A DNA stretch of 64,000 bases, taken from an uncultured Gammaproteobacteria bacterium. GTDB lineage: Bacteria; Patescibacteriota; Microgenomatia; UBA12405. How positions within the stretch are numbered: position 1 is the first letter of the stretch; each line of letters starts with the position of its first letter. Shown here piece by piece: positions 1 to 64,000 of this stretch. The notes beneath the pieces were generated by a model. It did no database searches, was not told the DNA's origin, and was given only the letters and a program-made list of their open reading frames with translations. The DNA is taken from contig CAYUZS010000002.1 of the NCBI GenBank assembly GCA_964448705.1, forward strand, positions 113,577-177,576. The letters are read 5' to 3'. The translations under genes were made by a program, and so were the position numbers.

Positions 1-499
1 GAGTAATTTTGAGACCGGTCCAAGTGCCGGAAAGTGTAGAATACCGATCGTAATTACCGTTTATAAAAGCCAGGGGATCATTAGCACCAAGAAGTGAAGA
101 ATATCTTTCGATATAGCCGCCACGATGACGATAAGTAAAAAAAATCGGCTCTGAACCAATAATCTGTTGATCTGTAAAAGGATTTAACATTAACTGCAAC
201 CAATCATTTTGAGGAAGTATATTGTCAGAATCAATAAAAGCAACAAAGGGAGAGTTGGCTTTTTTGAGACCAATTGCCTTACCGGCTTCGGCTGTTTTTA
301 AAGGATTTTTTAAAATACGAGCATGATATTTTTTGGCAATAAGCAGGGTGCGGTCGATAGAGCCACCGTCGCAAATATAAAGATGGACCTTATTTTTGGG
401 ATAATTTTGTAGGGATATTGATCGGAGACATTTAGTTAAAACTTTTTCTGAATTCAGAGTAGGAATAATAATATCGATGTCAAATGATACCGCCATAAC
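1..499 (-). CDS. Glycosyltransferase family 2, 5'-partial (runs off window start)
   Basis: Minus-strand translation starts MAVSFDIDIIIPTLNSEKVLTKCLRSISLQNYPKNKVHLYICDGGSIDRT and contains FIDSDN (DxD-like). This is a typical GT2 N-terminus. It is absent from the ORF track because no stop falls inside the window. It overlaps the 3' end of the rSAM gene by about 20 nt. Confidence 0.7.
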
Positions 500-2066
500 G
501 ATGTATGATACTAAAAATTCGATAATCGAGCGGCAGTTCAAAAAATTTCAATTTCCAACGGAGAGTAACCAAAAATAGGGCGATGTAATAACCGATGTTA
601 AAAGCAATTTTTCCAAAAAAATTATTTATCCGGTTAGACAACATATCATAGGTGTCCCGATCCATGATGCCAAAAATATATTGGGTCAACATCGCCGTCA
701 ACTGAGCATCATGATGGCTGATCCATTTTTGTTTTAAAGTTTCCTGAAAAGCATCCTCCGGAGACATAAGATAATTGCTCCAACCATTGAGACTTTTAGG
801 ATAATTGAGCCCTAATTTAACCGCCCGCTTGAATAAAGGGGCACCGGGATAAGGTAGGAAAATATAATAGGTATAACGATTACGGTTACATATTTTTAAG
901 AGTTTATCGATTAGAGTTAAAGTCGCTTTATATTCTTCGGCAACAAAACGATTATTTTCCTGAGGATTTTTTGACCAAGGTAAACCAACCAGAAAAGAGT
1001 ATAAAATTTTGATCTTATATTGCTGACATCTTTTAGTGAAAGTAATCAGTTCATCAACATTCATATCTTTAGAAATAAAATCCAAGGCATTTTGAGAACC
1101 GGATTCGGCACCGGTTAGAATCATAGCGCAACCAGTTTTCTGCATTAATTTCCAGGTTTTTTCCTGATAACGGGATAATTGACCGGCACGACCATTAGCG
1201 TTTCCCCATTTTAAATGAAGTTTTCTATCTATTAATCCCTGACAGATTTCAGTGACACGTCGTTCATCAACGAAAAAGTTACTGTCATAAACAGCAATAG
1301 AATCGGCCCGGTAAGTTTTTTTTAAAAATGCCCATTCATCAAGGACTTTAGAAGCGGGAACCGGCTGCCAATGACGTTTATTAACGATTTCTTCAACACA
1401 AAAAGCACAACGATGAGGACAACCGTAACTGGAAATATAAGGAATTGTCCGTTGACCGTATTCGGTATTCTGAACACATTTTTCGACATCGATCAGGTGA
1501 TAAGGCAGTGACGGTAGTTGGCGCAAATCAACCGGAGGTGCATCAGGGTTGGAGAAGATTTTTGATTTTTGTTTAAAGGTGATTCCGGGAATATCTTTTA
1601 AGGATTGACGGCGATAAAGGGTGTTAACCAAGAGGGGGAAAGTTATATCACCCGGCCCACGAACGACTATGTCCACATAATGATTTTTTACCGTTTGTTC
1701 GGGAAGAATTGAAGGATGCCAGCCTCCCCATACTATAGGAATATGAGGATATTTTTTTTTGAAAGCTTTGGCGACTTTTAGACCATCATGAATTTGAAAA
1801 CCTGTCATAGCACTGATGCCGAGACAAACAACGTCTTCACCCTGGTTAAGAATTTCTTCTAAATAGTTTTTTTGAAGATGACGGGCATAGATATTAATTT
1901 TATATTTCTGTTTGTCTAATAATCTGGATATAGCCAGGAGAGCCAGGGGGACACCATGCCAATTTCTTTCATACGGCAACGGCGAGGGAAAATATAAAAG
2001 AACTTTTTTTTTAGATTTTGGAATTGATTGGGAAGTCACGGAGTTTTTGGAGATATTTAAAGGCAT
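480..2066 (-). CDS. B12-binding domain radical SAM protein (class B rSAM)
   Basis: The N-terminal Rossmann-like segment (VVCLGISAMTGFQ...IPIVWGGWHPS) resembles a cobalamin-binding domain. The Cys cluster GCPHRCAFC is canonical Cx3Cx2C. A downstream GAESGSQNALD motif is typical of B12-rSAM enzymes. Confidence 0.8.
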   Translation of the reverse strand: MPLNISKNSVTSQSIPKSKKKVLLYFPSPLPYERNWHGVPLALLAISRLLDKQKYKINIYARHLQKNYLEEILNQGEDVVCLGISAMTGFQIHDGLKVAKAFKKKYPHIPIVWGGWHPSILPEQTVKNHYVDIVVRGPGDITFPLLVNTLYRRQSLKDIPGITFKQKSKIFSNPDAPPVDLRQLPSLPYHLIDVEKCVQNTEYGQRTIPYISSYGCPHRCAFCVEEIVNKRHWQPVPASKVLDEWAFLKKTYRADSIAVYDSNFFVDERRVTEICQGLIDRKLHLKWGNANGRAGQLSRYQEKTWKLMQKTGCAMILTGAESGSQNALDFISKDMNVDELITFTKRCQQYKIKILYSFLVGLPWSKNPQENNRFVAEEYKATLTLIDKLLKICNRNRYTYYIFLPYPGAPLFKRAVKLGLNYPKSLNGWSNYLMSPEDAFQETLKQKWISHHDAQLTAMLTQYIFGIMDRDTYDMLSNRINNFFGKIAFNIGYYIALFLVTLRWKLKFFELPLDYRIFSIIHRYGGII

Positions 2067-3543
2067 AAGTAGTTAAATAACGGATATCGTCTATATTTCT
2101 GATGGAAATGACCTTTCTGAGCAGAAACTTGGGAGTTAAGACTCCATAAAATAATTCCCGAACTAATTTTAATTGAGTTTCTTTTTTAATTGGTGATTTC
2201 ATAACTGGTTGGCGCATGTCAAAATCGTTCCAGTCATGGCTTAACAACCAATTGTTTTTTAGACATTCAGCATAGAGCGGTGTGCCGGGATAAGGAATAA
2301 CAATAGTTGCCTGCATACTGTCGGCTAATACGTCTTTAAATAATTGCCTGGCTTCATTTAAAGTATTTTTGGCATCTGATAACTTTTCCCACGGATATCC
2401 AATCATAATTGTGATATGTGGTTGTAGACCTGCTTTTTTGGCCATAACAAGGGTATTTCTGGCATCCTCCGGTTTGGTATTTTTAACCAGACGATTGAGG
2501 GTGTTTTGATTATTGGACTCCAAACCGTAAAGTATAAAACGAAAACCAGCCCGGCCCATGAGATTGTATTGTTCCTGATTTAAGGCTCCGAAACGCATAT
2601 TACAGCCGATAGTAACTTTTTTATTTAAGCCTTTTTTGATTAATTGATGACAAAGATCGTTAAGCCAGGGACCAATCGGTAAAGTGCCGGCATCATCAAA
2701 AATTTCTCTGACTCCGAGCCTGGACAAATTTTCTATTTCTTTAATGATATGTTTAACGGAAAAATTCCGAAAAGTGTTACCCGGATGAGTGGTCGTCCAG
2801 GAACAAAAAGTACATTTCCCCCACCAACAATCCCGACCGGACATAATATATGCGCCGGGCTTATATTTAAAATTAGTGTTGTTCCAACCGTAAAGCTGCC
2901 ACTTGGTCAGTTTTCTATCGATAATAGGCATTGAATCCAAAAAGTGATGTTTTAAGGCAAATTTGCCGGTATTTAGTATTTTAGAGCTTTGGTTCTTTTG
3001 TGTTTTAGAGCGATAGTAAAAACCAGGTTCGAGCTTTGATTTTTTAGAGAGATGATTGGCTAAATTAATCATCATAAAATCGTAATCTCCGCCGGTGATA
3101 ACATAATCGGCCAAGGAGTTTTCCATTGATTCTTCGGGCATAGCAGTGACATGATCACCCATGAGAGCGACTTTGGATTGGGGTAGATAACGTTTTATGT
3201 CGGCAATAATCTGCCAGTGCTTCTTGATAACCGGAGTTTTGGATTCGATAAAAATTAACTGCGGCTTATTTTTGATTAACCTATCCAACCATTGCTGATA
3301 GGAAATTTTTTCAGCAATGGCGTCATCCCAAAATACCCGATAACCCATTTTTTTTAGGGCAGAAGCACCATAGGCCGGGATAACAGGAAGAATGACATTG
3401 CCGGTGTTAGTCCACTGAAATTGACGATTTTGGGCTAAAAACGGTTGACCTTTAGAGGATATAAGTGGCGGGTAAGAAACCGAGATGGAGAATTTCGGCT
3501 TAGCCGCCGAGATAGCCTTTTTCATTGGCTTTGTGTGGTACAA
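2011..3543 (-). CDS. B12-binding domain radical SAM protein, paralog with variant Cys spacing
   Basis: Same architecture as the neighbouring rSAM gene: B12-like N-domain (KVALMGDHVTAMPE), Cys cluster DCWWGKCTFC (Cx4Cx2C) and a YGLESNNQNTL motif matching GAESGSQNAL of the neighbour. Confidence 0.7.
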   Translation of the reverse strand: MYHTKPMKKAISAAKPKFSISVSYPPLISSKGQPFLAQNRQFQWTNTGNVILPVIPAYGASALKKMGYRVFWDDAIAEKISYQQWLDRLIKNKPQLIFIESKTPVIKKHWQIIADIKRYLPQSKVALMGDHVTAMPEESMENSLADYVITGGDYDFMMINLANHLSKKSKLEPGFYYRSKTQKNQSSKILNTGKFALKHHFLDSMPIIDRKLTKWQLYGWNNTNFKYKPGAYIMSGRDCWWGKCTFCSWTTTHPGNTFRNFSVKHIIKEIENLSRLGVREIFDDAGTLPIGPWLNDLCHQLIKKGLNKKVTIGCNMRFGALNQEQYNLMGRAGFRFILYGLESNNQNTLNRLVKNTKPEDARNTLVMAKKAGLQPHITIMIGYPWEKLSDAKNTLNEARQLFKDVLADSMQATIVIPYPGTPLYAECLKNNWLLSHDWNDFDMRQPVMKSPIKKETQLKLVRELFYGVLTPKFLLRKVISIRNIDDIRYLTTYAFKYLQKLRDFPINSKI

Positions 3544-4447
3544 AATTTAAATTTTTAGATAAAAAACCAGTAATAAACATTATACCGTAGTATAGATGGG
3601 TACAGGGGATAGTAATTACAGCCAGGATAGAAATTGAGAGTTTATTTTTCTTTAACAAGAATGAAATAAAGGTGACAATTAATAATAATAGATATAAAAA
3701 AAGGAAAGGATAAAATTTGGTAAAAGGGAGAGTGAGGATATAAAGAAAAAAGATACTAGGGATAAAATAACCAATTCTTCGGCTAGTTTTGGGATAAAGT
3801 TTGGCAAAATTACCACGATGTTTGGCGTATCTGGTTATTTGTTGAAGGTGGGGAAGAATTACTTTCCGACGGTGATGATAAACAATGACTGACGGATGGT
3901 AATAAATTTTTTTGTGAAGTTGATACACAAGGTCGTGGCAAAGAATGGTATCTTCACCAGGCCAATGATGAGTATTAAAACCTTTTACTTTAACAAAATC
4001 AGATTTACGGACTATAAGATTTACCGAGGGATAGTCATCGACAAATCTGGCCGGTGAGACTAAATTACGATAGGTGCCGGCTCCCCCGCTGCCAAGGTAG
4101 CTAGACCATACTAAACCGGATGCTTGTTGAAGAACACTATCATGCGGAGGAGTTAGACAAGGACCGCAAACAGCGGCCAGAGAAGGTTTAAAAATATGAC
4201 GGGCATTTTTAAGCCAATCCGGTGAAGGATATGAATCATCATCGAGAAAAGCAAGATATTTTCCTTTGGCTTTTTTGGCACCAAGATTTCTTTTGATGGC
4301 CGGACTAACCGGTCCGGAAATTTTGTCAGTGATAACTAAAATTTCAAATGAAGTAAACGATTGTCGGGAAAGGTGTTTGATAGTTTCTCTTAGATAGGGA
4401 GTCTCGGTTCGTACAGGAATTATGATTGAAAAGAGTGGTTTTTTCAT
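3500..4447 (-). CDS. Glycosyltransferase family 2 with C-terminal transmembrane region
   Basis: FSIIIPVRTETPYLRETIKHLSRQSFTSFEILVITD and AFLDDDS are GT2 motifs. The C-terminal ~90 aa are hydrophobic. Confidence 0.75.
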   Translation of the reverse strand: MKKPLFSIIIPVRTETPYLRETIKHLSRQSFTSFEILVITDKISGPVSPAIKRNLGAKKAKGKYLAFLDDDSYPSPDWLKNARHIFKPSLAAVCGPCLTPPHDSVLQQASGLVWSSYLGSGGAGTYRNLVSPARFVDDYPSVNLIVRKSDFVKVKGFNTHHWPGEDTILCHDLVYQLHKKIYYHPSVIVYHHRRKVILPHLQQITRYAKHRGNFAKLYPKTSRRIGYFIPSIFFLYILTLPFTKFYPFLFLYLLLLIVTFISFLLKKNKLSISILAVITIPCTHLYYGIMFITGFLSKNLNFVPHKANEKGYLGG

Positions 4448-5274
4448 TAACCTAAGTTAATACGCATTTTTAAATCCTGATCATATTTCCATTGGCGTTT
4501 ATTTTTATCGTCGTAATAATGGAGAATACGCAGTCGATAAAAAATTGCCAGGGCATCGACAAGAGATTTGAAAATTGTTTTGATGCCGGTGGCGTGAGTG
4601 AGACTTGAAAAAACATATTTCAATTTAACAGGAGCTTCGTAAATTCTGGTGAAACCAAGATAATTAGCGACAGAAAGAATCTCCAAATCGAAGGCATAAT
4701 TTTTAACCAACAACCGCGGCAAAACTTTAACTAAAACTTTTCTTTTAAAAATTTTTAAGCCGGCCTGGGTATCTTTGACACGAATTCCCAATAAAAAACG
4801 GGAAATGATTTGGGCTCCAAAACTAATGATTCTCCGGTCGAGAGGATAATTTACAACCGAGGCAGGGTGGCGTTTTGAAGCGACGATTATATCAGCATCA
4901 TACCATTCCAAATGTTCAATTAAGAGTGAAATACCGTTAGGGTCTATTTCCATACCGGAATCGATAAAAGAAATATAGTCACCTTTGGTATGGGCCATGC
5001 CATATCTGACGGCATAACCTTTACCATGATTATGTTGATAGCCAATTACTTTTAAATTTTGATTTCTAATTGATTTGGCAATTTTAAATGATTGATCGAC
5101 TTTTATACCGTCAACTACAGCAATAACTTCATATTGATAACGAATCCGATCCAGGCTGTAGAGAATAGTGGAAAGATCATCGGCAATAGTTTTTTCCTGT
5201 TTATAAACTGGAACGATGACCGATATAAAATGGGAATTATTTACCATAAGATAAAGCCTGTTCATAGGCAGCAA
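4447..5274 (-). CDS. Glycosyltransferase family 2
   Basis: ISVIVPVYKQEKTIADDLSTILYSL...VIAVVDG has a GT2 N-terminal signature. Confidence 0.65.
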   Translation of the reverse strand: MLPMNRLYLMVNNSHFISVIVPVYKQEKTIADDLSTILYSLDRIRYQYEVIAVVDGIKVDQSFKIAKSIRNQNLKVIGYQHNHGKGYAVRYGMAHTKGDYISFIDSGMEIDPNGISLLIEHLEWYDADIIVASKRHPASVVNYPLDRRIISFGAQIISRFLLGIRVKDTQAGLKIFKRKVLVKVLPRLLVKNYAFDLEILSVANYLGFTRIYEAPVKLKYVFSSLTHATGIKTIFKSLVDALAIFYRLRILHYYDDKNKRQWKYDQDLKMRINLG

Positions 5275-6331
5275 GCGTTTGAATGGCAGTATATTTCCAA
5301 TTAAATATTTTAGATCGCTGTAAACCCTTGAAGGAATATTGCTTTTGAAGTTGAGAATCGGTCCATACTTTTTTCAGAGATTTTTTCAGAGCATTATGGT
5401 GGTAAGGATTAAAAAACTCACCATTGTAGTCCATAATTTCAGATAAAGAAGTTTCCTGACTATAAACAACCGGAGTGCCGCAACTCATGGCTTCGACAAC
5501 AGTTAAACCAAATCCTTCAGCATAAGACGGCTGACAATAAATAGTGGCCAAATTGTACAACAGCGGTAGGTCTTCATCCGGAACAAAGCCAAGTAATTTA
5601 AGAGCATGGGAATGCCGATACTTTGAGGCTTTTGATTGAAGCCAATGAATATCCCTAGTCCACGGATGAGAAGGTACTTTTTTAACAGCAGATGAACCGG
5701 CGATAACCAAAGGATATTTTAATTTTAAACATGCTTTAACCAAAGTGCGGATATTTTTATTCCAATTGATATCACCAACAAAAAGGACAAATTTGTCCGG
5801 TAAATCATATTTTGTTTTTATCTTTTTTAGAAGTTGATTGTCGGTAACCGGTTTAAAAACAGGTAAGGCGGCTTCGTGGGTGACATAAATTTTATCGGCC
5901 GGGTAATTTAAAATATCAGAGATAATATATTTGGAATAATGGGAAACAGTAATAATTAAAGTTGAACGGCGGGCAAGAAAGCGCTGGATCAACCATTTGA
6001 TTTCCCCTTTTATGCCGACGGGGAAATGTGATTTGAATTGTCGTGGAATTAAATCGTGGATGGTGATTATCGATGGAATTTTTTGTTGTACGGGTAAAGT
6101 TAATGAAAAAGGATCAAAATAAGGATAGTGGATCAACTGATATGAGCTAATGTCTGTTTTGGGAGTGCTGATGAGGTCTATTTTAAAATGGCGGTACTTA
6201 GGGTTTATTTTTATTTCTTTTTGAAGGTAATCGACTAAATTTCGGGTGTAATAGCCGACTCCCCTGATGGAGTTGCCGTCATTTAGAGGACTGACATCAA
6301 TGGCGACTCTGACGGTTTTACTGGAAATCAT
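5237..6331 (-). CDS. Glycosyltransferase family 4 (GT-B, group 1)
   Basis: C-terminal EGFGLTVVEAMSCGTPVV motif of retaining GT4 enzymes. Confidence 0.8.
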   Translation of the reverse strand: MISSKTVRVAIDVSPLNDGNSIRGVGYYTRNLVDYLQKEIKINPKYRHFKIDLISTPKTDISSYQLIHYPYFDPFSLTLPVQQKIPSIITIHDLIPRQFKSHFPVGIKGEIKWLIQRFLARRSTLIITVSHYSKYIISDILNYPADKIYVTHEAALPVFKPVTDNQLLKKIKTKYDLPDKFVLFVGDINWNKNIRTLVKACLKLKYPLVIAGSSAVKKVPSHPWTRDIHWLQSKASKYRHSHALKLLGFVPDEDLPLLYNLATIYCQPSYAEGFGLTVVEAMSCGTPVVYSQETSLSEIMDYNGEFFNPYHHNALKKSLKKVWTDSQLQKQYSFKGLQRSKIFNWKYTAIQTLAAYEQALSYGK

Positions 6332-7106
6332 TTAAGTTGCCTTTTAAAACCGTTAACTCATAATGTTTGACATACACTGAGGGAAAACGTAAGGCAGAAT
6401 AAAAAGCGTATACAAAACCAGGGAAACCGTCAACAAATCCCAAATGACGAAAATAAATTTGAAAGAAACGATAAAACGGTTTAAAGAAAAAATAACTAAT
6501 AAATGATAGTTTTTGATGTTTATCGGCTAAAAGTTTGGCTTCAATGGAAGTGTAGCGGTTGGCTCTGGCCTGATACCTGAAAAAAGTAGGGTCGGAAAAA
6601 TGCTGAAGGTTAGAGGAAAGATGGCCGACAGATCCGGTAATCTCGGCCTGCTCGTGAACATCAAGACAAGGAAGTTTACCGTAGCCGTTTTTGTACAACC
6701 GAATAGTCGGATCAGGGTAGGCACCGCCTTTTTTAAGAAAACGACCGAGAAAATAATTGGTTCTATTGATCCAATAACCATTATGTTGAGGATTATTGAT
6801 AGTCGAGACAATCTCTTTTTTAAGCTCCGGAGTAACCACTTCATCAGGATCGAGCTGAAGAATCCATTCACCATGACAGGCATCAATAGCCGTTTGTTTA
6901 TTAAGATGAAATAGCGGATGATTAGGACCGGAAATAATTTTAGCCTGAGGATATTTTTTAATAATAGAGACGGTATTATCTAAAGATTGGGCGTCGTAAA
7001 CAACTATTTCATCAGCAATATCTTTGATGGCATCGAGGCAGCGTTTAATAAATTCCTGTTCATTAAAAGAAGCCAAAGCGATGGAGAGTTTAATTTTATT
7101 CTTCAT
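6318..7106 (-). CDS. Glycosyltransferase family 2
   Basis: LSIALASFNEQEFIKRCLDAIKDIADEIVVYDAQSLDNT. It shares the ADEI(I/V)V subtype motif with the GT2 genes at 24360-25142 and 26059-27015. Confidence 0.75.
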   Translation of the reverse strand: MKNKIKLSIALASFNEQEFIKRCLDAIKDIADEIVVYDAQSLDNTVSIIKKYPQAKIISGPNHPLFHLNKQTAIDACHGEWILQLDPDEVVTPELKKEIVSTINNPQHNGYWINRTNYFLGRFLKKGGAYPDPTIRLYKNGYGKLPCLDVHEQAEITGSVGHLSSNLQHFSDPTFFRYQARANRYTSIEAKLLADKHQKLSFISYFFFKPFYRFFQIYFRHLGFVDGFPGFVYAFYSALRFPSVYVKHYELTVLKGNLNDFQ

Positions 7107-7122
7107 AAGATTTTATTTTATG

Positions 7123-8721
7123 CTAGTTTGTGTATATTTTAAAACTTTGACCGGTTATTTGATAGTCAGCGGAGTCGATCACTAAAGAATTTTGAGGGAT
7201 ATTTTCGGGAATACTAAAAAAGATGTTATCAATTTTAGAAATGGTTGAAAAACCAAATTTATCGGGAGGAGTTAACTGACTTTGAACCTGAAAATCTTTT
7301 GGTGGATATTGAGAAAAGAATAAATAAAGAATATATGGCTGATCATATTTATCGGTAATATAGACTTGTTCATAATTAGCTTTTTGTGATTCAACATATG
7401 GGACAAGGGAATCAAATCCGGTGTTCCAGGCAAACGAATATTTTTGGGGGGATCGGATAAAATAAGAGTCAAAATAATAGCCGAAAGAATAGAAGTATAA
7501 AAAGGATAAGATAATGAGAAGAATTTTTTGAGATATTCCTTTAGAGGAAAAGAAACTTAGTAAGCCATAAACACCAGAGGCGATAAAAACAGAGATGGGA
7601 ACAGACATCGGCAATGCCCGGAGAGCCGAGGGCGCCTGGAATGTTAAAGATGAGGCGAGAGGACCGATTAAAAGCCAAAGGAGCATTAATTTACCTAAGG
7701 CATTAGTCTCCCGACGGCTGATTAAAAATATTAGGCCGATGATTAAAAGAGGTATTTCAAACAAATATGCCTGCCCCATGTCCGGAGATTTTGACCTTGG
7801 AACTTCGTCCCCATTTAAGAATAAAAAATTAAAATCAAAATGAGATGTATATTTTTGAGCCCAGGATAAACCATATAGAATTCTTTTATTGTGAATCAAG
7901 CGATAAACAATATCGACACTACCGTGTTGGTTTAATAGTTCTTCGGCTCGAGCAGTGGGCCCGTAATCAGCGGTTAAACCGACTCCGTTGAATCGGGCGG
8001 TTCCACCATTATTCAGAAAAGAAACTATTACCGGAATAGTAAGAACTACAGCAATAAGAAAAGAGAAAATTGAGCGGGGTAAATTTTTAAGAAATAAATT
8101 TTTATTAAAAATAATAATAATGAAAACCAGAACGGGGATAACAATTCTGGCGGAATGATAGACATAAAGGGAAGCAACAAACGGCAGGGGAAATAGAAAA
8201 AGATAAATGTTTTTTTGACGAATAAAATAAGAATACAGCCAATAAACACCCAAAATTAATAAAAACAAGGCAATGGAAGTTTCCCAAGCACCTCTGGAAA
8301 AATGAATATGCCATGGGTTAAGAGTTAAAACCAGAGAACTTAATAAAGATAAGGATTCAGATTTGGTTAACAATAAAACCAGCCGATAAAGAATAAAAAT
8401 AGTTAAAACTGAAAGAATCAAATTCGGCAGACGAATGGCTAAAACATTTAAGCCTAAAAATTTAATAAACGGTAAAGCCAAATAAACATAACCACCGGGT
8501 TTATAGTCGCCGAAGGATTCAAAATGAAGAGGCCAACTGTGTCCATGTTCGTCTTTACCGGTTTCCAAAAGTGAATAGGCATTGTAGCCCAAAGCGGCCT
8601 CATCGGGATTTAAAGCCGGTAGAGTGTTAATTTTGTAGCCTCTAATCAGAAAAGCCAAAAATAGAATAATAACCAGAATAATTTTAGGGTGTTTCATAAG
8701 CATAAAATGAAGAATGGCCAT
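7123..8721 (-). CDS. GT-C membrane glycosyltransferase, GT39/PMT/ArnT-like (paralog 1); likely start near 8697
   Basis: Polytopic membrane protein. The first-loop motif is NPDEAALGYNAYSLLETGKDEHGHSWPLHFESFGDYKPGGYVYLALPF. The DE acidic motif lies in a loop after TM1, as in PMT/ArnT GT-C enzymes. A soluble C-terminal domain carries QPYILYLFFSQYPPKDF. Confidence 0.7.
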   Translation of the reverse strand: MAILHFMLMKHPKIILVIILFLAFLIRGYKINTLPALNPDEAALGYNAYSLLETGKDEHGHSWPLHFESFGDYKPGGYVYLALPFIKFLGLNVLAIRLPNLILSVLTIFILYRLVLLLTKSESLSLLSSLVLTLNPWHIHFSRGAWETSIALFLLILGVYWLYSYFIRQKNIYLFLFPLPFVASLYVYHSARIVIPVLVFIIIIFNKNLFLKNLPRSIFSFLIAVVLTIPVIVSFLNNGGTARFNGVGLTADYGPTARAEELLNQHGSVDIVYRLIHNKRILYGLSWAQKYTSHFDFNFLFLNGDEVPRSKSPDMGQAYLFEIPLLIIGLIFLISRRETNALGKLMLLWLLIGPLASSLTFQAPSALRALPMSVPISVFIASGVYGLLSFFSSKGISQKILLIILSFLYFYSFGYYFDSYFIRSPQKYSFAWNTGFDSLVPYVESQKANYEQVYITDKYDQPYILYLFFSQYPPKDFQVQSQLTPPDKFGFSTISKIDNIFFSIPENIPQNSLVIDSADYQITGQSFKIYTN

Positions 8722-10264
8722 TAATAGGACTTAAAGGGGTTAATAATTTTAAATCAATGTTTTGCCGAAGAGCATCGTCGTAAGTAAGGATCTGAAGAAC
8801 TCCGGGGACTGTTTTTAAATAAGAAAAATCCGGGGTTTTAAAAATAAAGTTATCAACTTGGGCAACTTTACCGGTATCCAAACCGGTTGAAATTAAATTG
8901 GCCTGTTTTTGGTACGAAGCCGGATCATGTCGACTGATAAACAAATAATAAATATAAGGTTGGCCGTAAAAATCTGAAAAATAAACGGTCTTGTTTTGGC
9001 TGTGTTGAAGAGCGTAGGACATGGCCGACTGATAGCCATACAACCAATGATCGGGTTTAACTTTTACCATGTGAGAGTAATAAAGATCGGTGTAATAGAT
9101 AAAACTTAAAAGATAAGCCAGAAAAATTGTTAAATAGACTATTTTTTTTGAAAAGCGATTAATTATGAATTCAATACCGCAAGCAGCAAAATAAATTATG
9201 GCAATGCTAAGAGATAGTGTCCGAACCGGTTGAATAATATCCAAAGTTAAAGCTCCCGGCAAAGGCGAAACCAGAAGCCATATTAGAAAAAAACGAGATA
9301 GAAGAGTTACAGGTTTGGAAAGAGTAAAAAATAAACCGATAACAAAAAATAAAACAGTGGGGTACAAAAATGCGCCAATATAAGGAGCCGACTGACGGCC
9401 GATCTGCCAATCCCCTTCAAAAGCTAAAAATCGAGGTGAAAAATAATTGAAATATCTAAGAAAAAAATTTCTAGCAAAGAAAACGACTTCTGAATGATAA
9501 AGACGATAATTAAGGCTGCCTGATTCTTTTAAAATTTCGGCCACTTCAGTTTCAGGTTGATGATATGACCACAGACCAAAGACCTGAAGACGGTTGGAAT
9601 CCGAGCCAAAGAAAAGACCATAGGCGATAGGCAGAGCAAGTAAGAAAAGCGGCAGTATGAACCTGATCAGCAACTGTTTGAAATTTATTTGTTTATAAAA
9701 AGTAAACAAAAGAGCAAGAATCAGTAAAGGAGACATAATTTTTCCACCCTGATAGGTATATAAAGTGGCAGCAAAAACCAAAGAAGAGAAAAATAATTTT
9801 TTAGAAAGAAAAAGATAAGCAGCGGTTAACAACTCAAATAGAAGGACATTCGTTTCCCAACCACCGCGTGAATAATGAATATTCCAAGGGTTGAAAGCGG
9901 TTAAAGCGGCAGCAATTAAAGCCAGACGTTTATGCTGCGGGAAAAATTTAACAATTAATAAATAAAATATAAAAGGTAGAAGAGAACCTAAGATTACAGA
10001 AGGCAATCTGACGGCTAAAGGAGTTGGACCAAGAATGGCAACGAAGGGAGCAGTTAAATAGATATATAATCCGGGTTTGTAATCACCAAAAGACTTGAAA
10101 ATATAGGGCAAAAAACGGCCGTATTCATCACGTCCGGTTTTTAATATGGAATAAGCATTATAGCCAATTGAAGCTTCGTCCCAAAGAAGCGGAGGATAAT
10201 TAATATTAATTATCCTGATAAAGAATCCAAAAATGAGAATAAGTAGAAGTAGTTTTTTATTCAT
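8684..10264 (-). CDS. GT-C membrane glycosyltransferase, GT39/PMT-like (paralog 2)
   Basis: WDEASIGYNAYSILKTGRDEYGRFLPYIFKSFGDYKPGLYIYLTAPF. The C-terminal domain carries YGQPYIYYLFISRHDPASYQ. Confidence 0.7.
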   Translation of the reverse strand: MNKKLLLLILIFGFFIRIININYPPLLWDEASIGYNAYSILKTGRDEYGRFLPYIFKSFGDYKPGLYIYLTAPFVAILGPTPLAVRLPSVILGSLLPFIFYLLIVKFFPQHKRLALIAAALTAFNPWNIHYSRGGWETNVLLFELLTAAYLFLSKKLFFSSLVFAATLYTYQGGKIMSPLLILALLFTFYKQINFKQLLIRFILPLFLLALPIAYGLFFGSDSNRLQVFGLWSYHQPETEVAEILKESGSLNYRLYHSEVVFFARNFFLRYFNYFSPRFLAFEGDWQIGRQSAPYIGAFLYPTVLFFVIGLFFTLSKPVTLLSRFFLIWLLVSPLPGALTLDIIQPVRTLSLSIAIIYFAACGIEFIINRFSKKIVYLTIFLAYLLSFIYYTDLYYSHMVKVKPDHWLYGYQSAMSYALQHSQNKTVYFSDFYGQPYIYYLFISRHDPASYQKQANLISTGLDTGKVAQVDNFIFKTPDFSYLKTVPGVLQILTYDDALRQNIDLKLLTPLSPINGHSSFYAYETP

Positions 10265-11882
10265 GAATTAAAATATCAAAGGCCGGAGTTCCATCCAAAA
10301 AATTAATTGTTTTTATTAGTTTAAAACTTTGAGAAGGATAAGTACCAGGACTGGTGATTAAGAGACTATTCGGTTTGAATGAAGAGTCTTTTATTTCCCA
10401 GTCATTAATAAATACAAATTTATCGAAACCATCGATCCAATACCAATCGGCATGATTATTCCAGTTGAGATTAGGATCTGATTGATACTTGACTGGATCC
10501 CAGGGCCAATAAAAAAGAATAAATTCGTGCGGTTCGCCATATTTTTTAGTGAAATATATATGCTGATATGATGAATAGTTTTCTTTTAAATAGTCGACTG
10601 CCTGCTTGTAGCCATATTGCCAGGAAGAAGAATATTGAACATTATAATTGAGATAGTTTTGCCAATAAGAAATAAACTGAATAACGGAAAATATGATAAC
10701 CACAGGATAGAGGAAAAATAACTTTTTGGTATTTAAAAGAGACAAGCCATAGACTATTGAAAGAAAGTAAAAAGGAAGAGCAATAGTAGCTCTGATTGAG
10801 GGAAAATCACCGACAGTGAGAGCAGCTGGCAGCAAGCAAATTAAAAAACTGATTAATATTTGAAGATTTAGGTGTTTATTTTTAATTCCCAGAATTAATT
10901 TCAATAAACCAAGATAGAAAAAGGGTAAAAAGACAAAATAGATTAAACCAGTTTGAGGTGGGTTAAATTGATAATTTTGGGAACCAGTAAAAAATATCGG
11001 AAGCGGATTGATTAATGAAAGATAGTTGACAAAAACGGTCTGAGTAAAATAGACAACTTTATTATTAAGAGCAACATTCAAAAAATAAGGACCTGTAAAG
11101 AGACGCCTTTTTTCGTTAATTAAATTTATGGAATTCGGATTTATTATGCCAACCCAGCGATTTCTGGCGGCAGACTCCGGTGAAAACAAGTTAAATAAGT
11201 TAGGCAGGGCTAATATTAGAAAAATAGAAAGTGAAAGGAGAAGAGAAAGGCGATTGGTTTTAAAAATAGATTTGAATTTTGCCCAGTTCATGAAAACCAA
11301 AATCGGCAGCAAAAGCGGAACAATAATTCTGGTGTTATGATAGGAGTAGAGTGAAAGAGCAAACAGAAAAGAAGAAAGAATTAACCAACGCGTTTTTTTA
11401 AGTCCATGGTAAAAAAATATCAATCCGGCCAGTAATAAGGTTTGAGAAAAGTCCGATTGGAAAACAGCTCTGGAAGGAAAAAGATTCCAGGGAGTAATGG
11501 CGGCAATAAACATTGCAATCAGAGCTAGATAATTATTTTTGATAAATATTCTGGTGAAGAAAAAAACTAAGACGACAAAAATAGTGCTGAAAATGGCTGA
11601 AGGCAGCCGGATGCTGAGAGCATTAAGGCCTAAAAATTTTACAAAGGGAATAGTAAGATAAAGATTAAAAGTGGTCGGATAATCACCATAAGCCCGAAAA
11701 TTAAAAATAGGCCAACTGACTCCCCATTGATCTTTACCGGTTTGGAGAAGGGAATAAGCATTGTAACCATGGGAAATTTCATCCCAATTTAAGGAAGAAG
11801 GCAGAGTATCCAGATGCCAGAATCGGAAAAAAACAGCAATCAAAAAAATAAAAATAAAAATTAGTTTATGAATGTTTTTCAC
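10257..11882 (-). CDS. GT-C membrane glycosyltransferase, GT39/PMT-like (paralog 3)
   Basis: WDEISHGYNAYSLLQTGKDQWGVSWPIFNFRAYGDYPTTFNLYLTIPF. The C-terminal domain carries YGEPHEFILFYWPWDPVKYQ. Confidence 0.7.
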   Translation of the reverse strand: MKNIHKLIFIFIFLIAVFFRFWHLDTLPSSLNWDEISHGYNAYSLLQTGKDQWGVSWPIFNFRAYGDYPTTFNLYLTIPFVKFLGLNALSIRLPSAIFSTIFVVLVFFFTRIFIKNNYLALIAMFIAAITPWNLFPSRAVFQSDFSQTLLLAGLIFFYHGLKKTRWLILSSFLFALSLYSYHNTRIIVPLLLPILVFMNWAKFKSIFKTNRLSLLLSLSIFLILALPNLFNLFSPESAARNRWVGIINPNSINLINEKRRLFTGPYFLNVALNNKVVYFTQTVFVNYLSLINPLPIFFTGSQNYQFNPPQTGLIYFVFLPFFYLGLLKLILGIKNKHLNLQILISFLICLLPAALTVGDFPSIRATIALPFYFLSIVYGLSLLNTKKLFFLYPVVIIFSVIQFISYWQNYLNYNVQYSSSWQYGYKQAVDYLKENYSSYQHIYFTKKYGEPHEFILFYWPWDPVKYQSDPNLNWNNHADWYWIDGFDKFVFINDWEIKDSSFKPNSLLITSPGTYPSQSFKLIKTINFLDGTPAFDILIHE

Positions 11883-13479
11883 GGATTACTTTGATTATAA
11901 ACAGGGAAATGGCTAAGAGACTAAGTGAATTAGCAATAGTCCGAATAGGGGTGTTGCGAAGATGGAGTTCGAAAGCATAGTTTCCGGTGGGAAGATTCAG
12001 TTGAATTAAACCAAGCTGTGGTTCTATTTTAATATCCTGGAGAGAATTGTTTATTTTTAACTCCCAATTCGGGAAATAAACCATAGGCAGATTAATGACG
12101 GCATAGTCGGATATAACATCCAAACTACCTTTAGCCTGATGACTATTTTTGGAAAAAGAGAGGTTGCTTACCTCTCCTGATTCAATCGAGGGAACGCCGG
12201 AAGAAAATTGGTCGGGAAAACCGATGGAGTAGTTTGGCCAATAGTCTTTTAAACCGGCACCGCTTTGTCTAATAATTTCTGAGGTAGTTAATTTCTGAGA
12301 ATCAGATAAATTTTGATACCAAATATCTTCTTTAAAATAATTAAAATTTAATAAATATGCAGCGGCAATAATGATAAAAGTAAGAAAAACGGAAAAACGT
12401 TTTAAGGGAGCAATTAAAACAAAAGCACCTGAAATTAGTGAGAAACAAAAAACAGCCAGACCGAGAAAACGCCAGGGAAATTGATAATAGGCCATAAACG
12501 GCAATAGCTGCCAAATAAAAGTTGATTTATTGTGGGTTAAAAATAGAGCTAAAAGACCAATGAAAAATCCACTTAGAATCAGCCAACGATGTGATAACTT
12601 TTTATTAAAAAATGTATAGATGACAACTACTAAAGGCAGAATCCACTGAAGATAACCGATCTGAAAGGACATGTCATCCTGAGGACCCCATAGAGATGCA
12701 CCGTAGCCCCAAAAGCGAGAAAGAAACAACTCGGAAATAGTAGTGAAATGATTAATGTAGCTGAAATAACCCTGAGTCATGGTATCGACAGTAACTAAAT
12801 TTTTTTCCAATAAAGCCGGCAAGAGGAAAAAGGAAGACATAAGAAAAGCCAGAACGGAATTAAGGATTAAATTTTTATTGATGTTTTTGGTTAGAAGAGA
12901 AAAAATTAAAACTAAAGGAACAGCGTATAAAGCAGTCAAATTGTGGCTTAAAAGAAGAAAAAGGAGAGAAACGATATAGAGATTGGATTTTTTGGAAAGC
13001 AGAGCAAATAAAACTAAGGGAATAAAACTGAGCGCCCAATATTCGCCTAACGCTCCCCTGACAAATCCATCAACAGCCTGATATGGAGCCAGAGTATACA
13101 AAACGCTGCTGACTAAACCACCAGCCGGACCAAATAAGAAGTTACCTAAAAGGTAAGTAGAAACGGAACGAATTAAATTTGGAATTATAAAAACAGCTTT
13201 AATACTGTTGATATAATCCAGACCGGTTAGATGAAAAGCTTCGGCAACCAGGTACGGAAGAGGTGAATAATAATTGTAGAGCGGATAACCATAACCAAAT
13301 CCCCCATCAGCAATAAAACGACAGGGAATTTGACCATCATGAAGACAGCTATCAAGCTGCTGCAATCTAAAAATCTGAATATCATCCTGCATGGAAAAAT
13401 AGCCCGGACGAAAGAGTCTTAAACTAATTGAAAAACCGATAAACAGAGAAATCAAAAGGAATATTTTACTTTTGTTCAT
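11866..13479 (-). CDS. Large polytopic membrane protein, family B (paralog of 30072-31859); putative glycosylation-associated
   Basis: N-terminal MQDDIQIFRLQQLDSCLHDGQIPCRFIADGGFGYGYPLYNYYSPLPYLVAEAF aligns with NMHDDMQLIRQLEMEKCFNDGQIPCRWTPDLGYGYGYPLFNFYPPLPYLVGQIF of the other copy. The C-terminal ...LHLRNTPIRTIANSL... matches the other copy as well. It may belong to the PTPS-related membrane-protein family, but that is an unverified recollection. Confidence 0.5.
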   Translation of the reverse strand: MNKSKIFLLISLFIGFSISLRLFRPGYFSMQDDIQIFRLQQLDSCLHDGQIPCRFIADGGFGYGYPLYNYYSPLPYLVAEAFHLTGLDYINSIKAVFIIPNLIRSVSTYLLGNFLFGPAGGLVSSVLYTLAPYQAVDGFVRGALGEYWALSFIPLVLFALLSKKSNLYIVSLLFLLLSHNLTALYAVPLVLIFSLLTKNINKNLILNSVLAFLMSSFFLLPALLEKNLVTVDTMTQGYFSYINHFTTISELFLSRFWGYGASLWGPQDDMSFQIGYLQWILPLVVVIYTFFNKKLSHRWLILSGFFIGLLALFLTHNKSTFIWQLLPFMAYYQFPWRFLGLAVFCFSLISGAFVLIAPLKRFSVFLTFIIIAAAYLLNFNYFKEDIWYQNLSDSQKLTTSEIIRQSGAGLKDYWPNYSIGFPDQFSSGVPSIESGEVSNLSFSKNSHQAKGSLDVISDYAVINLPMVYFPNWELKINNSLQDIKIEPQLGLIQLNLPTGNYAFELHLRNTPIRTIANSLSLLAISLFIIKVIREKHS

Positions 13480-15085
13480 GTGGAGTGATGATTAAAAATT
13501 GAGGCGAGGTGAGATATCTTTTTTCAGTTTGAGAGATGATATCAAACGATGATTTATTGGAAAGAGACTGATATTCATCGCCGGTGATGACATAAACCTG
13601 AGAAGCGGTTGAAGGAATTTTATCCATATTAAGATGGCCAAAATAATAATTATTGTTTAAAGCGGTGCCATCAAAGAAATCGTTTTGGAGATGAGACAAT
13701 TGGTCGGAAAGAGATTTAGAGGGTGAAGAGTAATAGGGAGTATAGAAAAGGAAGAAAGGCATAAATGGTTCGAAACTATCGGAGAAATAAATATCATTTC
13801 CCGGATATTTGGAAGTTAAAAGGATTGCATCTTTCATGCCGGTGTGCCATGTAGCGGCAGAAGACTGAGGATAGTGAATAGTATAGTAATGGGCAAAATT
13901 TAAAAAAAGCAAAAAATATAGAGGCAGTAAAAACTTTTTTTTATTTAAACCAAGATAAGAAAAGTAGATCAACGAGGGAAGCATTAAGATTAACCGGGTG
14001 GCATGGGGAGAAAGGGAATCACGGGTTAGAGAATAGGGAATGGGAGCCAGAATCAACAGCCAAAAAAATAAAGAACCGATTTTGGTTGGTTTTTTAAAAT
14101 AAATAAATATTCCCAAGGGGATAACAAATAAGTCGAGCAAATATAATAATCCATGCCCGCCAAAACCATGACGAAGATTGTCGTCGCCTTTGAGAAACAA
14201 AAATGAGGTAGAGAAAGAAGAAACATAATTTTCGACAAATTTTTGAGCAACTAACTGATACTTGTTGTGTAATATTTTGGAAATAAAGGATGTTTTTACA
14301 CCAACTTCACCGTAATGATTTAAAAGGACATCTTCATATCGAAGATGGTCGGTTACCTGCTCCCGATGGGGTTGAGTAAAAATACCAATATAGGAAAATC
14401 TGAAACCACTTTGACCGGAAAAGGTATCAATGGCTAAGGGAGTTAATAAAAGTAAACCTAAAATTATTCCGGAAAGTAAATGGAGAGGAAGCATTTTTTT
14501 AATATCAGAACGCCAGATAATGAGGATTAACAATAGAAGTATGGGTAAGAATAAATTGGCGGTGCTGTAGAAATAAGGAGCTTGAACGAAAGCGATGACA
14601 GCCAACAATAACCAAGATAATTTATGATTTAAAAGATATCTTTTCCAAAAATAGATTCCGGCCAGTAGAAACATAATCATGCCCGATACTTCAAATCCTG
14701 TTCGACTGTAATGTATAGCCCACGGTGAGATGGCTAATAAAAAGGATGCCAGAGGGGAATTGGTGATCAAATATATTAAAATTACTGAAAGAACACCAAA
14801 AACTGCTGAAGGCAGACGAACAGAAAGTTCCGGACTGAAGCCAATTTTTTGGAAAAAGGCAATACTATATATAAGGGAAGGAGTTCTCCAATCGGAGAAA
14901 GAATGAAAATGAGAAGGAAATTGGTTGCCAAAATAGTCTGATTGAGAGTGATTGAAAACCAGGGCTTGATAGCCGGCATCAACTTCATCTGAAAACAAAG
15001 CCGGAGGAAAATTACTTAAATTAAGGAAACGACTGAAGACAGCTATAAGCAAAATTAAGAATAATATCGATATTTTAGTTTTCAT
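13466..15085 (-). CDS. GT-C membrane glycosyltransferase, GT39/PMT-like (paralog 4, divergent)
   Basis: SDEVDAGYQALVFNHSQSDYFGNQFPSHFHSFSDWRTPSLIYSIAFF keeps the DE..GY...F.SF.D....Y pattern. It has multiple TM segments and a conserved C-terminal domain. Confidence 0.65.
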   Translation of the reverse strand: MKTKISILFLILLIAVFSRFLNLSNFPPALFSDEVDAGYQALVFNHSQSDYFGNQFPSHFHSFSDWRTPSLIYSIAFFQKIGFSPELSVRLPSAVFGVLSVILIYLITNSPLASFLLAISPWAIHYSRTGFEVSGMIMFLLAGIYFWKRYLLNHKLSWLLLAVIAFVQAPYFYSTANLFLPILLLLILIIWRSDIKKMLPLHLLSGIILGLLLLTPLAIDTFSGQSGFRFSYIGIFTQPHREQVTDHLRYEDVLLNHYGEVGVKTSFISKILHNKYQLVAQKFVENYVSSFSTSFLFLKGDDNLRHGFGGHGLLYLLDLFVIPLGIFIYFKKPTKIGSLFFWLLILAPIPYSLTRDSLSPHATRLILMLPSLIYFSYLGLNKKKFLLPLYFLLFLNFAHYYTIHYPQSSAATWHTGMKDAILLTSKYPGNDIYFSDSFEPFMPFFLFYTPYYSSPSKSLSDQLSHLQNDFFDGTALNNNYYFGHLNMDKIPSTASQVYVITGDEYQSLSNKSSFDIISQTEKRYLTSPQFLIITPHEQK

Positions 15086-15109
15086 TTTCTCCTTCTTTAT
15101 TTTATACTA

Positions 15110-16492
15110 ATGCCAATGAAAAAATGGTTGGCAGTAATTTTATGGCTACTGGCATCAATAAACAGTCTGATAACGGCAATAAGTATTAACTATCCGCCAA
15201 CAGGGGAACAATTGGCGGTACTTAACGGCATGAAACTGTCTGGAGAAACAAACTTGTGGATTTTAAGAATAATCACCTTTTTAATGTTGGGAATCAGTTG
15301 GTGGTGCTGGTATGTTTTGATTTCTAAAGTTGATAAAAAGTTGGCATTTTGGACGATAACCGTTTTATCAATATCACCGGTAACTTTGATATTAGGGCTT
15401 ATTCACCCGATTGTGACGTTTAAAATATTGACAGTATCCATAGCCGTCTATTTTTTATTTCATAAAAATCTGGGTTTGAAACAACAGTGGCTGGTTTTTT
15501 TGATTTTGGCAGTATTTAGCGTACTATTTAACATTTTTGTGATTAAGAATAAACCGGCGATATTCAGTAAACTGTCGATTACGGAAGCTCAGGTAGAGGT
15601 TACTAAAAGATTTACCAATGAAGACAGTTTAAATACTAAAATTGAGCTGCCTTTATGGTGGAGGCGGTTATCTTACAATAAATATTTCTTTGTCTATAAA
15701 AGAACTTTAGCGGAAACACTCCCCTTCTTTGATTTTGAATCCTTATTTTTTCAGGAAGTTCACCCTTTGGAACAAAAGTCGGTGGTTATGTTTTACTGGA
15801 TAGAGTTTTATTTGTTTTTGATGGGAATTTATTTTTTTGTTAAAAATAAAGATGTATTTTTAAGAAGAATTTTGATTTACGGAATACTGCTATCGTGGGT
15901 AAATTTTGTCTTCTCGGAAGGACCGGCTTATCTGAGACTTATTTATTTAACACTGCCAATATCGCTGGTTATTTCAAAAGGTTGGATGGAATTGGCACAA
16001 GCAGCTAAAAATAAATATGCTTTAGCATCGGTTCTGTCGCCGATTGTTTTTATACTAATAATTTTTGCTATTCAAGTGAACCATATTGATTTGAGGGTCC
16101 GTACCCAAAAATGGTTTGATAACCGACCTTTGGCCTATCAGTTTTGGTTTGAAAACCTAAAAAAAATTGATTATCGTAAATATGAAAAAATTCAGATAAC
16201 AACTTTAATCGGCGATGCCAAATCATATTGTTTATATTATTTGGGTGATGACTGTAATCAGGAAAAATATGTTTTTAACAGTTTTGACTTAAGCCAGGAA
16301 AAACCGACTGATCATGGTATATATGCCGGTTTTTCAGGAGAATTTGCTGGTCCGGATTTTAAAAACCAAATTTCTGCCAATTGGAAAGAAGTTTCTGTCG
16401 ATAAAGGTTTGGAATTTGTAGGGACAATGAATTTGAACGACAATATTGCCGACAAATTTGGAAACGATATTGGTTTGGCAGTAAAAAAATGA
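15110..16492 (+). CDS. Membrane protein with GT-C-paralog-like C-terminal domain but no DE loop motif
   Basis: After TM1 the sequence INYPPTGEQLAVLNGMKL stands where the paralogs have INYPPLLWDEASIGYNAYS. The C-terminal soluble domain carries DAKSYCLYYLGDDCNQEKYVFN, resembling the QPYIYYLF...DP..Y domain of the GT-C paralogs. Confidence 0.5.
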   Translation: MPMKKWLAVILWLLASINSLITAISINYPPTGEQLAVLNGMKLSGETNLWILRIITFLMLGISWWCWYVLISKVDKKLAFWTITVLSISPVTLILGLIHPIVTFKILTVSIAVYFLFHKNLGLKQQWLVFLILAVFSVLFNIFVIKNKPAIFSKLSITEAQVEVTKRFTNEDSLNTKIELPLWWRRLSYNKYFFVYKRTLAETLPFFDFESLFFQEVHPLEQKSVVMFYWIEFYLFLMGIYFFVKNKDVFLRRILIYGILLSWVNFVFSEGPAYLRLIYLTLPISLVISKGWMELAQAAKNKYALASVLSPIVFILIIFAIQVNHIDLRVRTQKWFDNRPLAYQFWFENLKKIDYRKYEKIQITTLIGDAKSYCLYYLGDDCNQEKYVFNSFDLSQEKPTDHGIYAGFSGEFAGPDFKNQISANWKEVSVDKGLEFVGTMNLNDNIADKFGNDIGLAVKK

Positions 16493-18153
16493 AAAATAAA
16501 TTAAGAAATCTGATATTTTTGGTAATTGTGATAATCGGCATAATAATCCGATTTGCCTCATTGGATAAGTCTCCGCCGTCATTAGGTTTTGATGAAGCAT
16601 CACTGGGATATAACGCCTATTCAATCATGAAAACAGGCAAAGATGAATATGGAAACTTTATGCCGATTTCATTACGTTCTTTTAATGATTTTAAACCGGC
16701 TTTGTACGCTTATTTAAGTATTCCTTTTATATATTTTGGCGGCCTTAATGATTCAACAGTGAGAATGGTTTCAGCATTAGCCGGCAGTGTGTCACTGATT
16801 TTTTTGTTTTTTCTGTTGAAGAAATATATTAAAAATAAATGGCTGGCGGTTGGAATATTTTTACTGCTATCCTTTGAACCATGGAGACTGCACTTTTCCA
16901 GAAATGCCTTTGAAACTCATTTATCAATGTCGCTTTTTACTATCGGTTGCTGGTGGCTTCTGGAAAAAAAGAAAAAGTTTAATAAATTCTGGGCAGTAAT
17001 ATTTTTAGGGTTGGCAGCATACAGTTACCATTCGGCCCGATTAAGCGGTCCACTATTATTAATATTTTGGCTTTTAGACCCAATTAAGTTGTCATTCCGC
17101 AAAGATTTTTTTGTAAAACTAGGAAATTTTGTAAAAAATAATATATTTAAATTTTGGCCGGTATTCGGATTAATTTTAGTATGTGTACCTATTTTTTTAA
17201 TGAACAGCGGTAATTTAGTGTTGACCAGATTTAACCAAGAAAATGTATTTCAAAGATATTTTCCTTATGCTCCAAAAGAAATAGCTAACCCATTAAGTTC
17301 GGCGTATTACCTAATGGGGATAATCAGCGGCCACGTGTTTTCCAATATTTCACCCATAAATTTAAACTGGAGAATTTTTCAATGGGTAAAAATGTCTCCA
17401 CAATTTATTCCGGGGATGGGAATGCTAGGATGGCTGGAAGGAATATTTTTTATTATCGGTCTGACGGAATTGATTAAGATGATAAAAAAATCGAGTAAAC
17501 ATCGATTTCTAGTTTACTGGATTATTGCCGGAGCGGCACCTTCGGCAGCGACATGGACATGGTTTCACCCTTTAAGATCCCTGAATATTTATCCGGCGAT
17601 GGAGATAGTGGTAGCCATGGGAATTCAAAAAATACTTAAAGAACTGAATGCGGCACGAGTTAACCGAATTATTAAAACGGGAGCGATAGCCGCGGGAGTG
17701 GTGATTTTGGGATTAACAACGGTGTTTACAATAAATAATGAATTACTGTACAGTGCCTATGAAAATCACGGTGAATATCAACCTGGCGGTTACAAAGAAG
17801 GAATGCCATTTTTAAAAAGCATTCAGGATAATTATGACCAAGTAGTCATTGATACCCCGCACGCCCAGCAATTTGTATTTTTAATGTTTTATGAACAAAT
17901 GGATCCGACTTTTGTGCAAAAAATTGCCGATATTAGACCAAAACCGGGAATAGAGGGTAATTTAACCTTTAATTTCGATAAATTTGTATTTAGAAAAGTT
18001 GATTGGCCACAAGATCAATTTCTTAAAAAAACAGTTTTTTGGACTGATCAGACGATCTCTTCAGAAGAAATAGAAAGAGTACCGGGAAATAAATTGAGGA
18101 TGAAAGTAGACAACGCACTTTATCAGGCTGCTGATATAATTACCACAGAATAG
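16489..18153 (+). CDS. GT-C membrane glycosyltransferase, GT39/PMT-like (paralog 5)
   Basis: FDEASLGYNAYSIMKTGKDEYGNFMPISLRSFNDFKPALYAYLSIPF. The C-terminal domain carries HAQQFVFLMFYEQMDPTFVQ. Confidence 0.7.
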   Translation: MKNKLRNLIFLVIVIIGIIIRFASLDKSPPSLGFDEASLGYNAYSIMKTGKDEYGNFMPISLRSFNDFKPALYAYLSIPFIYFGGLNDSTVRMVSALAGSVSLIFLFFLLKKYIKNKWLAVGIFLLLSFEPWRLHFSRNAFETHLSMSLFTIGCWWLLEKKKKFNKFWAVIFLGLAAYSYHSARLSGPLLLIFWLLDPIKLSFRKDFFVKLGNFVKNNIFKFWPVFGLILVCVPIFLMNSGNLVLTRFNQENVFQRYFPYAPKEIANPLSSAYYLMGIISGHVFSNISPINLNWRIFQWVKMSPQFIPGMGMLGWLEGIFFIIGLTELIKMIKKSSKHRFLVYWIIAGAAPSAATWTWFHPLRSLNIYPAMEIVVAMGIQKILKELNAARVNRIIKTGAIAAGVVILGLTTVFTINNELLYSAYENHGEYQPGGYKEGMPFLKSIQDNYDQVVIDTPHAQQFVFLMFYEQMDPTFVQKIADIRPKPGIEGNLTFNFDKFVFRKVDWPQDQFLKKTVFWTDQTISSEEIERVPGNKLRMKVDNALYQAADIITTE

Positions 18154-18154
18154 T

Positions 18155-19375
18155 ATGAAAAAAATATTGCTATTAGCGGCGAGTTTGTATTTTTTCCTGG
18201 CACCTTTGACTTACCATCCGGATACAAAACTAGTGCTGTATTATCCAACTTTAAACAACGGCAGAGTGTGGGATATTTATACCTATTTAAACGAGAATGC
18301 CAATGCCGCCCCGAAATTTCATTATCCTCCGGCACATTTTTGGCTGTTAAAGGCAGAATTGCCGGTAGTTAAATTAATCGGAGGAAATCAAATTGTAAAA
18401 TGGCTGAACACCGGCGGGAACATCGCTTTCAGAGATGAAAATATATTTTTAAACAATTTAGCTGTTAAAACACCACTATTAATTTTAGTTTTAATTTCCG
18501 GCTGGTTGATATTTAAGATAGCGGTTAAAAACGGATATAATTTAAAATTTGCAAAAGCAGCGGCAATAATCTGGCTATTTAATCCAATAACTTTATATTC
18601 AGCGGTGATAATGGGTCAGAATGATATTTTGGCCTTACTCCCCTTTTTAATCGGTTTATGGTTTTATTTTGACCATCCTTTTTGGGCATTCACCTGGTTT
18701 GGACTGGCGGGAAGTGTAAAAAGTTATCCTTTGTTATGGGCGTTAATAGCCGGATTGATTTATCCAAAAAGCGGTTGGATTAAAAAAATATCTTTGGCAA
18801 TGTGGCCGATAATAATCTACATAGCGACAATGTTACCTTTTATAAAATATCCATACTTTCGAGAAGATGTTTTGTACAGCGGATTATCAATCAGAATGTT
18901 TGACAGTGCGATTAACATCGGTTTAGGAGACAAAGTTTTACTAGTACCGATGCTGTTGGTGGCTTTGACTCTAATCGGGATTAAAAATAATTTAGGTAGA
19001 AACCTAAAAAAACTAACATTAATTTTGATGTCGGCGACGATGATAATTTTAGGATTTACTCATTTTCATCCGCAATGGTTTATCTGGATTATGCCATTTA
19101 TGGCTTTACAGTTTGCAACTGAAGAAAAACAGCGGCAATGGTGGCTGATTTTGCCGGCATTATTAATAATAATTTTATTATTTGAGGACAAATTCTTGTA
19201 CTGGGGATTGATTTCACCGATTAATCAGGAAGTAATTAATTTACCTTTGATTAATGAGTGGTTGAATTTGAAAGGGATAGATACGAGTCTACTGAACAAT
19301 CTAGCCCATTCAATTTTGGCAGGTTTTGGAATTTATGGATTATTTAATGCGGATAAAAAAGATGATGAAAAATAA
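18155..19375 (+). CDS. Polytopic membrane protein, unknown family (about 10 predicted TM)
   Basis: Hydrophobic throughout. It sits between two GT-C paralogs on the same strand. No diagnostic motif was recognised. Confidence 0.45.
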   Translation: MKKILLLAASLYFFLAPLTYHPDTKLVLYYPTLNNGRVWDIYTYLNENANAAPKFHYPPAHFWLLKAELPVVKLIGGNQIVKWLNTGGNIAFRDENIFLNNLAVKTPLLILVLISGWLIFKIAVKNGYNLKFAKAAAIIWLFNPITLYSAVIMGQNDILALLPFLIGLWFYFDHPFWAFTWFGLAGSVKSYPLLWALIAGLIYPKSGWIKKISLAMWPIIIYIATMLPFIKYPYFREDVLYSGLSIRMFDSAINIGLGDKVLLVPMLLVALTLIGIKNNLGRNLKKLTLILMSATMIILGFTHFHPQWFIWIMPFMALQFATEEKQRQWWLILPALLIIILLFEDKFLYWGLISPINQEVINLPLINEWLNLKGIDTSLLNNLAHSILAGFGIYGLFNADKKDDEK

Positions 19376-19952
19376 GCGAATAATTAGAATTGGGTTGGGT
19401 TTGGCGACAGCGCTGATTATTTATATGCTGACGATAGCGATAGTATCTTTATTACCAAGCAAGATAAGTATCGAAACAAAAGGAAATAATCCGGAAGTAT
19501 TTAATAAAATTGCCGAGATAGAAACATATGAAGAAATGTTTACCGCAGAACACAATCATTTAAATAGAATTGAGGCGCTGTTTAAGAACCCAAACCTGGA
19601 AAGCAGAGACGAATTGGAAATATCTTTAATCGATAATCAAGGATTAACAGTTGCCAGTCAACAATTCAGCGGTTTTAATTTAGGTGATACCTCTCATGCG
19701 AGAATGGATTTTTCTCCCCTAACAAATTCAGAAGGAAAAAAGTACATCATCAAAATAGAGACTAAAAAAATAAATGATGGAATGCTTAGTTTTGGCACTA
19801 AGGATGGTCATCTTGATTTTATTCAATATTACAATCAAAAAAGCGGTTTTGATTTGATGATTAAAAATATGTCTGAAGCAATCAATAAAATTTCTAAACA
19901 GCCAGTGGTGGTGATATTACCGATGGTATTATGGATATTATGGTTATGGTGA
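19362..19952 (+). CDS. Membrane-anchored hypothetical protein (N-terminal TM plus soluble domain)
   Basis: The ORF track gives 19326-19952. An internal start MMKNKRIIRIGLGLATALIIYMLTIAIV fits better with the upstream stop at 19375. Confidence 0.4.
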   Translation: MMKNKRIIRIGLGLATALIIYMLTIAIVSLLPSKISIETKGNNPEVFNKIAEIETYEEMFTAEHNHLNRIEALFKNPNLESRDELEISLIDNQGLTVASQQFSGFNLGDTSHARMDFSPLTNSEGKKYIIKIETKKINDGMLSFGTKDGHLDFIQYYNQKSGFDLMIKNMSEAINKISKQPVVVILPMVLWILWLW

Positions 19953-21553
19953 AATTTTTTAAAGAACACAAATGGCTGATAGGAATATTGATATTGGCAG
20001 CTATAGTCAGAATTGTTGGAATTGATTATTTGGAATTATTCGGCGATGAAATAGATGCAGGATACCAATCGTATTCGTTAATGACGAACGCAAGCGATTA
20101 TAAGGGACATTTTTTACCGACATATATGCAAAGTTTTTCCGAGTGGAGAGCTCCGGGAATGATGTATGCCATGGTTCCGTTTATAAAAATATTCGGATTA
20201 AATGAGTGGGGAGTACGTTTGCCGGCGGCATTATGGGGATTAATGAGCATAGTCGGATTTTATTGTTTACTCCAACTGAGCGGAATAAATAAAAAGACAG
20301 CCTTATGGTCAACATTCTTTTTAGCGATTGCTCCCTGGCATATTCAATACAGTCGGGCGGCATTTGAAATTACCCTGCTGGCTTCAGAAATAATTTGGGG
20401 AACATTTTTGTTGATAAAGGGGATCAAAACTAAACGAAATATTTTTATAATCGGAGCGGGATTAGTTTTGTCACTTGGTTTTTATACCTATAACACCGCG
20501 AATATTTATGTCCCATTAATTTGTCTTTTAACTTTGATTTATTTTAAAGCCCACAAAAAACAATGCTTGGTTTTAATAATATCGGGAATAATTTTTAGTC
20601 TACCAATCGGCTACCAGATATTATTCGGACATGCTTCTGAAAGATTTAAAACTATATCCATATTTAACAACAAAGAAGTGATTGCTGAAGTAAATGAATA
20701 CCGGAACAAGGATAATATTTCACTGGTATCCAAAGTTTTTTATAACAAACTGACTATGGGCGGAAAAAGAATTCTGTTTAATTATTCAAATGCATTTGGG
20801 AGTAATTTTTTATTTTATGAGGGTGATGTTACCTTTAGACACTCTTTACATCAGGTCGGTAACTTATATTGGATTTGGCTGCCGGTAATTATAATCGGTT
20901 TAATATCAGCCAATAAATACTGGCTATGGTTGTTAATGATTACTCCCATCCCCTCCTCGCTAACAATTGATGGATATAACCATGCCACCAGATTGTTGAT
21001 GATGATTTTTCCTTTAGTATATTTAGCCGGTTTAGGAATGTCTAAAGTTAAAAATATATTTAAGGTAGGAATATTGACAGCGACAATATTAAGTTTTGGC
21101 TTTTATCAATACTATTATTGGAATTTTTACAGAAGTGAATCATGGAGATGGTGGCACGTAGGATATAAGGAAGCAATGAATTATATTTCCGATAACAAGA
21201 CTAAATATGCAAAAGTGATAATGGATAATACCTATGAACCGACGGTAGCAAAGTATTTATTTTGGAATAAAATTGATCCCAAAGATATTTTTAATATGGA
21301 CGACAAAATGGATAAAGACATAGACGGTTTTCAGGGATTTTGTATGGATGAGAGAACCTGTTTTGTTAATTACGGACAAAATTTTAAAGTAGAAAATCTG
21401 AAAAGTAAGACTTTATATTTAATCTCTCAGGATAGGAATGTGGGCGGTGATTGGGATTGGACGACATCGGCACCGGAAGGCATTAAGGTTCTTAAAACGG
21501 TACGAAATTATGAAGAAAAACCAATTTTCTATTTAGTCGAGAAAAGCGAATGA
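19931..21553 (+). CDS. GT-C membrane glycosyltransferase, GT39/PMT-like (paralog 6)
   Basis: FGDEIDAGYQSYSLMTNASDYKGHFLPTYMQSFSEWRAPGMMYAMVPF. The C-terminal domain carries YEPTVAKYLFWNKIDPKDIF. Confidence 0.65.
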   Translation: MDIMVMVKFFKEHKWLIGILILAAIVRIVGIDYLELFGDEIDAGYQSYSLMTNASDYKGHFLPTYMQSFSEWRAPGMMYAMVPFIKIFGLNEWGVRLPAALWGLMSIVGFYCLLQLSGINKKTALWSTFFLAIAPWHIQYSRAAFEITLLASEIIWGTFLLIKGIKTKRNIFIIGAGLVLSLGFYTYNTANIYVPLICLLTLIYFKAHKKQCLVLIISGIIFSLPIGYQILFGHASERFKTISIFNNKEVIAEVNEYRNKDNISLVSKVFYNKLTMGGKRILFNYSNAFGSNFLFYEGDVTFRHSLHQVGNLYWIWLPVIIIGLISANKYWLWLLMITPIPSSLTIDGYNHATRLLMMIFPLVYLAGLGMSKVKNIFKVGILTATILSFGFYQYYYWNFYRSESWRWWHVGYKEAMNYISDNKTKYAKVIMDNTYEPTVAKYLFWNKIDPKDIFNMDDKMDKDIDGFQGFCMDERTCFVNYGQNFKVENLKSKTLYLISQDRNVGGDWDWTTSAPEGIKVLKTVRNYEEKPIFYLVEKSE

Positions 21554-22326
21554 ATTTTTTGTCCGGACCAGGAGATAAGAAACAAAAGATAGTGAACAAA
21601 TTGGCCATGATAGAGTTTAGAACCGGGAATAAGCCGACGCCATTGATTGGCAGAATCGGCTAAATTTTTGCCACTGGCACCATGACGATGGACAACCAAA
21701 GCGGAAGGGTAATAAACAATTTTGGAACCTGTTTTTCTGACCTGACGGCATAAATCCAAATCTTCATAATACATAAAATACTTTTCATTCCAGCCGCCAA
21801 GAGAAAGAAAATAATCCTTTTTTATCAACATACAGCCTCCGGATAATGCCCAAACATGATGAGGAACTAATTTTTGCGGAAGATACTTACTGTAAGCCAC
21901 TTGCCCCAACCAAAACTCTTTAAAGGCATTACAAAGGCTTTGAGGAGGAAACACTGAGGATTGAGGAGTGAGATCGGGATTTAAAAATTTAGGACCGATA
22001 ACACCTATTTCCCGGTGTTTTTGAATATATTCAAACATCGACTCTAAAGAGTTATCGATTAGTTCCATATCTGAATTTAGGAATAAAAGATATTCACCTT
22101 GGGCAGACTGAACTCCAAGATTGTTGCCTTTTGCAAAACCCAAATTCTTTTCGGAAAAGACATATTTAATTGATTTATCTGCGGATAATAATTTCTGAGT
22201 ATTGTCGGTGGAACCATTGTCAACAATAATTACCTGACAGTGGGGCAAATATCGTTTAACAGAATCAAGACAGCGTTTGGTGATGAGGGCAGTATTCCAA
22301 GTGACAATAACAACACTTAATTTCAT
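21529..22326 (-). CDS. Glycosyltransferase family 2
   Basis: LSVVIVTWNTALITKRCLDSVKRYLPHCQVIIVDNGSTDNT. Confidence 0.8.
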   Translation of the reverse strand: MKLSVVIVTWNTALITKRCLDSVKRYLPHCQVIIVDNGSTDNTQKLLSADKSIKYVFSEKNLGFAKGNNLGVQSAQGEYLLFLNSDMELIDNSLESMFEYIQKHREIGVIGPKFLNPDLTPQSSVFPPQSLCNAFKEFWLGQVAYSKYLPQKLVPHHVWALSGGCMLIKKDYFLSLGGWNEKYFMYYEDLDLCRQVRKTGSKIVYYPSALVVHRHGASGKNLADSANQWRRLIPGSKLYHGQFVHYLLFLISWSGQKIHSLFSTK

Positions 22327-23198
22327 AAAAATTTATCAAATACTTCCCGGTCGGTAAGTTTTGGAAAAACAACAGGAGAAGGATAATTTTTAATTTGTCT
22401 TTTGGCAGCCAGAATAATTTTTATATAATTAGGACCGGAGAGAACCCGGCCGACCTGAGCAATTTTATTTTCGAGAATCATCTGTTTATCGGTGATATTC
22501 CGCCAGACAGTTAACAAACGGTTTCTTTCTTTGACATAATTTGACAAACTGCGGGGAAACTTGGACATAGTCGCCTCGTGAAGATGTTCGACGACACTTT
22601 TTGGCTCCCATAATAACTGCCAGCCGGATTTCCAGGCCCGATAACCAAGATCTAAATCTTCAGAATAAAAAGGGGCGTATATTTCATCGAAACCACCTAG
22701 TTTTAGGAATTTTTTTCTGTCGATAATTGAGCTGCCTCCGGAAACCCAACCGGAAATATGGGTTTTGGCAATATCGGTTCCCGGTTCATGTTGGAGATAG
22801 CCTTCCGACCATTTTAATCTGGCCCAATTTTCATGATGAAGTTCAGCAAAGCCAACGCCAAATATTTTTGGATCAGAAAAGTGAGTTAATGTTGGCTTAA
22901 TATAGCCGGGATGAGGGCGGATATCATTATTCAATAAAACTACATAATCACCTTTAGCGGTGGTTACTGCCTGATTTGAATTTTTACCAAAACCTAGATT
23001 TTGAGGATGAGAAATAATCTTAATTTGAGGATATTTTTTTTGCAGTTCGGCAACATAAGCGACACTGTTATCTTCTGAAGCATCATCGGCCAAAATAATT
23101 TCTGAGGCCTGGTCGGAGGATTCGATAACAGAAAGAAAATATTTTTTAAGAAGAGAGAGACCGTTCCAATTGGTGACCACAACAGATATTTTTTTCAT
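22323..23198 (-). CDS. Glycosyltransferase family 2
   Basis: ISVVVTNWNGLSLLKKYFLSVIESSDQASEIILADDASEDNS. Confidence 0.8.
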   Translation of the reverse strand: MKKISVVVTNWNGLSLLKKYFLSVIESSDQASEIILADDASEDNSVAYVAELQKKYPQIKIISHPQNLGFGKNSNQAVTTAKGDYVVLLNNDIRPHPGYIKPTLTHFSDPKIFGVGFAELHHENWARLKWSEGYLQHEPGTDIAKTHISGWVSGGSSIIDRKKFLKLGGFDEIYAPFYSEDLDLGYRAWKSGWQLLWEPKSVVEHLHEATMSKFPRSLSNYVKERNRLLTVWRNITDKQMILENKIAQVGRVLSGPNYIKIILAAKRQIKNYPSPVVFPKLTDREVFDKFL

Positions 23199-23200
23199 AT

Positions 23201-24394
23201 TTAAAGCAAAGATTGTAAGTTTTGAACGAATTTAGTTTTAGAAAATATCTGACTGCGGGTTTGACAATCGGCCGACATCTCCTTTAATAATTGAGGTGAT
23301 TTGATTAAAAGAGAAGTTTTGGCAACTAAATCATCAATATTTTCCCACAGATAGCCTGTTTTACCTTCCTGAACAATTTCCGGTAGACCGCCTTTTTTAA
23401 CTACCAAAGGAACTGAGCCTGAGGCCATGGCTTCAACCGGAGCAATACCAAAATGTTCTGTATTTTCCGGATGGAGGGTTTCGTCGACACCATAACCGGC
23501 TGCATGCCAATAAATTTTGGAGCGGGAATAAATATCGGCCAAATCTTTAAAATCGGGATTAATGATAAAAGTAACCGGGAGCTTGCCGGTTAAAGTGTGA
23601 AGATGATTAAGATAACTGTTCTTTTCCGGGGTATCAAAACTGCCGCCAGCCAGAACTAGTTTCCAGTCCGGATGTTGGGTATGAAGTTTTTTAAAAGCGT
23701 CGATGAGAATATCCTGTTTTTTGGAATTGAGAAGATTATCAAAACGACCGACAGAAAGAATAATATTTTCCTTTTGAGAAGAAGAGTGAAATTTTTCTAC
23801 ATCAACCGGAGGATAAACAGTGATACATTTACTACCGAAACGTGCGGAAGCAAAATTTTTTGTAAATTGGGAGTTACAAATTATCCGACGGTGAAACATG
23901 GTTTTTAGACGATTGGCGACATTCTGAAAAACGGAGTTTTCCTGAACAAAGGGAACCTGAACATGCAAAAGATTATTTTTGGAAAATAAAAGCGGTACAC
24001 TCCAATCACTAATATAGAAAAATAAATCGTACTGTCGGGTAATTTTTACTTTGTTAATCAGTGATTTTATTTTATGGGCGTATCCGGAAGTTAAATGATG
24101 TTTGGTAATTATATTTAAACTGGAAACATCTTCGACACAATCTATCTTTTGAGGGACAACATCAAAAATATCGGCGACAAAGCGAGCATCCTGAAGATTC
24201 AAATTAAAACGTTCCTGAGCTTTAGTAAGTAGATTCTGGTCCCCGGACCAAAATATATCGACCTGATAACCTTGCTGAAGCAACATTTCGACTACGGTAA
24301 GACAATATCGTTCTCCACCGCCGAGCGTATCAAGGTAGGGATCGTAGATACCAGCTTTTTTAATCATGTTGTTGCAACTCCCACAGTCTAGCAT
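23201..24394 (-). CDS. Glycosyltransferase family 4 (GT-B)
   Basis: EHFGIAPVEAMASGSVPLVVKKGGLPEIV is the GT4 C-terminal motif. Confidence 0.8.
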   Translation of the reverse strand: MLDCGSCNNMIKKAGIYDPYLDTLGGGERYCLTVVEMLLQQGYQVDIFWSGDQNLLTKAQERFNLNLQDARFVADIFDVVPQKIDCVEDVSSLNIITKHHLTSGYAHKIKSLINKVKITRQYDLFFYISDWSVPLLFSKNNLLHVQVPFVQENSVFQNVANRLKTMFHRRIICNSQFTKNFASARFGSKCITVYPPVDVEKFHSSSQKENIILSVGRFDNLLNSKKQDILIDAFKKLHTQHPDWKLVLAGGSFDTPEKNSYLNHLHTLTGKLPVTFIINPDFKDLADIYSRSKIYWHAAGYGVDETLHPENTEHFGIAPVEAMASGSVPLVVKKGGLPEIVQEGKTGYLWENIDDLVAKTSLLIKSPQLLKEMSADCQTRSQIFSKTKFVQNLQSLL

Positions 24395-25142
24395 AAATCA
24401 TATAAGTGTCGAAAGATTCAAAAATAGCAGATATCCAACCGACAGTACCATCCCGCCACATTTGTTGTTTAATAAGTCTTTCCCAAAGTTTGGTAAAAAT
24501 CATTCTGGGAAAACGCCACCAGACGACAGACGGATGATGATCGGCTAATAATAAACGAGCCTCAGTGTCCGTCCATTTGATACTTTTTTCGAGCATTGAA
24601 GACAAACTGCGATGAGTATAGTGTAAAAGATCTGAAGATATTATTCCTGATTTTCCATCTATTTTCGGCTGTTCGTGAACCTGACCAAAGTAACCATGAA
24701 AACTATTTTTAAGAAACAAACGTTTAACATAATCAGGATAGGTGCCGCCGTAGCGAACCCGTTTACCAAGAAAAAAATTGGCACGGGGAACGTCATAGTT
24801 AGTAATGGAAAGGGAATCAGAATTTACGATTTGAAGAATCTCTTTTTGTAATTGAGGAGTGATCCGTTCATCACAATCAAGATGGAATAACCATTTGGAA
24901 GTAGCTATTTTAGAGCCAAAGTTATGCCAGGCAGAAAAATCGATAGGAACAGGAAGATAACGTTTAACAATTACTTTGGGATTTGTTTTTTTAGCAATTT
25001 GGATGGTTTTAGGTGTGCAGGCCGGGGTGGCAACAATAATTATTTCATCAGCAAAACGACAACTTTTTAGACAGTCAGCAATCATCTCTTCTTCATTTCC
25101 GGCGACAATGATGACAGACAAGGTGTTTTTCATGTCGTCCAC
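24360..25142 (-). CDS. Glycosyltransferase family 2
   Basis: LSVIIVAGNEEEMIADCLKSCRFADEIIIV. Confidence 0.75.
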   Translation of the reverse strand: MDDMKNTLSVIIVAGNEEEMIADCLKSCRFADEIIIVATPACTPKTIQIAKKTNPKVIVKRYLPVPIDFSAWHNFGSKIATSKWLFHLDCDERITPQLQKEILQIVNSDSLSITNYDVPRANFFLGKRVRYGGTYPDYVKRLFLKNSFHGYFGQVHEQPKIDGKSGIISSDLLHYTHRSLSSMLEKSIKWTDTEARLLLADHHPSVVWWRFPRMIFTKLWERLIKQQMWRDGTVGWISAIFESFDTYMIYARLWELQQHD

Positions 25143-26062
25143 CTCCCCTGCTGAAAACGATGAAGATAAAAATCAATAACTCCGAATTTCTGCCAAGAAG
25201 AACCTTTAAATAAGGTCCGTATAGATTCGCGAATTAAGGCAAGTTTTGTCCGGATTGAAGCAAACTTGAATCCAAAAATTAGTCTATTTCTGGTTAAGAA
25301 ATAATCATGAAGATTGCTTTTACTGCCAGATGAAGAGGCAGAATTTAAATGCCATATCCGGGACAGAGGTTGATATCCCAATTTATATCCCGATCTTAAA
25401 ATCTGTTCACCAAAATCTATATCTTCATAATAGAGAAAATAGTCTTCGGAAATAAGACCGACTTTTTTAAAAACTGCGGATGGTACCAATAAACAACAAC
25501 CGTTAACAGCGGGTAAATCGGTTCTTGGTCTATCGAATTGACCATTATCAACTTCGTCGATACCGTAATTACCGCCAATAATATTATTCCAATCGATAGT
25601 AGAGCCAACCGACCAAATTACCCTACCAATTTCATTTTTGGAATAGCGATCCTGATGAAACTCGTATCCCGGAGCGAAATAAATTTTGGGAGAAACGGCG
25701 CCAACTTGAGGGTTTTTTTGGGAAAAATCCAAAAGATGTTTTAAAAAATCAGGATCGACAACGACATCATTATTGAGAAGCAACACGTAATCATATTTTT
25801 TTTGTAGTGCTTTTTTAATAGCCTGATTATTCCCATGAGCATAACCTGAATTGGTAGGATTGGAGATAACAGTTACCAGCGGATTACCGGAGAGAGATTT
25901 TTTAAAAATTTCTAAGGAATTGTCGGGAGAATGATTGTCGACAACAAATAAATGATATTTAAAACCCGAGTGATTAATTTTAGAGAGAGATTTTACTAAA
26001 TCCAGCGTTAACTTAGGTTGTTTCCAATTTATAGTGATGATCGCTATCGATGGCATGATCAA
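25130..26062 (-). CDS. Glycosyltransferase family 2
   Basis: IAIITINWKQPKLTLDLVKSLSKINHSGFKYHLFVVDNHSPDNS; a DxD-like YEDID follows later. Confidence 0.8.
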   Translation of the reverse strand: MIMPSIAIITINWKQPKLTLDLVKSLSKINHSGFKYHLFVVDNHSPDNSLEIFKKSLSGNPLVTVISNPTNSGYAHGNNQAIKKALQKKYDYVLLLNNDVVVDPDFLKHLLDFSQKNPQVGAVSPKIYFAPGYEFHQDRYSKNEIGRVIWSVGSTIDWNNIIGGNYGIDEVDNGQFDRPRTDLPAVNGCCLLVPSAVFKKVGLISEDYFLYYEDIDFGEQILRSGYKLGYQPLSRIWHLNSASSSGSKSNLHDYFLTRNRLIFGFKFASIRTKLALIRESIRTLFKGSSWQKFGVIDFYLHRFQQGRWTT

Positions 26063-27015
26063 AAATTTTTAGTAATCCGATTTAATAAATGTCTAATTTT
26101 AATAAAGACCAATTTAAAAATATTGCCAGAGTACTCTTCTTTAAAATATTTAGTAAACCAATAACTATATTCAAATATTGTTTCCTGACTGGCAGAAACA
26201 AAAGATTCTTTGGAGAGAACTTTATCGGAGGAACCTTGTTTTTCCCAAAGACGAACATAAATTAATAAAATGGCAAAAGCTTGCAACAAGGAAAAAACTA
26301 AACCATGAATTCCATCTTTATATCCACCGGCGGCAAAAAAACGACTATTGAATTCCTGAGTTGGTTTTAATATAAAGTCCGAAGTTTTGAGTTTATAGCC
26401 GGAGGCTTTTAGCTCGTCAGCCTGAACACCACTGTAACGAACGGCCCGGTTAACAAATTGAGTGATACTGTCGTAATTATGATGTCTAATGGCCAGTTTT
26501 TCGGTGTCCAGAATGGTTAAACCATTGCCTTTAGTTTCCGGTTGGCTGTGGATTATTTTACTCCAGGTGACATGGCCTTTTTTGAAAAATCTAATAACGT
26601 AATCCGGCCAGGTACGGGAATGACGAAGCCATTTACCAAAAACTAGGTTCTTACGGGGTATTTTTACCCAATCAATATCGGATCTTTTGGTAATACTTTT
26701 TAATTCCGATTTTAAAGTTTTGTTTAAGTATTCATCCGGATCGAGAAGGATAATCCATTTACCGGTGGCTTTGGAAAGAGCAAAATTTCTAGCAGGTTCG
26801 ACAACTGTGGTCCAACGATAGGGATAAACTATAGCACCATATTCGACAGCAACATTATCACTGCCATCAGTAGAATGCATGTCGACGACAATAATCTCAT
26901 CAGCAAAATTCTTGAGTGATTTTAAACATTTTCTGAGGTTTTCAGCTTCATTTCTAACATTAATTACTGCTGATATTAAGGGTTTATTTTTCATAAGGTA
27001 CTGATAGTTTATCAC
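26059..27015 (-). CDS. Glycosyltransferase family 2
   Basis: ISAVINVRNEAENLRKCLKSLKNFADEIIVVDMHSTDGS. Confidence 0.8.
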   Translation of the reverse strand: MINYQYLMKNKPLISAVINVRNEAENLRKCLKSLKNFADEIIVVDMHSTDGSDNVAVEYGAIVYPYRWTTVVEPARNFALSKATGKWIILLDPDEYLNKTLKSELKSITKRSDIDWVKIPRKNLVFGKWLRHSRTWPDYVIRFFKKGHVTWSKIIHSQPETKGNGLTILDTEKLAIRHHNYDSITQFVNRAVRYSGVQADELKASGYKLKTSDFILKPTQEFNSRFFAAGGYKDGIHGLVFSLLQAFAILLIYVRLWEKQGSSDKVLSKESFVSASQETIFEYSYWFTKYFKEEYSGNIFKLVFIKIRHLLNRITKNF

Positions 27016-28667
27016 CTTTGCACCCGGTAGATAAGACTATCCTCATTTTCGAAAATCTTGGATAAATAAAGATTGGAAACATCCAAAAGATATCTTTCTT
27101 TTTGAACACCAGCTAAGTAGATATAATCGATCTGATTATTGACTAAAAAACCACGATCTTCATAGATATTTTTTTGAGAAAAAAATGATTCCGACTGCTG
27201 CCGTCTGGAAGCAACATCATAACCGGAATTTTGATTGTTCATTTCATCTTCTAAAAATACCGGTAAACGGCTATAAGCAGAAACATAGGCGGTGGTTTCA
27301 TAAGCATATAAAGGAACCGGTTCCGAGAGACTCTGTTTGAGATATTGATCGTATGGAACTGTGAGAACAGTACCTTTAGCCTGTTGGGAAAGATAATCCA
27401 GGGCGGAAAGCTCGCCTGTGGTTAAAACAGCCGGAGGAACACGACCAAGATAATTCGGCCAGGATCCTAATAACGACAAAAAATAGGTAGCAAAAATGAT
27501 AAAGGTTAAACCTTTATGTTTTTGTAAATAAGAAGCTAAAAAAAGATTACTGAGAAATAGGGCATAATACAAAAATTGAATAGTGTTCCAACTGGTACCT
27601 TTTTGAATAAAAAAGGTGGGAATTAAAGTGAGAACAAAAATATTTATTAAAAGAATCAATGAAAATTTGTCCCGAAAGTTAGTTTTTAAAAAGCCCAATA
27701 ATCTCCAACCAAAATTACCAATAATAAACAAGAAAAAAGTAGATAACATGAGGATTAAATATCTGGGACCAATTTTGCCGGAGGCTTCGAGAGTGTATCT
27801 CATATTAGCCAAATAAGGTATGAAAATTCTGTCGGGAGATTCGATCATGGAATTGATAAACCAAAAAGGTCGGAAAATCATTAGACCGGAAGATTGAGGG
27901 TTGTAGTTGAAAAACAAAATTAAAGCAACAAACAGAGAGAATATGGTTAATATGATATTTTTTAACGATTTGGAATGGAGAGCATATAATCCAAAAACAG
28001 AAAATCCAATTACAGCTGAATAAGCCTTGGTTATCGGTAAAAGTATCAATAAGAAAAATACGAAAAGTGACTGAAAAAGAGTTAAATTTTTATTAGAAAA
28101 ATTCCGATAAACAATAATTAACAAGACTAATAAAAAAATAAGTGAAAGAGTGTACGGCGGATTGATCTGATTACTCGGAGACTGCATAGCCCAAAAGATG
28201 GATTCACCGTCAAAATTACCCCGGGTAAGAAGGGTGTATATCCAACCAAAAGAATTGGCCAAGGCATTTAAAGAAAGAAACAAGATACCGCCTCTAAAGC
28301 CGGCAGTAAACATTTTTCCTAAGACAAAACTTAGCCACAAAAAGAGAAAAGAAGAAATAATAGGGAATATTTTAAAATACCAAACAGAAGCAGAAATACC
28401 GGATATTTTGACAAGGAAGCTGATTAAAATATCATAAAAAGGATGATAGTTTTTTAAAGTTTCACCGGCAAAGATAGGCATATCGATTTTTAGAGGATTG
28501 GAAATATTGTTTATTAAACTCAAATGCCAAACAGCATCGTGGCCGTTGGCACCCCAAAAACCGATTCCTATTTGACTTTGATGACCGCTTTTAAAGAGAG
28601 GAATAACCTGAATAATAGTTCCGATAATTAAAAATATGATGAGAATTATTTTTTGGGAACGAGCCAT
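27012..28667 (-). CDS. Large polytopic membrane protein, unknown family (possible polymerase or GT-C-like)
   Basis: About 14 hydrophobic segments. The first loop carries GFWGANGHDAVWHLSLIN. It sits between GT2 genes and the flippase. Confidence 0.45.
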   Translation of the reverse strand: MARSQKIILIIFLIIGTIIQVIPLFKSGHQSQIGIGFWGANGHDAVWHLSLINNISNPLKIDMPIFAGETLKNYHPFYDILISFLVKISGISASVWYFKIFPIISSFLFLWLSFVLGKMFTAGFRGGILFLSLNALANSFGWIYTLLTRGNFDGESIFWAMQSPSNQINPPYTLSLIFLLVLLIIVYRNFSNKNLTLFQSLFVFFLLILLPITKAYSAVIGFSVFGLYALHSKSLKNIILTIFSLFVALILFFNYNPQSSGLMIFRPFWFINSMIESPDRIFIPYLANMRYTLEASGKIGPRYLILMLSTFFLFIIGNFGWRLLGFLKTNFRDKFSLILLINIFVLTLIPTFFIQKGTSWNTIQFLYYALFLSNLFLASYLQKHKGLTFIIFATYFLSLLGSWPNYLGRVPPAVLTTGELSALDYLSQQAKGTVLTVPYDQYLKQSLSEPVPLYAYETTAYVSAYSRLPVFLEDEMNNQNSGYDVASRRQQSESFFSQKNIYEDRGFLVNNQIDYIYLAGVQKERYLLDVSNLYLSKIFENEDSLIYRVQR

Positions 28668-30100
28668 TTTGTTTGTTCAATAAACCAATTAATCTCACGT
28701 TTAGAAAAAATGAAATGATAAACAAAATAAACAGTGACTCCGATTAATATTTTAATTACGATGGACATTATTAAGTTTAAGTGAAGATAATTAACCAATA
28801 AGAGCAAGAAAACGATTGATAGGGAAGCGATCAGCGGATGAAAAATTGTTTTGATTATATTAATAGAAAAAAGCCGGTTGGCGATATACCAGACAACAAA
28901 AGAACTGGAACCGACAATTAAGGCGGCGACAGCTGTTCCCATATAACCATAACGATAACTTAAGAGCGGATAAAAGATCCAGGTGAGAACTGTCCACATA
29001 ATCATGAGTTTGGTGGTGATGCCGATTTTACCGATGGCATTAAAAGCGTTGGTTAGAGGGGTGGTGACAGCGGCAATGGCGGCGTTTATTGCATAAAAAT
29101 ACATCGGAACAATAGCCGGCAGCCATTTTCCATACTTCGGAATTAAGTTAATAAGATCCGGAGCAATCATAGCAATTCCGGCCAGAACCGGAAAAACAAA
29201 AAAAGAAATATAGTAGATACTCTTTTCAATGGAACGGCGGAGAAAATCTTTTTGTTCCTGAATTCTGGCAAAAGTAGGAAAAGTGACTCTCATAATGGCA
29301 TCCATAAAACTAAGCGGAATCCGGGGGCCTTTTTGAGCCCAAGAGAGAATACCAAAAGAATCACGGCCGATAATTCCGGCAACCAAAAGATTGGATAGTC
29401 GATCTTTGGCCATGGCAATAAAAGAATTTAATTGGAAAGGAATTCCAAAACGGAATAGTTTTTTAACCGAGACAAATGAAAAGGAAAAACCGATCGGCCA
29501 CGGACTTAAGCGATAAATAATTATTAGACCGACTAAACTGCGAATAAAAGTAGAGATGGCATAAGAATAAACACCGAAATGAAAAAATGCCAAAACAACA
29601 GCAACGACATAAAAGATTGTATTTTCGATGATATCAATGGTCGATAATATTTTAAAATTTAACTGTCTTTCCAAGAGAACAGAAGGAATGGTTTTGAGTG
29701 AAGCAGCCGCAAAAGAAAAACATAAGGAAATCAAAATCCACATTTCTTTAGAACCGTAACCTTTAGACAGACTGATACGCGGATAAATTAAATAGACAAC
29801 CAACAAAGCAATAAACACTAAAAACTGTTGAATTAAAAATGTAGTCTGTAATTCTTTTTTGGTGACAGATTCTTTTTGTTGAATCAGGGCAGATGCTAAA
29901 CCGACATCAGAAAAATAGCCTAAGATTCCAACAGATTCGGCGACGATAGCAAACAAACCAACCTCTCCGGTACCAAGGAGGATGGTGAGCAAAAAAAAGC
30001 CAATAGTGGAAATTGCCTGAATGCCGATATTTCTGAGAGACAAAAAGACAACACTGACGGTAGTTTTTTGTTTAATTTGTTCGACGTCGATGGATGTCAT
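28646..30100 (-). CDS. Wzx-like oligosaccharide/polysaccharide flippase (MOP superfamily)
   Basis: 484 aa with 12-14 TM. GTGEVGLFAIVAESVGILGYFSDVGLASALIQQKE resembles the conserved N-terminal region of polysaccharide-biosynthesis (Wzx) proteins. Confidence 0.6.
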   Translation of the reverse strand: MTSIDVEQIKQKTTVSVVFLSLRNIGIQAISTIGFFLLTILLGTGEVGLFAIVAESVGILGYFSDVGLASALIQQKESVTKKELQTTFLIQQFLVFIALLVVYLIYPRISLSKGYGSKEMWILISLCFSFAAASLKTIPSVLLERQLNFKILSTIDIIENTIFYVVAVVLAFFHFGVYSYAISTFIRSLVGLIIIYRLSPWPIGFSFSFVSVKKLFRFGIPFQLNSFIAMAKDRLSNLLVAGIIGRDSFGILSWAQKGPRIPLSFMDAIMRVTFPTFARIQEQKDFLRRSIEKSIYYISFFVFPVLAGIAMIAPDLINLIPKYGKWLPAIVPMYFYAINAAIAAVTTPLTNAFNAIGKIGITTKLMIMWTVLTWIFYPLLSYRYGYMGTAVAALIVGSSSFVVWYIANRLFSINIIKTIFHPLIASLSIVFLLLLVNYLHLNLIMSIVIKILIGVTVYFVYHFIFSKREINWFIEQTKWLVPKK

Positions 30101-31859
30101 TTTTTAGAATGCGGATTGATAAAAATAAAATAAAGACAATCGAGATTAAAGAAATTAAATTACCAAGAATTCTGATAGGAGTATTGTGCAGTTGAAGATA
30201 TATTTGATGTTGACCGGCATCTAAATTGAGAGAGATTCTGCCCAGCAACGGTTCGATTTGATAGGCAAGCGGCTGTTGATAATCGTAAATTTTAAATTCA
30301 GGAAAGGCCAGGACCGAGAGATAAACTACTGCCGGTTTTTCCAAATATATATTAAATAATTGCCAATCACTCCCCTTCTTTTGACCGGTAAGTTGATAAT
30401 CGACATCGGCAGGAATGATTTGATCGACATATTCTTTGGCCGGACCTTTGGGAGCAGTGGAAGCAGTTTTAGGAAGATAATCATAGATACCTCCGGTGAC
30501 CTGATTAATCCACGCCTGACCACTGAATTTTTGAGAATCTGTAATCGGTCCGTAGGTAATGGGAGTGAAATGAGAAATATTTAAGATAAACAGAGCGACA
30601 ATCAGAGCAGAAACTAGGTAAAAGTGTCGGGGTTTAAATTCATGTTTTAAACCAAAGATAACCGCAATAAAACCCGGAATTAAAGAGAAGAAAAATTCGG
30701 ATATATTCAAAAAACGCCATGGAAACTGAATTTTTTGAAGGGTAGGAAATAATTTCCAGATAAAAGTCGAACGTTCATGAGCCATGAAAGTGCTGCCAAA
30801 AGCCATTAGAACTAACAAAATTACGACTGTGTCTAACTTATTTAAACGTTTTTTGAAAAATTTGAACGCCAAAGGAATCATTATCAGCAGAGGCAGGAGC
30901 CAATGAAGATAGCCAACCGAAAACGGCATACCATCATCAGTTCCCCAAACTGAAGGTCCATCACCCCAAAAATTACTGATAAATAGCTGTTTAAGACTGA
31001 CAAAGTGGATGGCGTAAGTATAATAGTTAGTAAACATGGTTTCGATTTGAGTAAGTGAGGATTCAAAAATCACCGGCAAGGTGAAAAAAGCCGAAATACC
31101 AAAACCGAGAATCACTGCCAGGGCTAATTTAATAATTGTTGGGATAAGATCGGTTAATTTTTGACGTTTGGAGACAAAAAGCCAATATAAAGACCAGACT
31201 AAAACAAAGGGAGAAAAGATTAATAACATGGGATTATGAGAAAGCATAAGTCCCGATAAAGACAAAGCCAGGCCTAAAAGAAAACCGATTTTTTTAGTGG
31301 AAATTAATTTTTTAGAAAAATAAAATATTAAAGGAAAGAAAACAGCAGCCCAGGCCTCATTCATGGCACCCCGAACATAAATATTTACGGCATGATAGGG
31401 AGCATATGTATAAAATAGGGCGGACAGTAAACCACCTATTTTTCCAAAAAGAGAACTGCCCAATAAATACATGGAAAAAGCGGCGAGAATTATTTGGAAA
31501 ATTGCGGTTAGTTTGACACTGGTGACAAAAGAAAGACCGAAAACCCGGAATATTTGGCCAACAAGATAGGGTAAGGGCGGATAAAAATTAAAGAGAGGAT
31601 ATCCATAACCATAGCCAAGATCAGGTGTCCAACGACAGGGAATTTGGCCATCATTGAAACATTTTTCCATCTCTAACTGCCTGATTAACTGCATATCGTC
31701 GTGCATATTCCAGTAGATTCCCGGACGCAGCAAAAAGGAAAATGCCGGAATGATTAATAAGAAAAGCAGAATAGGGATAAAAAAACGTTTTTGACTAATA
31801 TTTTGGAGACGGGAGTAAATGGTTTTTAGATTCATAAAGATGTCTTTTAATTTAATCAC
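30072..31859 (-). CDS. Large polytopic membrane protein, family B (paralog of 11866-13479)
   Basis: HDDMQLIRQLEMEKCFNDGQIPCRWTPDLGYGYGYPLFNFYPPLPYLVGQIF and the C-terminal LQLHNTPIRILGNL both match the protein at 11866-13479. Confidence 0.5.
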   Translation of the reverse strand: MIKLKDIFMNLKTIYSRLQNISQKRFFIPILLFLLIIPAFSFLLRPGIYWNMHDDMQLIRQLEMEKCFNDGQIPCRWTPDLGYGYGYPLFNFYPPLPYLVGQIFRVFGLSFVTSVKLTAIFQIILAAFSMYLLGSSLFGKIGGLLSALFYTYAPYHAVNIYVRGAMNEAWAAVFFPLIFYFSKKLISTKKIGFLLGLALSLSGLMLSHNPMLLIFSPFVLVWSLYWLFVSKRQKLTDLIPTIIKLALAVILGFGISAFFTLPVIFESSLTQIETMFTNYYTYAIHFVSLKQLFISNFWGDGPSVWGTDDGMPFSVGYLHWLLPLLIMIPLAFKFFKKRLNKLDTVVILLVLMAFGSTFMAHERSTFIWKLFPTLQKIQFPWRFLNISEFFFSLIPGFIAVIFGLKHEFKPRHFYLVSALIVALFILNISHFTPITYGPITDSQKFSGQAWINQVTGGIYDYLPKTASTAPKGPAKEYVDQIIPADVDYQLTGQKKGSDWQLFNIYLEKPAVVYLSVLAFPEFKIYDYQQPLAYQIEPLLGRISLNLDAGQHQIYLQLHNTPIRILGNLISLISIVFILFLSIRILKNDIHRRRTN

Positions 31860-31886
31860 AGTTTTGTAATTAGTGAAATCAAAACA

Positions 31887-33377
31887 CTATTTGAGCATTA
31901 AAAGCAAAAGCGAATCGCCATCCGGTTTGGGATAGCTCTGAACTAAAATTACTTTTTCCTGTTCGTTTAGATTTAATTTTATACGGCTTTGATTAATCAA
32001 CATGTAGACTTCGTCGCCATGATTCCGGGCATCAACAAGTTTTGAGGGTATTTCCGATAAATCGATTCCAACACCAAACACGGTTAATCGGGGCAGACTA
32101 TCGGTGTAAATTTGCAGACCATCGGGAAGAGTACCGAAATAACCTTCTGTGCCGACGATAACGTTGGCCTGAAGAGATCTGGAAACTAAATATTCTGAAG
32201 CCGATTTGATTCCCCAACCGGAAGTCCATCCCTGAAGATATCCGGATTCAGTGGATGGTAATTTGACAGGATACGGATTGGTAGAGATACGATAGAGCCA
32301 AAATATATTAAGAGAAAGAACCAGAACTAAGATTATTATCTGAGGATAAAAAGATTTGAAATAGCGTTTAGTGTTGAGGAAGAAATAATCGATACCGACC
32401 GATAATAATAAAATTAACGGTGGCAAGGTAAATAGGATATAACGGGCAGTAAAGACTTTGGCGATGATGGCGTTAGCAAATAGAGGTAATATCCACCATA
32501 AAGATATTAATAAAAAGTGTTTATCCGAAACTGTTTTTTTCCCGGAGAGGATAAGACCAAGGACACCAAGCAATAAAAGAGGGGGAGAAAGATATTGACC
32601 GTAGAGATGAACAACATCCCAAAGATGAGGAACCAACGGATCAAAAGGATGTTTTAATATTTCAGAAAAGGACCAAACATAGTCCAGATTTCTGACGGCA
32701 ATTTGACTAAACTGAGGCCCCAGACGAAGAATATTGTAAATTAAAAAAGCTATAAAGGCGGAAAGCAGCGGATAATATATTTTTTTATAATTATTTTTTT
32801 GAAAAAATATAAAAGTGACTAGAGATAAAGAGATAAAATAAATGGCGGGAGATTTGGTGAGCCAGGCAATTCCCAAAACCACCCCTAAAATCATCGACAA
32901 ATCCAGCCGGGGATATTTAGCCAGAAGAAAGGAAAACAAAAGGGATAAGGCCCCGAAAGATGAGAGCAGATTGTCGGGAAGAGCCATACGGTCGAAGAAA
33001 AATACAAAAGGCAAAAATAAATAAATTACTCCGGAAATAACGGCTGTCCGAAAGTTAAAAAACAGTAGAGAAAAAAGATAAAGAATAGAAGTAGTGAAGG
33101 CTCCTGAGAAAACAGAAACCAATCGCCCGGCCAGTAAAGGATCACTGATAAATTTATAGGCAACCGCAGTAATCCACATAAATAAAGGCTGTTTACCATC
33201 TGAAAGAGGAACAAAACGAAGGGTATCAACATTTTTTATGAGTTGAGACCAACGAAGGTAAATAGCTTCGTCACCAAAAACGGGAATAGATTGAAGATGC
33301 TGCAACCTTAGGACAAAGTAAACTACCAATATCGGGAGTAGTGGAAGAAAATGCTTAGGCTTTAGAGGCATAGCCAC
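31887..33377 (-). CDS. GT-C membrane glycosyltransferase, ArnT/GT83-like
   Basis: PVFGDEAIYLRWSQ after TM1 resembles the DExRYAE loop motif of ArnT-type GT-C enzymes. It has 10 or more TM segments. Confidence 0.55.
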   Translation of the reverse strand: MAMPLKPKHFLPLLPILVVYFVLRLQHLQSIPVFGDEAIYLRWSQLIKNVDTLRFVPLSDGKQPLFMWITAVAYKFISDPLLAGRLVSVFSGAFTTSILYLFSLLFFNFRTAVISGVIYLFLPFVFFFDRMALPDNLLSSFGALSLLFSFLLAKYPRLDLSMILGVVLGIAWLTKSPAIYFISLSLVTFIFFQKNNYKKIYYPLLSAFIAFLIYNILRLGPQFSQIAVRNLDYVWSFSEILKHPFDPLVPHLWDVVHLYGQYLSPPLLLLGVLGLILSGKKTVSDKHFLLISLWWILPLFANAIIAKVFTARYILFTLPPLILLLSVGIDYFFLNTKRYFKSFYPQIIILVLVLSLNIFWLYRISTNPYPVKLPSTESGYLQGWTSGWGIKSASEYLVSRSLQANVIVGTEGYFGTLPDGLQIYTDSLPRLTVFGVGIDLSEIPSKLVDARNHGDEVYMLINQSRIKLNLNEQEKVILVQSYPKPDGDSLLLLMLK

Positions 33378-34125
33378 CCTTGAGGTCGTTAATTTTTATC
33401 CGTAATATTTCTTTGATCATCTGAATTGATTCTTTTTTATAGCGGTCGTCGCCATTACCACCTTTAGTGTTGCTGGTATCTTCGTTGCGCCAATCTACGA
33501 CAATTTCTTTAATTTTATAACCCCATTTTTGGGCCATAAATAACAATTCAACATCAAAAGAAGAGACACGCCATCCTTTCTTTTCAGATTTATCCTGCAA
33601 AAATTGAAGATGTGGAAACAATGACTTGGCAACATCAGTTTTGAACATTTTAAAACCGCATTGAGTATCCCTAATATTCGGCAGCAGAACAAATCGTCGG
33701 AAGGCTAAAAATACCGGACCACCTATTTTTCTTAATAAAGAATAACCTTCACGGGATAAACCACGGGAACCGATGACGACATCATAGTCGGGAAAATGAG
33801 GTAAAAGCTTTAAAACTTCTTTAAGAGGGGTGGACTGATCCATATCGGTAAATAAAACCAGAGGATATTGAGCTTGTTGAATACCTCCCCAAACGGCTGA
33901 AGGTTTACCACCATGAGGAAGGTCGAGAACCTTAAAGCCTGGATGTTTTTTGGCGTAATCAAGAATAAATTTTAGAGAACCATCGGTGGAGGCATCGTTA
34001 CAGAGTAAAACTTCCCATTTAAAATCCCTAGTCTTTAAAAAGTCGTTAACTTCGTCTAAAACTCCCCGCTGAAGATTGTTTTCTTCGTTGTAACAGGGAA
34101 TTACGATAGATAGGCTGTGATTCAT
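33355..34125 (-). CDS. GT2 polyprenyl-phosphate sugar synthase (DPM1/ArnC/GtrB-like)
   Basis: LSIVIPCYNEENNLQRGVL...VLLCNDASTDGS plus VIGSRG. It is soluble and short (256 aa), as in Dol-P-Man / Und-P-sugar synthases. Confidence 0.7.
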   Translation of the reverse strand: MNHSLSIVIPCYNEENNLQRGVLDEVNDFLKTRDFKWEVLLCNDASTDGSLKFILDYAKKHPGFKVLDLPHGGKPSAVWGGIQQAQYPLVLFTDMDQSTPLKEVLKLLPHFPDYDVVIGSRGLSREGYSLLRKIGGPVFLAFRRFVLLPNIRDTQCGFKMFKTDVAKSLFPHLQFLQDKSEKKGWRVSSFDVELLFMAQKWGYKIKEIVVDWRNEDTSNTKGGNGDDRYKKESIQMIKEILRIKINDLKGGYASKA

Positions 34126-34154
34126 AGTTATATGATAGCATTTAACTCTTTTGC

Positions 34155-35486
34155 TTATCTCCTAACAAGTGAGTAAATTCGGTGATGAAATACTACCTGA
34201 CTATCTTTTGGCAAGGTATCGTTGGTATAGAGAGTATAGAGATGACCATTGGTAAAAATTTTTGAAGGCCGACGATAAAAAGAAAGTAAATAGTCGAAAC
34301 CAAAATCCATACCTAAGCCAGTTTCGTAAGATAAATAAAAAGGTTGATCCTGAGTTTGGGTAATGAGATATCTGATGACAGTTTTTTTGTCGTTTAAAGT
34401 GACTTGGCCGGAAGATGACGAATATTGTTTAAACAAAACAAAGGCAGTTAGAAATATAGAAACAATAATGATTAAAATAGGATTTTTTAAAAACTTAACT
34501 AATATAAGAGCCAGATAGACGGGAATTAATGAAGTAACCAAAGCGTAATAATATTCAGAGATTGCTCCGTGATAAAAAGATAAAATAATCAGCGGAAGAA
34601 GCACCCAAACAAAGGATAACCAGCGATTTAACTTTGATGACATCAAAAAAGGAGAAACCAGAAGAATAAGTAAAAATAAACTTCTTTCGATGAGAGCGGG
34701 CATAATATTCAACAAAGATAAACTACGCCAAAAACTTCTTAGCCATAAAAACGGGGAATAAATTTGGCCGGAAGAATTAGTGCCGGAGATCAATTCTAAA
34801 ATTTTTTGAGTATTCAAAAAATTATGCCTTAAATCAAAAACAACCAGAGGCAAAAAAGGAATTATAAAAGCAACAATGCCCAAAAGAATTTCTTTGAGTG
34901 AAATTTTTTGCCTGCCGATGACAAAAGAAAAAATAATGATAGGAACCAAAGAAATTGGGACAAGATGAATGTTGGAAATTAATCCGGCGAAAAACATAGC
35001 CCAAATAAAACTAAATTTATGATTGATAGCCTGATAGCAAATATAAAAAGAGATAATGCTGATAAGCGGGGCATACATGACACTCCAACAAGTTTTACCC
35101 AAGATGATGGTTAAAAATAGTGATGCCAGAAAACCGGTTAAAGGATTAAAAATTTTGGAGATAAGTATGAAAGCAGTAACGGAAGTGATGACATTAATTA
35201 AAATTAAAGCGTATTGACCGGCGACAGGATCACCTTTGGTGAAAATATAAAAAGGCAAAAGATAATAATAGTGATACGGACCGACAAAAAAACTATTCTG
35301 ATTGCTGACCTGAGGACCGATTAAAAGAGGCTTATGACGGTCGATCATAGAAACAACTTTGGCAGCATCATCCGCCTGATCCCATTCGAAAGAATAGCTA
35401 GTTGAAACTCTTTGAAAAGAAAGCAAAAAGGAAAAGAGACCGATGATTAAAATTAAAACAAGTCCAAATGACTTATTGTTGGGCAT
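34155..35486 (-). CDS. GT-C-like polytopic membrane protein (tandem paralog a)
   Basis: EWDQADDAAKVVSMIDRHKPLLIGPQVSNQNSFFVGPYHYYYLLPFYIF aligns with the neighbour's LGDQGRDVVIVSDFLKKGDLFFIGPQTSIGNMYLGPFYYYLIVAP. Confidence 0.5.
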   Translation of the reverse strand: MPNNKSFGLVLILIIGLFSFLLSFQRVSTSYSFEWDQADDAAKVVSMIDRHKPLLIGPQVSNQNSFFVGPYHYYYLLPFYIFTKGDPVAGQYALILINVITSVTAFILISKIFNPLTGFLASLFLTIILGKTCWSVMYAPLISIISFYICYQAINHKFSFIWAMFFAGLISNIHLVPISLVPIIIFSFVIGRQKISLKEILLGIVAFIIPFLPLVVFDLRHNFLNTQKILELISGTNSSGQIYSPFLWLRSFWRSLSLLNIMPALIERSLFLLILLVSPFLMSSKLNRWLSFVWVLLPLIILSFYHGAISEYYYALVTSLIPVYLALILVKFLKNPILIIIVSIFLTAFVLFKQYSSSSGQVTLNDKKTVIRYLITQTQDQPFYLSYETGLGMDFGFDYLLSFYRRPSKIFTNGHLYTLYTNDTLPKDSQVVFHHRIYSLVRR

Positions 35487-36906
35487 TTAAATTATGAATT
35501 AACCGGAAAACCTTGATGCCATTAATTTCCCATTGGGAGTCGATTTTGGCCCAACCAAAGGCGGCAACATTCCATTCCGGGTTATTAATCGGATTGCAGT
35601 CAATTTGAAAAGGTTCGCAGACAACAAAAAGCTGGTCTGTAACCTGTGAGTCGAGAGTATATAAAGGTGATTGCCATTGATTAAAAAAATATCGATACGG
35701 CGGATCGTAGTTCATTTTTGCCAGCAGAGCAAAATTGAAAGGCTGTTGATTTGAAGCAGCTAAAATTGAGCGATCAATTTCGATGGTAGTAGACAACTGT
35801 TTGGGAGGAGACCAGCGAAAAGGATTTTCCAGGAAAGAAAAAACTGTCAACGAGATTAATAAAGGAATAGCCAGAAGACGAGGCAAACGGCTAAGAAGAA
35901 AGCCAATAAGCATAAAAACTACCGGGAAAAGAAAGGCAAAATAATGGTCGTAGATGTGCTGTTTGTAGAGTCCAAGCCCGACTAATCCGGATAGATACCA
36001 AAGTAAACACACAAGATAGGGATAAAAATGTTTTTTAGAACCTTGTCGAAAAAATAAATAAATAAGACCGACAACAAAGACGATCGATATTATGAGGCCG
36101 AAAGTAACATCTTTACCGGCTAAAAGCCGGGTGTTGACCTGATTAAACAATTCAGGAATAACAGGCAGTGATTTGTAAGCTTTCAAATTAACAGTGGTTT
36201 CTCTTTGAGTAAAAAAGGTAGTTAGAGCTTTAAAATTTTGGCCCTGATGTTTAAGGTCAAATAAAATTTGAGGGGTTAAGGAAAGAATAAAAACCAGAAC
36301 GGCCAATAGCGTTTCTTTAAGATGAAGCCGGGGTTTGTTTTTGAGCCAAATAATAAATGCCGGAGGCAATAAAAGCAGAGCTAAATAATGGGAATTTAAA
36401 CACATGATAAAAGCTAAAGAAGCATAAAGATATTTTTTCTGAGTAACAAAATAAATGAACATAAGTGAAAAAAGAGGCATAACATTGGGATTCCAGGAAA
36501 AATTCGAGTATTTAATAACTACCGGAGAAATAGAATATAGAAAAGCGGATAAATAGGCAGTTTTAGTGTTAAACCAGCGGCGGGAAATATAAAAAATTAA
36601 GGCCACGGTTAAGACGCCCAGGAGTGCCACAAAAACGGCCGGACCGATGGGATTAAAAAAAGCTAAAAGAAGCGAAGGGGCGACAATGAGGTAATAATAA
36701 AAAGGACCGAGATACATATTACCAATACTGGTTTGAGGACCGATAAAAAAGAGATCACCTTTTTTTAGAAAATCACTGACAATAACCACATCCCGTCCTT
36801 GGTCACCTAAAAATTCCATATAATCGGAAACTTTAAAAAGACGGAGAAAAGCTGCCAATACTAAAATTAAAACCAGCAACCAATATTTTGATAAAAATCT
36901 TTTCAT
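35473..36906 (-). CDS. GT-C-like polytopic membrane protein (tandem paralog b)
   Basis: See the tandem-paralog alignment for 34155-35486. It has 12 or more TM. The acidic loop DQGRD follows TM1. Confidence 0.5.
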   Translation of the reverse strand: MKRFLSKYWLLVLILVLAAFLRLFKVSDYMEFLGDQGRDVVIVSDFLKKGDLFFIGPQTSIGNMYLGPFYYYLIVAPSLLLAFFNPIGPAVFVALLGVLTVALIFYISRRWFNTKTAYLSAFLYSISPVVIKYSNFSWNPNVMPLFSLMFIYFVTQKKYLYASLAFIMCLNSHYLALLLLPPAFIIWLKNKPRLHLKETLLAVLVFILSLTPQILFDLKHQGQNFKALTTFFTQRETTVNLKAYKSLPVIPELFNQVNTRLLAGKDVTFGLIISIVFVVGLIYLFFRQGSKKHFYPYLVCLLWYLSGLVGLGLYKQHIYDHYFAFLFPVVFMLIGFLLSRLPRLLAIPLLISLTVFSFLENPFRWSPPKQLSTTIEIDRSILAASNQQPFNFALLAKMNYDPPYRYFFNQWQSPLYTLDSQVTDQLFVVCEPFQIDCNPINNPEWNVAAFGWAKIDSQWEINGIKVFRLIHNLNAQQ

Positions 36907-37628
36907 TTATGAAAGGTCATGTTTAACCAAAGACGGAAAAGATCAGCGAAACTTTTAATAATGACATTTATATGACGACCGGTGGCGGTGCCGGCATTTC
37001 GGGGATAATGGTGAACACCGACTTCGGTAATTTTGAAGCCGGCTTTTTTAGCTTTAATTAAGAATTCACTGCTGATAAATGCTCCCCTCTCCGATTCTAA
37101 CTTGGGAATGGTGTCGATGACCTTTTTATTTACTAACTTGAAGCCGCAATCGATATCCTTAACTTTTAAACCAAAAAGGACAAAAACGATAATTTCCCAT
37201 ATTTTGGAAGTTAAAATAACAACTTTAGGAACCTGACGTTGGAGATAATAGCCGATAACCAAATCGGCATAAGTGCGTTCCTGAGTATCGATAAATTTGT
37301 CTATTTCAGAAAAATCAAACTGACCATCTGAATCAGTAAAAGCGATCCATTGATATTGGCAGTTATAGAAACCGCTTTTAAAAGCAGCACCATATCCACG
37401 ATTGGGATGATGGGTGACAATTTTGGTTTGTCGGGGATAATCCTGATGAATTTCAGCTAAAATCTCGGCCGTTCTGTCTTTGGAACCGTCATCAATGAAT
37501 ATTATTTCCCATTTTTCGGCTGTTTTTTTAATAACCGGCAATGCCTTTTGAAAAGTGGTTTTAATGTTGGCTTCTTCGTTATAACAAGGGAAAAATACTG
37601 AAAGTTCTTTTAGTCGATGTTGACTCAT
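36903..37628 (-). CDS. GT2 polyprenyl-phosphate sugar synthase (DPM1/ArnC/GtrB-like)
   Basis: LSVFFPCYNEEANIKTTFQKALPVIKKTAEKWEIIFIDDGSKDRT. It is 241 aa and soluble. Confidence 0.7.
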   Translation of the reverse strand: MSQHRLKELSVFFPCYNEEANIKTTFQKALPVIKKTAEKWEIIFIDDGSKDRTAEILAEIHQDYPRQTKIVTHHPNRGYGAAFKSGFYNCQYQWIAFTDSDGQFDFSEIDKFIDTQERTYADLVIGYYLQRQVPKVVILTSKIWEIIVFVLFGLKVKDIDCGFKLVNKKVIDTIPKLESERGAFISSEFLIKAKKAGFKITEVGVHHYPRNAGTATGRHINVIIKSFADLFRLWLNMTFHK

Positions 37629-37668
37629 ATTTGAGAGTATAACAAAAACAATTGAGTATCAAGATATC

Positions 37669-37696
37669 TTGACAGAACAGCTATTATTGATATAAT
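37669..37696 (+). promoter_or_regulatory. Near-consensus sigma70 promoter (TTGACA, 16-nt spacer, TATAAT) upstream of 37727 CDS
   Basis: TTGACA at 37669-37674, TATAAT at 37691-37696 and a GTG start at 37727. Confidence 0.5.
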
Positions 37697-37726
37697 ACCC
37701 TATAACGTTTAATTATTACAATATTA

Positions 37727-38359
37727 GTGAATAAAAATAAACTAATTTCTACAATTTGTTTGGGATTAAGCGCGTTATATTTGGCGAGCTTTTTGAATGC
37801 CAAAACTGCTTTTGCCCAGTACTATAGCCAAGGAGAAGGTAGTAAACAGATTATCGTTGACAAAAAAGTACGACCTATAAATGATGATACTTTTTACGAC
37901 AATATTGATCCCGGAAAAAAGACATTTATCGACGGAGAACAATTGGAATTTAAAATTACCGTTAAAAATACCGGTGAACAAATTTTGTACAACATCGAGG
38001 TAAAAGACATCTTACCCCAATATTTAACACTTTTATTTTTTCCCGGTGTTTACAACAAAACTGATAATAATTTGGTTACTAAAATTGATCAGCTTAACCC
38101 CGGAGAAAGCAAAGACTTTTATATCCGAGCCAATATAAGCTCCGTGCCGAAGTCAACAGTCGAAGGTAAAAAATGGCAGCAAATCAATAAAGCTACTGCG
38201 ACCACCGATTCGATCTCGGACAGTGATCAAAGCCAATATTTTATCAGCGGAAAATTGATACCCGCTACCGGTGATGAAGATTTAATGACAAAAACAATGG
38301 GGTTACTGTTGGTTTCAGTGACTGCTTTTGGATTACGTAAACTGGCCCGCGGCTACTAA
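37727..38359 (+). CDS. Secreted DUF11-like (conserved repeat domain) surface protein with C-terminal sortase sorting signal (IPATG)
   Basis: Signal peptide MNKNKLISTICLGLSALYLASFLNAKTAFA. FKITVKNTGEQILYNIEVKDILPQYL resembles a DUF11 repeat. The C-terminus is ...LIPATGDEDLMTKTMGLLLVSVTAFGLRKLARGY, giving an (L/I)PxTG motif, a hydrophobic stretch and a basic tail. Confidence 0.65.
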   Translation: MNKNKLISTICLGLSALYLASFLNAKTAFAQYYSQGEGSKQIIVDKKVRPINDDTFYDNIDPGKKTFIDGEQLEFKITVKNTGEQILYNIEVKDILPQYLTLLFFPGVYNKTDNNLVTKIDQLNPGESKDFYIRANISSVPKSTVEGKKWQQINKATATTDSISDSDQSQYFISGKLIPATGDEDLMTKTMGLLLVSVTAFGLRKLARGY

Positions 38360-38365
38360 AATCGA

Positions 38366-39556
38366 CTATTTGGTAATTAAACGAAGACTCATAATTAATC
38401 CGGGGCTGTAATGTTGACTGAATTCCTGATCGGCACCATACCAAGGATCGTGAATCTTGTAGTTACCATTAGAACCACTGATAATGACGATAAAATGCAT
38501 CCCGGAAACCGTCCCAGACATTTTTATCTGAGCAATAACATAACGACCATTTTTTAGCTCACTATCGACGGTAGCGGCACTATAAGCCACCTGTTTATAA
38601 CTATAACCATCGGGAGGAATCGGCGGCAAAGCGTAAGCGGTGTTAAAGCGAAAATAACCAGGGGTAGCAGCATACACTGAAGGAGTGATGTCGTGACCGA
38701 GTTTTTTATAGACCATAGAGATACTGGTTAAATAACAGCCGACAGCACCGACAGTATCACTTGAATTACCAATAGTCTGACGACACCAACGAGGATCACG
38801 CTGTGAATAAAAATTACCATCGCTGCCGCCGCCCTGAGCCGAATCAAGACAAGTAGAACCACCGGCTGAACTGGCGAAGCTTTTTAGAGCATTTAATTGA
38901 GAAACCGCTTCGGCCAACAACTGCTCGTATTTTGTCTCGTCATTTTTAGTGGCAGTGAGCAGGGCGTTTTTGGAAGCCTTCTGCTGATCCAAACTTTTTT
39001 GTTGAGAAGCCAGTTGAGTTTCTAAAACCTGAAGTTCTTGCTGTTTTCGCGTTTTTTCGTCTTTTTGGGTATCGTAATTGGTGCGGGTTGTTTCCAGTTG
39101 GACTAAAGTATTTTGACTGTTTTCCTGAATAGTCGCCATGTATTTATATTTCTCCAGGATATTGTTGAAGTTGGTGGAAGTGAATATAGAAAAAGAAGGA
39201 TAACGTTTGGACATTTTGTAGTTTTCCGTTACCTGGCGAATATAGACCGAGGACAATTGGTTTAATGAAACATCTAAATCGCCTATTTTTACAGTCAAAT
39301 CAGCAATCTCTGCTTTCAATGATTTAATGCTGTTTTGAGTCTGAGAAATTTTAAGGGTAGTAAGCTCGATTTGAGAATTTAGAATACTGATTTGATTGGC
39401 AAGAGTGTTTTTGGCTTTGCCAAGCTCGGACAGCTTTTTGGTGTACTCGGTAATTCTTTGATTGATTTCTTCGGCTTCGTCGCCACGAATAGTAGAAGGA
39501 GGGACAAATACAAAAAGAAAGATTAGTGAGAGCAGAGCAAAAAACAAATTTTTCAT
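38366..39556 (-). CDS. Secreted coiled-coil cell-wall hydrolase with C-terminal C39-like Cys/His peptidase domain (PcsB/CwlO/EnvC-like FtsEX partner)
   Basis: N-terminal signal/TM followed by about 200 aa of heptad-rich coiled coil. The C-terminal domain has YSQRDPRW...GAVGCYLTSISMV (Gln plus catalytic Cys) and GMHFIVIISG (His). It lies immediately downstream of ftsE-ftsX on the same strand. Confidence 0.6.
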   Translation of the reverse strand: MKNLFFALLSLIFLFVFVPPSTIRGDEAEEINQRITEYTKKLSELGKAKNTLANQISILNSQIELTTLKISQTQNSIKSLKAEIADLTVKIGDLDVSLNQLSSVYIRQVTENYKMSKRYPSFSIFTSTNFNNILEKYKYMATIQENSQNTLVQLETTRTNYDTQKDEKTRKQQELQVLETQLASQQKSLDQQKASKNALLTATKNDETKYEQLLAEAVSQLNALKSFASSAGGSTCLDSAQGGGSDGNFYSQRDPRWCRQTIGNSSDTVGAVGCYLTSISMVYKKLGHDITPSVYAATPGYFRFNTAYALPPIPPDGYSYKQVAYSAATVDSELKNGRYVIAQIKMSGTVSGMHFIVIISGSNGNYKIHDPWYGADQEFSQHYSPGLIMSLRLITK

Positions 39557-39562
39557 TAGAAC

Positions 39563-40435
39563 TTAAAATTTAATGTATCTTTTGACACCCAACCAACTGG
39601 CTAAATAGCCAATAATGCTGCCTAAAAACAAGCAAGAAACAAGAATAAGAGCGTAATGCTGTAGGTTTGTGGAGATAAAAATAATGGGATTAAAGAAAGA
39701 ATTGATTTGATTACGAAAATAAAGAGTAAGGAGGAAAACAATTAAACATCCCAAGAAGCTGCCGACTAGGCCATAAATAATGCCTTCAATCAAAAATGGT
39801 TTTTTAACATAGAAACTGGAAGCGCCAAGAAGACGGCTAATATTGATTTCATCTTTTCGGTTGGTAATTTTCATACCAATAATTACGGAAATGATTAAAA
39901 AGGTGACTGCGGTAGTAATAGAAACTGCAATTATTCCTGTTTTACGGATAAAATCCGTCCAACTGAGAAGCGAATTGATGATATCTTTTTGATAAATTAT
40001 TTCGTCAACCTGGTCTTTTTTAGTAGAAAAGTTTTGGGCAATTTCTTCGAGTATTTTTGGATCCGAGACAGAAACTTCGAAAGAGGCAGGAAGGATGCTG
40101 GCAGTGACCATTTCGGTTAACAGAGGATTGTCTTTATTCTCTTCCTGATAAATTGCCAAGGCTTTTTCTTTGGAAATAAATTTTATTTCCCGAATATTTT
40201 GATAATTGGATAATTCTTTTTGGATATTTTCGACTGTAGAACGATCCAGACCATCTTTAAGAAAGATGGTAATTTCCGGTTTAGTTTCAAAATAATTTAA
40301 GACAGTCGACATTCCCCCGCTGACGATCAGAAAAAAACTGAGAATCATGAAACTGATGGTCATAACAATAGCCGCGATTAAACTTTGGAAGGGAGAACGG
40401 CGAATATGGTGCCAGGCGTTTTTGAAAGGGGTCAT
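39563..40435 (-). CDS. ftsX: Cell division permease FtsX
   Basis: 290 aa with an N-terminal TM, a large extracytoplasmic loop and three C-terminal TM. It overlaps ftsE by 4 nt. Confidence 0.75.
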   Translation of the reverse strand: MTPFKNAWHHIRRSPFQSLIAAIVMTISFMILSFFLIVSGGMSTVLNYFETKPEITIFLKDGLDRSTVENIQKELSNYQNIREIKFISKEKALAIYQEENKDNPLLTEMVTASILPASFEVSVSDPKILEEIAQNFSTKKDQVDEIIYQKDIINSLLSWTDFIRKTGIIAVSITTAVTFLIISVIIGMKITNRKDEINISRLLGASSFYVKKPFLIEGIIYGLVGSFLGCLIVFLLTLYFRNQINSFFNPIIFISTNLQHYALILVSCLFLGSIIGYLASWLGVKRYIKF

Positions 40436-41124
40436 TTCTTTTTTGAATGAGTATGGGGTTTTTTAGTATCGGAAACAATTTCTCCGTTTCTAAGGCCGAT
40501 GATTCGTTTATCCAAGGCATTTACAATTTCCATGTTGTGACTGGTCATAATAATAGTAGTGTCGTATTGTTCGTTAATATCTTTAAGGAGTTTTATTAAA
40601 TTCCAGGAATTTTCTACATCCAGATTGCCGGTGGGTTCATCGGCAAGGATTATTTTTGGTTCAATTACCAAGGCTCGAGCCAAAGAGGCACGCTGCATCT
40701 CGCCTCCGGAAAGTTGAGAAGGAAAAAGATGACGGCGACTACCTAAATTAACCTGTTTAATCACATTTTCTATTTTTTCAGGGATAATCGCCTGTGGAAC
40801 ATTGTTAATATCGAGGGCCAGAGCAATGTTTTCTTCGATAGTTTTATCCGGAATCAATAAATAATCCTGAAAAATAACACCAATTTGACGGCGGACCTGA
40901 TTAACAGAATTCCGATCCAGAGTAGAAAGATCATGATCACCGATAATTATTTTTCCACTTGAAGGGCGGATTTGATTGAGGATTAATTTGAGCAGCGTTG
41001 ATTTTCCGGCTCCGGAAGGACCGACTAAAAATACGAATTCGCCTGAATCTATGGAGAAATCTATGTCCTTTACAGCATTGATGACACCAAATGATTTGGT
41101 GACGTGGTCAAAAATGACTTTCAT
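40432..41124 (-). CDS. ftsE: Cell division ATP-binding protein FtsE (ABC ATPase)
   Basis: Walker [13 protein letters not shown] signature [15 protein letters not shown] and Walker [12 protein letters not shown]. Confidence 0.85.
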
Positions 41125-41128
41125 TTAA

Positions 41129-41608
41129 TTATTCTATGATTTTTATGTTGCCAACATCCAGCAACCAGGAAACTTTATTTGATTTGTTGGTTTGGCCTTT
41201 TATTTCGACTTTCTTACCAACAAACAAACTTAAATCAACTGTAGAAGAAGTCAGAGCAGCACTTTGAGAAGGGCCACCTTCGCGAATCAGGGTGTGGGTT
41301 CCTTCCCCGTTAATACCACCTTCCTGAACAGAACCGGTAGCAAAATCTTTAAAGGTGTCATCCTGACTGCCATAGACCGTGCCGACTTGAAGCTGACTTT
41401 GGCCGGTAATTGAATCAGTAGAGACTGTTTGATTACCACCAAGGGTTAATAAAGGACCAGAAGTTTGACCTTGAGGAAAGACTCTGGATAAACCGTAGCC
41501 GGTAATTAAAGCGGCAACTGAGACTAAAACAATCAAATAAAGAGGGAAACCGGAGCTGGTTTTAGAAGCAGACGAATTCTTTGGGGTTGATAAATTTGGA
41601 ATTTCCAT
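41129..41608 (-). CDS. Membrane-anchored hypothetical protein (probable start at internal Met MEIPNL...)
   Basis: TM segment LYLIVLVSVAALITGYGL followed by a Ser/Thr/Gly/Gln-rich soluble region. No recognisable domain. Confidence 0.35.
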   Translation of the reverse strand: MEIPNLSTPKNSSASKTSSGFPLYLIVLVSVAALITGYGLSRVFPQGQTSGPLLTLGGNQTVSTDSITGQSQLQVGTVYGSQDDTFKDFATGSVQEGGINGEGTHTLIREGGPSQSAALTSSTVDLSLFVGKKVEIKGQTNKSNKVSWLLDVGNIKIIE

Positions 41609-41668
41609 AAAATGTATAAATTTTAATAATTCAGTATAGCAAATCGAAGATAGGATGACAGCCAAAGC

Positions 41669-42700
41669 TTAAAGAGATTCTTTGAGGGAATCGCTGATAA
41701 ATTTCTGGAAGCTACGGTAGTTTTTGTCTTGAGGAATAAACACCCACTGTTTGTTGATAAAAGTCTTAGGATGATAAAGGAGATCTGATTTTGGATTTTC
41801 TCCGGTAGTAAGGTTTATTTTGTTAAAGGAGAGATTTTGGAGATGAGTTAAACCCTGAAGGCCTAAACTGAACAAATCCCTGTCGGTGAGATTGGTCTGC
41901 AATTGCTGATGGAAAAAATTATAGAGATTAACCAAATTGTCAGGACGGTAATAAAAATCAGGAGATTTAATTTTGGCCAACAAGGCATCCAGTAATAATT
42001 GTTGACGTTGAATTCGGCCAATGTCAGTTCCCCCCAGAGAGGCAGTTTCGGCACTTTTGCGGGAACGGACAAAAGGAGCAATGTTTTGACTGTTTAGATG
42101 ATTGATTCCGGAGGGAAATTCAACAGTAATGTACACAGGAATAGAAGCAGAAGGGCTGGCAACGTACGCCGGATTAGGATATTGATCGTCACGAAAACCG
42201 TTCTCTAAATTAACATCGACACCGCCGACTAAAGAAACTAAATCGATCAGATTTTGGGTGGTAATAACTAAAGTACGATCAACCGGTTGATCTAACAATT
42301 GCGAAAACTGTTGTTGAATATATTCAAACTGATCAGAACGACCGATAGACTGCGGGTAAATTTGATTTATTTTGGCATTTAGAGGATAACTCCATAAATC
42401 ACGAGGCAGGGAAATCAGATTAATCCGATAATTCGGAGTAAGATTGCTAAAAATTATCGTGTCAGTGGTTTCAGATTTTTCCAAACTATCATTACGGGGA
42501 TCGAGACCAAGAATCATAAAATTTAAAGGCGGAGAAATAGACGGCTGTTTTTTGGCCGATATTATCTCTTTAGGAAAGTATAAAAATTCAGTATTGGTAG
42601 CCAGGGAAATTGTTTTTAAGCAGACAAAAACCACAATTACTGCCAATATAATGATGGATATTAAGGTGTAAACAAAAGAAGTAAATATTTTATGTGGCAT
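41669..42700 (-). CDS. LytR-CpsA-Psr (LCP) family glycopolymer phosphotransferase
   Basis: N-terminal TM, then FMILGLDPRNDSLEKSETTDTIIFSNL...LISLPRDLW, which matches the LCP domain pattern (G.D.R...R.DTI...SIPRD). Confidence 0.65.
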   Translation of the reverse strand: MPHKIFTSFVYTLISIIILAVIVVFVCLKTISLATNTEFLYFPKEIISAKKQPSISPPLNFMILGLDPRNDSLEKSETTDTIIFSNLTPNYRINLISLPRDLWSYPLNAKINQIYPQSIGRSDQFEYIQQQFSQLLDQPVDRTLVITTQNLIDLVSLVGGVDVNLENGFRDDQYPNPAYVASPSASIPVYITVEFPSGINHLNSQNIAPFVRSRKSAETASLGGTDIGRIQRQQLLLDALLAKIKSPDFYYRPDNLVNLYNFFHQQLQTNLTDRDLFSLGLQGLTHLQNLSFNKINLTTGENPKSDLLYHPKTFINKQWVFIPQDKNYRSFQKFISDSLKESL

Positions 42701-42702
42701 AA

Positions 42703-43779
42703 TTACAATTTTAATTCGGCTTCGATAAAAGCGTCAAGATCGCCGTCCAGAACAGCAGCCGTATCTGAAGTTTCATATCTGGTACGAAGATCTTTAACCA
42801 TTTTATAAGGATGCAAAACATAGGAACGGATTTGATGGCCCCAACCGGCGATAACATTGTCGCCTTTGATACTTTTCTTTTCTGCAGCCTGTTTTTCCAT
42901 TTCAACCGCCCACAGTTTGGAAGTTAACATCTGCATGGCAATTAAACGATTCTGATCCTGAGAACGCTGACTTTGACAGGAAACAGTGATTCCCGTGGGA
43001 CGATGAACTAAACGAACAGCAGTGGAAACTTTATTGACGTTCTGACCGCCGTGTCCACCGGCACGGTAGGCAGCAAATTCGATATCTTCCGGCCGAATAT
43101 TTATTTCTTCGGAATTATCAATTATCGGAGAAACTTCTACTTTGGCAAAAGATGTTTGGCGTAACTGATCGGCATTAAAAGGTGACAACCTGACTAAACG
43201 ATGTGTGCCGCTTTCACCTTTTAAATATCCATAAGCAAACGACACATTAACTTTAAAATAGACCGATTTGATTCCCGCCTCATCACCGGGTGTAATGTCC
43301 AAAAGATCATATTTCCAGTTTTTTCTTTCAAAAAATCTCATATACATTCGTTGTAGAATCGATGACCAATCCATAGCTTCGGTGCCGCCCTGACCGGAAT
43401 GAATTGAAAGCAGACAATAATTTTTATCGTATTTTCCGGATAAATATGTTTGCAACTCCAATTCGGAAACTTCTTTTTCCAATCTTTTTTGAGTAATCTC
43501 CAGCTCGGAGTACATCGAATCGTCGGGCTCGGATTCCAGAATTTTTTCCATTTCCATTAAATCACTGATTTCAGTACTAAGACGGTCAATGGTTTGAATA
43601 TTTTTCTCCAGATCGGATAGTTCCTGCATTAAATCAGCAGCCTGTTGAGGATTGTCCCACAAACGGGAATCGACCGATTGTTGTTTTAGTTCCTGAAGCC
43701 GAATCTGATTACCATCATAGTTAAGTTTAAGTTTAAGTGTTTTTATTTTTTCGGATAATTCCAATAGATTAGAAGACAT
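42703..43779 (-). CDS. prfB: Peptide chain release factor 2
   Basis: GGQ motif ([18 protein letters not shown]) and the RF2-specific SPF tripeptide (RLSPFNADQ). It is a contiguous 358-aa ORF with no programmed frameshift site. Confidence 0.9.
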
Positions 43780-43783
43780 ATGT

Positions 43784-44197
43784 TTATGGTTGTTCGGAAG
43801 AGTCGAGGCTTTTCATGATTTCTTCATAAATCATTTTGACGACTGATTTTTTTATATCAGCGATTTGTTTTTGAGGAAAACCAGAGGACTGTTCCTTGAT
43901 AACATTAAATTTTTCCTGAATAAGGATTATAGCAGGCGAATTATCCAGATTGTTTAAAGTCTGTTGAGATTCCGGAGGAAGTTTCCGATATAAATCGTCA
44001 TATATTTTTTTGGCAGGAGGAATTGAAGTGTTGTTGGAAATAGAATTACCAAGAACATTAAGATTAGAGTTAGTAGGCGGTGTTTTGGCACCGGAAAAAT
44101 AACTGATCAATAAATAAACAATTAAGACAAATAAAAGTAGTCTTAAAAATACCTTGAAACTGAAGTTAAACTCACGGTGCTTTAAACTTTTAGACAC
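43784..44197 (-). CDS. Membrane-anchored hypothetical protein
   Basis: N-terminal [19 protein letters not shown]. No recognised domain. Confidence 0.4.
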
Positions 44198-44222
44198 AAT
44201 TCATTTTAGCATTCAAAAGCGT

Positions 44223-44597
44223 CTATTTTTGGCTTAACCAGTCGATTATCGGCTGATCACCATAAAGACATTTTTGAGTTTGTTTATCAAAAGCCAAAGG
44301 AACACCGATACCCTGAGAGGTATCTATTTCAGGACAAAGTTTGACGGTTTCGGCTAATTGCTGCTGGTTTTGGGAATCACGAAAGACTTCTTTGTATGAT
44401 ATTTTTACCTTAGATTCCATGTTGTTTTGTGTTATGTATTTCTTGACAGTTTCACAATGAGAACAACCTTCACCCCAATAAAAGAGCAGCTGCGCTTCGG
44501 AATCACTGACCCCGATAATTTTTGTTTGGGTGGAAGTGATTTTGAATAAGAATAATAAACCGACGATTACGGCCAGGATTACAGGAAAATTTTTCAT
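44223..44597 (-). CDS. Thioredoxin-fold thiol-disulfide oxidoreductase, membrane-anchored/secreted
   Basis: N-terminal TM and a CxxC active site (WGEGCSHCETVKKYI). Confidence 0.6.
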   Translation of the reverse strand: MKNFPVILAVIVGLLFLFKITSTQTKIIGVSDSEAQLLFYWGEGCSHCETVKKYITQNNMESKVKISYKEVFRDSQNQQQLAETVKLCPEIDTSQGIGVPLAFDKQTQKCLYGDQPIIDWLSQK

Positions 44598-45205
44598 TTT
44601 GTTTTGGTAGTAATTTCTAATATTTTGTCGCCCTGTTGGATTTTGTCTAAGATATCCAAACCGGAAACAACTTCACCGAAGTTGACATAATCGCCGGTAA
44701 GCGATTGACAACCATCAGTAGTAAAGCAAATGTAAAATTGACTGTCGTTGCTATATTCCTTAGTATCCGGGGTTCTGGCCAAACCGACTGAACCGCGAAC
44801 AAAAGGACGGTTATTTAACTCTGATTTTTGCCGTCCACCTCCGGTTCCACTACCGGTCGGATCCCCTCCCTGAGCAACAAATCCAGGTATAACCCGATGA
44901 AATGTTAAACCGTTATAAAATCCTGAATTAACTTTATTCAAAAATGTAGAAACAGTATTAGGAGCATCCTGTTGATAGAGTTTGATGACAATCTGACCGT
45001 TTTTAGTTTTAAGGGCAACCATTGGTTCCGAAGTATTTGCCGATGGAGAGGCAGTTATGGAAGACGATGGTTCCGGTGAAACCATGGCGATGTCAGAGGT
45101 GGGAGTGGTATTAAGATCAATGTTTTGCTCTGAAGATTTGGGACCGCAGGCAGATAATAAAACAGAAGAAATAACTACTACAAATGTAACAATTTTTTTA
45201 TTCAT
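44594..45205 (-). CDS. Cyclophilin-type peptidyl-prolyl cis-trans isomerase, lipoprotein
   Basis: Lipobox LLSAC. LTFHRVIPGFVAQGGDPTGSGTGG is the cyclophilin signature. Confidence 0.85.
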   Translation of the reverse strand: MNKKIVTFVVVISSVLLSACGPKSSEQNIDLNTTPTSDIAMVSPEPSSSITASPSANTSEPMVALKTKNGQIVIKLYQQDAPNTVSTFLNKVNSGFYNGLTFHRVIPGFVAQGGDPTGSGTGGGRQKSELNNRPFVRGSVGLARTPDTKEYSNDSQFYICFTTDGCQSLTGDYVNFGEVVSGLDILDKIQQGDKILEITTKTK

Positions 45206-45208
45206 GGT

Positions 45209-45958
45209 TTATTTTAGCAAAACCAAAATATTTTTGGCACCAGAGTCGATATCCTCTTTACGGCCACTATCAGGAAAATCATGGATACTATCCATTAATA
45301 ATTCATAAGAATAGTGAAAATAAGCACCATGCCTGGTGCCGACATCGTGAACAATAAATTGTCGGCGGGAGTCGTCATAACCTAAAATTACTAAATTGTG
45401 GTACCACGGTCCGCCGGAATTGAAATGTTTATTTTCCTGATAGAGAATTTTACCGTTGGCAGGAACAATGATCGGAATATCCTTGGATATATAATCTTTT
45501 ATTATTTCTATGGTTGGTTCGTTGATTATTTCCGATTTATAGTTAAAAACTTCATCGGCGACAACGGCCATTTGAGAGAGATTAATGTCGTGGCTAAACC
45601 CAAGTTCGTTTTCGGTCTGAAATAAAATTTGATAATCGTTTAAAAACTGAGATATTGAGGGTGAAGATTGTTTATAATAGTAGTTGACAGTTAATAAAGC
45701 TGCTTCTTCGCAAGCGTCCTGCCAGGGTTGATCCCAATTTTTTTCCGGAGACTGAGGGACAAAAGTAGTTTTGATTAAGTGAGAAGAGGGCAAACCATTT
45801 GAGTCCAAAGTTGTTGGTTTGGGAAAGATGGCGGTTGGTAGATCAACTAAGTCCACTGAAGCGGGCAAAAAACGGGAAGCAAAATAGTTTTTCCGGAGGA
45901 AAATAGTGAAAAAAACAATTAAGACAACAACAATGACGACTATTAGAAATTTCTTCAC
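45209..45958 (-). CDS. Membrane-anchored C39-like (papain-fold) peptidase domain protein
   Basis: N-terminal TM. QSPEKNWDQPWQDACEEAALLTV (Gln ... Cys-x-x-AAL) and later HNLVILGYDD...VHDVG resemble Peptidase_C39-like domains. The pattern parallels the C-terminal domain of the 38366-39556 protein. Confidence 0.45.
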   Translation of the reverse strand: MKKFLIVVIVVVLIVFFTIFLRKNYFASRFLPASVDLVDLPTAIFPKPTTLDSNGLPSSHLIKTTFVPQSPEKNWDQPWQDACEEAALLTVNYYYKQSSPSISQFLNDYQILFQTENELGFSHDINLSQMAVVADEVFNYKSEIINEPTIEIIKDYISKDIPIIVPANGKILYQENKHFNSGGPWYHNLVILGYDDSRRQFIVHDVGTRHGAYFHYSYELLMDSIHDFPDSGRKEDIDSGAKNILVLLK

Positions 45959-45980
45959 AATTATTAGAAGTATATCAATT

Positions 45981-45999
45981 TATAATTTAATGGTAAAAT
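45981..45999 (+). promoter_or_regulatory. Candidate -10 elements upstream of typA (TATAAT at 45981-45986; extended -10 TGGTAAAAT at 45991-45999)
   Basis: Read directly from the sequence. There is no clear -35 element. Confidence 0.25.
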
Positions 46000-46005
46000 C
46001 GAGGA

Positions 46006-47850
46006 ATGCCTAAATATACCGATATTAAAAATGTGGCGGTGATTGCCCATGTGGATCATGGTAAAACTACTCTGGTCGATGCCCTATTAAAACAAACACA
46101 CACTTTTAGGGAAAATCAGGCGGAAATGACCGAAACCCGGATAATGGACAGCAACGATTTGGAAAGAGAAAAAGGAATCACGATTTTATCGAAAAACACA
46201 TCCGTATTTTATAAAGATATCAAAATTAATATTATAGACACTCCCGGACATGCTGATTTTGGCGGAGAAGTAGAAAGAGTTTTGAATATGGCCGACGGCG
46301 CTTTACTGATTGTAGATGCAGCCGAAGGACCTTTGTCACAAACCAAGTTTGTGTTAAAAAGAGCTTTGGATTACGGATTAAAGATTATTTTGGTGATTAA
46401 TAAAATCGACAGAAAAGATGCCGATGTGAAAAGAGTGGTTGCCGATACCGAAAATCTATTTTTATCGTTGGCTTCTGACCCGGATTTATTGGATTTTCCT
46501 ATTATTTACGCCATCGGAAGAGACGGAAAAACTTTTTATGAAATGCCCGAATCAATGGAACAAACCGGCGACACCACACCTCTATTTGAAACTATTTTAA
46601 AAACAATTCCAACGGCTATTAAAGATAAAGAAAAGCCTTTTCAAATGTTAATCTCCTCATTTGAAAAAAATGAATATCTGGGCAGATTAGCTGTGGGCCG
46701 GGTTTCAAAAGGAGTAATTAAAAAGAATCAATATGTGTCGCTAGTAAACGCTAACCAAGTTGTCTCCGGCAATTTTAAAGTGGAACGATTATACGTAAAT
46801 GAAGGGATAAATAAAGTTGAAGCCGATGAAGCTGAGAGCGGAGAAGTAGTGTATTTGGCTGGTATTTCTGAAATTGAAATCGGACAAACTTTAACCGATC
46901 CCAGTTTTCAGGTGGCACTACCAACAATTGAAGTGGCAGAACCGACTCTTAAAGCCAGTTTTGGCCCAAACACTTCTGTTTTTGCCCGGGATGAATCAAA
47001 ATTTTTAACCAGCAGAGAATTAAAAGAAAGATTAAAGGAAGAAGTCGAGACCAATTTAGGACTTAAAATGGAAGATGATCCGACCGATAGCATTAGAGTA
47101 TTAGTGTCCGGCCGGGGAGAAATGCACTTAGCCGTTTTGATCGAAAAATTAAGAAGAGAAGGTTATGCCATGGAAGTCGGCAAGCCGGAGGTTATTTTAA
47201 AAACTATTGAAGGCAAAGTGTGCGAACCGTTTTCGGAATTGACTATATTAACACCCGAAGATTATGTAGGAATAATAACCTCAGAATTGGGTAAAAGAAA
47301 AGCTCAGATGTTGGATATGACCACGGACGACAGATCGGGGGTAAAAATGGTTTATAAAATCAGCGAAAAAAATGCTTTAGGTTTAAGAAGTGCCTTGATG
47401 ACAGAAACTAAAGGCTCGGTTTCATTGAGCTTTTTGTCTTTAGGCTATGAACCAAAATTGGATGACACTCAAAGAATCCGAAACGGAGTTTTAATTACTT
47501 CAGAAAGCGGAAAAGCACTATCTTTCGGACTGGAACTGGCTCAGAAAAGAGGTATTACTTTTATTGCTCCAACCGAACAAGTTTATGAAGGGCAAATTGC
47601 CGGAATCAGACCGGTACAAGGTGATTTGGAAATTAATATTTGTAAAGGCAAACAGTTGACCAATATGAGGTCGGCCGGAAATGACGACGCGATTATGTTG
47701 GCACCGGCGGTTAAGTACAGTATAGAGGAAAGTCTGGACTTTATTGAAGATGACGAATTGATCGATATTACCCCAAAAAGTATTAGACTTAGAAAAAAGT
47801 ATCTGACTAAAGTGGATAGAGTGAGAGCGGATAGAGTTAAAAAGTCTTAA
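46006..47850 (+). CDS. typA: Translational GTPase TypA/BipA
   Basis: [20 protein letters not shown]1 motif and DTPGHADF. At 614 aa it has EF-G-like domain architecture without the EF-G G' insertion. Confidence 0.9.
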
Positions 47851-48079
47851 GACCTGGAGAACTTTGCTGAAGAATTTCAAGTAACCTTTGAGTAAGACTG
47901 AGACGAGATAAAAAGTAAACGACAAGAACAGTGACGACAAGGGTGCCAATAAGTGATCCCAGAGATTGAAAAAATCCGGAACGAAAACTATGAAAAGCAC
48001 TTTTCCAAGGATTGTTGAGGGTATTAAGGTGTTTATTAAGTTTTTTGATTTCGATTATAAGTGCCTGTTGTTCGGTCAT
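47837..48079 (-). CDS. Small hypothetical protein with C-terminal TM (doubtful)
   Basis: An 80-aa ORF fills the convergent gap between typA and the HIT gene. There is no homology signal. Confidence 0.2.
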   Translation of the reverse strand: MTEQQALIIEIKKLNKHLNTLNNPWKSAFHSFRSGFFQSLGSLIGTLVVTVLVVYFLSRLSLTQRLLEILQQSSPGLKTF

Positions 48080-48468
48080 GGATTTATTTTAACAGCTATT
48101 TTCTGTAAATCTTCTGAGGAAGAATTCAGGCGCAGATTATCATTAAAAAGGCCGGTAAAATTATCCTGAGGGTATCGAGGAATAAGGTGAAGATGAGCAT
48201 GTTCAACTTCGTTGCCGACAGTTAAGAGAGTAACAAAATCCGGGTTAAGAGTGGAATTAAGTTGATGAACAATAGTATTGGCAAAATTCCAAAAACCGGT
48301 GACATTTTCGATTTCATAAACCCAACGAAAATGTTTTTTAGGAACTACAAGAGTATGTCCGGGCGTATAGGGCCGGATGTCTAAAAAAGCGATAAACTCT
48401 TCGTTTTCAGCAATTTTGTAACAGGGAATTTCCCCTTTAATAATTTTACAAAAAATACATTCTTCCAT
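48076..48468 (-). CDS. HIT family (histidine triad) hydrolase
   Basis: HTLVVPKKH ... HAHLHLIP matches the HxHxHxx triad. Confidence 0.85.
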   Translation of the reverse strand: MEECIFCKIIKGEIPCYKIAENEEFIAFLDIRPYTPGHTLVVPKKHFRWVYEIENVTGFWNFANTIVHQLNSTLNPDFVTLLTVGNEVEHAHLHLIPRYPQDNFTGLFNDNLRLNSSSEDLQKIAVKINP

Positions 48469-48478
48469 AGATGTTTGT

Positions 48479-49489
48479 TTAAATTTCGCCTAATTGTGGG
48501 TATGTTTTTTGAATGACTTTTAATAAATATTTTTTGGCTTTAGGAATGGAATACGGCAAAGTAGCCCCGGCGGCTGCCTTATGACCACCACCAAAACCAG
48601 TGTTCACTGCGATTTGACTAAGATCATAATTATTAAGACGTTTACGTAAACTAACTTTAACCTGGCCGGGAGATGTTTCCATAAGACTGATACCGATTTC
48701 ATAACCAACAACAGCTTTTAATTGATTAGCTATTTCAATATTGCCATACTCTCCGGAGTCGAGGCCCATTTTTTGAAATTGACGATAACTGATAGTGGAA
48801 ATTGCCACCTGACCGGAAAAATATTTTTCGATATGGGATAAAAGATAGCCAACCAGAAGCAACCTTTCCGGAGTGTCGGAATTTTCGATTTCAAAAATAT
48901 AATTAAAATAATCGGGACAAGCAGCAGCCAACTTGGAGGCGATTCTAAATGTTTCCGAAGAAGTTGGTGAATATTTGTAACCATTGGTGTCGGTGTGAAG
49001 ACCAACAAGAAGACAGGCTGATTCGTCATAGGTGAATGGATGCTGATATTTTTCCATTATTTGGGCAACAATCTGACAAGTGGCCGGAGAAGATTCATCA
49101 ACATAATTTAATTTTCCGTATTTTGTATTTGATGAATGATGATCGATAACTAAAATATTGAGATCTGAAGGAAAAGTAAAACCTTCGGCCTTGGTGACTT
49201 GGCTTGGAGAAGAGGCATCGAGGGAGATAAATAAATCAAATTTACTTAGATCGATTTCGGTGATATTTTTATCAACGATATTTTCAAATCCCGGAAGATG
49301 AGACAAGTATCGTGACATTGGAGAATCCCCTTTTATCAGGGTTACTTTTTTGCCGATGGCAGTTAGAAAATGAAACATTGCCAGAGATGAACCGACAGAA
49401 TCACCGTCCGGACTGGGATGAAGGTGAAGAAGAATTTTTTTGGCTTGATCAATTTCTGATTTGATTTTGGTAAAGGATGAAGGTGACAT
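48479..49489 (-). CDS. nrnA: DHH/DHHA1 phosphoesterase, NrnA-like (oligoribonuclease / pAp phosphatase)
   Basis: HPSPDGDSVGSS, IDHHSSN (DHH motif) and GGGHKAAAG (DHHA1 GGGH). Confidence 0.8.
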   Translation of the reverse strand: MSPSSFTKIKSEIDQAKKILLHLHPSPDGDSVGSSLAMFHFLTAIGKKVTLIKGDSPMSRYLSHLPGFENIVDKNITEIDLSKFDLFISLDASSPSQVTKAEGFTFPSDLNILVIDHHSSNTKYGKLNYVDESSPATCQIVAQIMEKYQHPFTYDESACLLVGLHTDTNGYKYSPTSSETFRIASKLAAACPDYFNYIFEIENSDTPERLLLVGYLLSHIEKYFSGQVAISTISYRQFQKMGLDSGEYGNIEIANQLKAVVGYEIGISLMETSPGQVKVSLRKRLNNYDLSQIAVNTGFGGGHKAAAGATLPYSIPKAKKYLLKVIQKTYPQLGEI

Positions 49490-49496
49490 GGGGTTA

Positions 49497-51047
49497 TTAT
49501 AAATCCGAAGGGAGGTTATAACAATTCTGATTCAAATAATTCGGATTGGTTAGGTAACCCCTAAAAAGTGGTTGGCCTTGATAATCGTTGAACTCGAAGA
49601 TTTTAGTTAAACAATATTGTTTTATTTGATCCGGAGAAAAATCTCTATAGACAGAGTAAATTAACACCTGTTTTCGGTTGACATCGGACTGTTTATCGAT
49701 CCTTTTTATTACTATGTTGGGAAATTTGCCGGTGTTAACAAAGAGAGTGTTGTAATAGTAATTTTTTAAAACACCGTTTTGTTGTTGAAACTTTTCGGGC
49801 GGATATTTAGAAAAGAAGAGATATTCAATATGGGGTATGTGATATGAGTCATCAATTATAAAGTTCATATCCTGGTGATTATTAATAAATTCAGTTATTT
49901 CCTTAAATCCATCGTACCATTGAAAAGCCCTTTCTTTTGGTAAATATATAAAGTATGACCGCCAAATAAGAAGGAGGGATAGCGGTACAATTAACAGAAA
50001 CAGATATTTAGTGATTGGATAATCGAGCAATTTAATTATTCCTAAAGAGATAATGAGAGAATAGGGAAAGAGCAGGGCGACAGCCCTTTGGGTGGCATAA
50101 TTAGCGTTGGCGAAAGCGGCTGGAAGCGGTGCCAACAGTAACAGTAAAAATATGAGTCGATATAGGTAGTGATGACGGTTTTTAAATAAGTAGACAAAGC
50201 CAACAATCAAGGGAATAAATTGCCAAAAGTAAAAAATGGCGATTTGGGGAATTGACCGCTGAGGATCGATATCTTCCTGAGAAAAGATATTACTGGGAGA
50301 GAAAAAAGTGAGATATTGATTGAGGAAATTAATATTCAAGTAGCTACTTTTTATCCAAAAGGCCGGAGTAAATACCATATAGAAATTTGGGATCTGAATT
50401 ATAACTGTGGGAATTAATGCCTTTATAGTTTTTTTAAGTTCCGGTTTGAAGAGAAGAAGATAAATTAAAATAAGCAATGGTGACAAATAGCGGTAAGGAT
50501 GGGCGGCATAGGTACTGAAGGACAACAGAATAAAGGCAGGAGTCAATTTCTTTTCGGCCAACAAATAGGCTGCCCAACAAAATAAAAAGTAAGCGAAGGT
50601 GACCTCGTAGCCCAAACGGGCATTAAAGACAGACCAAGGTGTTAGATAATAACAAAGGAGGGCGAGCAGCAAAAAATAAGTATTATGGCGGGGAAGTAGT
50701 TTTTTTAAAAATAGATATAAAAAAACACCAGTAAGAATCATTAAAACAGCATTCACTCCCCTAACAGTAAGGACCGAAAGTCCAAAGATTTTTATAAAGG
50801 GTACCAAAAAATAAACAAACAAACCCGGGGTGTAGGATCCAAAAAATCTAAAAAGAACGGGTAGAATTTGGCCATATTCGTCACGACCGGTTTTGAGAAT
50901 GGAATAGGCATTATAGGCAACCACGGCTTCATCGGAATAGAATCCGGGCGGATTGTTTGACAAGTTGTAAAAATATAAAAAGGCGGCCAATAAGATAACG
51001 GGGAAAATCAACAAGTTTAATTTGGTGGTTATTTTTTTAGTAAGCAT
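49497..51047 (-). CDS. GT-C membrane glycosyltransferase, GT39/PMT-like (paralog 7; start moved to internal Met MLTKKITTKLNLL...)
   Basis: YSDEAVVAYNAYSILKTGRDEYGQILPVLFRFFGSYTPGLFVYFLVPF. The C-terminal domain carries SYHIPHIEYLFFSKYPPEKFQ. The ORF track extends to 51221, but the paralog alignment supports the Met at about 51047. Confidence 0.65.
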   Translation of the reverse strand: MLTKKITTKLNLLIFPVILLAAFLYFYNLSNNPPGFYSDEAVVAYNAYSILKTGRDEYGQILPVLFRFFGSYTPGLFVYFLVPFIKIFGLSVLTVRGVNAVLMILTGVFLYLFLKKLLPRHNTYFLLLALLCYYLTPWSVFNARLGYEVTFAYFLFCWAAYLLAEKKLTPAFILLSFSTYAAHPYRYLSPLLILIYLLLFKPELKKTIKALIPTVIIQIPNFYMVFTPAFWIKSSYLNINFLNQYLTFFSPSNIFSQEDIDPQRSIPQIAIFYFWQFIPLIVGFVYLFKNRHHYLYRLIFLLLLLAPLPAAFANANYATQRAVALLFPYSLIISLGIIKLLDYPITKYLFLLIVPLSLLLIWRSYFIYLPKERAFQWYDGFKEITEFINNHQDMNFIIDDSYHIPHIEYLFFSKYPPEKFQQQNGVLKNYYYNTLFVNTGKFPNIVIKRIDKQSDVNRKQVLIYSVYRDFSPDQIKQYCLTKIFEFNDYQGQPLFRGYLTNPNYLNQNCYNLPSDL

Positions 51048-51777
51048 TTTAGGTTTAGCCAGGCGATAAGCGGGCAGAAAGCATACATATATCGATTGTT
51101 GTAACCGATGATATTTATCAAAATTAACGGCAAAGCCAGCAGTATAACCAGAGTTGAGGTATCTTTTCTTTTTAGCCCAAAAAGACCGACAATAAAGAGC
51201 GGCAAGAAAATAATTTTCCACTCAGAAAAGTTGAGGTTGAAATTTAATGGATAAAAGAAACGATCGAGGGTTTTGAAAAATAGCTGGGAGTATTTTTTGT
51301 TTTCCAGCTGATTGCCGATCCTTAGGGCAGAAGCCGGATACATATTGATGTTGTGATATTGGTACAAATGGTATTCAGCCGGAGTCTGGATCCAAAGCCA
51401 TTGAATTTCGGTAGTTTTAAGCTGCCAAACAAGACAGGGAATTAGAGAAAGTATAAAAATAAGATTGAACAGACGTCTAGTTATAAGTTATTTTAGACCA
51501 CTTTGGACCAAGAAAAAGAGGTGGAAGTTTCTTTCACTAAAAGAGTTCGCAATTGTTTGTGAGTTATAACCTATGGAATATCATAATTATTTTTAGTAGA
51601 CAGGGATGAAGTGATAGCCGCGGATAAAATTAGTAGACCGCCGAAATAGGTTGAAATTTGGAGGACCTCTTTAAAGAAAATATAACCGAAGATAGAAGCA
51701 AATAATAATTCCAACGGCAGAATCAGAGAGCCGTGCTGCGCCTGAACATATTTAAATCCTTTCGTATTGGTTTTCAT
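51029..51777 (-). pseudogene. Possible decayed membrane-transporter gene remnant (EamA/DMT-like fragment)
   Basis: The 68-aa ORF 51571-51777 (GSLILPLELLFASIFGYIFFKEVLQISTYFGGLLILSAAI) looks like the end of an EamA repeat. A hydrophobic 112-aa ORF lies in another frame at 51029-51367. About 200 nt between them are non-coding. Confidence 0.25.
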
Positions 51778-51785
51778 AGGTTATT

Positions 51786-54461
51786 CTACCCTATTTCCGG
51801 ATAATGGCACTTCTTCCATTTTTTACCCGAACCGCACCAACAAGGATCGTTTCGGCCGATAGTATTATGAGAAACAACCGGAGTTGAAGGCAAAACAGAA
51901 GATGTTTTTTCAGTATTCCCGTCAACAGGTGCATGAGGATCGATCACCTCACCACGGCCTTCAGTGGCAGCTTCCGGCTTTGACTGAGGAACAGCAGTAA
52001 CAGGTTCAAGTCGATAGAACATCCGGGTTAGATTGTATTCAAACTGATGCATTAATTTTTGAAACATTTCATAACCCTCTTTACGATATTCAACTAAAGG
52101 ATCTTTCTGGGCATAACCCCGAAGACGGACACCGTCACGAAGATCATCGAGAGCGGTTAAATGCTCCACCCAAAGTGGATCCAAACTGCGGATGATAGCA
52201 TAAGAAAGAATATTGTTGCTAATATCGGCACCAAAATAATCTACCCGCTGCCGCCATTGTTTTTGAAGAATATCCATTAAAAATTCAACCGGATTATCGG
52301 CTTTTTCCAGATCTTTCTTCAGCCGACTGCGATCTGATTCAGAATAGGGCAGAATTTCTGAAAATTCCAAAATGATTTTATCGTAATCAATTTTTTCCTG
52401 AAGTGAATCGGTATTCATGGAAACAAGGGAGGAGATTTCTTTTTCCAAATATTTATTGATTTCTTCAAGATTTTTTTCGGGATTGTCTTTGGCACTGATT
52501 AAAGTCTGATCGCGGAGACCATAGATTATTTTTCGTTGTTTATTAATAACATCGTCATATTCCACCAGACTTTTTCTGACATCAAAATTGTAACCTTCAA
52601 CTTTAACCTGAATTTGTTCAATAACTTTGGAAACCAGAGGATGAGTTAATGGGGCATCATCGGGCATATTAAAACGTGTCATTAGTTCAGATATCTTTTC
52701 ACCACCAAAAATTCTCATCAAATCATCATCCAAAGCGACGTAAAATTGGGAAAAACCAGGATCACCCTGACGACCGGCCCGGCCCCGAAGCTGATTATCT
52801 ATCCGACGGGATTCATGACGTTCGGTACCAATAACATAAAGTCCGCCCAGATCGACAACTTTTTGATGATTGGCTTTCCAAACTTTTTTATCTATTTTGT
52901 CCTTGGGGCCACCTAAAATAATGTCGACTCCCCTTCCGGCCATATTGGTGGCGACAGTGACAGCACCGGGGACACCAGCCTTAGCGATGATTTCGGCTTC
53001 TGATTGGTGGTTTTTGGCATTAAGCATCTGGTACGGAATATGTTTTTTAGACAATAGAGAAGAAATGATTTCATTCTTTTCTATCGAGGTGGTACCGATT
53101 AAAACCGGCTGGCCTTTACGGTGTAGCTCTTCAATTTTGGCGGCAATAGCGGCATACTTAGAACGTTGTGTCTTGAAAATTAAATCATCGCTGTCCTGTC
53201 TTTGGAGAGGACGATAAGTGGGGATAGTGATAACGTCGAGATTATAAATCTTGCGAAACTCTTCGGCTTCGGTGGCGGCAGTTCCGGTCATACCGGCTAG
53301 TTTATCGTAGAGACGAAAATAGTTTTGAAAAGTGATAGTGGCCCACGTTTGAGATTCGCGTTGGACAGTAACATTTTCTTTGGCTTCGATAGCCTGATGA
53401 AGTCCATCAGACCAACGACGACCGGGCATAAGACGACCGGTAAATTCGTCGACGATAATTATTTCGCCGTCTTTAATGACGTAATCTTTATCTTTGTGGA
53501 ATAAGGCTCTGGCTTTGATGGCATTTTCAATGTAATGAATAGTTTCAAAAGATTCTTCGTAAAGATTATTAACATTGAGTACTTTTTCAACTTTACGGAT
53601 GCCGAATTCAGAAAGGGTGGCGGAACGGGATTTTTCATCAATCACGTAATCACTTGGCTGCAGCTGGGCGGATATTTGGGCAAATTTATAATATTTATCG
53701 GTAGGCTGATTATTGGGTGAGGAAATAATCAACGGAGTCCGGGCTTCGTCAATCAAAACAAAATCAACCTCGTCGACGATAGCAAAATAATGATTGTTCC
53801 GTTGAACTTTTTCCGATAGTTCGGAAACCATGTGATCACGAAGATAATCGAAACCAAATTCGTTGTTGGTTCCGTAAGTAATATCTGCCTGATAGGCCTC
53901 TTGTCGGGAAATCGGACGAAGATGAGCTAAACGATCATCTATTTTTTCTGTAGGATCGGTAAAATCTAGGTCTAAAAGACAGGACTGTTCATGGACGATA
54001 CAGGCAGTAGAAATACCAAGAAGATGGAGAGCCCTGGGATACCATCCGGCACCGACACGGGTTAAATAATCATTAGGAGTGATGACGTGAACTCCCTGAC
54101 CAGTTAGAGCATTCAGATAAGCCGGAAAGATAACCGAGTGTGTTTTTCCTTCACCGGTTCGCTGTTCGGCAATAGCACCATGATGAAGAGTGATGGCGGC
54201 CATAAGCTGAACGTCATAAGCCCGTTCACCGATAGTACGATTGATGGCTTCACGAACTACAGCGTAAGCTTCGGGTAATATGTCATCAAGGGTTTTTCCT
54301 TTTTGAATAAGTTCTTTAAAATATTCAGTTTTGGCGGATAACTGTTTGTCGGTAAGTTTAGAAATTTCCGGTTCTAATTTATTGATTTTATCAATTATCG
54401 ATTTATACGAAGAAATGCGGCGGTGATTGTCGTCAACTAAATTTTTTAGGAATGAAAGCAT
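51786..54461 (-). CDS. secA: Preprotein translocase ATPase SecA
   Basis: 891 aa. It has the SecA N-terminus, DEAD-like motor motifs and a C-terminal zinc-binding tail CWCGSGKKWKKCH. Confidence 0.95.
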   Translation of the reverse strand: MLSFLKNLVDDNHRRISSYKSIIDKINKLEPEISKLTDKQLSAKTEYFKELIQKGKTLDDILPEAYAVVREAINRTIGERAYDVQLMAAITLHHGAIAEQRTGEGKTHSVIFPAYLNALTGQGVHVITPNDYLTRVGAGWYPRALHLLGISTACIVHEQSCLLDLDFTDPTEKIDDRLAHLRPISRQEAYQADITYGTNNEFGFDYLRDHMVSELSEKVQRNNHYFAIVDEVDFVLIDEARTPLIISSPNNQPTDKYYKFAQISAQLQPSDYVIDEKSRSATLSEFGIRKVEKVLNVNNLYEESFETIHYIENAIKARALFHKDKDYVIKDGEIIIVDEFTGRLMPGRRWSDGLHQAIEAKENVTVQRESQTWATITFQNYFRLYDKLAGMTGTAATEAEEFRKIYNLDVITIPTYRPLQRQDSDDLIFKTQRSKYAAIAAKIEELHRKGQPVLIGTTSIEKNEIISSLLSKKHIPYQMLNAKNHQSEAEIIAKAGVPGAVTVATNMAGRGVDIILGGPKDKIDKKVWKANHQKVVDLGGLYVIGTERHESRRIDNQLRGRAGRQGDPGFSQFYVALDDDLMRIFGGEKISELMTRFNMPDDAPLTHPLVSKVIEQIQVKVEGYNFDVRKSLVEYDDVINKQRKIIYGLRDQTLISAKDNPEKNLEEINKYLEKEISSLVSMNTDSLQEKIDYDKIILEFSEILPYSESDRSRLKKDLEKADNPVEFLMDILQKQWRQRVDYFGADISNNILSYAIIRSLDPLWVEHLTALDDLRDGVRLRGYAQKDPLVEYRKEGYEMFQKLMHQFEYNLTRMFYRLEPVTAVPQSKPEAATEGRGEVIDPHAPVDGNTEKTSSVLPSTPVVSHNTIGRNDPCWCGSGKKWKKCHYPEIG

Positions 54462-54480
54462 AGGGATATTATATTCGATT
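54462..54480 (-). promoter_or_regulatory. Candidate -10 (TATAAT, minus strand, 54468-54473) placing a near-leaderless TSS for secA
   Basis: The minus strand reads aatcgaaTATAATatccctATG. Only 6 nt separate the -10 from the secA ATG. Confidence 0.25.
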
Positions 54481-54504
54481 TAAGATTAATTAGTGAAAAA
54501 GCAT

Positions 54505-54552
54505 CCGGGCCCGCCCAAAGGTTGAATTAATTCAACCAATGTGGCGGGCGGG
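54505..54552 (-). terminator. GC-rich hairpin with embedded 18-nt perfect palindrome; candidate serS terminator and/or operator in secA upstream region
   Basis: CCCGCCC (54510-54516) pairs with GGGCGGG (54546-54552). These flank the perfect palindrome GGTTGAATTAATTCAACC (54520-54537). On the minus strand a T5 run follows 9 nt after the stem. Confidence 0.3.
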
Positions 54553-54560
54553 TGGCTCCT

Positions 54561-55826
54561 CTACAATTTAGGGGAGATAACTTTGAAGCCGGTATACGGC
54601 CAGAGTACCTCAGGGATATTAATACTACCGTCTTTGTTTTGATGATTTTCTAAAATAGCCAATACAGCCCGGTCGGTAATAACGGTAGCATTTAAAATAT
54701 GGACCAGTTTGGTTTCACCATTAATTTTTACTTTGGTGTTTAACCGTCTGGCTTGATAATCGGAACAGTTACTGCAGCTCTGAGTTTCCCGATATTTGTT
54801 TTGTCCGGGAAACCAGGTGTTTATATCGTACATCCGTCGATTCGGTTGAGGGAGATCGCCGGTGCAGCACTTCATAACCTGATAAGACAATTTAAGCTCC
54901 TGCATAATTTCCTCTTCTACAGAAAGCATTTCCAAACACATATCATCGGAAATTTTAAGATCGGGAAGAGTGAAGACATTCATTTCCACTTTATTAAAGA
55001 AATGAACACGGAAAAGTCCGCGCATATCTTTTCCGTAAGTGCCGGCTTCACGACGAAAACACGGAGAATAATTTACATATTTTATGGGGAATAATTTTTC
55101 TTCCAAAATTTCTTTACTATGATATGGGACAACGGAATGTTCAGAAGAGCTGATGAAAATTAAATCGTCTTCGGGGATGGAGTAGGCAGCGTTAAAAAGA
55201 TTTTTGTTGCTGGTGTAACCACAACCCCATTCAGTCTGAGATTTGATCATGACCGGAGGGATCATCCCTCTAAAACCTTTGGAGACTAATTTAGTGAAAG
55301 CATAAAACATGACGGCCATTTCCAAAACAGCACCTTCATTTTTAAAATAACCAAAACGGCTTCCGGATAATTCTCCGGCTTTTTTAACATCAAGAATATC
55401 CAATTTTTCCCCTAAATCTATATGATCCAGAGGGGTAAAATCGAATTTCGGCGGTTCACCGACAGTCTTAAAGACAACGTTATCGGCATCGTCCTTACCA
55501 ACCGGAACATCTTCTGCCGGTAGATTGGGAATCTCTTCGAGAAGAGAATAAAGTTTTGTTTCACTTTCTTTGAGTTTCGTTTCAACATCACGAAGTTGAT
55601 CTTTTATTTTTTTGGCTTCTGATAATTGATCTTCGGTTGGTTTACCTTTAAAGTTTTTAGCCAATGAATTTTGTTCGGAACGAAGTTTTTCAGCTTGAGC
55701 CAAGACAGAACGATAATCCTGATCAAGAGTAATTACCTGATCAAGCAAAGAAGGATCTTTTTGGCGGTTTTGTAAAGCGAGTCGGACACTATCCGGATTG
55801 GTGCGAATTAAATTTATATCGAGCAT
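54561..55826 (-). CDS. serS: Seryl-tRNA synthetase
   Basis: The N-terminal coiled-coil arm (MLDINLIRTNPDSVRLAL...) and a class II catalytic core of 421 aa. Confidence 0.9.
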   Translation of the reverse strand: MLDINLIRTNPDSVRLALQNRQKDPSLLDQVITLDQDYRSVLAQAEKLRSEQNSLAKNFKGKPTEDQLSEAKKIKDQLRDVETKLKESETKLYSLLEEIPNLPAEDVPVGKDDADNVVFKTVGEPPKFDFTPLDHIDLGEKLDILDVKKAGELSGSRFGYFKNEGAVLEMAVMFYAFTKLVSKGFRGMIPPVMIKSQTEWGCGYTSNKNLFNAAYSIPEDDLIFISSSEHSVVPYHSKEILEEKLFPIKYVNYSPCFRREAGTYGKDMRGLFRVHFFNKVEMNVFTLPDLKISDDMCLEMLSVEEEIMQELKLSYQVMKCCTGDLPQPNRRMYDINTWFPGQNKYRETQSCSNCSDYQARRLNTKVKINGETKLVHILNATVITDRAVLAILENHQNKDGSINIPEVLWPYTGFKVISPKL

Positions 55827-56079
55827 TCTATACCTCTATTTTATCAAAATTAATAAAAGTTTTTATCGCAAATAAACAGCAAAATGCGATAGCAAATTGG
55901 TTTTGATGGGGACCAACTTATAACCCCAACGTAGAGGATAGTCCGGATTCGAAGCTGAAATGAAATGACGAAGCAAAGGTGTTCATAATAATTTTATTTT
56001 TTAGAAATATACCCTAGTATACAACTTATTGTGTTAATATTAACATAATTAGGCTGTTTAGAAAGGATGGTGAGAATAT

Positions 56080-56337
56080 TTGGATTATTTGAAAGTAGGA
56101 AAAATTAATCATTACTTTGACAAGATAGGAGTCGCAATTTTAGATGTCAGTGAGAATTCGGTAAAGGCCGGCGACAAAATCAGAATAGGAGAATTTGGTG
56201 AAGGTTTTGAACAGAAAGTCGAATCGATGCAGGCAGAACATCAGGTAGTAAAGGAGGCAAAAATCGGCGACCAGGTGGGGCTGAAAGTGGATAAGGAAGT
56301 TAAACCGGGAACCATGATCTACAAAATTGCCGACTAA
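56080..56337 (+). CDS. Small conserved hypothetical protein (beta-barrel, EF-Tu domain-2-like)
   Basis: 85 aa. GDKIRIGEFGEGF...IGDQVGLKVDKEVKPGTMIYKI resembles a translation-factor-like beta-barrel domain. Confidence 0.35.
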   Translation: MDYLKVGKINHYFDKIGVAILDVSENSVKAGDKIRIGEFGEGFEQKVESMQAEHQVVKEAKIGDQVGLKVDKEVKPGTMIYKIAD

Positions 56338-56340
56338 CTG

Positions 56341-57870
56341 TTACTTCTTTTTAGCCTTAGATTTGGGAGTTTTTAATTTATAGATTTTTATGGTTTCCGG
56401 ATTAAGTTCGTATTTAACCTGAGGAAAAAGCGTTCCTTCTCTGGCAGTGACATTTTCCAAAAACCAGAAGAGACGTTCACTGAAACCAAAACCGGAGGTT
56501 GGAGGCATACCGTATTCCAACATTTCTACAAAATCGATATCCATCATCTGGGATTCTTCATCACCTTTTTCCCGATTTTCCTGCTGCTCTTTAAAACGTT
56601 CGAACTGATCTACCGGATCATTTAATTCGGAGTAACCGTTGCCTAATTCGGAGCCGGCAATAATACAGTGAAAACGTTCAGTTAAGGTCTCATCATCAGC
56701 CCGTGATTTTGCCAAAGGAGATGAAAATTTCGGTTCATCGATCACAAAGAGAGGTCCGGATATTTCCTGACGGACAATTTTCCAAAGATTATCGACAATA
56801 CGACCGCGATTATTTAAACCGGTAGTATCAAGATGCTGTGTTTTAAGAATTTGAAGAATTTCTTCTTCACTATCGTTAAAAATGTCCACTGAAAATCGTT
56901 TTTTAATTAAATCAGCATAGCTGATTCTCTCCCATTTGTCGGCTAAATCAAATGTATGATTCCCTTTTTCAAATTTAGTTTTGCCGTAAATATTTTCAGC
57001 TAAATATTTATATAATTTCTCGACTAAGTCCATATTTTTAGTGTAATCAGCGTAAGCCCAATACCATTCGCCGCTGTAATATTCCTGGAGATGTTCATCA
57101 TCGATACCTTCATTCCTAAAATTGGGAGCCAAAGTAAATATTTTTTCAAATCCACCGCCGATTAATCTTTTTTGAAAAAGCTCCGTGGAAATACGTAAAT
57201 AAAAATCCTGATCTAAGGCATTATGGTGAGTGATAAAAGGTTTGGCATCGGCACCGCCGGTAACCAATTCCAAAACCGGGGTCTCGACTTCTATGAAACC
57301 ATTTTCGTTTAAAAATTGACGGGTTAACTGCCAAAATTTTGATTTGCGAATAAATAGTTTTTGACGGTCGGGGTTCATGACCAGATCCAAATATCGACGT
57401 CGGAAAATAATTTCCGGATCAGTGAGACCACTCCATTTTTCCGGCAAAGAACGAATGGATTTGGAAAGCATCCGGATATCACCGGGAAAAATCGAGACTT
57501 CACCGCGGATCGATTTACCAACTTTGCCAAAGACTTCAATAAAATCGCCAATGTCGATCAATTTTAAATTATCGGCACCGATGGTCTGATTTTTGGAACT
57601 GGTAGGTGATAAATCTTTTTTGTTGATAAAAACCTGAATTTTACCGGACTGATCCTGAAGATGACAAAAAATCAAAGCGCCGTGTTCCCGCCAGGAAACA
57701 ATTCTGCCGGCAACATGAATTTGTTTATCGGCTAAAGTTTCGTATTTTTCGACAACCTCCAAATTAGGATAATCTTTTTGGGACTGGGCCGGATAGGGAT
57801 TAATCCCTAATTTACGAAGAGACTCTACTTTCTCAAGACGAATCCGCCTAATTTCATCAAAGGTTGACAT
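56341..57870 (-). CDS. lysS: Lysyl-tRNA synthetase, class II
   Basis: The N-terminal OB anticodon-binding domain and class II motifs over 509 aa. The N-terminus MSTFDEIRRIRLEKVESLRKLGINPYP is typical of LysS. Confidence 0.9.
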   Translation of the reverse strand: MSTFDEIRRIRLEKVESLRKLGINPYPAQSQKDYPNLEVVEKYETLADKQIHVAGRIVSWREHGALIFCHLQDQSGKIQVFINKKDLSPTSSKNQTIGADNLKLIDIGDFIEVFGKVGKSIRGEVSIFPGDIRMLSKSIRSLPEKWSGLTDPEIIFRRRYLDLVMNPDRQKLFIRKSKFWQLTRQFLNENGFIEVETPVLELVTGGADAKPFITHHNALDQDFYLRISTELFQKRLIGGGFEKIFTLAPNFRNEGIDDEHLQEYYSGEWYWAYADYTKNMDLVEKLYKYLAENIYGKTKFEKGNHTFDLADKWERISYADLIKKRFSVDIFNDSEEEILQILKTQHLDTTGLNNRGRIVDNLWKIVRQEISGPLFVIDEPKFSSPLAKSRADDETLTERFHCIIAGSELGNGYSELNDPVDQFERFKEQQENREKGDEESQMMDIDFVEMLEYGMPPTSGFGFSERLFWFLENVTAREGTLFPQVKYELNPETIKIYKLKTPKSKAKKK

Positions 57871-57892
57871 GAAAGTATTTTAGCAGATCAGT

Positions 57893-58357
57893 TTATTTAA
57901 TGGAGACAATTTTGTAAGTGATTTTGCCGATAGGAGCATCAACTTCAAATTCGTCATTCAACTTTTTACCGATCAGGGCAATACCTAAAGGTGATTTATC
58001 AGAAATTTTGTTTTGAGTAGGATCTGATTCCATATGGTTAACGATACTAAATTCTTTTTCCTGTTTGCCGGAAAGTCTGATTTTTACAGTGGCGCCGATT
58101 TCGACGATACTTTTTTTACCGCATTTACCGGTTATAATTTTAGATATTTTAAGGGCTTCATCAATGTTATCGATTTTATCGTTAACGACTTCCAATTCTT
58201 CTTTTAGTTGAGTGGCCAGACCATCTTCTCCTGATTCATCAGGCTGGGCGACTTCTTCTATTTGGGTAATCAGGTGATCATGTCTGCTTTTTAGGGCAAT
58301 TAATTCCTGGGTTAGGCGGTCATAACCTTCCTGAGTCAATAGGTTTTTGTTGTTCAT
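57893..58357 (-). CDS. greA: Transcription elongation factor GreA
   Basis: The LTQEGYDRLTQELIALK N-terminal coiled-coil and a C-terminal FKBP-like domain over 154 aa. Confidence 0.85.
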   Translation of the reverse strand: MNNKNLLTQEGYDRLTQELIALKSRHDHLITQIEEVAQPDESGEDGLATQLKEELEVVNDKIDNIDEALKISKIITGKCGKKSIVEIGATVKIRLSGKQEKEFSIVNHMESDPTQNKISDKSPLGIALIGKKLNDEFEVDAPIGKITYKIVSIK

Positions 58358-58444
58358 TGATTGATAACAAAATAAAAACCTCTCTATTATGAGTAAAAAG
58401 GCTCGTTTTGAACACGAACCAAATTAAAAAGAGAGGCAATCTTT

Positions 58445-59251
58445 ATGAAACGAATATTTCGGATAATAAATCCCAACTTGTTTCATAGGTTTATATATTA
58501 CGGTAACGAATTTGATTTGTCAATTTCAATAAAATTGATAGAATTATTTATGATATTTGGCGATTTCTTCCGAATAACCCCGAAAACCAGGAAGATAAAA
58601 GTGAGGAACAAACAAGGTGTTTTGTACAGTAATCCGGGAATGTTTAAGAAAACAATTTTTTATGTCGGTAATTGGCTTTTAGTGGCAGCCGGATGCATGC
58701 TGGTTTATCTTTATTACCCCTTAGGTAAGGCGATAGTTATGTATGAATGGTCACAAAATTCCCAAAAGGAAAATGTGGCCACGAATATACCATTGCCTAC
58801 CCCAACGCCGCAGCCGGGATTTAATATCACAATCCCTAAAATTTTAGCCAACTCAGAAATTGTGGCCGATGTCTCCCCTTTTAAAAGAGAAGAATATTTG
58901 AAAGTTTTAGAGAACGATGTAGTGGCACAAGCTACGGGGTCGGATAAACCGGGTTTAGGACCGGGAAAAATGACTTATATTTTTGCTCACTCGACAACTC
59001 AAAGTCTGGATATGCTGCGAAAAAACTCAGTATTTTACTTATTGGGTGAATTAAAAAATGACGACATTATATTTATTAACAAAGACGGGGTGGTATATAC
59101 ATATATAGTATATAAGCAAGAAGTGGTTAAGGCGACACAAACCGAATACCTAAAATACAGTGAACCGGATAAAGAAGTTTTGATTTTACAGACCTGTTGG
59201 CCGATAGGAACTAACTGGAAGAGATTGTTAGTATTTGCCAAAAGGGTTTAA
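58445..59251 (+). CDS. Sortase family transpeptidase
   Basis: N-terminal TM anchor. Catalytic His in MTYIFAHST, the TLxTC motif (VLILQTCWP) and a downstream conserved Arg (NWKRLLVFA). Confidence 0.75.
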   Translation: MKRIFRIINPNLFHRFIYYGNEFDLSISIKLIELFMIFGDFFRITPKTRKIKVRNKQGVLYSNPGMFKKTIFYVGNWLLVAAGCMLVYLYYPLGKAIVMYEWSQNSQKENVATNIPLPTPTPQPGFNITIPKILANSEIVADVSPFKREEYLKVLENDVVAQATGSDKPGLGPGKMTYIFAHSTTQSLDMLRKNSVFYLLGELKNDDIIFINKDGVVYTYIVYKQEVVKATQTEYLKYSEPDKEVLILQTCWPIGTNWKRLLVFAKRV

Positions 59252-59314
59252 CCCAACCATTTGGCAGAGAGGCAAGAAAGGTAAAAATCGAAAATTTTAG
59301 GTATACTAAGCAGT

Positions 59315-60430
59315 ATGAACACAGAAGAAAAAGTTAATCTTATTTCCAGAAATTGTCAGGAAATTTTAACCAAAGAAGATTTAGTTAAATTAGTTGAATC
59401 CGGAAAAACGATTCAACATTATATTGGTTTTGAAATATCAGGACTGGTTCATTTGGGAACGGGATTGATGTCGATGGGAAAAATCGCTGATTTTTTACAA
59501 GCCGGAGTTAAATGTAAAATATTTTTGGCAGATTATCATAGCTTTTTAAATAATAAATTGGGCGGTAAATGGGAAGATATCCGCTGGGCATCGGAACATT
59601 ATTTCAAAGAAGCGTTGATTGCTTCATTGAAATGTTTTGGAGTAGAGGAAAATCAGGTGGAATTTGTCAGCGGAAAAGACTTGTACGAGAAAAACCCGAT
59701 ACATTGGCAAAACTTTATGGAGATTGGTAAGCAAGTTACCTTGTCCAGAAATTTAAGAAGTATTTCCATAATGGGTAAAAAACAAGGCAATGATGTGGAT
59801 ATGGCCACTCTTTTTTATCCGCCGCTACAGGTAGCCGACATTGCGACAATGAATGTGAATTTAGCCCATGCCGGAATGGATCAAAGAAAAGCCCATGTGA
59901 TTGCCAGAGAAGCAATTAAAAAAATTCCCGGAGATCATCAAACACCGGTGGCGATACATCAAAATTTAATCGCCGGATTAACAGGGCCGGATATGTCGAC
60001 AAAAGTTAATGATGATAACGAGATTACAGCTGAGGAATCGTTAAAAATGAGCAAATCAAAACCAAATAGCGCAATTTTTGTTCATGATACTCCGGACGAA
60101 ATCAGAGAAAAAATTAAAAAAGCCTACGGACCGCCAAAAGAAGTGAAATTTAATCCCCTGTTAAACTGGGTAAAAACTATTGTTTTTTGGGGAGAAGAAG
60201 AGGGTAATTTTGTAATTGAAAGACCGGAAAAGTTCGGCGGAAATAAAAATTATAGCCGCTACAGCGAGGTAGTAAACGACTATGCCAGCGGAGAATTATT
60301 TCCATTGGATTTAAAAAATTCATTGGCGGAATGGATAATCAAAAAATTAGAACCTGCCAGAGCTCATTTTGAAATTCCTAAAAATAAAGAGGCTTTGGAA
60401 AAAATGAAAACTTTACTTAGTAAGAACTAA
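59315..60430 (+). CDS. tyrS: Tyrosyl-tRNA synthetase, archaeal/eukaryotic-type
   Basis: HIGH-like HYIGFEISGLVHLG, GMDQRKAHVIARE, KMSKS, IERPEKFGG and LFPLDLKNSLAEWIIKKLEP. By recollection this aligns block by block with archaeal TyrRS (M. jannaschii type). Confidence 0.85.
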   Translation: MNTEEKVNLISRNCQEILTKEDLVKLVESGKTIQHYIGFEISGLVHLGTGLMSMGKIADFLQAGVKCKIFLADYHSFLNNKLGGKWEDIRWASEHYFKEALIASLKCFGVEENQVEFVSGKDLYEKNPIHWQNFMEIGKQVTLSRNLRSISIMGKKQGNDVDMATLFYPPLQVADIATMNVNLAHAGMDQRKAHVIAREAIKKIPGDHQTPVAIHQNLIAGLTGPDMSTKVNDDNEITAEESLKMSKSKPNSAIFVHDTPDEIREKIKKAYGPPKEVKFNPLLNWVKTIVFWGEEEGNFVIERPEKFGGNKNYSRYSEVVNDYASGELFPLDLKNSLAEWIIKKLEPARAHFEIPKNKEALEKMKTLLSKN

Positions 60431-61660
60431 ATTTTGCTTCATCAATTCTTTTCGATAGCGGTTGGCAAAACGATGAGCTTCGTCGCGGAGTGACTTTAAG
60501 AGATTAAGAGCTGTGGAATTCTGGGGAAGATTAATTTCCTGCCAATTATCTCCGGATTTAATAACAATCGTTTCAAATTTTTTAGCCAAACCAATAAGAG
60601 GAAGATCCGTAATACCGGAAACAGCCGTAACTTGGGGTTTACCGCCATCAACAACGATCAGATCAGGGGTTTCCCACTCCGGATGCCGGAGACGACGCCA
60701 AACAACTTCTTTTAACATAAACTGATCGTCCGGGGTAACTTTGGTGTTGATTTTGAATTTACGATATTCGGAGGAATCATTGCGACCGTTTTGCCAAACA
60801 ACCATGGAACCGACAAAATATTTATCGACCATTTGGGAAATATCGTAACACTCGATGCGGTTGATTTTAGTTAGAGGCAGAAAAGGTTTGAGAACGGTTA
60901 ATAATTCATTAATCGCCGAACTTTGCCTATCTTCTGGTAATTCCACCTGATCAAAAAGATGGCGTAAGTTTTTCCAACCGGAAACAATATAGTCCAAGGA
61001 TTCAATTTGACGGCGGAGAATTAAAGCGGTCTCATATTCCTGCAGTTTACCCGCCTGAGTCATCTCTTTGACTAACTGCCGGCGTAGAAGGGTGAATTTG
61101 TTGTTGAGAATTTTTTTAATTTTAGTGACAGTCCGACGATAATCGGCAACAGAAATATCGGGGCCAGGGCAAATTCCCAAATGACAGTAGAGGCATTTGG
61201 CAGCACCATGTTTTTTGGTATAAAAAGGGAAAATCCGGCGGATAGTTTTTAGAAGAATTTGAACATCGGAACCGGAGGGAAAAGGACCGTAGAAATCGGA
61301 ATTCTTTGGAATGTTGGAAAGATGTGCTGAAAATATGAGAGGATATTTATCTTTGGTGATGACAATAAAAGAATAGGAACGGTCGTCTTTTAAAAGTGAA
61401 TTGAATTTAGGCCGATATTTTTTGATTAAAGCGGCTTCCAAAATCAGAGCTTCGATTTCCGAGCCGACAATTTTGGTTTCGACTGAGGCAATCTGAGAAA
61501 CTAAAGCGGAAGTTTTTGGCCCGAGAGCATCATCACGCTGGAAATATTGAGTAACCCGCTTTTTGAGATTAATGGCTTTACCGACGTAAATAATTTCCCC
61601 GGAAGAATTCCGATAGAGATAACAACCGGGTGTGGTGGGTAATTTCTGGAGGTTGATCAC
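60413..61660 (-). CDS. uvrC: Excinuclease ABC subunit C, short form (GIY-YIG + Cys-rich + UvrBC domain + start of RNase H-like domain; no (HhH)2)
   Basis: GIY-YIG GCYLYRNSSGEIIYVGKAINLKKRVTQYF and the Cys cluster KCLYCHLGICPGP. It is only 415 aa and ends inside the C-terminal nuclease domain region. Confidence 0.7.
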   Translation of the reverse strand: MINLQKLPTTPGCYLYRNSSGEIIYVGKAINLKKRVTQYFQRDDALGPKTSALVSQIASVETKIVGSEIEALILEAALIKKYRPKFNSLLKDDRSYSFIVITKDKYPLIFSAHLSNIPKNSDFYGPFPSGSDVQILLKTIRRIFPFYTKKHGAAKCLYCHLGICPGPDISVADYRRTVTKIKKILNNKFTLLRRQLVKEMTQAGKLQEYETALILRRQIESLDYIVSGWKNLRHLFDQVELPEDRQSSAINELLTVLKPFLPLTKINRIECYDISQMVDKYFVGSMVVWQNGRNDSSEYRKFKINTKVTPDDQFMLKEVVWRRLRHPEWETPDLIVVDGGKPQVTAVSGITDLPLIGLAKKFETIVIKSGDNWQEINLPQNSTALNLLKSLRDEAHRFANRYRKELMKQNLVLTK

Positions 61661-61699
61661 AAAGTATTATATAATATCCTATAAACTGATGAGATAAAT

Positions 61700-61975
61700 A
61701 TGAAAAGAAGTGAAGATCTGCCAAATAAAATTAAAGATTTGATCGATGACGAAGTGACACAATTGGCTTTTAATAATCTTGGAGTTAGAGAAATCACAAA
61801 CGAAGGAGCTATTGAATTGCCTTCAGTCTTGTCAAAAATGAATGATTCAACAATTAACTATCAGAACATATCTAAAATAGCTAATCGATTTGGGGAAAAA
61901 TTGATACCACCAAAAAATGGCATACACCTGTTTCATGTTTTGCAATCACTGGCTACAAGAGAATGGAAACATTAA
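61700..61975 (+). CDS. Hypothetical small protein
   Basis: A 91-aa ORF with a TATAAT-like element about 15 nt upstream. There is no homology signal. Confidence 0.3.
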   Translation: MKRSEDLPNKIKDLIDDEVTQLAFNNLGVREITNEGAIELPSVLSKMNDSTINYQNISKIANRFGEKLIPPKNGIHLFHVLQSLATREWKH

Positions 61976-64000
61976 CGTTTTAGCAATTTTTTCAGATATT
62001 GGCCAGTGTAGGAACGGGAGCAATTAACAACATCATCAACAGTTCCCTGAACAACAACTTCTCCGCCTTTTTCACCACCTTCCGGACCCATATCAATAAT
62101 CCAATCGGCATTTTTAACAACATCAAGATTGTGTTCGATAACGACAACGGTATTACCCATATCAACTAAACGACGAAGGACTTTAATCAATTTATCGATA
62201 TCATAAAAATGAAGACCGGTGGTCGGCTCGTCAAGAACATACAAAAGACGGCCATTGATCTTTTTTACCAATTCACGGGATATTTTTAATCTCTGAGATT
62301 CCCCTCCCGACAAAGTGTTGGACGGTTGGCCTAATTGAAGATAACCGAGACCGACTTCCTGAATAGTGGCAATTTTCCGACGAAGAGAAGAAATATTTTT
62401 AAAAAACTCCGAAGCTTCATCAAAGGTCATTTTTAATATTTCATCAATGTTTTTATCTTTGTACGTTACTTCCAAAGTTTCGTCTTTAAATCTAGTGCCA
62501 TGACACTCATCGCAAGTGACGTATATATCGGGTAAAAATTGCATTTCTATTTTAATCTGCCCCTGCCCTTGACAGGCTTCACAACGACCGCCTTTGGTAT
62601 TGAATGAAAATCTGCCGGAGTTATAGCCTCTGATTTGAGACTCGGTGGTTTTGGATAAAAGAGTACGGATATCATCAAAAACTTTGGTATAGGTGGCCGG
62701 ATTGCTGCGGGGAGTACGACCAATAGGAGATTGATCGACTAATAAAACATCACTCAAATTTTCAGCACCGGTAATCCGGTCATACTGACCGATAGTGCCA
62801 TAATAAGCGCCAAGAGTGGCCTTGCGAACACCGCCATAAAGAGTATCGTGGACTAAAGTTGATTTGCCGGAACCAGAAACCCCGGTGACACAAACTAGTT
62901 TGTTTAAAGGAAAATCAACATCGATATTTTTTAGATTCCATTGACGACACCCGGAGATATGAATATTGGAAGTACTTTTTTCAGAAAATAAAAATTGGTT
63001 GGCAGCAGCCGCGATAGATTTTTTACCGGATAAATATTGGCCGGTAAGCGATTTTTTGTTGGCCAGAATATCATCCAAGGAGCCTTGAGCAATGATTTCT
63101 CCTCCATTTTTACCGGCATACAAACCAAAATCAACGATATAATCGGCAGAACGGATAACGTCCTCATCATGTTCAACAACAACCAGAGAATTACCGACAT
63201 CTTTTAGTTTCTGTAAAGTGGCAATCAGACGGTCGTTATCACGGGAATGAAGACCGATAGTCGGTTCATCCAAAATATACAGCACACCGGTTAAACCCGT
63301 ACCGATTTGAGATGCTAAACGAATTCTTTGTGACTCACCGGAAGATAAAGTACCGGCTTCCCTTTCCAGAGATAAATAATCCAAACCGACGGCGACTAAA
63401 AATTCCAGTCTGGAACGAAGCTCTTTTTTAATCGGATCGAGAATATCTTTTTCCTGACCACTGGCCAAAAGTTGATCTAAGTTTTCTATCCAATGAAATA
63501 AAGTTTCGATCGGCAGCTGACAGACCTGATAGATATTTTTGCCATCTACAGTAATTGATAAGGCTTCTGGATTGAGACGAGAACCATGACAAACCTGACA
63601 TTCTTTTTTAATCATGTACTGTTCTATTTCTTCCCGAATACCTTCAGAGGAAACATTGAAGTATCGATTTTCAAGCATTTTTGCCTTCCATTCGGGAAAT
63701 TTGGAACGATCTACCTGAAATTTGGAACCTAAACCTTTACATTCAGGACAAGCACCCTGAGGGGAATTAAATGAGAAAAGACGGGGTTCAATTATTGGCA
63801 GAGATAAATTACAAACCGGACAGGCATAATTTTCTGAAAATAAAGTATCGATTAAATCTACCGGTTTTTCGGGGAAATCCAAGGAGACATCATTAACTTT
63901 AACTACTAGACAGAGACCATTGCTTAATTTTAAAGCTGCTTCAACATCATCTATTAAACGGCCATAAAGATCGGATTCATTTTTTAACGATTCTTTTGTA
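61972..64000 (-). CDS. uvrA: Excinuclease ABC subunit A, N-terminally truncated by window end
   Basis: The zinc finger CPVCNLSLPIIEPRLFSFNSPQGACPECKGLG and two ABC signature/Walker B sets. The reading frame stays open from 63882 to 64000 (...GRLIDDVEAALKLSNGLCLVVKVNDVSL), so the gene continues off-window. The ORF track's apparent Met at 63882 is a TTG codon. Confidence 0.9.
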   Translation of the reverse strand, partial: TKESLKNESDLYGRLIDDVEAALKLSNGLCLVVKVNDVSLDFPEKPVDLIDTLFSENYACPVCNLSLPIIEPRLFSFNSPQGACPECKGLGSKFQVDRSKFPEWKAKMLENRYFNVSSEGIREEIEQYMIKKECQVCHGSRLNPEALSITVDGKNIYQVCQLPIETLFHWIENLDQLLASGQEKDILDPIKKELRSRLEFLVAVGLDYLSLEREAGTLSSGESQRIRLASQIGTGLTGVLYILDEPTIGLHSRDNDRLIATLQKLKDVGNSLVVVEHDEDVIRSADYIVDFGLYAGKNGGEIIAQGSLDDILANKKSLTGQYLSGKKSIAAAANQFLFSEKSTSNIHISGCRQWNLKNIDVDFPLNKLVCVTGVSGSGKSTLVHDTLYGGVRKATLGAYYGTIGQYDRITGAENLSDVLLVDQSPIGRTPRSNPATYTKVFDDIRTLLSKTTESQIRGYNSGRFSFNTKGGRCEACQGQGQIKIEMQFLPDIYVTCDECHGTRFKDETLEVTYKDKNIDEILKMTFDEASEFFKNISSLRRKIATIQEVGLGYLQLGQPSNTLSGGESQRLKISRELVKKINGRLLYVLDEPTTGLHFYDIDKLIKVLRRLVDMGNTVVVIEHNLDVVKNADWIIDMGPEGGEKGGEVVVQGTVDDVVNCSRSYTGQYLKKLLKR

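Follow-up and report, generated by a model that had tools for sequence, protein, structure and literature searches.

A conserved Microgenomates operon combining candidate polyprenyl-phosphate sugar synthases with GT-C-fold membrane proteins

The window analysed here, a stretch of 64,000 nucleotides, contains on its minus strand five open reading frames that a preliminary description had placed at 36903-37628, 35473-36906, 34155-35486, 33355-34125 and 31887-33377, and all five are found in the ORF listing at exactly these positions. They are real genes rather than chance reading frames because homolog searches return numerous homologs for each of the five proteins. Together they form the beginning of a conserved Microgenomates operon on the minus strand that extends at least over 27012-37628, and a further synthase-like GT2 gene is found in another part of this large glycan locus. 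The features are as follows:

36903-37628, minus strand: GT2b, a 241-aa peripheral GT-A enzyme and candidate polyprenyl-phosphate sugar synthase; first gene of the operon.
35473-36906, minus strand: memB, a 477-aa GT-C-fold membrane protein; conserved partner of GT2b.
34155-35486, minus strand: memA, a 443-aa GT-C-fold membrane protein; extra member of the memA/memB family, variable between genomes.
33355-34125, minus strand: GT2a, a 256-aa peripheral GT-A enzyme and candidate polyprenyl-phosphate sugar synthase of an ALG5/DPG-synthase-like subfamily.
31887-33377, minus strand: PMT_2-type GT-C, a membrane glycosyltransferase of 496 aa; conserved partner of GT2a.
30072-31859, minus strand: PTPS_related/YfhO-like large membrane protein, a probable GT-C; next gene of the cassette.
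28646-30100, minus strand: MOP/Wzx-type flippase, by Polysacc_synt_3 and NCBIfam MOP flippase matches.
27012-28667, minus strand: 551-aa multi-TM protein of unassigned family; last conserved gene of the cassette.
4447-5274, minus strand: GT2c, a third synthase-like GT2 of 275 aa with no TM helix; outside the cassette.

The genes are closely spaced, and neighbours either overlap (by 4, 14 and 23 nt) or are separated by gaps (29 and 27 nt); at the 36903/35473 junction (aaATGAaa) the stop codon of GT2b overlaps the start codon of memB. The 31887-33377 frame begins with GTG, and other gene callers begin the protein two codons further on, at an ATG, for a product of 494 aa.

Both small glycosyltransferases match Pfam Glycos_transf_2 (PF00535), at 8e-29 for GT2b and 4e-22 for GT2a. 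By sequence search, the best PDB relatives of GT2b are ArnC (8.9e-17, aligned over residues 6-217), GtrB and PfDPMS, and those of GT2a are GtrB (5e-12), PfDPMS and ArnC. The AF2 model of GT2a (pLDDT 88) returned GtrB, ArnC or DPMS as each of its first 25 Foldseek matches (E 3e-14 to 1e-10); TarS (4e-10) ranked behind these, and the retaining sugar-phosphoglycerate synthases GpgS and MpgS appeared too, weaker by 4-5 orders of magnitude. Those NCBIfam matches to GT2a and GT2b that reach past the N-terminal nucleotide-binding region of ~100-130 residues are mostly polyprenyl-phosphate or dolichyl-phosphate transferases (ArnC, Dol-P hexose transferase, PgfS, AglJ and PpgS), and most other families cover the N-terminal part only. 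The GT2 at 26059-27015, taken from this locus as a control, matches GmaR and SunS instead. Across the PDB, NCBIfam, Foldseek and control comparisons, therefore, the two enzymes do not group with processive GT2s or with those using non-lipid acceptors. Their earlier designation as 'DPM1-type' is valid for fold and superfamily but not beyond, since NCBIfam scores fall well under every equivalog cut-off, that of ArnC included.

Conserved residues of GT2b (D99/D101/Q103, R131 and R210) align with the DXD and acceptor-phosphate residues of GtrB, ArnC and DPMS, the DXD motif D99-S-D101-G-Q103 corresponding to D100-A-D102-L-Q104 of ArnC and R210 to ArnC R205; by alignment, GT2b lacks a segment of ~10 residues that bears the first acceptor-phosphate arginine. 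The DXD motif of GT2a is D94-M-D96, and its conserved R121 and R132 align with R122 and K132 of GtrB, which bind the acceptor phosphate there, basic residues having this role in GtrB, ArnC and DPMS (PMC12690121). Unlike GtrB, ArnC and PfDPMS, which have C-terminal TM helices, neither enzyme carries one: a search of GT2b found a single hydrophobic helix (136-154), at the position of the JM1 helix, and a search of GT2a found no TM helix. The 64-kb window yielded no ORF for a GacJ-like small membrane partner. GT2b orthologs are ~70% identical across Shapirobacteria. Homologs of GT2a are labelled 'dolichyl-phosphate beta-glucosyltransferase' by JGI and PGAP, the annotated homologs lying on plasmids; the Arthrobacter homolog carries a fused GtrA flippase domain and has a GT39 gene after it, and the Deinococcus homolog adjoins an oligosaccharide flippase. 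Both small GT2s thus resemble polyprenyl-phosphate glycosyltransferases, and their acceptor is probably a lipid.

The two central membrane proteins are full-length paralogs, as had been proposed, with a BLASTP E of 2e-18 (22% identity over 423 columns) and a profile-profile probability of 100%. They share a motif (LIGPQVSNQNSFFVGPYHYYYLLPF versus FIGPQTSIGNMYLGPFYYYLIVAPS), with family-wide conservation of G57, P58, G69, P70, Y74 and P78; the residues first reported for this motif are real, but the four positions drawn between S and GP are not literal, the actual spacing being 7 and 6 residues. MemB passes the PMT_2 gathering score (33.3 bits, cut-off 26.1), and its orthologs keep D35, R38 and D39 (GDQGRD after TM1), H220 and N224. 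MemA has no Pfam or NCBIfam match. Its AF2 model (pLDDT 92.3, pTM 0.91) consists of ~12 TM helices and a small C-terminal alpha/beta domain (~80 residues), and has ArnT 5f15 as its best Foldseek match (E 1.9e-6, TM 0.60), followed by AglB/STT3 as a second group (E about 1e-4, TM 0.45-0.49) and by ALG12/9, Pmt4, AftD and AftA. The GT-C fold suggested for the pair is hence recovered, with matches to ArnT, Pmt4 and AftD, representing the three families named for structural comparison in the preliminary description. Neither of the two outcomes which that description had given as refuting, one for the small GT2s and one for the membrane pair, was observed. In the memA family D36 is invariant and Q37, D40, R220 and H221 nearly so, and the family is remotely homologous to the 31887 orthologs (hhalign probability 98.3%); an aspartate a few residues after TM1 is invariant or conserved in the memA, memB and 31887 families alike. 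The copy number and position of memA differ among genomes, and it is also found alone elsewhere. MemA is probably a further, evolutionarily variable member of the transferase family to which memB belongs.

The 31887 protein passes PMT_2 with 47.5 bits (cut-off 26.1) and contains the expected loop FGDEAIYLRW at residues 34-43. Its orthologs conserve D36-E37 (a DE motif after TM1), Y40, W43 and D60-G-K-Q-P64, together with D129, R130, D159, K175 and R312. It has no ArnT equivalog match in NCBIfam and no PDB sequence match, and the term 'ArnT-like' applies to it at fold and superfamily level but no further, no ArnT equivalog threshold being reached. The neighbouring 30072-31859 protein scores 21 bits against PF10131, under the cut-off, and is a paralog of 11866-13479, which passes; it has an acidic motif, MHDD, after TM1, and genes of its type follow the 31887-type gene of the cassette in many genomes. 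The 28646-30100 protein matches Polysacc_synt_3 (6.5e-47) and an NCBIfam MOP flippase family (131 bits), as well as TuaB and an O-glycosylation Wzx; a MOP flippase occupies the same cassette position in Shapirobacteria and Woesebacteria, and no other gene of the operon is recognisable as a flippase candidate. The 27012-28667 protein has at least 8 hydrophobic segments and no Pfam or NCBIfam match, and many related loci have a gene of its type after the MOP flippase.

The cassette is conserved across Microgenomates, the order GT2b-memB-[memA/memB/PTPS-like copies]-GT2a-PMT_2-PTPS_related-MOP-unknown recurring in Shapirobacteria, Woesebacteria and others. Among loci chosen for the presence of a memA/memB relative, on which choice the counts are conditional, GT2b is followed by a 35473-type GT-C (memB) in all 14 of 14, and GT2a by a PMT_2-type GT-C (the 31887 type) in 18 of 33, mostly with overlapping genes; the gene before GT2a is a GT-C gene in every locus counted. 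The GT2b and memB orthologs form a single polypeptide in P0400 (733 aa, within the same cassette) and P0387 (741 aa), these being two metagenomic gene models in which assembly or stop-codon errors are possible. Gene order and fusion suggest two functional pairs, in which GT2b is matched to memB (35473) and GT2a to the PMT_2-type GT-C (31887). The proposal that two synthases feed the GT-Cs of the locus is supported by the coupling of GT2 to GT-C genes, but synteny favours these pairs and lends no support to both synthases serving the central tandem pair.

We consider it likely that the GT2s load sugars on a lipid carrier and that the GT-Cs transfer them to a surface acceptor. GT2a and GT2b would each move a sugar from a nucleotide sugar onto undecaprenyl (polyprenyl) phosphate, and both lipid-phosphate sugars would be brought to the outer face, the obvious candidate for this step being the Wzx-type MOP protein (28646-30100). 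The GT-C-fold enzymes 35473, 34155, 31887 and probably 30072 would then use these donors on an extracytoplasmic acceptor, which might be a wall-linked glycopolymer or a surface protein. The same scheme is established for Pgf and, as reviewed in PMC8035078, for the Gram-positive CsbB/YfhO, GacI/J/K/L and Csd systems; here, a well-known route of lipid-carrier glycosylation is probably met in an uncultured bacterium of a little-studied candidate-phyla (Shapirobacteria-like) lineage.

It is unlikely that the 35473 protein, and perhaps the 34155 protein, serves mainly as a flippase or scaffold for the lipid-phosphate sugar of GT2b, as with archaeal Agl22/Agl23, in place of or besides a role as sugar transferase, leaving transfer to the other GT-Cs. 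The only specific NCBIfam family that memB reaches is TIGR03663, 'flippase activity-associated protein Agl23' (E 4.8e-7), and Agl23 of Haloarcula hispanica, a putative hexose-P-dolichol flippase, moved lipid-linked oligosaccharide across proteoliposomes when purified (PMC11182771). No ORF for a GtrA-type flippase turned up in the 64-kb window, and the strict adjacency of GT2b and memB, with their fusion in relatives, would suit direct hand-over of the product to a translocator. However, the TIGR03663 match scores 29 bits where the cut-off is 126, and it is confined to the N-terminal module common to all PMT_2-like proteins; like catalytic GT-Cs, the memA/memB family retains an R-H motif and, in its first outer loop, the invariant Asp and a D-x-x-x-D motif; and a Wzx-type flippase is encoded within the same operon.

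A lower probability still attaches to GT2a and GT2b being ordinary cytoplasmic GT2s that extend an undecaprenyl-diphosphate-linked oligosaccharide or act on some other non-lipid-phosphate acceptor, their adjacency to GT-C genes reflecting a shared glycan locus only. Such a role would accord with the many further GT2 and GT4 genes and the Wzx flippase of the locus, which recall Wzx/Wzy-type loci, with the missing TM helices and low equivalog scores, and with the soluble GT-A enzymes lower down the GT2a fold search. Against it, polyprenyl-phosphate transferases are the three best solved families by fold and stand at or near the top by sequence, where the control GT2 differs; conserved arginines align with the residues by which GtrB binds the acceptor phosphate; the closest homologs with an annotation have a fused GtrA or adjoin GT39 or flippase genes; and in relatives GT2b and a GT-C form one polypeptide.

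STT3/AglB-type enzymes use diphosphate-linked donors. That the GT-C-fold proteins handle whole Und-PP-linked glycans, transferring or polymerising them as oligosaccharyltransferases, ligases or polymerases do, independently of monosaccharide donors from the GT2s, is very improbable: AglB and STT3 do form the second group for the memA fold, and the operon does hold a Wzx flippase and the unassigned 551-aa membrane protein, but the memA fold is closest to, and most completely matched by, ArnT, the monophosphate-donor users ALG12/9, Pmt4 and the Aft enzymes match it too, its C-terminal domain is small where the matched AglB/STT3 chains, of 790-870 residues, have a large external one, and close coupling and fusion to a synthase-like GT2 is a hallmark of monophosphate-donor systems (PMC8035078).

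The third synthase-like gene of the window, GT2c, is related over its full length to both GT2a (1e-12) and GT2b (3e-16), and its best PDB relatives are again PfDPMS, GtrB and ArnC.

The five genes that the preliminary description had placed on the minus strand were recovered at exactly the same coordinates in an ORF listing, and they form the upstream part of a conserved Microgenomates operon, here called the cassette. They encode two candidate polyprenyl-phosphate sugar synthases and three membrane proteins of GT-C type:

Genes of the upstream part of the cassette
36903-37628, minus strand: GT2b, candidate synthase, 241 aa
35473-36906, minus strand: memB, GT-C-fold membrane protein, 477 aa
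34155-35486, minus strand: memA, GT-C-fold membrane protein, 443 aa
33355-34125, minus strand: GT2a, candidate synthase, 256 aa
31887-33377, minus strand: PMT_2-type GT-C (the 31887 protein), 496 aa

Downstream, the cassette continues to at least 27012 through a PTPS_related gene (30072-31859), a MOP/Wzx flippase (28646-30100) and a 551-aa multi-TM protein (27012-28667). The close packing is that of an operon: neighbouring genes either overlap (by 4, 14 and 23 nt) or are separated by 29 and 27 nt, and the stop codon of GT2b overlaps the start codon of memB as ATGA. Pfam identifies Glycos_transf_2 (PF00535) in both GT2a and GT2b, which are 29% identical to each other across their whole length, and places PMT_2 above its gathering score in memB and the 31887 protein; memA has no match in Pfam or NCBIfam. 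The paralogy previously claimed for memA and memB extends over their full length (BLASTP E 2e-18, hhalign probability 100%), and the loop motif IGPQ...GP..YY is common to both, as had been noticed, with a spacing that departs from the literal string typed at the time. The window has a G+C content of ~37% and contains no tRNA genes or Rfam families, and the closest homologs of all proteins examined belong to Candidatus Shapirobacteria and other Microgenomates/Patescibacteria MAGs.

Gene order was compared across 80 genome loci, chosen for the presence of a memA/memB relative, together with metagenomic contigs, and all adjacency counts are conditional on that choice. The recurrent order is GT2b, memB, one to three further memA/memB or PTPS-like copies, GT2a, the PMT_2 type represented by the 31887 protein, PTPS_related, the MOP flippase and the 551-aa protein, and it is shared by Shapirobacteria, Woesebacteria (the complete genomes CP066686 and CP055308 among them) and other lineages. 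A memB-type gene comes directly after the GT2b ortholog in 14 of 14 cases, usually overlapping it. Directly upstream of GT2a orthologs there is a GT-C-like gene in 31-32 of 33 cases (memA-type 13, memB-type 13, PTPS-like 5), and directly downstream lies a gene of the 31887 type (PMT_2) in 18 of the 33 and a PMT-like gene in 2 of the 33. The copy number of memA-type genes varies, and some stand by themselves in unrelated surroundings. One ortholog, 54% identical (loci L004/L008, JBAXAJ010000005.1), is solitary, having neither GT2 nor GT-C neighbours, and lies beside RecO just downstream of another glycan cluster (Bac_transf, GT4s, NTP_transferase, DUF4012); the cassette is thus not the only setting of memA-type genes.

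Synthase and GT-C are fused in some relatives. P0400 (733 aa) and P0387 (741 aa), cluster representatives that are both metagenomic gene models, are single polypeptides in which a GT2 domain precedes a memB-type GT-C, a topology consistent with a cytoplasmic GT-A leading into TM1 of the GT-C. The GT2 part of P0400 is 41% identical to GT2b and the remainder 44% identical to memB; its gene (6001-8202 of locus L090) belongs to a copy of the cassette on a contig of 144 kb, where a GT2-GtrA fusion also lies upstream (3713-4882). Because of the conserved gene order and these fusions, we regard GT2b/memB and GT2a/31887 protein as the functional pairs, with memA as a variable extra member. Synthases would thus be paired with GT-Cs as the preliminary description proposed, but in a different arrangement from the one it drew, in which the synthases of two modules flanked a tandem GT-C-like pair.

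The small GT2 proteins were ranked against known GT2 classes by profile, PDB and fold searches, with a second kind of GT2 from the same locus (26059-27015) as a control. Among solved structures, the best relatives of GT2b by sequence are ArnC (8.9e-17, residues 6-217), GtrB and chondroitin synthase, followed by PfDPMS, and the top three of GT2a are GtrB (5e-12), PfDPMS and ArnC; a third synthase-like protein, GT2c (4447-5274), has PfDPMS, GtrB and ArnC as its best relatives. Since the control matches the protein glycosyltransferases GmaR and SunS, the likeness to ArnC, GtrB and DPMS is specific rather than generic to GT2 enzymes. The NCBIfam matches of GT2a and GT2b that extend beyond the N-terminal nucleotide-binding part are mostly to ArnC, the haloarchaeal Dol-P hexose transferase, PgfS, AglJ and PpgS; most remaining families match no further than that part. 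No NCBIfam equivalog cut-off is approached by either protein, and against the ArnC equivalog NF007986 (cut-off 529 bits) GT2b scores 73.7 and GT2a 38.2 bits. The AlphaFold2 model of GT2a has a GT-A fold (pLDDT 88), and its first 25 Foldseek matches are all GtrB, ArnC and DPMS chains (2.6e-14 to 1e-10), the first other enzyme being TarS (4e-10).

The acceptor-phosphate residues R122/K132 of GtrB correspond to R128/R137 of ArnC and R117/R131 of PfDPMS, and the donor-phosphate arginine is R205 of ArnC (PMC12690121). In the sequence alignment, R121 and R132 of GT2a fall opposite R122 and K132 of GtrB and are at least 90% conserved; GT2b has a deletion at the site of the first acceptor-phosphate arginine, retains the second residue as R131, and has R210 aligned with R205 of ArnC. 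The column of R132 shows no variation among GT2a, GT2b and GT2c. The DXD motif (D94-x-D96 in GT2a, D99-x-D101-x-Q103 in GT2b) is likewise invariant in the alignment and falls on the DADLQ of ArnC and GtrB. Long helices at 130-146 and 225-248 of the GT2a model appear to lie in places corresponding to the juxtamembrane helices, and GT2b has a hydrophobic helix (136-154) where the first of these helices lies. No hydrophobic segment that might serve as a C-terminal transmembrane helix follows the catalytic domain of GT2a or GT2b. Mycobacterial Ppm1/PpgS and human DPM1, too, lack an anchor of their own and depend on a partner. In S. pyogenes, the anchor-less GT-A GacI depends on a partner, GacJ (PMC8035078).

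Several GT2a orthologs that are 70-84% identical (JGI), as well as ~32% identical homologs in Deinococcus and Streptomyces (PGAP), have been automatically named dolichyl-phosphate beta-glucosyltransferase, an enzyme of the ALG5/DPG-synthase-like class, and the best plasmid-borne homologs carry the same annotation. In Arthrobacter, one homolog carries a fused GtrA flippase domain and has a GT39 gene directly after it, and one in Deinococcus adjoins an oligosaccharide flippase; the naming of the plasmid homologs, the GtrA fusion and the GT39 and flippase neighbours thus support a role for GT2a as a lipid-phosphate synthase. From five lines that agree, namely sequence relatives in the PDB, the control GT2, the extent of NCBIfam matches, fold and aligned residues, we infer that both GT2a and GT2b are lipid-phosphate sugar synthases.

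For the membrane proteins, sequence searches of the PDB with memA, memB and the 31887 protein matched no solved GT-C, ArnT chains included, and a comparison of folds was therefore needed. The memA model, built from an alignment of 51 family members (pLDDT 92.3, pTM 0.91), comprises ~12 membrane helices, the first external loop being long, and ends in a small alpha/beta domain. Its best Foldseek match in the PDB is ArnT (5f15; E 1.9e-6, TM 0.60, probability 1.00), which bears out the GT-C similarity proposed for the membrane pair, and further matches include AglB/STT3, ALG12, ALG9, ALG3, Pmt4, AftD, AftA and Emb proteins. The ArnT models of NCBIfam are matched by none of the three proteins at E<=0.01. 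True membership of the ArnC/ArnT system (lipid A aminoarabinose) was considered and rejected, equivalog scores lying far under threshold and the likeness to ArnT being one of fold only; these monoderm-like CPR bacteria are not known to have lipid A. The earlier terms 'ArnC/ArnT-like' and 'DPM1-type' hold as statements of fold or superfamily and fail as assignments to those specific families, NCBIfam scores being far under the cut-offs.

Within the memA/memB family D36 is invariant, and Q37, D40, R220 and H221 (FDLRHNF) and Y312/Y313 are nearly so. Orthologs of memB conserve D35, R38 and D39 (D35/D39 in at least 90%), and those of the 31887 protein have a D36-E37 motif in at least 90%, plus several conserved basic residues. 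Judged by their position in the sequence, these conserved acidic residues of EL1, the first extracytoplasmic loop after TM1, would lie in the active site of memA, memB and the 31887 protein. By hhalign, the memA/memB and 31887 families are distantly homologous (98.3%, E 2e-14); the EL1 aspartate of memA is not placed against the DE motif in that comparison, this part of the alignment being unreliable, and equivalence of individual residues between the two families is therefore not claimed. A profile search at E<=1e-30 assigns 3,506 cluster representatives (50% identity clusters) to the memA/memB family, and its best 80 genome loci are all from Patescibacteria according to record titles, some of which look wrong. 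Many cassette-bearing MAG records (L009, L012, L016 and others) are titled 'uncultured Gammaproteobacteria bacterium', which looks mislabelled given their gene content and relatives.

[quoted passage not shown] In the cassette, GT2a and GT2b would load sugars onto polyprenyl phosphate, the lipid-P-sugars would then be flipped, the MOP protein of the operon being the only recognisable candidate flippase, and the GT-C proteins would use the flipped lipid-P-sugars as donors. The sugars might end up on a wall polymer, which the LCP ligase encoded nearby would attach, or on surface proteins, for instance the DUF11 protein encoded next to the operon. The closest variant is that of S. pyogenes, with which the cassette has in common TM-less GT2s, a Wzx/MOP flippase, encoded here in the operon, and the absence of GtrA, no GtrA-like ORF or GtrA domain being present in the 64-kb window. 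Unlike the Gac system, the cassette has no GacJ-like small membrane partner, since the operon and its vicinity contain no small ORF with several TM segments, and it combines two synthase-like GT2s (three in the window) with at least four GT-C genes in one operon. It differs further in its memA/memB family of GT-Cs, which is half recognised by Pfam and, among the best 80 loci by title (some titles look wrong), confined to Patescibacteria, and in the translational coupling of a synthase to a GT-C, fused in relatives.

With no equivalent of GtrA or GacJ in the window, memB might itself be an Agl23-like flippase or scaffold. Haloarcula hispanica Agl22/Agl23 similarly combines a dolichyl-P-hexose-related GT2 with a PMT_2-like membrane protein, purified archaeal Agl23 translocates a lipid-linked glycan (PMC11182771), and the N-terminal half of memB weakly matches the Agl23 family TIGR03663 (memA has no match). 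However, the score of 29.2 bits is far under the cut-off of 126, and conservation of the acidic loop motifs speaks for a catalytic role and fits a transferase, whereas Agl23 is described as a flippase; we consider this reading unlikely. Comparably doubtful is the bolder proposal that GT2b and memB form one physical machine, in which memB would anchor the synthase, help to move the lipid-P-sugar in an Agl23-like manner and then, itself or through a paralog, transfer the sugar, such that the lipid-P-sugar would be made, flipped and used in one channelled process that needs no dedicated flippase of GtrA type. It is very unlikely that GT2a and GT2b are ordinary cytoplasmic transferases, which the specific ranking by fold and sequence, the control GT2 and the fusions all disfavour. 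The presence of STT3/AglB among the fold matches of memA might suggest that the GT-C proteins are en bloc transferases or polymerases, but this is highly improbable, and an oligosaccharyltransferase identity of memA was ranked low, given that ArnT-type enzymes, which use monophosphate donors, match memA better and that its C-terminal domain has only ~80 residues, against matched AglB/STT3 chains of 790-870 residues.

Read as putative lipid-P-sugar synthases and GT-C transferases, the cassette proteins compare as follows with their characterised counterparts. GT2a and GT2b have the same GT-A fold as GtrB, ArnC and DPMS (5ekp, 9nyc, 9bhc, 8vxh, 5mlz), with the DXD motif and, as far as the sequence alignment and the GT2a model suggest, corresponding basic residues and amphipathic helices at juxtamembrane sites, but identity is 17-25%, TM helices are lacking (GtrB and ArnC have two, PfDPMS four), DMDQS or DSDGQ stands in place of DADLQ and the tetramer-forming C-terminal elements are absent. 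The GT-C fold is common to the membrane proteins, ArnT (GT83) and PMT (GT39), as are the PMT_2 domain in memB and the 31887 protein and the DE motif after TM1 in the 31887 protein and the window's PMT-like paralogs, whereas there is no equivalog match, identity in the structural alignment is ~11% and memA and memB have motifs of their own (D-Q-x-x-D, IGPQ...GP..YY, FDLRHNF). In the Pgf system of S. mutans, one GT-A (PgfS) and two GT-Cs (PgfM1 and PgfM2) glycosylate sortase-anchored (LPXTG) adhesins and Ser/Thr-rich regions of membrane-associated proteins, outside the membrane as its authors argue from the outward-facing catalytic residues of PgfM1. As in Pgf, one operon here contains a GtrB-like GT2 and two GT-C proteins, and the gene of a protein with a sortase signal adjoins the cassette; unlike Pgf, the cassette has no epimerase gene, and GT2b and GT2a give partial, weak matches to the PgfS model (54 and 41 bits; cut-off 500). 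No literature describing the cassette was found, and CPR, Shapirobacteria and Patescibacteria combined with glycosyltransferase or GT-C returned nothing specific.

A glycan locus spanning more than 35 kb (~480-37628) has the operon at one end and comprises two B12-binding radical SAM proteins, ~ten GT2/GT4 genes, the MOP/Wzx flippase and ~14 large multi-TM proteins. These last are six PMT-like paralogs ('DE..GYNAYS' after TM1), a PTPS_related/YfhO-like pair, memA and memB, the 31887 protein and three without a family, and when 49497-51221 is included with 480-37628, GT-C-like or family-less large multi-TM proteins number ~15.

Other features of the glycan locus and its neighbourhood
480-2066 and 2011-3543, minus strand: pair of neighbouring B12-binding radical SAM proteins, at the end of the locus opposite the operon
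3500-4447, minus strand: GT2 with three C-terminal hydrophobic segments
4447-5274, minus strand: GT2c, anchor-less synthase-like GT2, adjoining the GT2 at 3500-4447
6318-7106, 24360-25142 and 26059-27015, minus strand: three paralogous GT2 proteins
37727-38359, plus strand: DUF11/CLIPPER-repeat protein, 210 aa, with a signal peptide and a C-terminal sortase-type sorting signal (IPATG, hydrophobic segment, RKLARGY)
38366-41124, minus strand: FtsE, FtsX and a secreted protein of 396 aa that combines a C39-like peptidase domain with a long coiled coil
41669-42700: LCP ligase gene, beyond the FtsE/FtsX set
49497-51221: PMT_2-like gene, a further GT-C-like gene outside 480-37628

Related complete genomes are ~0.8-1.1 Mb, and judged by these the host genome is probably small; more than 35 kb of glycan genes and ~15 GT-C-like proteins in such a genome point to an elaborate, externally built coat of surface glycan or glycoprotein. 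CPR bacteria live attached to other cells, and to our knowledge their cell envelope is essentially uncharacterised. Heterologous expression of this Microgenomates-wide cassette, with its two clear synthase/transferase pairs, could reveal the sugars displayed, and the natural fusions of synthase and GT-C provide a handle on how lipid-linked monosaccharides reach GT-Cs without a GtrA-type flippase.

The DUF11 gene is divergent from the operon and immediately beside its start, a position it keeps in loci whose proteins are only 35-43% identical. Ahead of it lies a promoter-like site (37669-37696) with 12/12 agreement to the sigma-70 consensus and an extended TG, the only notable site in a promoter and terminator scan of the window that was at chance level overall. 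That the DUF11 protein is a substrate of glycosylation is speculation. The FtsE/FtsX set is also conserved beside the cassette, and its arrangement with a coiled-coil C39-like protein recalls that of FtsEX-controlled wall hydrolases such as PcsB; a sortase gene lies further on, past the LCP ligase. At the other end of the locus, the radical SAM pair may modify sugars or peptides. The best solved relatives of the GT2 at 26059-27015 are protein or peptide glycosyltransferases (GmaR at 3e-25, then SunS), and in other loci of Microgenomates GT2s of this type often directly follow a gene of memA type, which hints at cytoplasmic glycosylation of proteins or peptides within the same locus.

What the first reader, a model, noticed from the sequence alone, without database searches (positions are those of the whole stretch)
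37727..38359. DUF11-like surface protein with an IPATG sorting signal, driven by a near-consensus promoter, plus a sortase 20 kb away (58445-59251)
The 210-aa protein has a signal peptide, a DUF11-type repeat and the C-terminal tripartite signal LIPATG-DEDLMTKT-MGLLLVSVTAFGL-RKLARGY. The only sortase in the window (His in IFAHST, TLxTC as LILQTCWP, a conserved Arg) lies at 58445-59251, next to tyrS and greA. Together these indicate covalent anchoring of a surface protein to the wall. The Ile variant of LPxTG and the acidic spacer are atypical. The substrate gene directly abuts the glycosylation super-locus, so it is a candidate glycosylation target. Its promoter (TTGACA-16-TATAAT) is the strongest in the window, consistent with an abundant surface protein.
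Basis: partly seen in the sequence, partly recalled or inferred. Interest (0 to 1): 0.55.

Follow-up and report, generated by a model that had tools for sequence, protein, structure and literature searches.

The report
Sortase-anchored surface protein of a Microgenomates bacterium
A small, probably very abundant surface protein of an uncultivated ultra-small (CPR/Microgenomates) bacterium carries a divergent LPXTG-type signal, and the lineage's single conserved sortase most likely uses it to fasten the protein covalently to the cell wall; this is a familiar mechanism in an unfamiliar lineage, with an undescribed substrate family.

Summary
ORF 37727-38359 encodes a 210-aa protein with a signal peptide, one DUF11 (now "CLIPPER") Ig-like domain, IPATG, a hydrophobic stretch and the tail RKLARGY. 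ORF 58445-59251 (true start probably 58550) is a sortase with invariant His/Cys/Arg.

New here:
- The protein belongs to a family of at least 120 proteins of about 200 aa, named in Shapirobacteria, Woesebacteria and Microgenomates MAGs.
- P-x-T-G is essentially invariant, but the preceding residue varies (V>I>M>L>T).
- The distance from Gly to the C-terminus is 28 aa in 62/68 sequences, and the tail R-[KR]-x-x-R-G-Y-stop is nearly invariant.
- This signal is found on no other protein type among 1.84 billion representatives.
- K46, E/D74 and N154 covary, as expected for a CLIPPER intramolecular isopeptide bond.
- A perfect TTGACA-N16-TATAAT promoter is unique in the window and conserved in 9/10 related loci.
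- The sortase meets none of the five NCBIfam class models that matched it (C, D, E, F, GN; class A and B models did not match at all); class C is the nearest.

Best reading: an abundant, isopeptide-stabilised coat protein anchored to the wall by sortase. Polymerisation into a pilus is the main rival. Glycosylation is untested. This is a modestly interesting new variant of a known system.

The parts
37669..37696 (+). Sigma-70-type promoter TTGACA-16 nt-(TG)-TATAAT, a 12/12 match
   Evidence: It is the only perfect match in the 64-kb window (0.05 expected). A perfect TTGACA-N16-18-TATAAT is conserved at the same place in 9 of 10 related loci and occurs nowhere else in them.
37697..37726 (+). Conserved A/U-rich 5' leader of about 24-30 nt (ACCCTATAACGTTTAATTATTA...), without a Shine-Dalgarno sequence
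   Evidence: The motif TAATRNCCTRTAAY occurs once in each of 10 related loci, always upstream of this gene. The genome largely lacks SD sequences (6/53 genes) and many genes look leaderless.
37727..38359 (+). CDS of the 210-aa surface-protein precursor (GTG start; stop codon included)
   Evidence: 20 homologues at 39-71% identity; the wider family numbers at least 120 proteins of about 195-215 aa.
37727..37816 (+). Sec signal peptide (residues 1-30; predicted cleavage AFA|QYYSQ)
   Evidence: The sequence follows the AXA rule, and A30/Q31/Y32/Y33 are 74-85% conserved. AF2 predicts a helix at 3-23. No dedicated signal-peptide predictor was available.
37850..38248 (+). CLIPPER (DUF11) Ig-like domain, residues 42-174
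   Evidence: PF01345 scores 42.9 bits. The AF2 model has pLDDT 86.7 with nine beta-strands. Foldseek matches CLIPPER 9ifr (TMt 0.66) and the shaft pilin 8wxd.
37862..37864 (+). K46, predicted isopeptide lysine (first strand)
   Evidence: K46 and N154 are both present in 60 of 68 family members and both absent in the other 8. This matches K715-N806 of 9IFR.
37946..37948 (+). E74, predicted catalytic acid of the isopeptide triad (second strand)
   Evidence: E or D is present in 56 of the 60 K46/N154-containing sequences, but in only 2 of the 8 sequences lacking them.
38186..38188 (+). N154, predicted isopeptide asparagine (penultimate strand)
38258..38272 (+). Sorting motif I-P-A-T-G (residues 178-182); predicted sortase cleavage between T181 and G182
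   Evidence: P179 68/68, T181 67/68 and G182 68/68. Position 178 is V28/I18/M9/L5/T4.
38273..38356 (+). Retention segment: DEDLMTKT, hydrophobic MGLLLVSVTAFGL, and tail RKLARGY
   Evidence: The segment is exactly 28 residues in 62/68 sequences. R204 67/68, K/R205 68/68, R208 68/68, G209 68/68, Y210 66/68. Hydropathy peaks at 2.14 over residues 191-203. AF2 predicts a helix at 183-207.
58550..59251 (+). Sortase CDS (233 aa from M36; the open frame begins at 58445)
   Evidence: PF04203 scores 60.1 bits and TIGR01076 43.8 bits. There are 821 homologues; those that carry a source name are from Shapirobacteria, Woesebacteria or the Microgenomates group. All 19 aligned homologues start at the position of M36.
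58988..58990 (+). Catalytic His (IFAHST)
   Evidence: Invariant in 30 sequences.
59195..59197 (+). Catalytic Cys (LQTCWP)
   Evidence: Invariant.
59222..59224 (+). Catalytic Arg (WKRLL)
   Evidence: Invariant.

Best explanation
The gene encodes the precursor of an abundant, covalently wall-anchored coat protein of a Microgenomates (Shapirobacteria-like, CPR) bacterium.

Proposed mechanism:
1. A conserved consensus promoter and an A/U-rich leader drive high expression.
2. The Sec system exports the precursor, and signal peptidase cuts after A30.
3. The single CLIPPER (CnaA-like Ig) domain folds and locks itself with an autocatalytic K46-N154 isopeptide bond, with E74 as the acid.
4. The C-terminal hydrophobic segment and the RKLARGY tail hold the protein in the membrane.
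5. The genome's housekeeping-type membrane sortase (58550-59251; His182/Cys251/Arg260) cleaves between T181 and G182 of I-P-A-T-G and transfers the Thr carboxyl to a peptidoglycan precursor.

Only about 7 residues separate the last strand from the cleavage site, so the 17-kDa domain would sit directly on the wall.

Shown here: domain identities, conservation of the motif, spacing and tail, covariation of the triad, promoter conservation, the sortase catalytic residues, and co-occurrence of the two genes.

Inferred: cleavage, the acceptor, bond formation, abundance, and the biological role (coat or adhesin).
For: Domains and catalytic residues.

Family-wide sorting signal: P179 68/68, T181 67/68 and G182 68/68; the segment after Gly is exactly 28 residues in 62/68; the tail R-[KR]-x-x-R-G-Y-stop is nearly invariant even though overall identity falls to 20-40%.

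A paralogous subfamily with the same tail carries canonical LPxTG. Two of its three tested members pass the NCBIfam LPXTG_anchor model TIGR01167 (P0210 18.3 bits, P0233 16.1 bits, cut-off 15.9; P0247 13.5 bits does not), and NCBI names P0210 and P0233 LPXTG anchor proteins.

Sortase and substrate lie on the same contig in 7 assemblies (186,675; 362,260; 41,892; 389,988; 232,129; 24,183; 735,491 nt). Positions were read in two of them.

The sortase family is reported as near-ubiquitous in Microgenomates (PMC6744442).

Isopeptide triad: K46 and N154 are present together in 60 sequences and absent together in 8 (at least 3 clades). E/D74 is present in 56/60 of the former and 2/8 of the latter. 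The strand positions match CLIPPER 9IFR, K715/D748/N806.

Promoter: unique in the window and conserved in 9/10 loci.
Against: - No experiment exists, and the organism is uncultivated.
- The two genes are never adjacent; there is no sortase within 10 kb of the substrate in 11 loci. The pairing is therefore by co-occurrence only.
- The window protein's signal does not hit TIGR01167 even at E<=10.
- The sortase is far below every class-specific cut-off. Its nearest sequence and structure neighbours are pilus-polymerising class C enzymes, which fits the rival.
- The hydrophobic core is short (13 residues).
- A whole genome could not be scanned, so other sortases or substrates may exist.
- The nature of the wall acceptor in CPR bacteria is unknown.
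Confidence: 0.6

Rival explanations
1. The protein is a minimal pilin. The sortase acts as a polymerase, joining T181 of one subunit to a lysine side chain of the next. This would build a covalent pilus of single Ig domains, anchored to the wall at the end. The paralogous type-2 protein (LPxTG, no isopeptide) could act as a base or tip subunit.
For: - The nearest sortases by sequence and by fold are pilus-specific class C enzymes: NF033745 is the best class model; PDB 8t28, 2xwg and 8gmx are the best sequence hits; Foldseek ranks 1-11 are almost all class C.
- The substrate model matches the S. sanguinis shaft pilin PilA, 8wxd, at rank 4.
- Isopeptide-locked Ig domains and very high expression are typical of major pilins.
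- Related genomes have two paralogous substrates.
- The window protein has V-Y-N-K111, faintly like the V-Y-P-K pilin motif.
Against: - Apart from K46, which covaries with N154 as an intramolecular partner, no lysine is conserved enough to be an obligatory nucleophile. K47 is present in 74%, K129 in 79% and K111 in 49% of 68 sequences.
- There is no YPKN motif and no E-box in the sequence.
- The sortase has no lid-like conserved DP[WFY] segment; the linker between the TM helix and the first strand is variable and has low pLDDT.
- The sortase has no C-terminal TM helix; it ends 8 residues after the catalytic Arg.
- The class C model scores 56.9 against a cut-off of 160. Class E and D structures match almost as well.
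- Only one sortase is seen, whereas classical pili use a polymerase plus a housekeeping enzyme (own knowledge).
Confidence: 0.2
2. The protein is an ordinary type I membrane protein. The C-terminal helix is a permanent anchor, PxTG is a structural turn before it, and the sortase 20 kb away is unrelated.
For: - The sortase gene is never adjacent.
- AF2 predicts a continuous helix at 183-207.
- TIGR01167 does not recognise the signal.
Against: - P, T and G are essentially invariant in 68 sequences while the surrounding positions vary. The same motif becomes canonical LPxTG in the paralogous subfamily.
- The hydrophobic core is only 13 residues and is followed by a basic tail, which is the classical sorting-signal layout.
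- A sortase co-occurs on every long contig examined.
Confidence: 0.07
3. A glycoprotein route that would add to the best explanation rather than exclude it. Before anchoring, the protein is glycosylated outside the membrane. The enzymes would be the neighbouring GT2 + GT-C (PMT_2) modules and/or the nearby LCP enzyme, as with Actinomyces oris GspA (own knowledge). The protein would then be the main acceptor of the 37-kb glycosylation locus.
For: - The gene abuts a divergently transcribed GT2 (36903-37628) and PMT_2 (35473-36906). An LCP gene lies 3.3 kb away (41669-42700). This arrangement is conserved in L001-L003.
- Close relatives share an exposed loop P141-[TS]-[TS]-[TS].
Against: - There is no operon link, since the strands are opposite.
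- The whole 60-kb region is collinear among these genomes, so adjacency carries little weight.
- The Ser/Thr loop is not conserved across the wider family.
- The mature protein is only 15% Ser+Thr.
- Type-2 paralogues sit elsewhere.
- GT-C arrays may instead build wall glycopolymers.
Confidence: 0.15

Closest known systems
Canonical LPXTG surface proteins anchored by housekeeping sortase (e.g. S. aureus protein A / SrtA; TIGR01167 signal)
   Same: N-terminal Sec signal. [quoted passage not shown] A membrane sortase with the His-Cys-Arg triad and an N-terminal anchor.
   Different: - The residue before Pro is V/I/M rather than Leu.
- TIGR01167 does not match the window protein.
- The segment after Gly has a fixed length (28 aa) and an almost invariant R-K-x-A-R-G-Y-COOH end, whereas canonical tails are variable (own knowledge).
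- The signal is confined to one ~200-aa protein family instead of being shared by many passengers.
- There is no wall-spanning linker.
- The sortase meets no class cut-off.
Sortase-assembled Gram-positive pili (class C sortases with pilins such as SpaA or S. sanguinis PilA, PDB 8wxd, 8gr6)
   Same: An isopeptide-locked Ig-like subunit with a PxTG signal. The sortase's nearest sequence and structure neighbours are class C enzymes.
   Different: - One domain instead of two to four.
- No YPKN lysine or E-box.
- The sortase has no lid and no C-terminal helix.
- The genes are not clustered in a pilus island.
CLIPPER (DUF11, PF01345) domains of fibrillar adhesins, PDB 9IFR (bioRxiv 10.1101/2025.04.25.650565)
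   Same: The Pfam match is above the cut-off. The fold is CnaA-like. A Lys/acid/Asn triad sits on the first, second and penultimate strands.
   Different: The domain here is a single free-standing copy that makes up the whole mature protein. In the described adhesins it forms tandem stalk repeats in very long proteins. It has an extra 20-residue insert between strands A and B, and Glu rather than Asp as the acid.
Dedicated sortase/single-target pairs (e.g. class GN 'marine' sortase TIGR03784 with its own target; own knowledge)
   Same: A sortase that seems to serve one small, lineage-specific substrate family carrying its own signal variant.
   Different: In those systems the two genes are adjacent, and the motif and enzyme are different (TIGR03784 scores only 22.3 bits against a cut-off of 158 here). 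In this window they are 20 kb apart.
Pam pili of CPR bacteria (bioRxiv 10.64898/2026.03.03.709456)
   Same: Abundant Ig-fold surface proteins found only in CPR lineages, including Microgenomatia.
   Different: Pam pilins are 39-55 kDa two-domain proteins. They assemble by donor-strand exchange using operon-encoded chaperone-like factors, and sortase is not involved in their assembly.

Membership tests
Sortase superfamily (PF04203 / TIGR01076) | Domain HMM above the curated cut-off | tested here: met
   PF04203 scores 60.1 bits against 26.6. TIGR01076 scores 43.8 against 39.35.
Sortase superfamily (PF04203 / TIGR01076) | Catalytic His, Cys (TLxTC-like) and Arg | tested here: met
   H182, C251 (LQTCWP) and R260 are invariant in 20 and in 30 aligned homologues.
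Sortase superfamily (PF04203 / TIGR01076) | Transpeptidase activity on a PxTG substrate | not testable with these tools
   This needs an enzyme assay.
Sortase classes A-F and GN (NCBIfam class models) | Class-specific HMM above the cut-off | tested here: not met
   Class C 56.9/160, D 35.8/165, SrtD 36/140, E 21.5/160, F 16.2/166, GN 22.3/158. The class A and B models did not match at E<=0.1.
Class C (pilus) sortase | N-terminal lid with a conserved DP[WFY] motif, and a C-terminal membrane helix | tested here: not met
   The linker between the TM helix and strand 1 is variable and disordered. The protein ends 8 residues after the catalytic Arg.
LPXTG cell-wall anchor domain (TIGR01167) | HMM above the cut-off | tested here: not met
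   There is no hit for the window protein, P0003 or P0012 at E<=10. Type-2 paralogues P0210 (18.3) and P0233 (16.1) pass the cut-off of 15.9; P0247 (13.5) does not.
LPXTG cell-wall anchor domain (TIGR01167) | Tripartite layout: motif, hydrophobic stretch, basic tail at the extreme C-terminus | tested here: met
   IPATG, then 8 polar residues, 13 hydrophobic residues and RKLARGY-stop.
LPXTG cell-wall anchor domain (TIGR01167) | Leu at the first motif position | tested here: not met
   The window protein has Ile. In the family the counts are V28, I18, M9, L5, T4, N2.
CLIPPER / DUF11 (PF01345) | Domain HMM above the cut-off and a CnaA-like Ig fold | tested here: met
   42.9 bits against 24.6. AF2 pLDDT is 86.7. 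Foldseek hit to 9ifr has E 1.9e-5 and TMt 0.66.
CLIPPER / DUF11 (PF01345) | Lys-Asn isopeptide pair with a catalytic Asp/Glu | tested here: met
   The residues are present and covary: 60 sequences have both K46 and N154, 8 have neither, and the acid is present in 56/60. The bond itself cannot be tested with these tools.
Sortase-dependent pilin | Conserved pilin-motif lysine (YPKN) and E-box | tested here: not met
   No free lysine exceeds 79% conservation. K111 in V-Y-N-K is 49% conserved. There is no E-box-like sequence.

The most novel reading that the evidence does not exclude
Microgenomates may run a dedicated sortase system unlike classes A-F. A lineage-specific sortase, with a conserved cytoplasmic N-terminal segment (DFFRVTPKKRKVK...G...NP), would recognise the invariant cytoplasmic tail R-K-x-A-R-G-Y-COOH of just one or two ~200-aa CLIPPER proteins. 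It would then build from them a covalent protein layer on the wall, or a pilus of single Ig domains. That layer could be the surface layer or fibres seen on ultra-small cells and used for host contact.
Probability: 0.15. Interest if true: 0.65.

Novelty: new variant of a known kind. Interest (0 to 1): 0.4.

Why it matters
Sortase has been reported as near-ubiquitous in Microgenomates (PMC6744442). I found no paper that says what it anchors.

This locus supplies a concrete candidate. It is a small family found, so far, only in this lineage, apparently highly expressed, and probably isopeptide-locked, with its own sorting-signal variant.

- It gives a defined surface antigen or handle for uncultivated CPR cells, usable for antibodies, metaproteomic markers and cryo-ET labelling.
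- It gives a testable sortase/motif pair ([VIM]PxTG plus an RGY tail) that might broaden sortase-ligation chemistry.
- It gives a minimal natural CLIPPER domain for studying isopeptide formation.

It does not change the understanding of sortase biology.

Tried and rejected
1. Exact-sequence look-up of the window protein (P0001) found no contig on record, so the source genome could not be walked. The test 'scan the whole genome for other PxTG C-termini' was replaced by scans of the window and of 14 related loci, about 270 kb in all. Those loci were selected around the genes of interest, so they are not an unbiased sample.

2. A profile of the family against PDB sequences gave nothing significant; 9IFR was not found by sequence. 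The link to CLIPPER rests on Pfam and Foldseek.

3. The genome-contig scan returned only 7 loci because the back-translated patterns were strict. It therefore does not measure distribution.

4. Rfam (no family reached its gathering score) and tRNA scans of the window were empty. No known RNA family accounts for the conserved leader.

5. The idea that the post-'-10' motif CCYRTAA is specific to this gene was rejected. Similar AT-CCY discriminators follow the -10 boxes of secA and of a small ORF at 61700.

6. P0179, a 1680-aa hit to the signal profile, is a low-complexity repeat protein and not a substrate.

7. A relationship to the CPR Pam pilins was considered and rejected on size, domain number and assembly mode.

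Full report
**1. The observation**

ORF 37727-38359 (+ strand, GTG start, 210 aa) is present as described.
- Pfam DUF11 (PF01345, renamed CLIPPER in current Pfam) scores 42.9 bits against a cut-off of 24.6, over residues 66-169. TIGR01451 scores 29.1 against 24.
- The N-terminus has two lysines, a hydrophobic helix and A28-F29-A30|Q31.
- The C-terminus is L-IPATG-DEDLMTKT-MGLLLVSVTAFGL-RKLARGY-stop. Hydropathy peaks over residues 191-203.

ORF 58445-59251 has a Pfam Sortase domain (60.1 bits against 26.6) and passes the generic TIGR01076 model (43.8 against 39.35).
- In alignments of 20 and of 30 homologues, H182 (IFAHST), C251 (LQTCWP) and R260 are invariant.
- Every aligned homologue starts at the position of M36, so the true start is probably 58550.

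Nothing else in the window resembles a sortase. No other ORF ends in a PxTG-type signal.

**2. Organism and family**

The window has 37% G+C. Homologues that carry names come from Candidatus Shapirobacteria, Woesebacteria and 'Microgenomates group' MAGs. The window is therefore from a Microgenomates (CPR/Patescibacteria) genome.
- The sortase has 821 detectable homologues. A sortase family was already reported as 'near ubiquitous in Microgenomates' (PMC6744442).
- The substrate first returned 20 homologues of 184-224 aa.
- A 41-column profile of the C-terminal signal was searched, without a word index, against 1.84 billion representative proteins. It returned 59 hits. Apart from fragments and one spurious low-complexity protein, all are 188-228 aa proteins of the same kind.
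- A profile of 63 family members returned 120 proteins, all full-length ones of about 195-230 aa.

The signal therefore belongs to one small protein family. It is not a tag shared by diverse passengers.

**3. The sorting signal**

Counts are from 68 aligned members.
- P179 is present in 68/68, T181 in 67/68 and G182 in 68/68.
- The preceding position varies: V28, I18, M9, L5, T4, N2.
- The stretch from Gly to the stop codon is exactly 28 residues in 62/68.
- The tail is nearly invariant: R204 (67), K/R205 (68), R208 (68), G209 (68), Y210 (66).

This holds even though overall identity to the window protein falls to about 20-40%. A plain membrane anchor would not be expected to show such conservation of a turn motif, a spacing and a C-terminal end.

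A divergent subfamily ('type 2') begins its mature part with ADDE[IV]RNLxVDLKAKGFSQ. It has the same tail but canonical LPxTG. Two of its three tested members pass the NCBIfam LPXTG_anchor model (P0210 18.3 bits, P0233 16.1 bits, cut-off 15.9; P0247 reaches only 13.5). NCBI names P0210 and P0233 'LPXTG cell wall anchor domain-containing protein'.

The window protein and its close relatives do not hit that model at all. One Shapirobacteria assembly (JAUYJS01) carries both a type-1 gene (L009) and a type-2 gene (L014). So there are at least two substrates per genome in some members. No type-2 gene lies in this window.

**4. The domain**

The preprint that renamed DUF11 shows that CLIPPER is a CnaA-like fold. 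Its intramolecular isopeptide bond joins Lys-715 to Asn-806 and is presumably catalysed by Asp-748 (PDB 9IFR; bioRxiv 10.1101/2025.04.25.650565).
- The AlphaFold model of the window protein is confident (mean pLDDT 86.7; above 90 across the domain). It has nine strands between residues 42 and 174.
- Foldseek finds 9ifr (E 1.9e-5, TMt 0.66), a streptococcal shaft pilin and many generic Ig domains.
- In the family alignment K46 (first strand) and N154 (penultimate strand) are both present in 60 sequences and both absent in the other 8. Those 8 come from at least three clades.
- An acid at position 74 (second strand) is present in 56 of the 60, but in only 2 of the 8.

This is the pattern expected for an autocatalytic Lys-Asn bond. 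The bond itself is inferred. I could not measure distances because model coordinates are not exposed.

The mature anchored product (Q31-T181) would be 151 residues, 17.1 kDa, pI 5.2. Only about seven residues separate the last strand from the cleavage site. The domain would therefore sit directly on the wall rather than on a stalk.

**5. Expression signals**

TTGACA-16 nt-TATAAT with a TG extension at 37669-37696 is the only perfect match in 64 kb (0.05 expected).
- The same perfect pattern lies upstream of the orthologue in 9 of 10 related loci and nowhere else in about 190 kb of those loci. The tenth locus has a near match.
- The type-2 gene in L014 has a perfect match too.
- Downstream of the -10 box is a conserved leader (TAATRNCCTRTAAY, then A/U-rich). 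It occurs once per locus, always at this position.
- The genome almost lacks Shine-Dalgarno sequences (6 of 53 genes). Many first genes have a -10 box 6-7 nt before the start codon, so they look leaderless.
- The AT-CCY discriminator is not gene-specific; secA and the ORF at 61700 have it. The roughly 24-30 nt leader is unusual for this genome.

High expression is a reasonable inference, but it has not been measured.

**6. Linkage of the two genes**

The substrate lies in a conserved position. On one side is a divergently transcribed GT2/PMT_2 cluster. On the other is a cell-division cluster: a coiled-coil protein with a C39-like peptidase domain, ftsX, ftsE, an LCP gene and a class I peptide chain release factor gene (Pfam PCRF + RF-1). 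This is seen in JGI and ENA contigs whose proteins are 48-65% identical.

In the same two contigs the sortase lies 18-20 kb away beside greA, as it does here. No sortase lies within 10 kb of the substrate in any of 11 loci.

The pairing is therefore by co-occurrence in collinear genomes, not by operon structure.

**7. Sortase class**

None of the class-specific NCBIfam models comes near its cut-off. The best is class C, at 56.9 against 160.
- The best PDB sequence matches are class C enzymes (8t28, E 1.8e-6).
- The AlphaFold model (pLDDT 81.5) matches class C structures first, but class E and D almost equally well.
- The enzyme has an N-terminal membrane helix. A conserved basic segment of about 30 residues precedes it.
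- The linker to the first strand is variable and disordered, with no lid motif. There is no C-terminal helix.

It is a sortase, but not a demonstrable member of any described class.

**8. Interpretation**

The best-supported mechanism is classical sortase anchoring of an abundant, isopeptide-locked single-domain coat protein (confidence about 0.6).

The main rival is polymerisation into a minimal pilus (0.2).
- For it: the class C-like affinities of the enzyme and the pilin-like nature of the substrate.
- Against it: no universally conserved free lysine (K47 74%, K129 79%, K111 49%), no pilin motif or E-box, no lid, and no pilus gene cluster.

A permanent TM anchor is unlikely (0.07).

Glycosylation before anchoring is possible but has only positional support, plus a Pro-Thr/Ser-rich loop confined to close relatives. 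I rate it 0.15, as an add-on to the best explanation.

**9. Novelty**

Sortases in CPR genomes are known and are annotated routinely. Type-2 relatives are already auto-named LPXTG proteins. I found no paper describing the substrates of the Microgenomates sortase.

The following appear to be undescribed:
- the non-Leu motif that escapes TIGR01167;
- the fixed spacing and invariant RGY end;
- the restriction of the signal to one family;
- the free-standing CLIPPER domain with a covarying triad;
- the conserved consensus promoter.

This makes the locus a new variant of a known kind, of moderate interest.

Noticed in passing
window 38366-39556 (-), with ftsX 39563-40435 and ftsE 40432-41124: The gene immediately downstream of the substrate, on the opposite strand, encodes a secreted protein. 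It has an EnvC-like coiled coil (NF008644, 36 bits) and a C-terminal Peptidase_C39_2-like cysteine-peptidase domain, and it lies directly after ftsEX. It looks like a PcsB/EnvC-type FtsEX-controlled wall hydrolase with an unusual catalytic domain. A second C39_2 protein lies at 45209-45958.
   Followed up: partly
window 480-37628: About 30 genes form an array dominated by paralogous ~500-aa GT-C glycosyltransferases (PMT_2/PMT). Small GT2 enzymes and a Wzx-like flippase (28646-30100) are interspersed. This is an exceptionally large extracytoplasmic glycosylation locus for a small genome.
   Followed up: partly
window-wide; e.g. secA start 54461 (-), uvrC 61660 (-), aminoacyl-tRNA synthetase gene 59315 (+), GT2 37628 (-): Only 6 of 53 genes have any Shine-Dalgarno-like tetramer. 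Many first genes have a TATAAT-like box 6-7 nt before the start codon, which suggests widespread leaderless mRNAs. The -10 boxes are often followed by AT-CCY.
   Followed up: partly
window 58445-58549: The sortase ORF extends 35 codons upstream of the start used by all 19 aligned homologues. The first ATG is probably not the real start.
   Followed up: yes
window 58550-58650 (sortase residues 36-70 of the ORF): The predicted cytoplasmic N-terminus of the sortase is strongly conserved (DFFRVTPKKRKVK, then G and NP; several invariant positions). This is unusual for sortases. Together with the invariant cytoplasmic RGY tail of the substrate, it suggests recognition on the cytoplasmic side. No test was possible.
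   Followed up: no
L013 8001-8600; L014 8001-8630: Type-2 paralogues (canonical LPxTG, same RGY tail, no K46/N154) sit next to an NTP_transferase gene in other Microgenomates genomes. They have their own near-consensus promoters. L014 is from the same assembly as the type-1 locus L009.
   Followed up: partly
window 61700-61975 (+): A 91-aa ORF with no Pfam match is preceded by TATAATATCCTATAA, the same -10/discriminator arrangement as the substrate gene.
   Followed up: no
L008 (CAYSVP010000022.1): A contig labelled 'uncultured Gammaproteobacteria bacterium' carries the Microgenomates-type substrate gene with its promoter and leader. It is probably a mis-binned contig.
   Followed up: no
window 37817-37849 (residues 31-41): The predicted mature N-terminus Q-Y-Y-S-Q is 74-85% conserved in type-1 proteins, yet it is modelled as disordered (pLDDT below 50 for residues 30-36). 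Its function is unknown. Type-2 proteins lack it.
   Followed up: no
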